Under the pieces are notes generated by a model that was not told the origin of the DNA, did no database searches, and worked only from the letters and a program-made list of their open reading frames with translations. DNA of 64,000 bases from the NCBI RefSeq assembly GCF_001194135.2, contig NC_069001.1:1284301-1348300 (forward strand), read 5' to 3'. Both the position numbers and the translations under genes were made by a program. Source of the stretch: Octopus bimaculoides (taxonomy: Eukaryota). Shown here one piece after another: positions 1 to 64,000 of the stretch; within the stretch, counting starts at the first letter, position 1, and the number at the start of each line of letters is the position of its first letter.

Positions 1-28071: not shown

Positions 28072-28904
28072 GCATATACACATTGAAATAGACACCCATC
28101 TGTCTTCACCAAAATGTTGATGATGATGATGATGTTATATAATATGTGGCTGTCATGATGACATTTTATATCTTTTTGTTGTATTATTATTATTATTATT
28201 GTTGTTGTTGTTTCCCCCGTCTCCGCTCCCCTCATATCTCCCATCCCATTCCTAGTTCGCTGCAAAAGGTTTTTGTTTTGTTTTTTATAATATTCTTTTG
28301 TTTTTGTTTTTCGTTTTGGTTTTTCTATTATTCTTGTCTGTTTATTTCACATCGACATGTGGAAGAACAAAAAAAAAAAATGAATTTAAAAAAAAAAATT
28401 AAAACCATAACGAAACAGAGGTGGGCGACAGGGTGGATTGTCTTTTGGTAAAATTTTGTTGCTGCTGTTGTTGATGTGGCCTTTATTGCTGCTGCTGTTG
28501 TTATTGTTGTTGTGTGTGAAGAGTATGGTGGTGTGGGGAGGGGCTGGGTGGGTTCCTTGTGCCTCTTATCACTTGTTATCTTGAAGAATTCTCTCAGTTT
28601 CTCTTCAAGGAAAACGAACCCCCTTATAACAATGTCTTTGCTATTGTTTGGTTGCTAAAGAACTAAAAACGAACCAACCACCTCTCCTGCCAGCCGGTAG
28701 TCGTGTAATCGAGTCATCAAATGGCACTCTACTTGGTCTCTTGACCTGCAAAGAAATAGCAGCCAAAATCTCCTTCAAGTCATATGAGCACACACACACA
28801 CACACATACAAGTGCAAAACAAGGTGGAAAAAATAGTACTCGAATACCAAGGGTAGAGTAATATGCTTTTTATTAAAACTAAAATTATCACAGAACTGTT
28901 TATC

Positions 28905-29200
28905 AGTTTCTTGTAAAAATGCAGCCCGTTTGGCACCGTGCTGTGCTTGAGAAGAAGACCCATCAAGCCAAGTAATACTGCAGTTGTGGCAGATACCAGT
29001 GTCACACAAATGGCACCCATGCCACTGGCACGTAAAAGCACCCATTACACCCTCGGAGTTGTTGGCATTAGGAAGGGCATCCAGCTGTAAAAAAAACCTT
29101 GCCAAATCAGACTGGAGTCTGATGCAGCCTTCCAGCTTGCTAACCCCGTTCAAACCGTCCAACCCATGCCAGCATGGACACTGGACGTTAAATGATGATA
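28905..29200 (+). mobile_element. SINE-like family A copy, longer 5' part
   Basis: gtgcttgagaagaagacccatcaagccaag...ggcacgtaaaagcaccc...ggacgttaaatgatgat. Confidence 0.82.
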
Positions 29201-29224
29201 ATATATCTATATATATATATATTT

Positions 29225-29650
29225 TTTTTTTAAATTCTTTTATTTGTTTGTGTTTTGACTGTGGCCATGCTGGAGCACTGCCTTTAGTCGAGCAAATCAA
29301 TCTCAGGACTTATTCTTTGTAAGCCTAGTACTTATTCTCTCGGTCTCTGCCAAAGCACTAAGTTATGGGGACGTAAACACACCAGCATCAGTTGTCAAGC
29401 GATGGTGGGAGGGCATCCTGTGGTTTGATTCTGTTAATACAAACTCCCACCTAGTTTCTGTACAGTCAAACACACATACACACAAACATGGGCTCCAACA
29501 CAGTTTCCACCTACCAAATTTACCCACCCACATGATATTACTCAGCCCTGGGCTATAATGGAAGGCACTTGCCCAAGGTGCTATGCTGTGGGACTGAACC
29601 TGAAACCACATGACTGTGGGAAACAAACCCCTAAACCACACAGCCATGGC
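29225..29650 (-). mobile_element. tRNA-derived SINE family C copy (most complete)
   Basis: Minus-strand head with ggttcagtcccacagcatagcaccttgggcaagtgccttcc; tail ctccagcatggccacagtc. Partial copies at about 7890, 15530, 20760, 22520, 35280 and 41870. Confidence 0.8.
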
Positions 29651-30340
29651 AGGGCCTATGAGAGAGAGAGAGGAGGGGAGGTGGAGTACTTGGCAATCAA
29701 TTCTTCTTCTGCTGTTGAGGGAATTTGTTTTGTGCCAATGTCTAAATTTGCAGGTGCATCCTACCCCTGGCTGGTGTTAGAATGACTAAATACCAATAGA
29801 ACAAAAAACAAATGCAAAGACAGCAACAACAACAACAAAAACAACACAAATAGATTAAAACTATTACAACAGAAAATAATAGAAAATGTGTTGAGAATGC
29901 AAAAATGCAACAAGACGAAAATTTGTTCGTGTTAGCTGACATGAGATTGCATTGGTGCACTCTGGTGCAATTGTAGTCATATGTGAAGAGCAATTCAACT
30001 GCTTTCCCAACATGTCTGCTACACTTGTTGTTGTTGCTATGATTTTTGTTGTTCATATTTCATTTTTCCACCACCACCACCTCCTTCTCCTCCTCCCTCT
30101 CCCCTCCCACTCCTGTTTTTTTTTTATGTTATATTTTATCTCTGTTGAGGGGATGTGTGTTATGCTGTGTGTGTGTGTGTATGTGTGTATGTGTGTGTAT
30201 GTGTGTGTGTGTGATTTTTAAACTCTGTCCTCACCTGACTGTTGTCTCCAGTGTGGTGTTTGTGGAGGTGCCTGGTATGTGTGTGTGTGAGTGTATGTAT
30301 GATTGTGTGTGTGTGTGAGTGAGAGAGAGACTATGAACAT

Positions 30341-30390
<50 letters not shown>

Positions 30391-30781
30391 CTATGAGCGT
30401 GTGTGTGTGAGAGAGAGGGAGAGAGAATTATGACGGTATGTGTATGAATGTGTGTGTGTGTGTGTTTCTAGAAAGAAGACTTGTTAGATCAAATGAAAAT
30501 AACTTGTTAACTCTACATTGATTAGAACTTGTCTGTCTGTCTGTTTGTCTGTCCTCTTGTCTGTCCTCTTGTCTGTCTGTCTGTCTGTCTATAGATGACC
30601 TGAGTTGTTGGGAGGCGGTGGTGGGAAACACCTGGGCTTGCACTCTCCCCCTCCCCCATCATTTTTCTCCCCACTCCACCCCACTCCAGGGCTTGCACTC
30701 TCTCCTGCACTTTGTACACACATCCTTCCTTTCTCCCTCTCTGTCAAAATGCAAACAGATTTAATTAACACTCCACTTCTG

Positions 30782-30852
30782 TACTGGATGGCTCAGTGGT
30801 AAAGAGCTGGACTGTTGAATGAAAGATCACAAGTTCAAGCTTCACTGCTGGC
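30782..30852 (+). pseudogene. tRNA-derived relic (tRNA-Asn-like or SINE head)
   Basis: TGGCTCAGTGGTAAAGAGC (A box), CTGTTGA anticodon-loop-like, AGTTCAAGC (B box-like), followed by a T run; stems are broken. Confidence 0.35.
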
Positions 30853-33548
30853 AATTCGTTTTTTATTTTTTATTTTTTATCTGCCTTTTTTTGTTTTTAT
30901 TGATTGTTTTAATGTTAAAGTTCCATCATCTGAGATGTGTTTGTGTTTGCTTGTCTGACCAAATTTTTTCTTTTCAATTACATAAACCTACATGTGCACT
31001 TATCATCATCACCATCATCATTGTTTTGCCTGCTTTTCCCTGTGTGCATGGATTAGATGAAGGTAGGCTGGGGCAGGATTGTCTACAGCTGGATGCTCTT
31101 CCTGTTACCAACATCCATTTGTTTCCAAGCTTTGCCACTCCTCCTCCTCCTTCTCCTCGTTGATTAGGAGTAGGATGCAGGTTGAGGTTTACCTTGGTTT
31201 GTTAATTGTGTGTGTCCCGGAGTAGGAGGAATCGGTGTGATGGATACCCCAGGGTAGAAAGACTGGATAGCAACAGATGTGACCTTGGTGTGTATTAGGC
31301 ATCACACACACACACATGCATACATGGCTGTGTGGTTTTAGGTTCAATCTCACAATGCAGCATTTTGAGCAAAAATGTTGTGCTCTTGTAATCATTGAAT
31401 CAGTGGGACTGAACTTGAAACAATCTTCTTAACCACGCAGCCATGAGTCCACCTGGCTGTAAATAGGTACCATCATGAAGCATAACCCACTTCTACAATC
31501 AGCACCAGCAGTGGCCCCATTGCCGTTTGATGGCTCTCTACTAGTGTTGAAGTTGCTCTCAGAGGGGAAGAAATATCAGGGAGTCCTTGTTGGAGTGGGG
31601 AATGGAAAAGGCTTGAGGGGTCCCTCTCTGTCTCTCTGTTTCAATGCTTCAGAAGACTGGACCTAAGCATCAAAGCAGTTGGCTTCATGGATGAGAGAGT
31701 TTCATTAACCAGAAAGGATTAGCTTACCTGACAAGACTTGACGATGCAGCTGATACCTGGCAGTCGATTAGTTATGGTGGCTTAGTCTTTGTGTGTGAAA
31801 AAGACTATAAAACTATTTCAGATTAACAATGTGTAAGGGGGTGGGGAAGCAGTGGAGTGGATTCTTTTGTAGTGTGAAGTGGTGGTGGTGGTGGTGGCGG
31901 TGGTCATAGCAGTGGTCATGATAAGGATATTGGTGGTGGTGGTGGTTGTGGTGGTCAAGTGTAGAGAGATGTAAACTTAGGCTTGGAAAGGAAGAGAGAG
32001 AGAGAGAGAGAGAGAGAGTGTGTGTGTGTGTGTGTGTGTGTCAGGTGTTTGTAGTTTCAATAAATATGTTGGATAAAGATAAACATTTTATGGTTGTTTA
32101 ATCCCAAATGAAACCTGATTGAGCAAGTTAATAATTAAAACCATTCCAAGCATGACCACCCTGTCTGTTTCAATATACCAGGAATTATATTGTGCAATGT
32201 GCCCTTTTTATAAGGTGTGATTGGTTACTGTTTCTAGCAGGTTGGGCCACCACATAGAGGTCAGCTCACCTTTGCCTGTCATCCTGTGTAGTGTTATAGT
32301 TAATAAATGCTATATGTCTAGTGTGGTACAGTAAGGGTGTGTGGAGAGGGGTGAAAAGATGTTCTACTCATCATCACCATCATTCAGTGTCTGTATTCCC
32401 TATTGATATGGGTTGGAGAAGATCTGAAGAGTCGGAGGAATATGGTAAGTTTCAGTATCTGCTTTGGCATGGCTTTTCCGCTTTCATGCCCTTCGTAATG
32501 TCCACCACTTTACATCGTGGACTGGCTGCTATTTACGTGGCACCAGCACTAGTGAGGTTGCCATGTAACTTGTAAGACAAATGGAAATTCTTTCAACTGG
32601 GTGAGGGTGTCATACAGAGGGAAGTGGCTTGATGCCAGGTTTTGAGAGGCTGAAGTATGAGAGACAAGAACAGGTACCTGGCTATCTGACGAGGTACATG
32701 ACTATCCTGCATGATATAAAGATGTTTTAGCCAATCCTGTATGAATAGAAAGACATATACACCATGTCTATTTAAAAGTGTAAAATATTTTCATAGACAG
32801 AAAAAAATGGATGGATTAGTTTCAATCTTGTTTGGGATTGACAAGTTATTCTCTTCGGTTGCCTACAAAAACATTGCTCTAAACCCACTATTATTAATAA
32901 GGACTCCATTAGATTGAAGAATCTGATTTGCATAGCTTCTTATCACACAGCCATGCCTAGGCAGGTGTAAACTCCAAGCCTATATATTCAGTCTCTTTGT
33001 TGACAGCAAAATAGGAGTCAGCTGGATTGGTTTCAGTCCCGTGGTGGGATTTCATTAGCAACTCTGCTGTGAAAGCATGGCTTAGCATTGTAGGGTGTGA
33101 TGTACTTTTGTTGTAGTGTGGGGTGGGGTGGGGTGGCTGTGGTATGTCATAGTAGTAGCATTAGTTATTAAGAATATAAAATATTGTTTTAAAAACCATC
33201 ATCACCTGATTGAATGAGATTCCAGAGAACTCTCTGACTTGTCAAACAACTACTGTGTTTAGGAGAGAGAGAGAGAGAGATAGGTGTGGATGTGTGTGTG
33301 TGTGAAAGAGAGAGTTAGGTGTGAATGTGTACGAGTGTGTGGGGGGAGGGGGAGAGAGACAGAGAGCTAGGTATGAATGTGTTTGAGGAAAGTACTCCTA
33401 AGTTTGGATATATCTATGTGAACTCTTGTGTTGATGTGAATGTGAGTGAACTGTGTCTGTCTGTCTGTCCGTTTGTCTGTGTTTCTGTCTCTCTCAGATA
33501 GTGATTTATGTAGATGTGTGATTGTTGGAAGTATATAAGTTGTGTGTA

Positions 33549-33611
<63 letters not shown>

Positions 33612-34590
33612 CTAGCTTATTTACTCAATGAAATTAAGGTGGCATAAGAATTCAGGTACATACACACACGTGTGTATGTATGCATACATGTGTGTGTGTA
33701 ATTTTACACAGAGACACACGCACTCACGCTGAGTTACTTCCTCAGATACCAGCAGTAAAATATTCACAGAGTGACCGAGACAGCCATCCGGCCATCTGGC
33801 CAGCCTGACAAGCAGTCAACTGGACAAACGGATAGACAGCTACCACTGACTACAGTCTTGATATTTCTGTATAATTCTGCTCCAAACATCCATACTGGTT
33901 GACCATGTGATTCCTTACTAGCAGTGACCAACAGACTGTCCGATAATCTGTTGGTCAGTCCCTTCCTCTCTCTCCCACCCTCCTCTTCTACCACCCACTT
34001 CACTGTGCCCCCCCCCTCTCTCATTGGACACTAAAACTGCTGTTAAACCATTTCTACAGACATTTCTGTGAGTTTTTTTTTTCCGGTTTCTGTTTTGTTT
34101 TTTATTTTGTTCCTTGCTTTTCTTCTGCCTCCCTCTCCCCCCTTCCCCAGCCCCCCACCCTTGATTGTGAAGATTTTTTTCAGATTTTACTCCCAGCACC
34201 ACCCTTACTGCCTTCACTCCACCAAACGCGCTTGTTATGGAGTAATCTTTATGGAGGAAGTTAGTTTTGGTGCTTGCTCACACAATATAAAAACTTCTTT
34301 CACAAAAGGTTTAGGTCATTGTGTTTTTCCAAGATATTTGCTAAATAGTTTATTTTTTAAGAAAATCATTCTTCAAATACTATCACTGTATCAAGTACTT
34401 TTTCCCAAAACCTTACACACACACATACACACAGGTTTGGTGGATCTTAAAACACATGTATATATATAAACACTTTTTAATTAATATTTAGCTGAAACAA
34501 CAGTGACTCAAGGGCTAAGAGTTTCATGTTTGATAAGTGCTAATGCTTGAGACTATAGACCCATGAGTTAGTCATTAGTTTTTTGCTAAA

Positions 34591-34880
34591 TCTATAATTA
34601 TAAAACTGAGAATGTGTGTGTGTCTGTCTGTATGTATGTATGCATCACTAAAACTCGAGGACTACCCGACCAATTTCATTCAAATTTTACACATGCCTTA
34701 GGGGTCCATGTAGTGTCATGGGCCAAAAACAATTTTCAACTTTTTGTCTCCTGTGAGCCCAGAGCAATCTCTTATATCTTCCACTATTTCAGTATTACGT
34801 GTCAAAAGTGAAACAATGACATCTCTATTGTAATGTGAGACACTTTCAGTTTAATAGTTTCACTATTAATACTGAAACTA
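34591..34880 (+). mobile_element. Helitron/Helentron-like non-autonomous element, 5' part
   Basis: a|TCTATAATTATAAAACTGAG, then a (TG/TCTG) microsatellite, then ctacccgaccaatttcattcaaattttacac: the layout of DINE-1/Lep1-type 5' ends (recalled). No 3' hairpin-CTRR located. Confidence 0.5.
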
Positions 34881-35071
34881 TAATCTTCATGAAACTTTTA
34901 CTCAGTTTCACGTTCCTGTTGTGATGAATACACACGTGTGTATTCATCCATCATATAAAATATCTTGTATTTTATGTCACATAAAAATAAACCAGCCCTT
35001 ATTTGTCCCTTCCCTTGGCTATCGTGTTGGACAATGACCCTAATCTCTGTGTTCTCATTCTTCTTTTACAG

Positions 35072-35200
35072 CTTCAACTTCTATGAATGATCCTCAGTGT
35101 TCGCCGGACGTCAAAGTACGGTTTGATGAGCTGTGTCCAGTGTGTGGGGATAAAGTATCTGGCTACCATTATGGACTGTTGACCTGTGAGAGTTGCAAGG
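35072..35200 (+). CDS. ftz-f1: ftz-f1 coding exon 1 (zinc finger 1, P-box ESCKG); ATG at 35083
   Basis: Acceptor ttcttcttttacag ends at 35071; donor G|gtgagt at 35201; phase 1. Confidence 0.93.
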
Positions 35201-36120
35201 GTGAGTTTCCAGCTTCCACTTCTCAACACGAACCTTTCTTATCTTTCTTTTTATTAATTTTTTATTCTTGTTTCAGTCATTAGACTGTGGCCATGCTGGG
35301 GCACCACCTTGAAGACATTTTATTTAAATTAATTGCCTACAACTAACTTGTGCACAATATCAAGACATAGAATACACACACAAATGTGGCAGGCTTCTTT
35401 CAGTTTCCATCTTCCAAATCTACTCACAAAGCTCCAGTTGGCCTCAGGCTTTCTCTATATTGGCAAAAGCCAAGCATAGCAGTCCCTTGCTGGGGCCCTT
35501 CATCACTCCTAACACAACAGTTGCCATCACTACTACTACTACTACTACTACTACAACAAAGCATTAATTCTGCCACCACCACCACCACCACACTCACCAC
35601 TATCAATGCTACCATTGTCATCTTTGATATAATCATCACACACACCCTCTCCATCACACACACACACACACTCACCAGAGACACTCACAGACACACAAAC
35701 ACCACACAACACACACACACGCCCATACACTAATCTCTAAACTGCAACATTTCAAGCAAAAACAGTGACCGCACTAACCCTTTCTCTCTTTTTCCCTCTC
35801 ACACATTGTCTCTGTGTGTGTGTGTGTGTGTGTGTGTGTATAGCTAGTAGTTCTATGCCAATAACACGCACACACATGTAAGCACGCATACACACACACA
35901 CAGGTACGTGTGAACATACAGCAGCTTGAGAAAGCTATGGGCACTGTCCCTTCTCCCTTCTCCACTCAAACTAAGTAGGTACTAAAGAACTTTGTACAAA
36001 TATATTGATTGATTGATCTATTGATTGTGTTTCATGCACTCTTTTATGTGTGCCTGCACGCACACACACATCTCTGTGTGTGTAAGTGCGGATTTGCATC
36101 AGTGTGTGCCTGTGTCTGTG

Positions 36121-36174
<54 letters not shown>

Positions 36175-39100
36175 TATGCTTTGATCTTGTTTACATAATA
36201 TAAAGATAAAATGACATCAAACACCGGCTATTTTCTCTTTGCTCAGTAAATCTATGGTCAATGTGAAGTGAGAGAGAGAATTAGATGAAGAGAGAAGGGT
36301 AGAGAGAGAGAAAGAAAGAGCAATAAAGGATGGTGGCTGCGGTGACGGTGATAGTATTGGTGACAATGAATAGGATGGTGATGATGATGATAGTGATTAT
36401 GGTGCTGGTGGTAACAGCAATGAACTACACTCTCCTATGGTACCTCCTTACAACTAGCTCTGTCTCCCTGTGGCACCCACTTACAGCTAGATAGACTGTC
36501 ACTGAGGTACACTATTGTACCCACATATAGCAGTGAACTATACCACCCTGTGGCACTACTTAAAGCTACATGGACTGTCCCTCACTGTGGTACACTATAA
36601 TTACCTGTGCATAACTGTGAACTTTACCACCCTATCAACTACATGGACTGTCTCTCTGTAATACCTACATACAAGAGAGAACTGCCTATACAGTAGACCA
36701 ACACGTAGAACAGTCCATCTAGCTGTGTATATGGTATTGGTCACCCCAAGGATATAGACGACATGTTCTATATAATGCGACTGAACCTGGAACCACAGGG
36801 TTCAGAAACAAGCTTCATAACCACATAGCCATGCCACTCTCTCGTCATAATAGTGCTTACATTAAGTGTATGAAATTGGTTTGCAGTGCCCCTGCTGGTG
36901 CCCCGTGAAAACGCCCATGCCTGTGCCATGTTAAAAGCTCCCCTCAGTGCTACTCTGTAAAGTGGTTGGCATTAGGAAGGGCATCCGGCCATAGAAATCA
37001 TGCCAAAATGGATAAAATAGAGCCCAGGTAGCTTTCGAGTTGGCCAGCATAGAAAATCGACATTGAATGATGATGATGATGATGATGATGGTGATGGTGA
37101 TGATGATTTGAAAATATTAAGTTGAAATAAAAGTCTAACTTTATTAGAGTGAAATAGATTAAAATATTACTACAGTGTTTGAAACTTTTAATTTTACAAA
37201 ACATTTCACATTTTCCCTACCAACTTCATTTTGTGTCCTATTTTCTTTTGCACAAGCAGTCTAAATTTTTTTATAAATTATGCATTAAAATTTTTTTTTT
37301 CTAACCATGTATAATGTTCTAGTTTATTATATAAACTACCGCATTGATTTATAGCATGGATATCACTGTTGACTCCCACAGTTCAGAACAAATATTATAT
37401 TCGTTATGTAGTGCAGGGATCACCAGTGATATCCACGGTTGGCAAAATGTGAAATAAATTAATTTACAGTTAAACATTTATTATTTGTTTTTTTCACATT
37501 TAAAATGGCAGCAGGTTTACATTTATTTCGGTTAGCAGACTTTTCACTTAGAAGTTAAGCCTCTTTTTTTTTATTCATTCATAAATATTTTTTTCAACTT
37601 TAAAGATTGCATTTGTCTGGTGTATAGAAAGTGTGTGTAACAGACTTGCAGTTGTACCTCTTTGGAGTTTTTTTCTATCTTTATCTGCATCACGCCCCTC
37701 CTCTCTCCCCGACTCTACTCTGATGAAACTTGTGAGCAGCCTTGTATCTTCTCTCCTGTAAGAAACCTGTTCTGGTCCCTTTCATTACCTGGCAGAAAGC
37801 CAACTCCCTCTCCACTGTAGTCCCACTCGGTCAAAAAAGGATCTTAATCTTGCAAGTGCTGATCACACTTGTATTGGTACCACGAAAAAGGTACCCTGAG
37901 TATCGAGGCCCAGAAACAATGCTTCAGATTGCCTTGATGCATCTAACCTCTGCCGCCACATCAGATGGACATTAAAAGATGATGATGATGCTGATGATGG
38001 GTTTTTCCCAGCTTTAAAGATTCCATGTGCAGTAATTTTGGATGTAATATGTAAATGTGATAGACTTCTAATCATATCTCTTGGTTTAATGGAATTATCT
38101 TTCAATTTTTGAAGTCACCTGCAAACAATCTTTATTTTTTTTTTCCTTTCACATTTATCAGCTTTTAGAGTACAAACATTTAATCCTTTTAATGCCAGTC
38201 CAGCCAAGATCACCTCTTCTTCTCTTGTACAAGCTTCCTGCTTTAAACTGATCTAAGTGAAAAACTTCCATCCAAATTTCGTGTAAATTTACGTTCCAAA
38301 CAACAGCTTAATAATGATAAAGTTATTTTTTCTAAATTCTTTGTGATTTTAAAAATTAATTGAAAACGAATGTATATTTCAACAGAAATAATAGTAACAA
38401 AAGGGTTGAATTGGAATCTCCCATCAAAATTTTATATTAACTTACGTTGCAAACATTAGCTTAACAGTTTTTACCTTTTTTTCTGTGGAAATTCATTGCC
38501 TTTCAATTAATTTTTAAAACAACAAAGAATTTAGTAAAACATATTTCTTTGTCGTTATTTAACTGGTGTTTGGAACATAAATTGATCTGAAATTTTGATG
38601 GAATTTTTTAATTTGGATCACTTTAAAACAGGAAGCTTGCATCATAGAACCAGTAAGGATGGTCGTGGGTGGGGGGTGGGAGGTATCAGAAAGGTTAATA
38701 AGGACAAAGTTTTTTTCACTAATTTCTTCTTTCTCTTCAAAATCAATTGAAACAAAGGCTGTATATTTCAATAGAACTATGGTAACAAAAGAGTTAAATA
38801 CCAAACTGTCAGTTCTTTATCCACAACAGACTCTCTTCCACAGTCACGAAATTGTGACACAAGTTAACAACAACAACAGTAATAACAATAATAATAATAA
38901 TCCTTTCTACTATAGGCATAAGGCCTGAAATTTTGGGGAAGGGACCTAGCTGATCGCATTAACCCCAGTACTTGACTGGTACTTAATTTATTAACCCCGA
39001 AAGGATGAAAGGCAAAATCAACCTTGGTGGAGTTTGAACTCAGAACCTAAAGAGCTGAAAGAAATGCTGTGGCGCATTTTCTCTGATGCTCTAATGATTC

Positions 39101-39820
39101 TGCCAGCTTGCTGTTGTTCTTTCCTTCTTTTCCTGCATGCATCGTGAAGATGAAGGTATAATGAGCTTTGTTCAGAACCATTAAGTACCACCAAACTGCT
39201 ACAAGCTAAATGAGAGAGAGAGAGAGAGCCTCTATGTGGTTGCTCAAACTGCTAGAGATAGCAGCCAAACCTTCATCAAATTACTACTTTTTTTTTTGTC
39301 AAACAAGTCACATTAGATAATCTATACTCCTAGATATACACTGAACATAGAAGACAAGATGATTAGGGTTGTAATGCCTTTAATTATTGGCCTGCTCTAT
39401 CCAGACTGACCGGAGGCTAAATAACAACAACAATTGCTACCACCAAAAACGATTGGTGTAGGTTCTGGGTTCGATATTTGGTAGCGTCACCGTTTAGGTT
39501 TTGGGCCTCTTGACTGCTTGATACAAGATAGGATGAGTTCCACGGTAAACTGTTGTTGCAAGAAAGTTAAGAAAGTTCATTGACCTGATACATATATATA
39601 TAGATATGTACATGCACACGTATATATGTGTGGGCTTGTGTGTGTGTATGTAGACGCACACATATATATGCATACACACATGTGCTCACACACACACGCA
39701 TATACCTATATATATTTATATATATGTATATATACATATGCATGCATAAATGTATGTACATACACACATTATCTATATGTACACACATACATATTATCTA
39801 TATCTAAACACACACACATG

Positions 39821-39898
<78 letters not shown>

Positions 39899-42800
39899 CA
39901 TGCATGTGCTGTTTACCTTGTCTAGAAACAAGGCTTCAGCTGCTATAACCACACCACCACCATCGCCGCCACCACCACCACCGCTACTACTTCCTTTCAA
40001 AAGTTGAAATAATGGTTTCTCTGGCACAAAGCAGCAACTTTGTAAGGTTTGGGACAGGGGTTAGTGACGGTGGGTGGGTTGTATTTGATCAAATTGATCC
40101 ACTGACATGACTGGTACCAATTTTCTTTTTTTTTTCTTACCTTCCCCACCACCATTACCACCACCTCCTGGTATTTATTTTATCAACCCCAAAAGGATGA
40201 AAGGCAAAGCTGACCTCGGTGGCATTTGAACTCAGAACATGAAGTATTGCTAAGCATTTCACCTAGCATGCTAACAATTCTGCCAGCTCGCTGCCTTTAT
40301 AACAACAACAATAATAATAATAATAATAATAGAATGTTAAAGTGAAGTAAAGTGTTTTTGCATTTTTGAATGGCTGATGTGCATCTTCCATGCTGTAATA
40401 ACTTCTAGTTTTAACACAGACTCTGGGACCGCATCATTTGCCAGGCAGGGGCATCTCTGAAAACCCATTTTTCTTTTTACTTCTTTTTTCCTTTTTTCCT
40501 GCTCCATGGTGAAGTCGACAGAAAACGGGTGGAGCACAGTGTTGGTAGAATTGACACGAATGTATTACTGGTATGTAGCCTGTTGAATGACCTGGTTTAG
40601 AGTAGGGTTCAAACTCGGAACAATGAAAAGCTGAATGAATCATAAACAGTGTCGCATCTTAACCGAGCACCCTACTTTGGTGCTTCCTTTGTCACATGGC
40701 AGAAATATTATAGGAATGCGTGTCTGTGCACATGCACACACAATTTTGCCACTCCCCTTCTACTCATGTGCACCCCTTCATTGCACTACCTCTCCCACAC
40801 ACACACCTCTCCATCTTAGATATGCTCACATACACACGCTATATACACATTAGCAAACTCACATGCTTACACACACATTCTATTTCTCTTTCTCTCACAC
40901 ACACACAATCTCCCTACACATGCACCCCTTTCTTGCATCACCTATCCTACTTACATGTTTGCCTCTCCCATTTTATAGATACACTTTGTACACACACACA
41001 CACACACAGCACATGCTCCCTTGCTTATTATACAAACAGACACACACACACGCATATGTGCTTTCTTTCCCTTGCCCTGCACACAATCACAAACACACCC
41101 TCAGCTTTTCCTGTCTTACCCACACACACAAACTTCTCTTAACCTACATACAAAACAGTCACACATATATACACATCAGAGTTAAAAACTATGCCAAAAT
41201 CTGTTGTTACCAAGTCAGGAGCCTAACTATTGCTACAATTGTGCCAGTAGCTATCTGTTGATACCACTGTGCCATAAGCTATCTGTTGTTACAATTGTGC
41301 CATAAGCTATCTGTTGTTACAATTGTGCCATTAGCTGTCTGCCGTTATAACTGTGTCACTACCTGTCTGTTGCTATTATTGTCTTTCTAGCTATCTGTTG
41401 ATACAATTTTGCCACTAGTTATTTGTTCTGACATCTGTGCCGTAAGTTTTCTGTTGTCGCAACTGTGCCATGAGCTGTCTTTTACTGCAGCAGGGTGACT
41501 CCCTGTATAGGCATTGCATTCTCAATATCTCTCTCTCTTTTTTCCTCTGTCCATTTCAGGTTTCTTCAAACGTACTGTACAAAACAAGAAGGTTTACTCC
41601 TGTGTGGACAACAGAAACTGTCTCATTGACAAGACGCAAAGAAAAAGATGTCCATACTGTCGCTTTCAAAAATGCCTTACTGTAGGGATGAAGTTAGAAG
41701 GTGAGCATGCCGACCCGTCACCCCTTGCTCTGTTGAGGGTCTTTTTATTTCTTTATGCATTTTGTGGAGTGGTGGTGGTGGTGGTGGGGGGGGGGTCTCC
41801 TCTGAAAATGTTAAAATTTTATTTGGATGTGGTATCTTATCTTTTGTGGTTTATCTTTTACTTGCTTCAGTCACTGGACTGTGGCCATGCTGGAGCATCA
41901 TCTTGAAGGGCTTCAGTTGAACAAATTGACTTCAGTATTTATGTTTTTTATTTATTTTTTTTTTATCCAATTCAACAATACATCCACTAGCTCCAATTTA
42001 CTGATACACCCACTTTGCCCTGTTCAGCGACATACAACTGCCTGTGCCTAACAAAACAAAATATACCTACTGTGCCCCAATTTGACAATATACCCACTGT
42101 ATCCAGATGATATATGCAGAGCCCAGTTTTACAGCATACCCATTTTTGTCCTGCTAAACAACATACCCGCTGTGCCTAGATAAATTATGGATTTGCTTTG
42201 CCCAGCCATGCAATGTACCTACTTTACTTATGAACCCACAGCTCAAATAGATAATATACCCATTGAAAACATTGTGTCCAGTCTGCAGACACTATATGCC
42301 CTAGGTGAGGGGTAGTTAATGATGTCCCCTAGATGAGATCAAGGTTTTACTAATTTGTTTTTTATTGTATTTTTACAGCTGTCCGGGCCGACCGGATGCG
42401 GGGTGGACGAAACAAATTTGGTCCGATGTATAAACGGGACCGAGCACTAAAGCAACAAGCCATACGTCAACGACAGCAGATGCTAACATCGTGCCAAATT
42501 CACCTGTCAAATGGAATGAACTCTTTACCTACGTCCATGGAGGACATCAAACCTAGCTCGCTCCTGATGGGTGGAAACCAGCTAATATACAGCATGGGTA
42601 GCAGTTGTGGTGGTGGCGGAGGCGGTGGTGGAGGAGGAGGTGGTGGAGGGGGAGGAGGAGGAAATATCTCGCCTCTCTCGTCGCCAACCCCGTCGATGCC
42701 TTCACCCGTCTACGACGCATCCCCACCCATCAGTCAGTTAACCCTAACGAACAGTGAGTGTGTGCCTGTTAACACGGGTGGCTCAGCCATGCAGGGTACC

Positions 42801-45800
42801 CTGCAGCAGTACCCGGCCATGATCAGCGCCCTACATCCCATGCACTCCAGCCTCCTCTCACAGCAGCCTGCACTACCCCCTCTCATACCGTCCCTAATCT
42901 CAGACTTCAAGGCAACCATGCCTAACGAGACAGAACGTAAACAAAAGCTGCTTAACTTTATTCAAAATGAATTTGGTGGGTTTCAGTGTTCGTGGCATTC
43001 GGACAAGTTATTTATGATGTTATGTCGCCTTGTGGACCAGTGCCTATTTCTCATGGTTGAATGGGCACGCTATTCATTTTTCTTCAAAGAATTAAAGGTA
43101 AGTAAAACGCAGACATACTTTCATACATGTGAGGAGTATAGTTTTCATTATGTATAAATTTTTTAAATGTTTATGTTTTGAAACCGAAAAAATACAAATT
43201 ATGAAAAATTGATAATGCAGATTGAAGGTTTGTATGATTACCTGATATTTCAAAATTTAGGGTTAGAAACCCTTCCTGCAGGAAATTTGCAGAGAAAAGG
43301 TGTTGTTAGCTGCTTTCTCTGCTCTATAGTTATGTGGAAATCTGGAAACAGACAATACTGTTTGAATGAGCCTTCTGTTCAGACTAGTGGTTCTCAGTTG
43401 TGGCCCTCAAGCATCCTTCTGGCATCCCCCTCCCCTCGATGGTATTCCCTCTTTAAATTTTTCTTTAATCTACTTGTGTTTTATTTGTTTTGGTGTACAC
43501 CCCACCTTCAAAAACAGAAAGCAGGTTTTCAATTTTGACCCAGCATTAATAGAAATCATCAGTTTAGACTGTGCAATATGTCAAGAAGCCTGGACATATT
43601 TTTGTGATGGATTGCAACCATATAACACATTCTGCATGAACGGTGATGCCTTTCTCTACAAACAACAGTGAACCCGTGTGGAGACAAGGACAAAGACGAG
43701 CACATTGACACACACAAGTACACTCTCTTTCTCTCTTTTCTCTCTCTCTCTCTCTATTACATACACACAAACACATACGTGATACTGAAGAAGGAGCAAT
43801 AATTCCTGAAACATACATCTACACCCATTATTTTTCTATCTTCAGTAGCATTGTTTACATAGACATATTCATATATGAAATGTCATAACTTTCAGTACTG
43901 GCTCTAAATTGTAAAGAAAATCTGTGGAGACAACATCAAAAGCCACCCATACACACTCACACACACCTATTACAAAGATTTCTCAAGTTTTCAGAAGAAA
44001 CAATTCTTATTACTGCTGTTACTAAAACTTGAACCCATAACCCTTATGGTTAGTTGAGATTAGAGAAATATGAATAAAAAGAAAAACACAACAACAATAA
44101 ATAAACATAGTTTGATCCTCTTGATATTTTTCAATGTTTTTCTGTCTTTTTAGGTTGAGAACCAAATGAAACTTCTACAAAATTCTTGGAGTGAATTATT
44201 AATTTTGGATTTTTTATATCGACAACTTAACACAAATTCCACCTCAGAGTTTACATTGGTTAGTAATGTGGTGCCTGGCACCTCTGTTCATCTTCCCTCT
44301 GTTTGTGTGAGATATAGAAAGATTGTACATGCATGTGTGAGTGTGTGTGTGTGAGTGTGTATGTATATATATATAAAATAATTTCCTCTCTCTTTTGTGT
44401 TCATACAGGCAAGTGGTCACAGATTAAACGCAGATTTCTTCGATAAAATAGGTTTAGGTGACATGAGAGAGAGACTGCAGGACCTTATCAAAAAGATGCG
44501 GGAACTAAAAATTGATGAAAACGAATATGTATGTCTCAAATATTTAGTGCTTTTGAACCCTGGTAAGTGTTCAGTTGTTGTTGTTGTTGTTGTTGTTGTT
44601 ATCATCGTTGTTAAGGCAACGACCTGGCAGAATGGTTAGCAGCATCTCCTCCATCTTTATGTTCTGAGTTCAAATTCTGCCAAGGTCGACTTCGCCTTTC
44701 ATCCTTTTGGGGTCGATAAAAGGAAAAAACTAGTTGAACACTGGGGGTCTATGCAATTGACTTACACCTCCACTAAAATTGCTGGCCTTGTGCTGAAATT
44801 TGAAACCATTATTATTATTATTATTATTGTAAAGCAGCTAACCGGCAGAATTGTTGGTGCGTCAGACAAAAAAATGCTTTGCTACATTTCTTCTTGCTAT
44901 TTTTTGGTTTGAGTTCAATTGTTGCCATGGTTGACTTGCCTTTCATCCTTTTGGGATTGATACAATCAGTTTAATTTCTCCCCGAAATTACTAGCTCTGT
45001 GCCAAAATTTGAGACCTCCATGAGGCGTTGGGCCTCATGGAAGCAGTGACAGGTGACCGAGACCTTTGGCGATTATATTGTGCTTGTGTTGACCTGTCAA
45101 GCCGAGTGAGACCATGGTTGTGGCCAGTGTCAGGTCAATGGCACATAAAATACATCTACTACTCTCTCAGAGTGGTTGGCATTAGGAAGGGCATCCAGCC
45201 ATAGAAACTTTGCCAAATGATCTTAGAACCTGGAAGTCTGTCATTAAATGATGATGATGATGCTGATGAATATTAACCTTTCACATGTAAAACTATTTTA
45301 TTAAATTAAAATAAAATTAATTTGCAACAAATATATCATATGATTCTTGTAACATTTAATGTCCATGTTCCATGCTTGCATGAGTTTGACGGTTCAACAG
45401 GATGAGATGTGATCAAGCACTGCATCCTGCTCCAATGTCTGTTTTGGCATGGTTTCTACAGCTGGATGCCCTTCTAAATCCAACCACTTTATGCATATGT
45501 AACCTTTACGTGTATGTAACCTTTAATGTGTATGTAACTTTTTTACTTTGCAGACGTTGGAGGTGTGGAAAGCAGGCAACTCCTTGAAGACTGCCAGGAG
45601 AAAATCAACACTGCCTTGATGGAATACTGCACTAGTGTTTATCCCAATATGAAGGACAAGTTTGGCCAGGTTTTGTTACGCCTGCCAGAGATTCGCATGA
45701 TAAGCATGCATGGCGAGGAGTTTTTGTATATCAAACACTTAAACGGAGAGCTACCCGAGCAGACTCTCCTCACAGAGATGTTGCATTCCAAACGAAGGTG

Positions 45801-45801
45801 A
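35083..45801 (+). CDS. ftz-f1: NR5A / FTZ-F1 family nuclear receptor (SF-1/LRH-1 orthologue), 6 coding exons, 494 aa from Met at 35083
   Basis: Spliced translation gives the C4 zinc-finger DBD ([37 protein letters not shown]...[14 protein letters not shown]), the diagnostic FTZ-F1 box ([27 protein letters not shown]) and an NR5A LBD ending in AF-2 [11 protein letters not shown]. Exon lengths 118+141+719+105+154+248=1485 nt keep frame across five GT-AG introns. Confidence 0.97.
36880..37105 (+). mobile_element. SINE-like family A copy in ftz-f1 intron 1
   Basis: Family A core plus (GAT)n tail. Confidence 0.75.
38180..38797. mobile_element. Cluster of non-autonomous TTAA-ended (piggyBac-like) elements: one + copy, one inverted copy and fragments
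   Basis: Ends TTAA-(C/T)CCTTT...AAAGGGTT(A/G)AA. 38180-38410 and 38460-38698 are reverse complements (caagcttcctg.tttaaa.tgatc.aa / ttggatcactttaaaacaggaagcttg). Confidence 0.7.
38885..39110 (-). mobile_element. SINE family B copy in ftz-f1 intron 1
   Basis: aaggatgaaaggcaaaatcaaccttggtggagtttgaactcagaac, reverse orientation. Confidence 0.82.
40000..40300 (-). mobile_element. SINE family B copy in ftz-f1 intron 1
   Basis: aaggatgaaaggcaaagctgacctcggtggcatttgaactcagaac...tctgccagctcgctgcc. Confidence 0.82.
41197..41480. repeat. 28-bp minisatellite (AGCTATCTGTTGTTACAATTGTGCCATA), about 10 degenerate units
   Basis: Near-identical central units at about 41277-41332 with decaying flanks. Confidence 0.88.
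41560..41700 (+). CDS. ftz-f1: ftz-f1 coding exon 2 (recognition helix and zinc finger 2), 141 nt, phase 1-1
   Basis: Acceptor ccatttcag|GT TTC TTC AAA; donor GAA G|gtgagc; encodes [47 protein letters not shown]. Confidence 0.97.
42000..42300. repeat. Highly degenerate ~26-bp minisatellite (CAACATACCCACTGTGCC-like)
   Basis: Recurring atatac/catac-ccactgtgcc motifs. Confidence 0.55.
42379..43097 (+). CDS. ftz-f1: ftz-f1 coding exon 3 (FTZ-F1 box, hinge with Gly18, LBD helices 1-3)
   Basis: Acceptor tttttacag|CT GTC CGG; donor TTA AAG|gtaagt; ends [14 protein letters not shown]. Confidence 0.96.
44154..44258 (+). CDS. ftz-f1: ftz-f1 coding exon 4 (LBD helices 4-5), 105 nt, phase 0-0
   Basis: Acceptor ctttttag|GTT GAG AAC; donor ACA TTG|gttagt; encodes [35 protein letters not shown]. 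Confidence 0.93.
44409..44562 (+). CDS. ftz-f1: ftz-f1 coding exon 5 (LBD beta-hairpin, H6-H8)
   Basis: Acceptor catacag|GCA AGT GGT; donor CCT G|gtaagt; encodes [51 protein letters not shown]. Confidence 0.94.
44612..45015 (+). mobile_element. Two tandem SINE family B copies in ftz-f1 intron 5
   Basis: Head-core-(ATT) tail at 44612-44830, then a second more decayed copy at 44830-45015. Confidence 0.82.
45020..45265 (+). mobile_element. SINE-like family A copy in ftz-f1 intron 5
   Basis: Family A 5' part, core and GAT tail. Confidence 0.78.
45345..45490 (-). mobile_element. SINE-like family A copy, inverted relative to 45020-45265
   Basis: gttttggcatggtttctacagctggatgcccttctaaatccaaccactt is the reverse complement of the family A core. 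Confidence 0.78.
45554..45801 (+). CDS. ftz-f1: ftz-f1 last coding exon (LBD H9-H12, AF-2), stop TGA 45799-45801
   Basis: Acceptor ttttactttgcag|AC GTT; encodes [11 protein letters not shown]...[47 protein letters not shown]. Confidence 0.96.
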
Positions 45802-45843
45802 GACACTGCCTGCCTTAGGCTCCATCCAGTCGGTGTAGGTTCT

Positions 45844-45964
45844 TGGGATTTTTGTGTGTGTTGGTAGGTGGGGTGGTTTGGGTGGGATGGGAGACGTTAG
45901 GGGAAAAAGCTGGGTTGGTTCGGGAAGTGGGAAGGGTGGGTGGAGTTTTGGGGTAGGGTAGGGG
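45844..45964 (+). other. G-tract cluster (potential G-quadruplex) at the start of the ftz-f1 3' UTR
   Basis: About 14 runs of 3 or more G within about 120 nt, starting 43 nt after the stop codon. Confidence 0.6.
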
Positions 45965-46769
45965 TGCTGTGAAGTTAATGCCGGAAATGACGAAGTGCAG
46001 TGCATTGCGACAAAAAAAAAAAGACCTTAAANNNNNNNNNNNNNNNNNNNNNNNNNNNNNNNNNNNNNNNNNNNNNNNNNNNNNNNNNNNNNNNNNNNNN
46101 NNNNNNNNNNNNNNNNNNNNNNNNNNNNNNNNNNNNNNNNNNNNNNNNNNNNNNNNNNNNNNNNNNNNNNNNNNNNNNNNNNNNNNNNNNNNNNNNNNNN
46201 NNNNNNNNNNNNNNNNNNNNNNNNNNNNNNNNNNNNNNNNNNNNNNNNNNNNNNNNNNNNNNNNNNNNNNNNNNNNNNNNNNNNNNNNNNNNNNNNNNNN
46301 NNNNNNNNNNNNNNNNNNNNNNNNNNNNNNNNNNNNNNNNNNNNNNNNNNNNNNNNNNNNNNNNNNNNNNNNNNNNNNNNNNNNNNNNNNNNNNNNNNNN
46401 NNNNNNNNNNNNNNNNNNNNNNNNNNNNNNNNNNNNNNNNNNNNNNNNNNNNNNNNNNNNNNNNNNNNNNNNNNNNNNNNNNNNNNNNNNNNNNNNNNNN
46501 NNNNNNNNNNNNNNNNNNNNNNNNNNNNNNNNNNNNNNNNNNNNNNNNNNNNNNNNNNNNNNNNNNNNNNNNNNNNNNNNNNNNNNNNNNNNNNNNNNNN
46601 NNNNNNNNNNNNNNNNNNNNNNNNNNNNNNNNNNNNNNNNNNNNNNNNNNNNNNNNNNNNNNNNNNNNNNNNNNNNNNNNNNNNNNNNNNNNNNNNNNNN
46701 NNNNNNNNNNNNNNNNNNNNNNNNNNNNNNNNNNNNNNNNNNNNNNNNNNNNNNNNNNNNNNNNNNNNN

Positions 46770-46845
<76 letters not shown>

Positions 46846-46922
46846 GTTGTTATTGTTATTATTTTGTATGTATATATATGTACATATACCTATATATATA
46901 TTTCTTGTTTTATATATATATA

Positions 46923-46968
<46 letters not shown>

Positions 46969-47111
46969 CATGTATATATACACATATAATTTAATTTCTA
47001 TGTTATATAATGTGTGTATGTATGTATGTATGTATATATATAAATTTTATATGTTATATAGTGTGTATATATATATAAGATTTTATATATGCTATATATG
47101 TATGCATATGG

Positions 47112-47148
<37 letters not shown>

Positions 47149-47595
47149 NNNNNNNNNNNNNNNNNNNNNNNNNNNNNNNNNNNNNNNNNNNNNNNNNNNN
47201 NNNNNNNNNNNNNNNNNNNNNNNNNNNNNNNNNNNNNNNNNNNNNNNNNNNNNNNNNNNNNNNNNNNNNNNNNNNNNNNNNNNNNNNNNNNNNNNNNNNN
47301 NNNNNNNNNNNNNNNNNNNNNNNNNNNNNNNNNNNNNNNNNNNNNNNNNNNNNNNNNNNNNNNNNNNNNNNNNNNNNNNNNNNNNNNNNNNNNNNNNNNN
47401 NNNNNNNNNNNNNNNNNNNNNNNNNNNNNNNNNNNNNNNNNNNNNNNNNNNNNNNNNNNNNNNNNNNNNNNNNNNNNNNNNNNNNNNNNNNNNNNNNNNN
47501 NNNNNNNNNNNNNNNNNNNNNNNNNNNNNCAGTGATTTTAAAATTTTAGAAGAGGAAAGAGGCAGAAGGGGAAATGTGGTGATTCTTTTGTTTTT

Positions 47596-47638
<43 letters not shown>

Positions 47639-47643
47639 TATTA

Positions 47644-47890
47644 AGGCAGTCAGCTGCCAGAATCGTTAGCACGCCAGGCAAAATGCTCAGCAGCATTTCA
47701 TCCATCTGAGTTCAAATTCCGCCGAGGTTGACTTTGCTTTTCATCCTTTTGGGGTTGATGAATGTAAATAAGTACCAGTTATGCACTGGTGTTGATGTAA
47801 TCAACTTACCCACTTCCCTAAATTTCCGGCCTTGTGCCTATAGTAGAAAGGATTATTATTATTATTGTTGTTATTATTATTATTATTATT
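47644..47890 (+). mobile_element. SINE family B copy
   Basis: Near-consensus head, core and ATT tail. Confidence 0.85.
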
Positions 47891-50112
47891 ATTTCATATG
47901 TAACTAGATCAGGAAAATATATCCTTATGCAGAGGGATGTTGGTACATTGCATTTTCACTGTTAGCATAATGTTCGACAAGGCATTGAAACCCCTTTTTT
48001 TTCTTTGAAGTTCTGTATTTGATGGCATAAAAGAAGCACGGGGCTTATTAGATAGACCCTAATTTCAACAACACATATTCAGAGGAAGAGGTTAACTTAT
48101 GAGGGACCCAGTTTTGCATATAGGACCTGGGGTGGTTTTTTGAGACATTTTCTGTTTTTTTTTTAAGGGGTGAAGGTGGGGGACAAAAAACGATTTGCAT
48201 CTTACATGCCATCAAATATATTAATACTAATAATGATGATAATTGTGATGAATGTAAAACAAAAAAAAAAGTGAACTGAAGAAAAATACATTTTATTAAT
48301 TTTATATTAAAAATAGAACAAAAAAAATACATTGTGAAATTATTTAACATTGATAAAATTAACGAGAATGAAGAGGAAACAAACGTTTATAGTAACAACA
48401 ACATCATCATCATTGTCATAAGAAGATGAGAATATGTTGATGATAGTTATGAAGATGAGGCAGAAGAGGATCAGGATGATGCTGCAGGGGGAGAGATTAT
48501 TGATTGAAAACCACACGAGAAAGAAACAAGAAAAAAAAAACACAGGTGAATGATTGTGTATAAAATATTCTGTGATAATTATTTTGTGCATATAAATAAT
48601 ATGGTTATCATGGTGATTAGATGGACACTGGCTACTATTGTAGATGGCTGGACACTGACTGATGAGTACGGTAAGTGGACATTGGTGAGTGGTGACTGGT
48701 AAGGAAAGTACAGTAATATTGCTGTGACACTAAACCTGGAGAGGTAAGACTAGGGGGTTCTGGGTTGACATGGAACTTCAGCATCAATTGCCATAATTCT
48801 CTTTCCCTCACATGCACCCAGTGTGCTGCTATTACTCCCCCCCCCCCACACACACACAGTGTATTGTGGGGAGGGTTGTCCCACCATTTTGTTGTCATTG
48901 AAGTAGTAATTTCCTCCCTGTTCATCAAACCTATGCCTTTCCAATGAACTTTGTAAACAAAAGCCAAAAGTACCTGAAGCATTGGGAGCTGAACATGTGT
49001 GTAATGAGTTAAAGTTACATAACTTCTGGCCAGCTTTCTTTGGAAACATATATAGTACATATTTACCTATTTCATTCCCTTACAGAGTGTACAGGGTGCT
49101 TTCTTTTCATGATGCTGGCAGTAGTGAGGTCACCAAGTAGTGAGGTCCCATGGGCCCACAGTTTGGCCCTGACTGATCCAGACTAAGTCATTCAAAAAAG
49201 AAAAATTCTTCTTCACATCTCCCCACCCATCAAATGAATGTTCCAAAGTCATTTGTTATTTTAGCCCCAAATGAAATTTAATCAGGCAATTCTAAGGATC
49301 AAGCCATGACCATCTCGTTTATTTGGAGATATCTGAGGTTATATTATTTAAAAACATCTTTTATCCTTTGTATTAGGACAGTTGGGTGTGTGATTCGAGA
49401 AAGATCAGGTTGCAATTTTCTTTTGCAGATTACATTAATAATGTAGACAAGGGTCTCTTATTCGTTCATCTGAATCCACTAACAGCCAGTTAGCAGGAAT
49501 TGGTAATTCTTGGTACAAGGTTCAATTCCTGTTAAAGACATGAGTCATGCCAAACCAATGGAGAACCCTTGGTCTGTTAGAAATAGCAGCTGAATCCCTC
49601 TTGAATTATACCAATTGTTTGTTTTAAAACAGGGAAGAACATGTTAGACAATGTAGTAGATTCCAATACCTGAACAGAGAGGATGGTCATGGCTGGAATG
49701 TCCTTGATATAGAGAGCTACTCGATCAGGACTAACTCAATGTGCACACTCACACACACGTCTCTCTCTCTCTCTCTTTCTCTCTCTTTTTTCTTACATTT
49801 TCCACTTCACAAACAATAAAAGACCGTCTTTCACTCAAGTGGACAGTCTCTCTTGCCACTCCAGGTGACGACCAATTCCACTCTGTATAACTAGTTGTCC
49901 CCTCACTCCAGTTAACCAATCACCCTCCACTCGAGATAGCCACTCCCAGCTGTCTGCTATCTTCTGGAAGGAACAGTGATCAAGTGTTTCCGAAGTTACT
50001 TTGTGGGTCAAGTGGACGAAACAGACTCCTTTCTGGATTCCAGATTAACTCCCAAGTGAGATGTCACTTTATAGGATGGTCATATAATCAGATATTTTGG
50101 ATTGATTTAAAA

Positions 50113-50300
50113 CATCATCATCATCCTTTTGACAGGATCCAGGGAATCTGAGGACTGCATCATGCTCTGCTTTGCCATGGTTGCTGTAGCTGGACGTTCT
50201 TCCTGATGCCGACCACTTTACAGAGTGCACCAAATGCTTGTTTCATGCCACCAGAGCTAGTGAGGTTGCCATGCATCTCCCAAGACTGCAAAATTCAGTG
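50113..50300 (-). mobile_element. SINE-like family A copy
   Basis: catcatcatcatcc...gtagctggacgttcttcctgatgccgaccacttt. Confidence 0.65.
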
Positions 50301-53300
50301 TGTGTTGGGGGATGGGGGCATCTTTATGTTAAGGGACGAGGAAAAGGGTTAGAGTAGGGCAGGTTCTTGTAAGGGAGCTAAACAACTCCTCACACTTAGA
50401 AGAGAAGGTGGGAATGAACGAATGATATCCATCTCTGAAGAGGTAAATCGTGATGATGGTGTGTCCAGGTGTCACCTCAAGGTATGAGGTGAGTAGTAAT
50501 GAGTGGGGTGGGTGGTCAGAATTTGCAAGAGTATGGTGGGAGTGGGCAACAAGAGATAGGGGCAGTGGGAGACGGGATGCAGCAAAATAATGAGGCAAAG
50601 GGGTAGGAGAGAGGGAGAACTGAATTAAGATGGGCTCCCACTACTGGGTGGTTTATATTTTTATCCAGTGTTTCAATTTTGGAATCATTTCTTTAAATAT
50701 GAAGCAGATTTCTATCATTATATAGATATAGAGAGATAGATAAGGAAATAATTATATTCTCAAATGTAGGATAATGTTAATAATATAGCATGGACAGGAT
50801 AAACTCCAATGTTTTGGGAACAAAGAAAGCATTCTACCACAGTAGAGTGTAATGGTTTATTTATTGCAGACTTAGAGGCTTGTCACTCCATTTGAGTTTG
50901 CCTGGTATGTTACCAGTCCCTCATATAGGAATTGGCAAATAGACAGAGTTCTGCCGATTCCTGTGTCAGGGACTAAAACATGTCTGAGAATCTCTATGGT
51001 GACAAGCCTCTCGGTCCCCCCTAAATAAACTACCTATGTATATATATGTAGTATGTATTGTATATAAACATGAGTATATGTCTTGAAGGATATATGTATA
51101 TATAAAATTAACAAAAATATAAAAAGGGTGTATTTCAGGATCCCACCCTCTTTATCCCCCTGTTACCCAGATGAAGAAATTGAATTTATAAATGAGAAAC
51201 GGAAAATTTTTGTTTATTTTAAATAACAAAATTCAATACAGAATATATAGTTTTTATGTAAAGTCCTTATGGAACATGTGGGTCTGCATGTATTTATACA
51301 AAATATGTGTGTGTGTGTCTCACAAACACCATAAAAACATGAGGTTTTCTGCACATGTATGTATGTATATGTATATATATATATACATACATGTATCTGT
51401 GTGTCTGGAAGTATGTATCAGTGCTTTTACCCATTGAATTTGTCTTTCTGTGTGTGAAACCTTAACAAATAAGGCTTTTTGTGAAAAATTTAAGCATAAA
51501 AATATCATGGAAGGAAAGTAATGTTTAACATTTTTTTTGTTTTTTGTTTTTATTTTAAACTGAATTTTATGAGAGAGCTTCATTGCAGGAATGAAGTTGC
51601 GGGAAAGAGAGGTTGAGAAATAATCCCTCTCAAAATAAAAAAAATAAAAAACACTCTTATTTGTAGAGAGAATTATTTTAATATAATTATAGAAAGAAAA
51701 ATGCATACAAAAAAAAAATTGTTTTCAAAGAAAATTTTGAGAAAATAATTTTAAAAAATCAAATATCTGCAAAAAAAAAAAAGAAAATGGAAACTAATTG
51801 AGTGAAAATAAATCTTTGTAGAGAGAAATTTAGATATATTTTGGAGATTTTTCTGCTGAATAATTTTAAACCATTTTTCAAGCAGAGCGCTTATGATTTG
51901 AAATATTCTTTATTGATTGTTTTTTTTTCACAAGAAATTTGTGGAGAAAACAAAAACAAACAAAAGACAGAAAATATTATCGTGAGGCTGTTTTGGAAGA
52001 GAAGAATACGTTACAGTGAAGAATAACTTCTTTAACATAACAAAATGTGAGAAAAATGAGGACGAATTTAATTACACCGAAATTGGAATAAATATTTTAG
52101 TTTCTTTTTTATTTCTTTTTTAACTTTACTCTCAAGGGAAATAACTTTAAAATATTATTTACTATTTTTACTATTATCTCCCTTGATTGCTCACGCCCAT
52201 TCAAAACATTTCAACGTGTTTCGTAGAAGACATCCAAATATTTTTCTTTCTTTTAACTTAACCCTATTACTAACACTTCATATGCTGTACATGTTTCTTA
52301 ATTTTTAACGGAAAGAAGAAAAAAAAACAAGAAATTATTACTAATATCCAATACTTCACCCCACACACCATTATATCATATACAACATATTTATTTATAT
52401 ACTAATAATAATAAATTTAAGTCTATATTTATCTCTCGTCATTCCCTGCTCTCATGAATTTTTCTTCTCTAGCGTTAAATGCCTTCAACAACACAGAAAC
52501 GGAACAATTCTTTCATTTCTATGTTTGGTTTGCAAAATTCTTGATGTGAACATTTGTGCCGAAACAAATCTTGTTTTATCTCGGGTGCGTCGTTATGCCA
52601 ATAATAAACGCACCCGCTACTTCTGTTTCACGTCTTTATTATTATTATTAGTCAAATGGTTAACCGTTTAACCAACTGGCGGAATAATAAGAATCATAAT
52701 ACATGTTAAATAGAAGCGGTACTCGTGTTTATTATTGGGTGTCTCTCTCGAAATAACAGCTAAATAACGAAACCTCTTTTCTTATCTCATTCTCTTGTAA
52801 AATTATAGTCAAAATGTTGGTTATCTTAACATATATGAGTTTATAATACGCATACATGCACACACGTATACACACCCACATATTATGTATTCGATAGTTT
52901 CCCGTCTATTGTGGTACTTAAAAACAATAGAGACCATTTATCAGATCAATATTGCTGAGTGCCATAAGAGACGTGAAAGCAATGGTCACTTACTGACCAA
53001 CGACTATATAATATATATTATTCCTCAGAAAGAAATGTTTTAGAGTATGACAGACAAAGGGATTGTTGATTACATCGACCCCAGTGCGTAACTGGTACTA
53101 TTTAATCGACTCCGAAAGGATGAAAGGCAAAGTCGACCTCGGCACTATATGTATGTATTTGTGCGCGCATATATATATATGCTTGTGTACGTTTATGTAT
53201 ATATCTATGTGTGTATGTATGTATATAAATATAAACATACAAAGTACGTTCAGGAGATTTATGATAGGAATAGCATCTAACGTTGAATATATTCTCTCTC

Positions 53301-53439
53301 TGTCTCTCTCTCCCTCTTTCTCTCTCAGGTGTCCCAACGCGAGCTCAGCGTGGACGGAAACCACACGTCGAGCAAAAGGGCAAAAGCTCGCTCGATCTCG
53401 ATTTTCAGTACGATTGATATTAAATGACGAAAGTATGGA

Positions 53440-53848
53440 GGTTTATAGTGAGGACTCCCCGTTTCCGTACCAACGATACGATGGTTGTTGCACTTCTTCA
53501 TCTGTCGTTATCTCGCTGCTTGTGGAACCATCAATTACGGTGTTATGCTTATTGTATCTTTGACACGTAACTCTCCATCCTTGTGTCTGTCCTAAGGGAT
53601 GTCGCAGAGTGCTGCCTGGCTTGCTCCTCGGTTTCCAAACGCACCGCTATCGTTGTCTACTTCTTCCCTCTGGCAAGCTATGTAACGTCCTGCCAGGTGG
53701 GCTTTAATACCATTTCCACTTGTTGCCTTGTTGCAACCTCAATTCTTTTTAATTTCAAATTGTACGTTCTGTACACAATTGTTTTTAACGTTGTAGCCCT
53801 TGTAACTTCGCTAGGAGGGGGTGACCTTGACTTCGTGCTCCCCTCTTC
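53440..53848 (-). pseudogene. Decayed gag-like/ORF1 N-terminal fragment of a non-LTR retrotransposon (L1/Tx1-like, tentative)
   Basis: Minus frame from 53848: EEGSTKSRSPPPSEVTRATTLKTIVYRTYNLKLKRIEVATRQQVEMVLKPTWQDVT*LARGKK*TTIAVRLETEEQARQHSATSLRTD, with two in-frame TAG (53680, 53659) and a later frameshift. Protein-like complexity and balanced GC unlike the flanks. Family assignment is from recalled resemblance only. Confidence 0.45.
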
Positions 53849-53900
53849 TCATAAAATCCTTGCACCTCACCATCTCCCGCCTCCCAAAACGCATAAATAA

Positions 53901-56900
53901 GTACGTATGAACGAACGTACGTACGTTACTAAATACGAACGAACGAAAGAAAGAACGAATGAACGTACGAGCGGAAGAATGACCGAACGTGCGTACGTTC
54001 GTTACTTTGTTCGTACGTACATATGTACCTACTTACGTACGTTCGTTCGTAGGTACATACATACCTACGTTCGATCGTTCTTTTGTTCGTACGTACATAC
54101 GTACGTTCATTTCTTTGTTCGTTCGTTTTTTTTTTTCGTACGTACGTTCGTTCTTTCAATCTTTCGTTTGTTCGTTCCTACGTACGTTTGTTCGTTCCTA
54201 CGTACGTTTGTTCCGTCGTACGTACGCTTGTTCGTTCGTTCGTACGTATGTACCTACATTTGTTCGTTTGTTCGATCGTTCGTTCGTTCTTACGTACGTA
54301 CTTACATTCTTTCATTCTTTTCTTTCATGTTTCGTACGTTCGTTCGTTCCTAAGTACGTACGTGCGTACATTCGTTCGTTCATTTGTTCGTTGTTACGGA
54401 CGTATTTACGTTCGTTCGTACATACGTATTTACGTTCGTTCGTTCTTACGTTCTTTCTTTCGTTCGATCGTTTCTTCGTACTTCCGTACGTACCTTCGGT
54501 CGTTCGTTCTTATGTACGTAAGTACGTACGTTCATTCGTTACTTCGTTCGATCGTTCGTACGTACATACGTTCATTCAAGCGTACGTACGTACGCTCGTT
54601 CGTACGTTCATTCTTACGTATGTACGTACATACGTTCAATCGTACTTTCGTTCGTTTGTTCGTTCGTTCATACGTACGGGCGTACGTTAGTTCTTTCGTT
54701 CGTACGAACGTACGTTTGTTCGCTCGTTCCTACGTACGGATGTATGTACGTACGTACGTTCGTTTATTTTTTCGTTCTATCTTTCTTTCGTTCGCACATG
54801 CGTTCTTTCCTACGTACGTACGTTTATTTGTTCATTCGTTCCTTCGTTTGTTCTTACATGCCAACGTGCGTACGTTCTTTCGTTTGCTCGATCGTTGTCT
54901 CGTTCGTTCGTTCGTCCATTCTTTCGTTACTTCGTTCGTTCATTCGTTTGTTTGTTTCGTTCGTTCGTTTGTTTCATTCTTCCGTACGTACGTACGATCA
55001 TTCGTTCGTTCGTTCCTTCGCACGTACGTACGTACGTTTGCTCGTTCTTTCGTACGTACGTACATTCTTTCGTTCAATCGTTCGTTCATTCTTTCGTACG
55101 TTCGTTAATCTGTTCGTTCGTTCATACGTACGTACGTACATATGTACCTACTTATGTACGTTCGTTTGTTCGTTTGTACATACGTACCTTCAATTCTTTG
55201 TGCGTTCGTTCTTACATACGTAGTTACGTATGTAAATCCGTACGTACGGACGTTCGTTCGTTGCCTCGTTCGTTAGTTCTTACGTACGTACGTTCGTTCA
55301 TTAGGTCATTCGTTTGTTCGTTTCATTCGTTCGTTCATCCGTCCGTACGTTCGTTCGTTCTGACATACGTTCGTTCGTACGTACGTACGTTTGTTCGTTC
55401 GTTCGTTCATTCATATATATGTACGTAGGAACATACGTACGTTCGTTCGTAATTACGTTCCTTCTTTCGTTTATTCGTTCGTACGTACGAACTTACGTTC
55501 ATTCGTTCTTTCGTTCGATCGTTCCTTCCTACTTACGTACGTACGTACCTTCGTTCGTTCGTACGTACATTCATTCATTCGTACGTACGTTCGTTCGTTC
55601 GTTCATTTGTTCGTTCCTTCGTTGTTACGTACGTACGGACGTATTTACGTTCGTTCGTACGTAGGTACTTAAATACGTCCGTACGTACGTTCGTTCGTAC
55701 ATACGTAATTACGTTCGTTCGTTCGATCGTTCCTTCCTACTTACGTACGTACGTACCTTCGTTCGTTCGTACGTACGTATGTTCGTTCGTTCGTTCTTAC
55801 ATACGTAAGTACGTACGTTCATTCGTTACGTCGTTCTTTCCTTCGTTCGTTCGTTCGATCGTTCCTACGTGCGTACGTTCATTCAATCGTACGCTCGTTC
55901 GTACGTTCATTCTTACGTATGTACGTACATACGTTCAATCGTTCGTTTGTTCGTTCGTTCATACGTACGGACGTACGTTAGTTCTTTCTTTCGTACGTAC
56001 TACGTTCGTTCGATCGTTCCTACGTACGGATGTATGTACGTACGTTCGTTCGTACGTACGTTTGTTTGTTTTCTTGTTCTATCTTTCTTTCGTTCGCACA
56101 TGCGTTCTTTCCTACGAACGTACGTTTGTTTGTTCATTCGTTCCTTCGTTTGCTCTTAAATACGAGCATGCGTACGTTCTTTCGTTTGCTCGAACGTTGT
56201 CTCGTTCGTTCTTTCGTCCATTCTTTCGTTACTTCGTTCGGTCATTCACTCGTTCGTTCGTTCGTTTGTTTCGTTCTTCTATACGTACGTACGATCATTC
56301 GTTTGTTCGTTCATTCCTTCGCACGTACGTACGTGTGTTCGTTCGTTCGTTCTTTCGTACGTACGTACATTCTTTCGTTCAATCGTTCGTTCATTCTTTC
56401 GTACGTTCGTTCGTTCGTGCGTTCGTTCGCTTGTTTGTTCGTACGTTCTTTCGTACGTACTTTCGTTCGTTCGTTCGTGCGTACGTTCGTTAGTTTGTTA
56501 GTTCGTTCATACGTACATATGTACCTACTTATGTACGTTTGTTCGTTCGTTCGTTCGTTTGCACATACGTACGTTCAATTCTTTGTTCGTTCTTTTTTCG
56601 TACCTACGTACATTCGTTCGTTCAATCGTTCGTTTTTTCGTTCGTACGTACGTTCGTCCGTTTCTTTGTTCGTTCGTTCTTACATACGTACTTACGTAAA
56701 TCCGTACGTACGGACGTTCGTTCGTTTGTTCGTTCGTTCGTCCGTCCGTACGTTCGTTCGTTCGTCCGTCCGTACGTTCGTTCGTTCGCACATACGTTCG
56801 TTCGTACGTACATACGTTTGTTCGTTCGTTCATTCATATATATGTACGTACGTTCGTTCGTTCATTCATATATATGTACGTACGTTCGTTCGTTCGTAAT

Positions 56901-59900
56901 TACGTTCCTTCTTTCGTTTATTCGTTCGTACTTACGAACTTACTTACGTACGCACGTTCTTTCCTTCCTTCGATCATTTGTTCATACGTACGATCGTTTG
57001 TTCGTACGTACGTTCGTTCGTACGTACGTACCTTCGTTCGTACGTACGTACATTCATTCGTACGTACGTACATTCGTTCATACGTACGTTCGTTCGTTCG
57101 TTCATCATATGTACGTACGAACATACGCACGCTCGTTCGTTCGTTCGTTTGTTCGATCTTTCATACGTACTTACGTACATACATCCGTGCGTATGGACGT
57201 TCGTTCGTTTCATTCGTTCGTTCTTCCGTCCGTGCGTTCGTTCAGACATACCTTCGTTCGTATGTACGTACGTTTGTTCGTTCGTTCATTCAGATATATG
57301 TACGTAGGAACATACGTACGTACGTTCATACATACGTTCCTTCATAAGTACGTACGTTTGTTTGTACGTACGTTCGTACATTCGTTCGTACGTACGTACC
57401 TTCGTTCGTACGTACGTACATTCATTCGTTCGTACGTACGTTCGTTCGTTTATTCATACATATGTACGTACGAACATACGCACGCTCGTTCGTTTGTTCA
57501 TTTGTTCGTTTCTTCGTTGTTACGTACGTACGGACGTATTTACGTTCGTTCGTACATAGGTACTTATATACGTACTACGTACGTTCGTTCGTACATACGT
57601 AATTACGTTCGTTTGTTCTTACGTTCTTTCTTTCGATCGATCGTTCCTTCCTACTTACGTACGTACGTACCTTCGTTCGTTCGTACTTACGTACGTACGT
57701 TCGTTCGTTCGTTCTTACATACGTAAGAACGTACATTCATTCGTTACTTCGTTCGATCGTTCCTACGTACGTACGTTCATTCAATCGTACGTACGTACGC
57801 TCGTTCGTACGTTCATTCTTACGTATGTACGTACATACGTTCAATCGTTCTTTCGTTCATTTGTTCATACGTACGGACGTACGTTAGTTCTTTCTTTTGT
57901 ACGTAGGTACGTTCGTTCGATCGTTCCTACGTACGGATGTACGTACGTTCGTTTGTACGTACGTTCGTTCGTACGTACGTTCATTTGTTTTTTTGTTCTA
58001 TCTTTATTTCGTTCGCACATGCGTTCTTTCCTACGTACATACGTTTGTTTGTTCATTCGTTCCTTCGTTTGTTCTTACATACGAACGTGCGTACGTTCTT
58101 TCGTTTGCTCGATCGTTGTCTCGTTCGTTCGTTCGTCCATTTTTTCGTTACTTCCTTCGTTCTTTCGCTCGATCGTTCATTCGTTTGTTTGTTTCGTTCG
58201 TTCGCTCATTCTTTCGTTCGTTTCGTTCTTCCGTACGTACGTACGATCATTCGTTCGTTCGTTCGTTTGTTCGTTCGTTCCTTTGCACGTACGTACGTAC
58301 GTTTCTTCGTTCGTTCGTTCAATCGTTCGTTCATTCTTTCGTACGTGCGTACGTTCGTTAGTTTGTTTGTTCGTTCGCTCGTTCGTTCGTACGTTCTTTC
58401 GTTCGTTCGTACGTACGTGAGTACGTTCGTTAGTTTGTTCGTTCGTTCATACGTACGTACGTACATATGTACCTACTTATGTATGTAATTACGTTCCTTA
58501 TTTTGTTTATTCGTTCGTACGTACGAACTTACTAACGTACGCACGTTCTTTCCTTCCTTCGATCATTTGTTCATACGTACGATCGTTCGTTCGTACGTTC
58601 GTTCGTACGTACGTTCGTTCGTTCGTTCATTCATATGTACGTACGAACATACGCACGCTCGTTCGTTCGTTCCTTCGCATGTACGTACGTACGTTTGTTC
58701 GTTCGTTCGTTCTTTCGTACGTACGTACATTCATTCGTTCAATCGTTCGTTCATTCTTTCGTATGTTCGTTCGTACGTACGTTCGTTAGTTTGTTCGTTC
58801 GTTCGCTCGTTTCTTCGTACGTTCGTTAGTTTGTTCCTTCGTTCATACGTACGTACGTACGTACATATGTACCTACTTATGTACGTTCGTTTGTTCGTTC
58901 GTACATACGTACGTTCAATTCTTTGTTCGTTCGTTCTTACATACGAACTTACGTACCTAAATCCGTACGTACGGACGTTCGTTTGTTCGTTCGTTCGTTT
59001 CATTCGTTCGTTCGTCCGTCCGTACGTTCGTTCGTTCTGACATACGTTCGTTCGTACGTACGTTTGTTCGTTCGTTCGTTCGTTCATTCATATATATGTA
59101 CGCAGGAACATACGTACGTTCGTTCGTTATTTCTTTCGTTCGTTCGTAATTACGTTCCTTCTTTCGTTTATTCGTTCGTACGTACGAACTTACTTACCTA
59201 CGCACGATCTTTCTTTCCTTCGATCATTTGTTCATACGTACGATCGTTCGTTCGAACGTACGTTCGTTCGTACGTACGTACCTTCGTTCGTTCGTTCATT
59301 CATACATATGTACGTACGAACATACGCACGGTTGTTCGTTTGTTCGTTCGTTCATTTGTTTGTTCGTTCCTTCGTTGTTACGTAGGTACGGACGTAGGTA
59401 CTTATATACGTACCTACGTACGTTCGATCGTACATACGTAATTACGTTCGTTCGTTCTTACGTTCTTTCTTTCGTTCGATCGTTCCTTCCTACTTACGTA
59501 CGTACGTACGTACCTTCGTCCGTTCGTACTTACGTACATACGTTTGTTCTTACGTGCGTAAGTACGTACGTTCATTCGTTACTTCGTTCTTTCCTTCGTT
59601 CGATCGTTAGTACGTACGTACGTTCATTCAATCGTACGAACGTGCGTTCATTCAATCGTACGTACGTACGCTCGTTCGTACGTTCATTCTTACGTATGTA
59701 CGTACATACGTTCAAACGTTCGTTTGTTCGTTCGTTCCTTAATTTTGTTCGTTCATACGTACGGACGTACGTTAGTTCTTTCGTTCGTACGTACGTACGT
59801 TCGTTCGCTCGTTCGATCGTTCCTACGTACGGATGTATGTACGTACGTTCTTTTGTTTTTTCGTTCTATCTTTCTTTCTTTCGCACATGCGTTCTTCCCT

Positions 59901-62900
59901 ACGTACGTACGTTTATTTGTTCATTCGTTCCTTCGTTTGTACTTACATACGAACGTGCGTACGTTCTTTCGTTTGCTCGATAGTTGTCTCGTTCATTCGT
60001 TCGTCCATTCTTTCGTTACTTCGTTCGTTCTTTCGCTCGTTCGTTCATTCGTTTGTTTGTTTCCTTCGATCGTTCTTTCGTTCGTTCGTTCTTTCATTCG
60101 TTCGTTCTTTCGTTCGTTCGTTTCGTTCTTCCGTACGTACGTACGATCATTCGTTCGTTCGCTCGTACGTTCAATTCTTTGTTCGTTCGTTCTTTTTTCG
60201 TACTTACGTACGTTCGTTCGTTCAATCGTTCGTTCGTTCTTTCGTTCGTACGTACGTTAGTCCGTTTCTTTCTTCGTTCGTTTGTTCGATCGTTCGTTCG
60301 TTCTTACATACGTACTTACGTATGTAAATCCTTACGTACGGACGTTCATTCGTTGCCTCGTTCTTTAGTTCTTTCGTTCTTTCGTACGTACGTACGTTCG
60401 TTCATTAGGTCGTTCGTTTGTTCGTTTCATTCGTTCGTTCGTTCGTAATTACGTTCCTTCTTTCGTTTATTCGTTCGTACGTACGAACTTACTTATGTAC
60501 GCACGTTCTTTCCTTCTTTCGACCATTTGTTCATACGTACGATCGTTCGTACGTACATTCGTTCGTACGTACATACGTTCGTTCGTACGAACGTACGTTA
60601 GTTCGTACATACGTAATTACGTTCGTTCGTTCTTACGTTCTTTCTTTCGTTCGATCGTTCCTTCATACTTACGTACGTACCTACCTACCTTCGTTCGTTC
60701 GTACTTACGTACGTACGTTCGTTCTTACGTACGTAAGTACGTACGTTCATTCGTTACTTCCTTCTTTTCTTCGTTTGTTTGTTCGATCGTTCGTACGTAC
60801 GTACGTTCATTCAATCGTACGTACGTTCATTCAATCGTACGTACGTTCATTCAGACGTACGTACGTACGCTCGTTCGTACGTTCATTCTTACGTGTGTAC
60901 GTACATACGTTCAATCGTTCGTTTGTTCGTTCGTTCCTTCATTTCGTTCGTTCATACGTACGGACGTACGTTAGTTCTTTCGTTCGTACGTACGTTCATT
61001 CGCTCGTTCGATCGTTCCTACGTACGGGTGTATGTACGTACGTTCGTACGTACGTTCGTTTGTTTTTTTGTTCTATCTTTCTTTCGTTCGCACATGCGTT
61101 CTTTCCTACGTACGTACGTTTGTTTGTTCATTCGTTCCTTCGTTTGTTCTTACATACGAACGTGCGTACGTTCTTTTGTTTGTTCGATCGTTGTCCCGTT
61201 CGTTCGTTCGTCCATTCTTTCGTTACTTAGTTCGTTCTTTCGCTCGTTCGTTCATTCGTTTGTTTGTTTCCTTCGATCGTTCGTTCGCTCGTTCTTTCGT
61301 TCTTTCGTTCGTTCGTTTGTTTCGTTCTTCCGTACGTACGTATGATCATTCGTTCGTTCCTTCGCACGTACGTATGTAAATTTGTTCGTTCGTTCGTTCT
61401 GACATACGTTCGTACGTACGTACGTTTTTTCGTTCGTTCGTTCTTTCATATATATGTACGTAGGAACATACGTACGTTCGTTCGTTCATAATTACGTTCC
61501 TTCTTTGTTCTTTGTTCATACGTACGATCGTTCGTACTTTCGTTAGTTTGTTCGTTCGTTCATACGTACGTACGTACATATTTACCTACTTATGTACGTT
61601 CGTTTGTTTGTTCGAACATACGTACGTTCAATTCTTTGTTCGTTCGTTCTTCTTTCGTACCTACGTACGTTCGTTCGTTTAATCGTTCGTACGTACGTTA
61701 GTCCGTTTCTTTGTTCGTTCGTTTGTTTGATCGTTCGTTAGTTCTTTCGTTCTTTCGTACGTACGTACTTCGTTCATTAGGTCGATCGTTTGTTCGTTCG
61801 TTCGTTTCAATCGTTCGTTCGTTTCAATCGTTCGTTCGTCCGTCCGTACGTTCATTCGTTTCTTCGGTCTTTCCTTCGTTCGTTCGTTCGTTCGAATGTA
61901 CGTACGTTCATTCAATCGTACGTACGTACGCTCGTTCTTACGTTCATTCTTACGTATGTACGTACATACGTTCAATCGTTCTTTCGTTCGTTTGTTCGTT
62001 CGTTCCTTAATTTCGTTCGTTCTTTCGTACGTCCGTACATTCTTTCGTTCAATCGTTCGTTCATTCCTTCGTACGTACGTTCGTTAGTTTGTTCGTTCGC
62101 TCGTTCGTTCGTACGTTCGTTCGTACGTACGTGTGTACGTTCGTTAGTTTGTTCGTTCATACGTACGTACGTACATATGTACCTATTTATGTACGTTCGT
62201 TTGTTCGTTCGTTCGTATATACGTACGTTCAATTCTTTGTTCGTCCGTTTTTTTTTCGTACCTACGTACGTTCAATTCTTTGTTCGTTCTTTTTTCGTAC
62301 CTACGTACGTTCGTTCGTTTAATCGTTCGTTCTTTCGTTCGAACGTACGTTAGTCCGTTTCTTTGTTCGTTCGTTTGTTCGATCGTTCGTTCGTTCTTAC
62401 ATACGTACTTACGCACGTAAATCCGTACGTACGGACGTTCGTTCGTTGCCTCGTTCTTTCGTACGTACGTACGTTCGTTCATTAGGTCGTTAGTTTTTTC
62501 GTTCGTTCGTTTCATTCGTTCGTTCGTTTCATTCGTTCGTCCGTCCGTACGTTCGTTCGTTCTGACATACGTTCGTACGTACGTACGTTTTTTCGTTCGT
62601 TCGTTCATTCATATATATGTATGTAGGAACATACGTACGTTCGTTCGTTCTTTCGTTCGTTCATAATTACGTTCCTTCTTTCGTTTATTCGTTCGTACGT
62701 ACGAACTTACTTACGTACGCACGTTCTTTCCTTCCTTCGACCATTTGTTCATACGTACGATCGTTCGTTCGTACGTTCGTTAGTTTGTTCGTTCGTTCAT
62801 ACGTACGTACGTACATATTTACCTAGTTATGTTCGTTCGTTCTTTTTTCGTACCTACGTACGTTCGTTCGTTTAATCGTTCGTACGTACGTTAGTCCGTT

Positions 62901-64000
62901 TCTTTGTTCGTTCTTACATACGTACTTACGTACATAAATCCGTACGTACGGACGTTCGTTCGTTAGTTCTTTCGTTCTTTCGTACGTACGTACTTCGTTC
63001 ATTAGGTCGTTCGTTTGTTCGTTCGTTCGTTTCAATCGTTCGTTCGTTCGTCCGTCCGTACGTTAGTTCGTTTTGACATACGTTCGTTCGTACGTACGTT
63101 TGTTCGTTCGATCGTTCGAACGTACGTGCGTTCATTCAATCGTACGTACGTACGCTCGCTTTTACGTTCATTCTTACGTATGTACGTACGTACGTTCAAT
63201 CGTTCTTTCGTTCGTTTGTTCGTTCGTTCCTTAATTTCGTTCGTTCATACGTACGGACGTACGTTAGATCTTTCGCACGTACGTACGTACCTTTGTTCGT
63301 TCTTTCGTACGTCCGTACATTCTTTCGTTCAATCGTTCGTTAATTCCTTCGTACGTACGTTCATTCGTGCGTTCGTTAGTTTGTTCGTTCGCTCGTTCGT
63401 TCGTACGTACGTGCGTACGTTCGTTAGTTTGTTCGTTCGTTCATACGTACGAACATACATATGTACCTACTTATGTACGTTCGTTTGTTCGTTCGTTCGT
63501 ACATACGTACGTTCAATTCTTTGTTCGTTCGTTCGTACGTACGTTCGTCCGTTTTATTGTTCGATCGTTCGTTCGTTCGTTGCCTCGTTCTTTCGTACGT
63601 ACGTACGTTCGTGCATTAGGTCGTTAGTTTTTTCGTTCGTTCGTTTCATTCGTTCGTTCGTCCGTCCGTACGTTCGTTCGTTCTGACATACGTTCGTACG
63701 TACGTATGTTTTTTCGTTCGTTCGTTCGTTCATTCATATATATGTACGTAGGAACATACGTACGTTCGTTCTTTCGTTCGTTCGTAATTACGTTCCTTCT
63801 TTCGTTTATTCGTTCGTACGTACGAACTTACTTACGTACGCACGTTCTTTCCTTCCTTCGACCATTTGTTCATACGTACGATCGTTCGTTCGTTCGTACG
63901 TTCGTTAGTTTGTTCGTTCGTTCATACGTACGTACGTACATATGTACCTACTTATGTACGTTCGTTTGTTCGTTCGTTCATTCATATATATGTACGTAGG
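53901..64000. repeat. CpG-rich tetranucleotide-derived satellite (TTCG/TACG words) with 1.1-1.9 kb higher-order repeats; runs off the window end
   Basis: Continuous 4-nt register of TTCG, TACG, TTTG, TTCA, TACA, TTCT. The landmark ATTCTTACGTATGTACGTAC recurs at about 54610, 55909, 57815, 59686, 60885 (variant), 61946 and 63170. Confidence 0.97.

What the first reader, a model, noticed from the sequence alone, without database searches (positions are those of the whole stretch)
53901..64000. >10 kb CpG-dense satellite written in a 4-nt alphabet with variable-length higher-order repeats
Seen: the array keeps a 4-nt register using TTCG and TACG plus single-change variants (TTTG, TTCA, TACA, TATG), many of which are the products expected from methyl-CpG deamination. 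It is very CpG-dense and T-rich on the + strand, unlike the CA/TG-dominated rest of the window. It is not a simple repeat. The landmark ATTCTTACGTATGTACGTAC recurs with spacings of about 1299, 1906, 1871, 1199, 1061 and 1224 bp; GCACATGCGTTC recurs at about 54794, 56096, 58015, 59883 and 61090 with matching spacings; the 14-bp palindrome TCCGTACGTACGGA is at 55237, 56701, 58962, 62422 and 62939. So microsatellite-derived monomers have been re-amplified as 1.1-1.9 kb units with block shuffling. Established: (TACG)n is self-complementary and alternates purine/pyrimidine, so it can form hairpins, cruciforms or Z-DNA. Inference: a heterochromatic, centromere-like or subtelomeric satellite, or a methylation sink, lying 8 kb downstream of a developmental nuclear receptor. 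I know of no description of it but cannot search.
Basis: partly seen in the sequence, partly recalled or inferred. Interest (0 to 1): 0.75.

Follow-up and report, generated by a model that had tools for sequence, protein, structure and literature searches.

The report
CpG-dense tetranucleotide-derived tandem repeat array
The last 10 kb of the window is a real, non-coding tandem array built from the 4-base words TTCG and TACG and re-duplicated in loosely periodic 1.1-1.9 kb patches. It is an unusual example of a well-known kind of repeat, and nothing here shows that it has a function.

Summary
From 53,898 to the window end the sequence keeps a 4-nt register: 97.3% of 1,500 inter-CpG distances are multiples of 4. 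It is 52% TTCG/TACG and carries 15 CpG per 100 bp (o/e 3.3-3.5, against a median of 0.29 elsewhere). All three landmarks recur at the stated positions.

It is not a pure microsatellite, because the longest pure runs are (TTCG)5 and (TACG)4. It is a patchwork of 0.1-0.56 kb blocks shared at 84-98% identity, and 79% of indels between copies are multiples of 4. This is the known pattern of a simple-sequence-derived complex satellite, as in human HSat2/3 or snake Bkm (GATA/GACA).

The methylation reading is not supported:
- Among block copies, CpG transitions are only 1.6-2.6 times as frequent as other transitions.
- TTCT, which is not a deamination product, is as common as TTCA or TTTG.
- The non-repetitive 1.5 kb upstream is also CpG-replete (o/e 1.14).

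Together these suggest a germline-hypomethylated domain.

Centromeric, subtelomeric or heterochromatic status could not be tested. I found no relatives, no copy-number data, no telomere repeats and no published description. The organism was not verified. The assembly is a gapped draft, so block order is uncertain. Interest is modest.

The parts
53898..53990 (-). Left-most segment of the array, in inverted (A-rich, GAACG/GTACG) orientation.
   Evidence: Sequence read directly. Inverted-repeat pair I3 has arms 53898-53974 and 53983-54059. Minus-strand BLAST matches 53934-53969 to array blocks at 59113-59148 (94%) and 60093-60121.
53905..54054 (.). Fold-back (imperfect ~70-bp-arm palindrome) where the array orientation flips, centred near 53979.
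   Evidence: Single-strand DNA fold of -40.7 kcal/mol against a shuffle mean of -25.2, z = -6.5, with 0 of 200 shuffles as stable.
53991..64000 (+). Main array with the T-rich strand on +. It uses the TTCG/TACG tetramer alphabet, holds 1,501 CpGs, and is cut by the window end.
   Evidence: TRF period 4; register statistics; tetramer census; CpG o/e.
54610..55908 (+). Unit U1 (1,299 bp), delimited by the landmark ATTCTTACGTATGTACGTAC.
   Evidence: Mapped to reference unit U2 at 84-97% identity with a ~0.8 kb deletion relative to U2.
55909..57814 (+). Unit U2 (1,906 bp), the longest unit, used as the reference.
57815..59685 (+). Unit U3 (1,871 bp).
59686..60884 (+). Unit U4 (1,199 bp).
60885..61945 (+). 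Unit U5 (1,061 bp). It starts at the 1-mismatch copy of the landmark.
61946..63169 (+). Unit U6 (1,224 bp). It retains only ~80-145 bp of the head block, and its other blocks are in a different order.
63170..64000 (+). Unit U7, truncated by the window end.
52401..53897 (.). Non-repetitive CpG-replete flank (o/e 1.14). It shares the array's lack of CpG depletion but not its sequence.
   Evidence: the other 186 500-bp windows have median 0.29, 95th percentile 0.57 and maximum 0.96; no 4-nt periodicity and no excess of k-mers shared with the array; no Pfam domain in its ORFs.
53331..53438 (+). Isolated 28S rRNA fragment inside the CpG-replete flank. It follows a (TC)n run directly and lies 460 bp before the array.
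   Evidence: Rfam RF02543, 74.1 bits, E = 7e-16, model positions 2660-2763 of 3401, alignment shown.

Best explanation
This is a genuine, non-coding, simple-sequence-derived complex tandem array. I see no evidence that it is a functional element.

**Step 1, shown by anatomy.** Two tetramers that differ by one base, TTCG and TACG, were expanded locally by replication slippage. The result is a mosaic of short same-type runs (typically 2-6 TTNN-type tetramers and 1-3 TANN-type) that keeps a strict 4-nt register.

**Step 2, shown.** Point changes produced single-step variants such as TTCA, TTCT, TTTG, TACA, ATCG and TTCC.

**Step 3, shown as pattern; mechanism inferred.** Unequal exchange or segmental duplication copied 0.1-0.56 kb blocks of this mosaic many times. 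This gave a loose 1.06-1.9 kb periodicity with deletions, insertions and re-ordering. One fold-back inversion marks the left edge.

**Step 4, shown.** Tetramer slippage continued after the duplications, because most indels between copies are multiples of 4.

**Step 5, inferred.** The very high CpG content persists because the array lies in a domain that is not subject to strong germline CpG methylation. That domain starts about 1.5 kb upstream, in unique sequence. CpGs therefore decay at nearly the ordinary substitution rate.

The long open reading frames are a by-product of an alphabet that contains no stop codons.
For: - **Register.** 97.3% of inter-CpG distances are multiples of 4. TRF finds period 4 over 9.9 kb.
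- **Blocky arrangement.** Tetramer types cluster into runs far more than in shuffles. Singleton runs number 79 observed against 283 expected for TTNN, and 97 against 356 for TANN. The longest pure runs are (TTCG)5 and (TACG)4.
- **Block duplication.**
  - 98 stringent self-alignments of at least 90 bp were found; those listed run at about 85-99% identity.
  - Any-versus-any identity is ~70%.
  - Every unit maps onto U2.
  - The head block aligns across five units at 90-94% identity.
- **Slippage after duplication.** 88 of 111 gaps are multiples of 4.
- **Weak CpG decay.**
  - CpG-column transitions are 0.105 per site against 0.041 at other columns.
  - Polarised CpG C>T is 0.099 and G>A 0.070, against non-CpG C>T 0.154.
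  - Head-block singletons give 0.110 against 0.065-0.068.
- **CpG-replete unique flank.** o/e is 1.14 against a median of 0.29.
- **Not coding.** Stop-free stretches occur in all three + frames, 16/13/11. There are no Pfam hits. Database 'homologues' are translations of other microsatellites.
- **Assemblable as written.** The longest exact internal repeat is 109 bp. Only 2% of positions lie in non-unique 61-mers.
Against: - There is no independent assembly, read or methylation data for this locus or species. The genuineness of the array and the hypomethylation are therefore inferred from sequence alone.
- The window is a gapped draft with nine N runs. 26% of array positions lie in non-unique 31-mers, so block order and total length could be partly assembler choices.
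- Substitution counts are small, at tens of events. Polarisation by majority can misassign direction. At the upper bound the CpG excess could reach about 6-fold if every A>G and T>C were a mis-polarised CpG loss.
- Recent amplification alone could also explain CpG retention in the array, though not in the unique flank.
- The absence of a detected function is not evidence that there is none.
Confidence: 0.6

Rival explanations
1. The array is one locus of an abundant heterochromatic satellite (centromere-like or subtelomeric). It is heavily CpG-methylated, acts as a methylation sink, and is decaying by methyl-CpG deamination.
For: - The array is over 10 kb and open-ended at the window edge.
- It has kb-scale repeat units like many satellites.
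- Deamination-type tetramers make up 41-47% of single-step variants, against 17% expected if all changes were equally likely.
- If the organism is an octopus, satellites are reported to be relatively more methylated than other repeats there (PMC9476566).
Against: - CpG transitions among block copies are only 1.6-2.6 times other transitions, and no higher than non-CpG C>T.
- 52% of tetramers still carry CpG.
- TTCT (G>T) is as common as TTCA.
- The unique flank is CpG-replete too.
- There are no telomere repeats in the window.
- The array lies 8 kb from a conserved single-copy gene.
- No related arrays were found anywhere.
Confidence: 0.15
2. Assembly artefact. The repeat exists, but its length, block order and 'variable units' were produced by a short-read assembler or scaffolder. 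Alternatively, the CpG-replete segment from about 52.4 kb onward is mis-joined to the NR5A scaffold.
For: - The window is a draft with nine N gaps.
- 51% of array positions lie in non-unique 20-mers and 26% in non-unique 31-mers.
- CpG content changes abruptly at about 52.4 kb.
- The patchwork order of blocks is what graph mis-traversal could produce.
Against: - There are no N runs after 47529.
- The longest exact internal repeat is only 109 bp, and 98% of 61-mers are unique.
- Copies differ by 2-16% with many 4-nt indels, which is the opposite of a collapsed repeat.
- The head block recurs in consistent order with its landmarks.
Confidence: 0.12
3. The array belongs to an rDNA-derived or mobile-element-derived module. 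It would be either an orphaned piece of rDNA intergenic spacer or the tandem-repeat tail of an element that also carries the 28S fragment and the 460-bp unique segment.
For: - A 28S fragment lies at 53331-53438, 460 bp upstream, on the same strand and in the same CpG-replete domain.
- rDNA spacers commonly hold CpG-rich subrepeat arrays. This rests on my own knowledge, not on a test here.
Against: - Only 108 nt of 28S is present, from an internal region (model positions 2660-2763 of 3401). There are no other rRNA pieces in the window.
- The unique segment and its ORF have no relatives and no Pfam domain.
- No tRNA or SINE head was found.
- No terminal signals could be sought, because the right end lies outside the window.
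Confidence: 0.06
4. A functional chromatin element. The array would be a repeat-born giant non-methylated CpG platform that recruits CXXC-type or Polycomb/Trithorax machinery, or acts as a boundary downstream of NR5A.
For: - CpG density is 15 per 100 bp over at least 10 kb with weak CpG decay.
- The CpG-replete flank suggests long-term hypomethylation.
- The array is close to a developmental regulator.
Against: - No conservation data exist. The one orthologous contig found ends before the region.
- Units diverge freely (84-98% identity) with no conserved core beyond what copy history explains.
- GC content is only 42%.
- Everything about function is inference.
Confidence: 0.05

Closest known systems
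Human satellites 2 and 3 (HSat2/3), derived from the pentamer CATTC
   Same: [quoted passage not shown] Diverged one-step variants are arranged into kb-scale repeat units, for example the 1.77 kb HSat2A2 unit. Some variants contain CpG (PMC4022460; PMC11305138).
   Different: - The unit here is 4 nt, not 5, and two co-dominant words (TTCG, TACG) replace a single ancestral word.
- Every canonical unit here carries a CpG.
- Only one array of at least 10 kb is known here, against Mb-scale pericentromeric blocks.
- The units here are less regular.
- HSat2/3 are methylated heterochromatin. The sequence signs here point away from methylation.
Bkm (banded krait minor) satellite: interspersed GATA and GACA tetranucleotides
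   Same: A satellite written in two tetramers that differ by a single base, interspersed within a larger repeat unit (PMC5793158; PMC3215666 and PMC2346481).
   Different: - Bkm has no CpG.
- Bkm accumulates on sex-specific heterochromatin (W/Y) and is dispersed at many loci.
- There is no evidence here for sex linkage, dispersal or abundance.
Compound or interrupted tetranucleotide microsatellites ((AACG)n/(ACGT)n class)
   Same: They share the same motif classes and the same slippage mechanism. Short TTCG/TACG compound patches of 20-100 bp, and ORF translations of such patches of about 55-110 residues (roughly 150-350 bp), exist in other genomes.
   Different: - Length is about 10 kb against tens to hundreds of bp.
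- There are no long pure runs here; the maximum is 5 units.
- A kb-scale duplication structure is superimposed.
Crustacean simple-sequence and complex G+C-rich satellites (hermit crab (TAGG)n satellite; land crab ~2.1 kb G+C-rich satellite with amplified oligonucleotide domains). Recalled from my own knowledge, not checked here.
   Same: A tetranucleotide-based satellite and a ~2 kb complex unit whose variants differ by amplification or deletion of short-motif domains. These have reported unusual DNA structures at alternating purine-pyrimidine tracts.
   Different: Different motifs and phylum. Those are abundant satellites isolated on density gradients, and no abundance data exist here.

Membership tests
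Pure microsatellite (SSR) | Uninterrupted tandem copies of one 1-6 bp unit | tested here: not met
   The longest pure runs are (TTCG)5 and (TACG)4. Only 52% of in-register tetramers are canonical. TRF gives 70% matches.
Simple-sequence-derived complex satellite (HSat2/3-like, Bkm-like) | The register of a short ancestral unit is retained across the array | tested here: met
   97.3% of inter-CpG distances are multiples of 4. Identity at lag 4 is 0.70, against 0.13-0.22 at lags 1-3.
Simple-sequence-derived complex satellite (HSat2/3-like, Bkm-like) | Diverged variants are organised into longer (0.1 to several kb) repeating units | tested here: met
   Landmarks recur every 1.06-1.9 kb. Blocks recur at 84-98% identity against a 70% background. 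The five-unit head-block alignment has 88% mean column identity.
Satellite DNA in the strict sense | High genomic copy number, with long arrays at one or more chromosomal domains | not testable with these tools
   Only one open-ended array of at least 10.1 kb is visible. No reads or whole assembly are available. Searches of protein and metagenome collections found no related arrays.
Satellite DNA in the strict sense | Heterochromatic, centromeric or subtelomeric location | not testable with these tools
   No chromosomal coordinates are available. There are no telomere repeats in the window. A single-copy gene lies 8 kb away.
Regular higher-order repeat (alpha-satellite sense) | A fixed multimer of monomers, repeated with much higher identity between multimers than between monomers | tested here: inconclusive
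   Unit-to-unit identity (84-98%) exceeds the background (70%). However, unit length varies from 1,061 to 1,906 bp, and block content and order differ between units. Block order may be affected by assembly.
CpG island / non-methylated island | CpG o/e above ~0.6 over more than 0.5 kb | tested here: met
   o/e is 3.3-3.5 in the array and 1.14 in the unique flank.
CpG island / non-methylated island | G+C content above ~50-55% | tested here: not met
   GC is 0.42 in the array and 0.39 in the flank.
CpG island / non-methylated island | Unmethylated in the germline | tested here: inconclusive
   The evidence is indirect only. CpG transitions are 1.6-2.6 times other transitions among block copies. 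No methylation data are available.
rDNA intergenic spacer | Lies between the 3' end of a 28S gene and the next 18S gene | tested here: not met
   The only rRNA match in 64 kb is a 108-nt internal 28S fragment.
Protein-coding repeat | One reading frame preferred, with homology to real proteins or domains | tested here: not met
   Stop-free stretches occur in all three + frames. There is no Pfam match. Database hits are microsatellite translations.

The most novel reading that the evidence does not exclude
The TTCG/TACG family is not a one-off local array. It would be either a lineage-specific major satellite marking a chromosomal domain (centromere or chromosome end), or a repeat-born, constitutively unmethylated giant CpG platform that organises chromatin next to NR5A. 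Either way it would be an undescribed, extremely CpG-dense satellite that escapes CpG decay in an otherwise CpG-poor genomic neighbourhood.
Probability: 0.1. Interest if true: 0.55.

Novelty: new member of a known kind. Interest (0 to 1): 0.3.

Why it matters
If real, the array is a clean natural example of how a satellite-like array is built in two layers: tetramer slippage, then kb-scale duplication. Slippage is still visible after the duplications.

Its CpG content makes it a sensitive recorder of germline methylation. With 1,500 CpGs in 10 kb, even moderate methyl-CpG hypermutability would be obvious, and it is not seen.

The sharp change from a CpG-poor NR5A region to a CpG-replete domain about 1.5 kb before the array is the more interesting lead. 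It could mark a methylation or chromatin boundary, or a mis-join.

Practically, such an array will break short-read assemblies and confound CpG-island and miRNA predictors. The sub-threshold Rfam miRNA hits found here are artefacts of the repeat.

Tried and rejected
1. **Translated search for related arrays.**
   - The 395-aa array ORF against 5.8 billion proteins, and a 289-aa ORF against 1.84 billion representatives with HMMER, gave only low-complexity matches.
   - The matches are translations of other (TTCA/TTCG/TACA)n microsatellites, at no more than 67% identity over short stretches.
   - Short-contig ORFs may have been missed, so this is a weak negative.
2. **Flank ORF 53583-53897 against the same collection.** No hit. 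There is no sign that the junction belongs to a repeated element.
3. **Exact 20-mer TACGTTCGTTCGTACGTACG in JGI metagenome contigs.** It found 28 loci, all patches of 100 bp or less. Most belong to an unrelated dispersed element.
4. **Orthologous locus.**
   - The closest NR5A exon relatives are unnamed Logan and ENA contigs.
   - The 60.9-kb ENA contig ends inside the last NR5A exon region, so it has no downstream sequence.
   - The Logan contigs are 1.9 kb and about 92% identical, so they come from another species.
   - An exact look-up of the window's own exon ORF found nothing.
5. **Organism identification.**
It is unverified.
6. **Literature.** Nine searches (eight on the topic and one for the SRA run numbers) found no description of a TTCG/TACG satellite. 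Dfam and Repbase cannot be searched here.
7. **Coding potential.** Rejected.
8. **Rfam 'miRNA' hits inside the array** (mir-297, mir-3149, mir-1277 and others, 21-39 bits against gathering scores of 55-101). These are chance matches to palindromic low-complexity sequence.
9. **rDNA spacer idea.** Rejected as membership.
10. **Intermediate periodicity.** None dominates between 4 nt and the kb scale. Autocorrelation decays smoothly, with only faint bumps at 20, 36 and 56-60.


Full report
**What is there**

Reading 53.4-57 kb directly shows unique sequence up to about 53,897, followed by a monotonous tetranucleotide text. TRF calls one period-4 array at 54068-63983, with 2,474 copies, consensus CGTT and 70% matches. 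The array runs to the window end.

- The 10,010 bp from 53,991 hold 1,501 CpGs, or 15 per 100 bp.
- 97.3% of the distances between successive CpGs are multiples of 4, against 21.6% in a control stretch.
- About 40 phase shifts occur, roughly one per 250 bp.
- Cut in register, 2,396 tetramers are TTCG 28.3%, TACG 23.5%, TTCA 6.2%, TTCT 5.9%, TTTG 5.1%, TACA 2.8%, ATCG 2.6%, TTCC 2.5% and TATG 2.2%, plus rarer forms.
- CpG o/e per 2 kb is 3.33-3.50 in the array and 0.13-0.53 in windows up to 46 kb.
- TG+CA dinucleotides are three times rarer in the array than elsewhere.
- The + strand is 43% T and 14.5% A.

The 'missing' copy of the 20-mer at 60885 has one mismatch. This reproduces the spacings 1299, 1906, 1871, 1199, 1061 and 1224.

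**Refinements of the anatomy**

1. **Not a microsatellite in the strict sense.** The longest pure runs are (TTCG)5 and (TACG)4. The two tetramer classes form short runs, with far fewer singletons than a shuffle gives: 79 against 283, and 97 against 356. Local slippage of each word would produce this pattern.
2. **Uniform background similarity.** Any part of the array aligns to any other at about 70% because of the shared alphabet. With stringent scoring, 98 self-alignments of at least 90 bp remain, and those listed run at about 85-99% identity.
3. **A patchwork of units.** Mapping everything onto the longest unit (U2, 55909-57814) shows that the units share blocks in a broadly similar order. 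There are large deletions, insertions and some re-ordering.
4. **A shared head block.** A head block of about 400 bp aligns across five units with 88% mean column identity. Pairwise identity is 90-94%, with no neighbour gradient. 'Variable-length higher-order units with block shuffling' is a fair description, although 'patchwork of segmental duplications' is more accurate than a regular higher-order repeat.
5. **Slippage continued.** Of 111 gaps between block copies, 88 (79%) are multiples of 4: 65 of 4 nt, 18 of 8 nt and 5 of 12 nt.
6. **An inverted left edge.** The left-most ~90 bp (53898-53990) are in the opposite orientation. With the following sequence they form a fold-back of about 70-bp arms, at -40.7 kcal/mol and z = -6.5.
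7. **No dominant intermediate period** between 4 nt and the kb scale.

**Is it coding or a known RNA?**

No.
- Stop-free stretches of at least 90 codons occur in all three + frames, 16/13/11. This is because neither (TTCG)n nor (TACG)n contains a stop codon in any frame.
- The ORFs have no Pfam domain.
- Their best database matches are translations of other tetranucleotide microsatellites.
- Rfam at gathering thresholds finds nothing in the array. The permissive scan gives only sub-threshold miRNA-family matches typical of palindromic low-complexity DNA.

**The methylation question**

These variants do make up 41% of the single-step derivatives of TTCG and 47% of those of TACG, against 17% if all twelve changes were equally likely. 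But TTCT, a G>T change, is as frequent as TTCA or TTTG (142 against 149 and 123). TTCC and ATCG are common too. These raw counts are also inflated by block amplification.

A cleaner test uses differences between duplicated blocks.
- **Columns joined through alignments of at least 88% identity, polarised by majority.** CpG C>T is 0.099 per site and CpG G>A is 0.070. Non-CpG C>T is 0.154, non-CpG G>A 0.111, A>G 0.074 and T>C 0.028.
- **Unpolarised.** Transitions occur at 0.105 per CpG column against 0.041 per other column, a 2.6-fold difference. Transversions are 0.072 against 0.048.
- **Singletons in the five-copy head block.** CpG transitions are 0.110, against 0.065-0.068 elsewhere.

The CpG excess is therefore 1.6-2.6-fold, and at most about 6-fold if every A>G and T>C is a mis-polarised CpG loss. 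From established knowledge, methylated CpGs in heavily methylated genomes mutate roughly an order of magnitude faster than other sites. That signature is not seen here.

The non-repetitive 1.5 kb upstream of the array (52401-53900) gives independent evidence.
- Its CpG o/e is 1.14.
- The other 186 500-bp windows have median 0.29, 95th percentile 0.57 and maximum 0.96.
- This flank has no 4-nt periodicity and shares no excess of k-mers with the array. Its CpG content is not a by-product of the repeat.

The simplest reading is that the window crosses into a domain at about 52.4 kb that has not undergone the CpG depletion of the NR5A region. This is an inference. Recent origin, foreign origin or a scaffold mis-join are alternatives.

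**Surroundings**

- **NR5A/FTZ-F1 gene.** Its exons lie on the + strand at about 41.5-45.8 kb. Pfam finds zf-C4 and the nuclear-receptor ligand-binding domain. The exon at 42396 begins with the FTZ-F1 box, and named relatives are NR5A2/FTZ-F1. The last coding exon ends at 45801, 8.1 kb before the array.
- **28S fragment.** Inside the CpG-replete flank, directly after a (TC)n run, lies a 108-nt fragment of 28S rRNA. It is at 53331-53438 on the + strand, scores 74 bits and covers model positions 2660-2763 of 3401. It is the only rRNA piece in the window, so the array is not an rDNA spacer. Whether the fragment, the 460-bp unique segment and the array arrived together is unknown.
- **Other features.** No tRNA, no Pfam domain in flank ORFs and no telomere repeats were found.
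- **Draft quality.** Nine N runs show that the window is a gapped draft scaffold. None lies after 47,529.

**Related sequences elsewhere**

Every route available gave nothing close.
- Translated searches found only generic microsatellite translations.
- Two representatives, P0255 and P0338, are translations of short mixed TTCG/TACG patches. The alphabet therefore exists elsewhere at the 100-300 bp scale.
- An exact 20-mer scan of metagenome contigs found 28 loci, all patches of 100 bp or less.
- The flank ORF has no relatives.
- The nearest NR5A relatives are unnamed contigs from other species. They do not reach the downstream region.
- The species could not be identified.
- For context only: octopus has the highest SSR count of 719 eukaryotes surveyed (PMC6387519). 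In O. bimaculoides fewer than 10% of CpGs are methylated, mainly in gene bodies. Repeats are largely unmethylated there, except for somewhat higher levels on satellites (PMC9476566).

**Could it be an assembly artefact?**

- The longest exact internal repeat is 109 bp. Only 2% of positions lie in non-unique 61-mers, but 26% lie in non-unique 31-mers.
- Copies differ by 2-16% with many 4-nt indels, so this is not a collapsed repeat.
- The order of some blocks and the total length could still depend on assembler choices. Only long reads can settle this.

**DNA structure**

TACG-rich stretches can form hairpins as single strands (-19 to -31 kcal/mol, z from -0.7 to -4.1). TTCG-rich stretches cannot (-2.5 to -3.4 kcal/mol, z at or above 0). 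Because TACG runs are at most 16 bp, cruciform or Z-DNA potential is local and modest. The exception is the fold-back at the left edge.

**Explanation and comparison**

The best-supported account is a neutral, two-layer repeat. Tetramer slippage builds and keeps remodelling a TTCG/TACG mosaic. Unequal exchange or segmental duplication copies 0.1-0.56 kb pieces of it into a loosely periodic array. CpGs persist because the locus is not strongly methylated in the germline.

This is the same kind of object as human HSat2/3. Those are 'diverged arrangements of 5-bp repeats' from an ancestral CATTC, with kb-scale units such as the 1.77 kb HSat2A2 unit (PMC4022460). It also resembles the snake Bkm satellite, written in the two tetramers GATA and GACA (PMC5793158).

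It differs in four ways:
- its motifs;
- a CpG in every canonical unit;
- the sequence-based signs against methylation;
- the complete lack of evidence for abundance or heterochromatic location.

I file it as a new member of a known kind. Nine literature searches (eight on the topic and one for the SRA run numbers) found no description of it. Dfam and Repbase could not be consulted.

**Verdict**

The methylation part is not supported. The chromosomal-role part is untested. Interest is modest at 0.3. The most useful lead is the abrupt CpG-poor to CpG-replete transition about 1.5 kb before the array, together with the weak CpG decay in a 1,500-CpG array. Both are directly testable with existing kinds of data.

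Noticed in passing
window 53331-53438 (+): Isolated 108-nt 28S rRNA fragment (Rfam LSU_rRNA_eukarya, 74 bits, model positions 2660-2763 of 3401). It follows a (TC)n run directly and lies 460 bp upstream of the array. It is the only rRNA piece in 64 kb. Rfam did not report it when only 52000-54200 was submitted, or in 'evalue' mode.
   Followed up: partly
window 52401-53897: Non-repetitive sequence with CpG o/e 1.14, against a median of 0.29 and a maximum of 0.96 in the other 186 500-bp windows. The CpG-replete domain therefore begins about 1.5 kb before the array. It could be a methylation or chromatin boundary, DNA of different origin, or a mis-join.
   Followed up: partly
window 53898-54059: The array starts with a ~90-bp segment in inverted orientation. 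This forms a ~70-bp-arm fold-back with the next segment (DNA hairpin -40.7 kcal/mol, z = -6.5). It suggests a hairpin or template-switch event, or an inversion breakpoint, at the array edge.
   Followed up: yes
window 41514-45801 (+): NR5A/FTZ-F1-type nuclear receptor exons: the second zinc-finger half, the FTZ-F1 box plus a hinge with a long poly-Gly run, and ligand-binding-domain exons. The closest relatives are unnamed contigs (96% aa, ~92% DNA in Logan SRR11869391/4; 77% aa in ENA ERZ21867824). The species was not identified.
   Followed up: partly
window 1187-1329, 3762-3771, 4300-4309, 6378-6863, 9561-9705, 15128-15203, 25525-26090, 46032-46769, 47149-47529: Nine runs of N, which are scaffold gaps. 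The window comes from a gapped draft assembly. There is no gap inside or next to the array.
   Followed up: no
window 53991-64000, tetramer census: Strand asymmetry of variants. TTCT (G>T on the + strand) occurs 142 times, but TTAG (C>A on the + strand) only 39 times. Position 4 of TTCG varies to A, T and C, while position 3 varies almost only to T. This is unexplained. It may be a mutational or amplification bias that keeps the + strand pyrimidine-rich.
   Followed up: no
window 51345-51412, 53145-53247 and many sites in the array: Sub-threshold Rfam matches to miRNA families built on low-complexity hairpins (mir-297, mir-466, mir-1277, mir-3149). They fall on (TATG/TGTA)-type microsatellites and on TACG-rich stretches. 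They are artefacts, all far below gathering scores.
   Followed up: yes
L004, L007-L009, L012, L014, L016-L019, L022, L025, L026, L029, L031 (JGI metagenome contigs): The 20-mer TACGTTCGTTCGTACGTACG sits inside a conserved dispersed element (...ggtaaggtgtccg[20-mer]tccgtaacggtgggcgtggc...). The element is present on at least 15 contigs of a few related metagenome projects. It is presumably a repeat of some host or eukaryote genome and is unrelated to the array.
   Followed up: no
L001 16400-16900 (ENA contig ctg91487l, orthologous NR5A locus of another species): The intron before the last NR5A exon carries a ~450-bp (TATAG/TATAC)n-type tandem repeat. No TTCG/TACG sequence occurs in the 17 kb available, and CpG o/e there is 0.0-0.5.
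   Followed up: no
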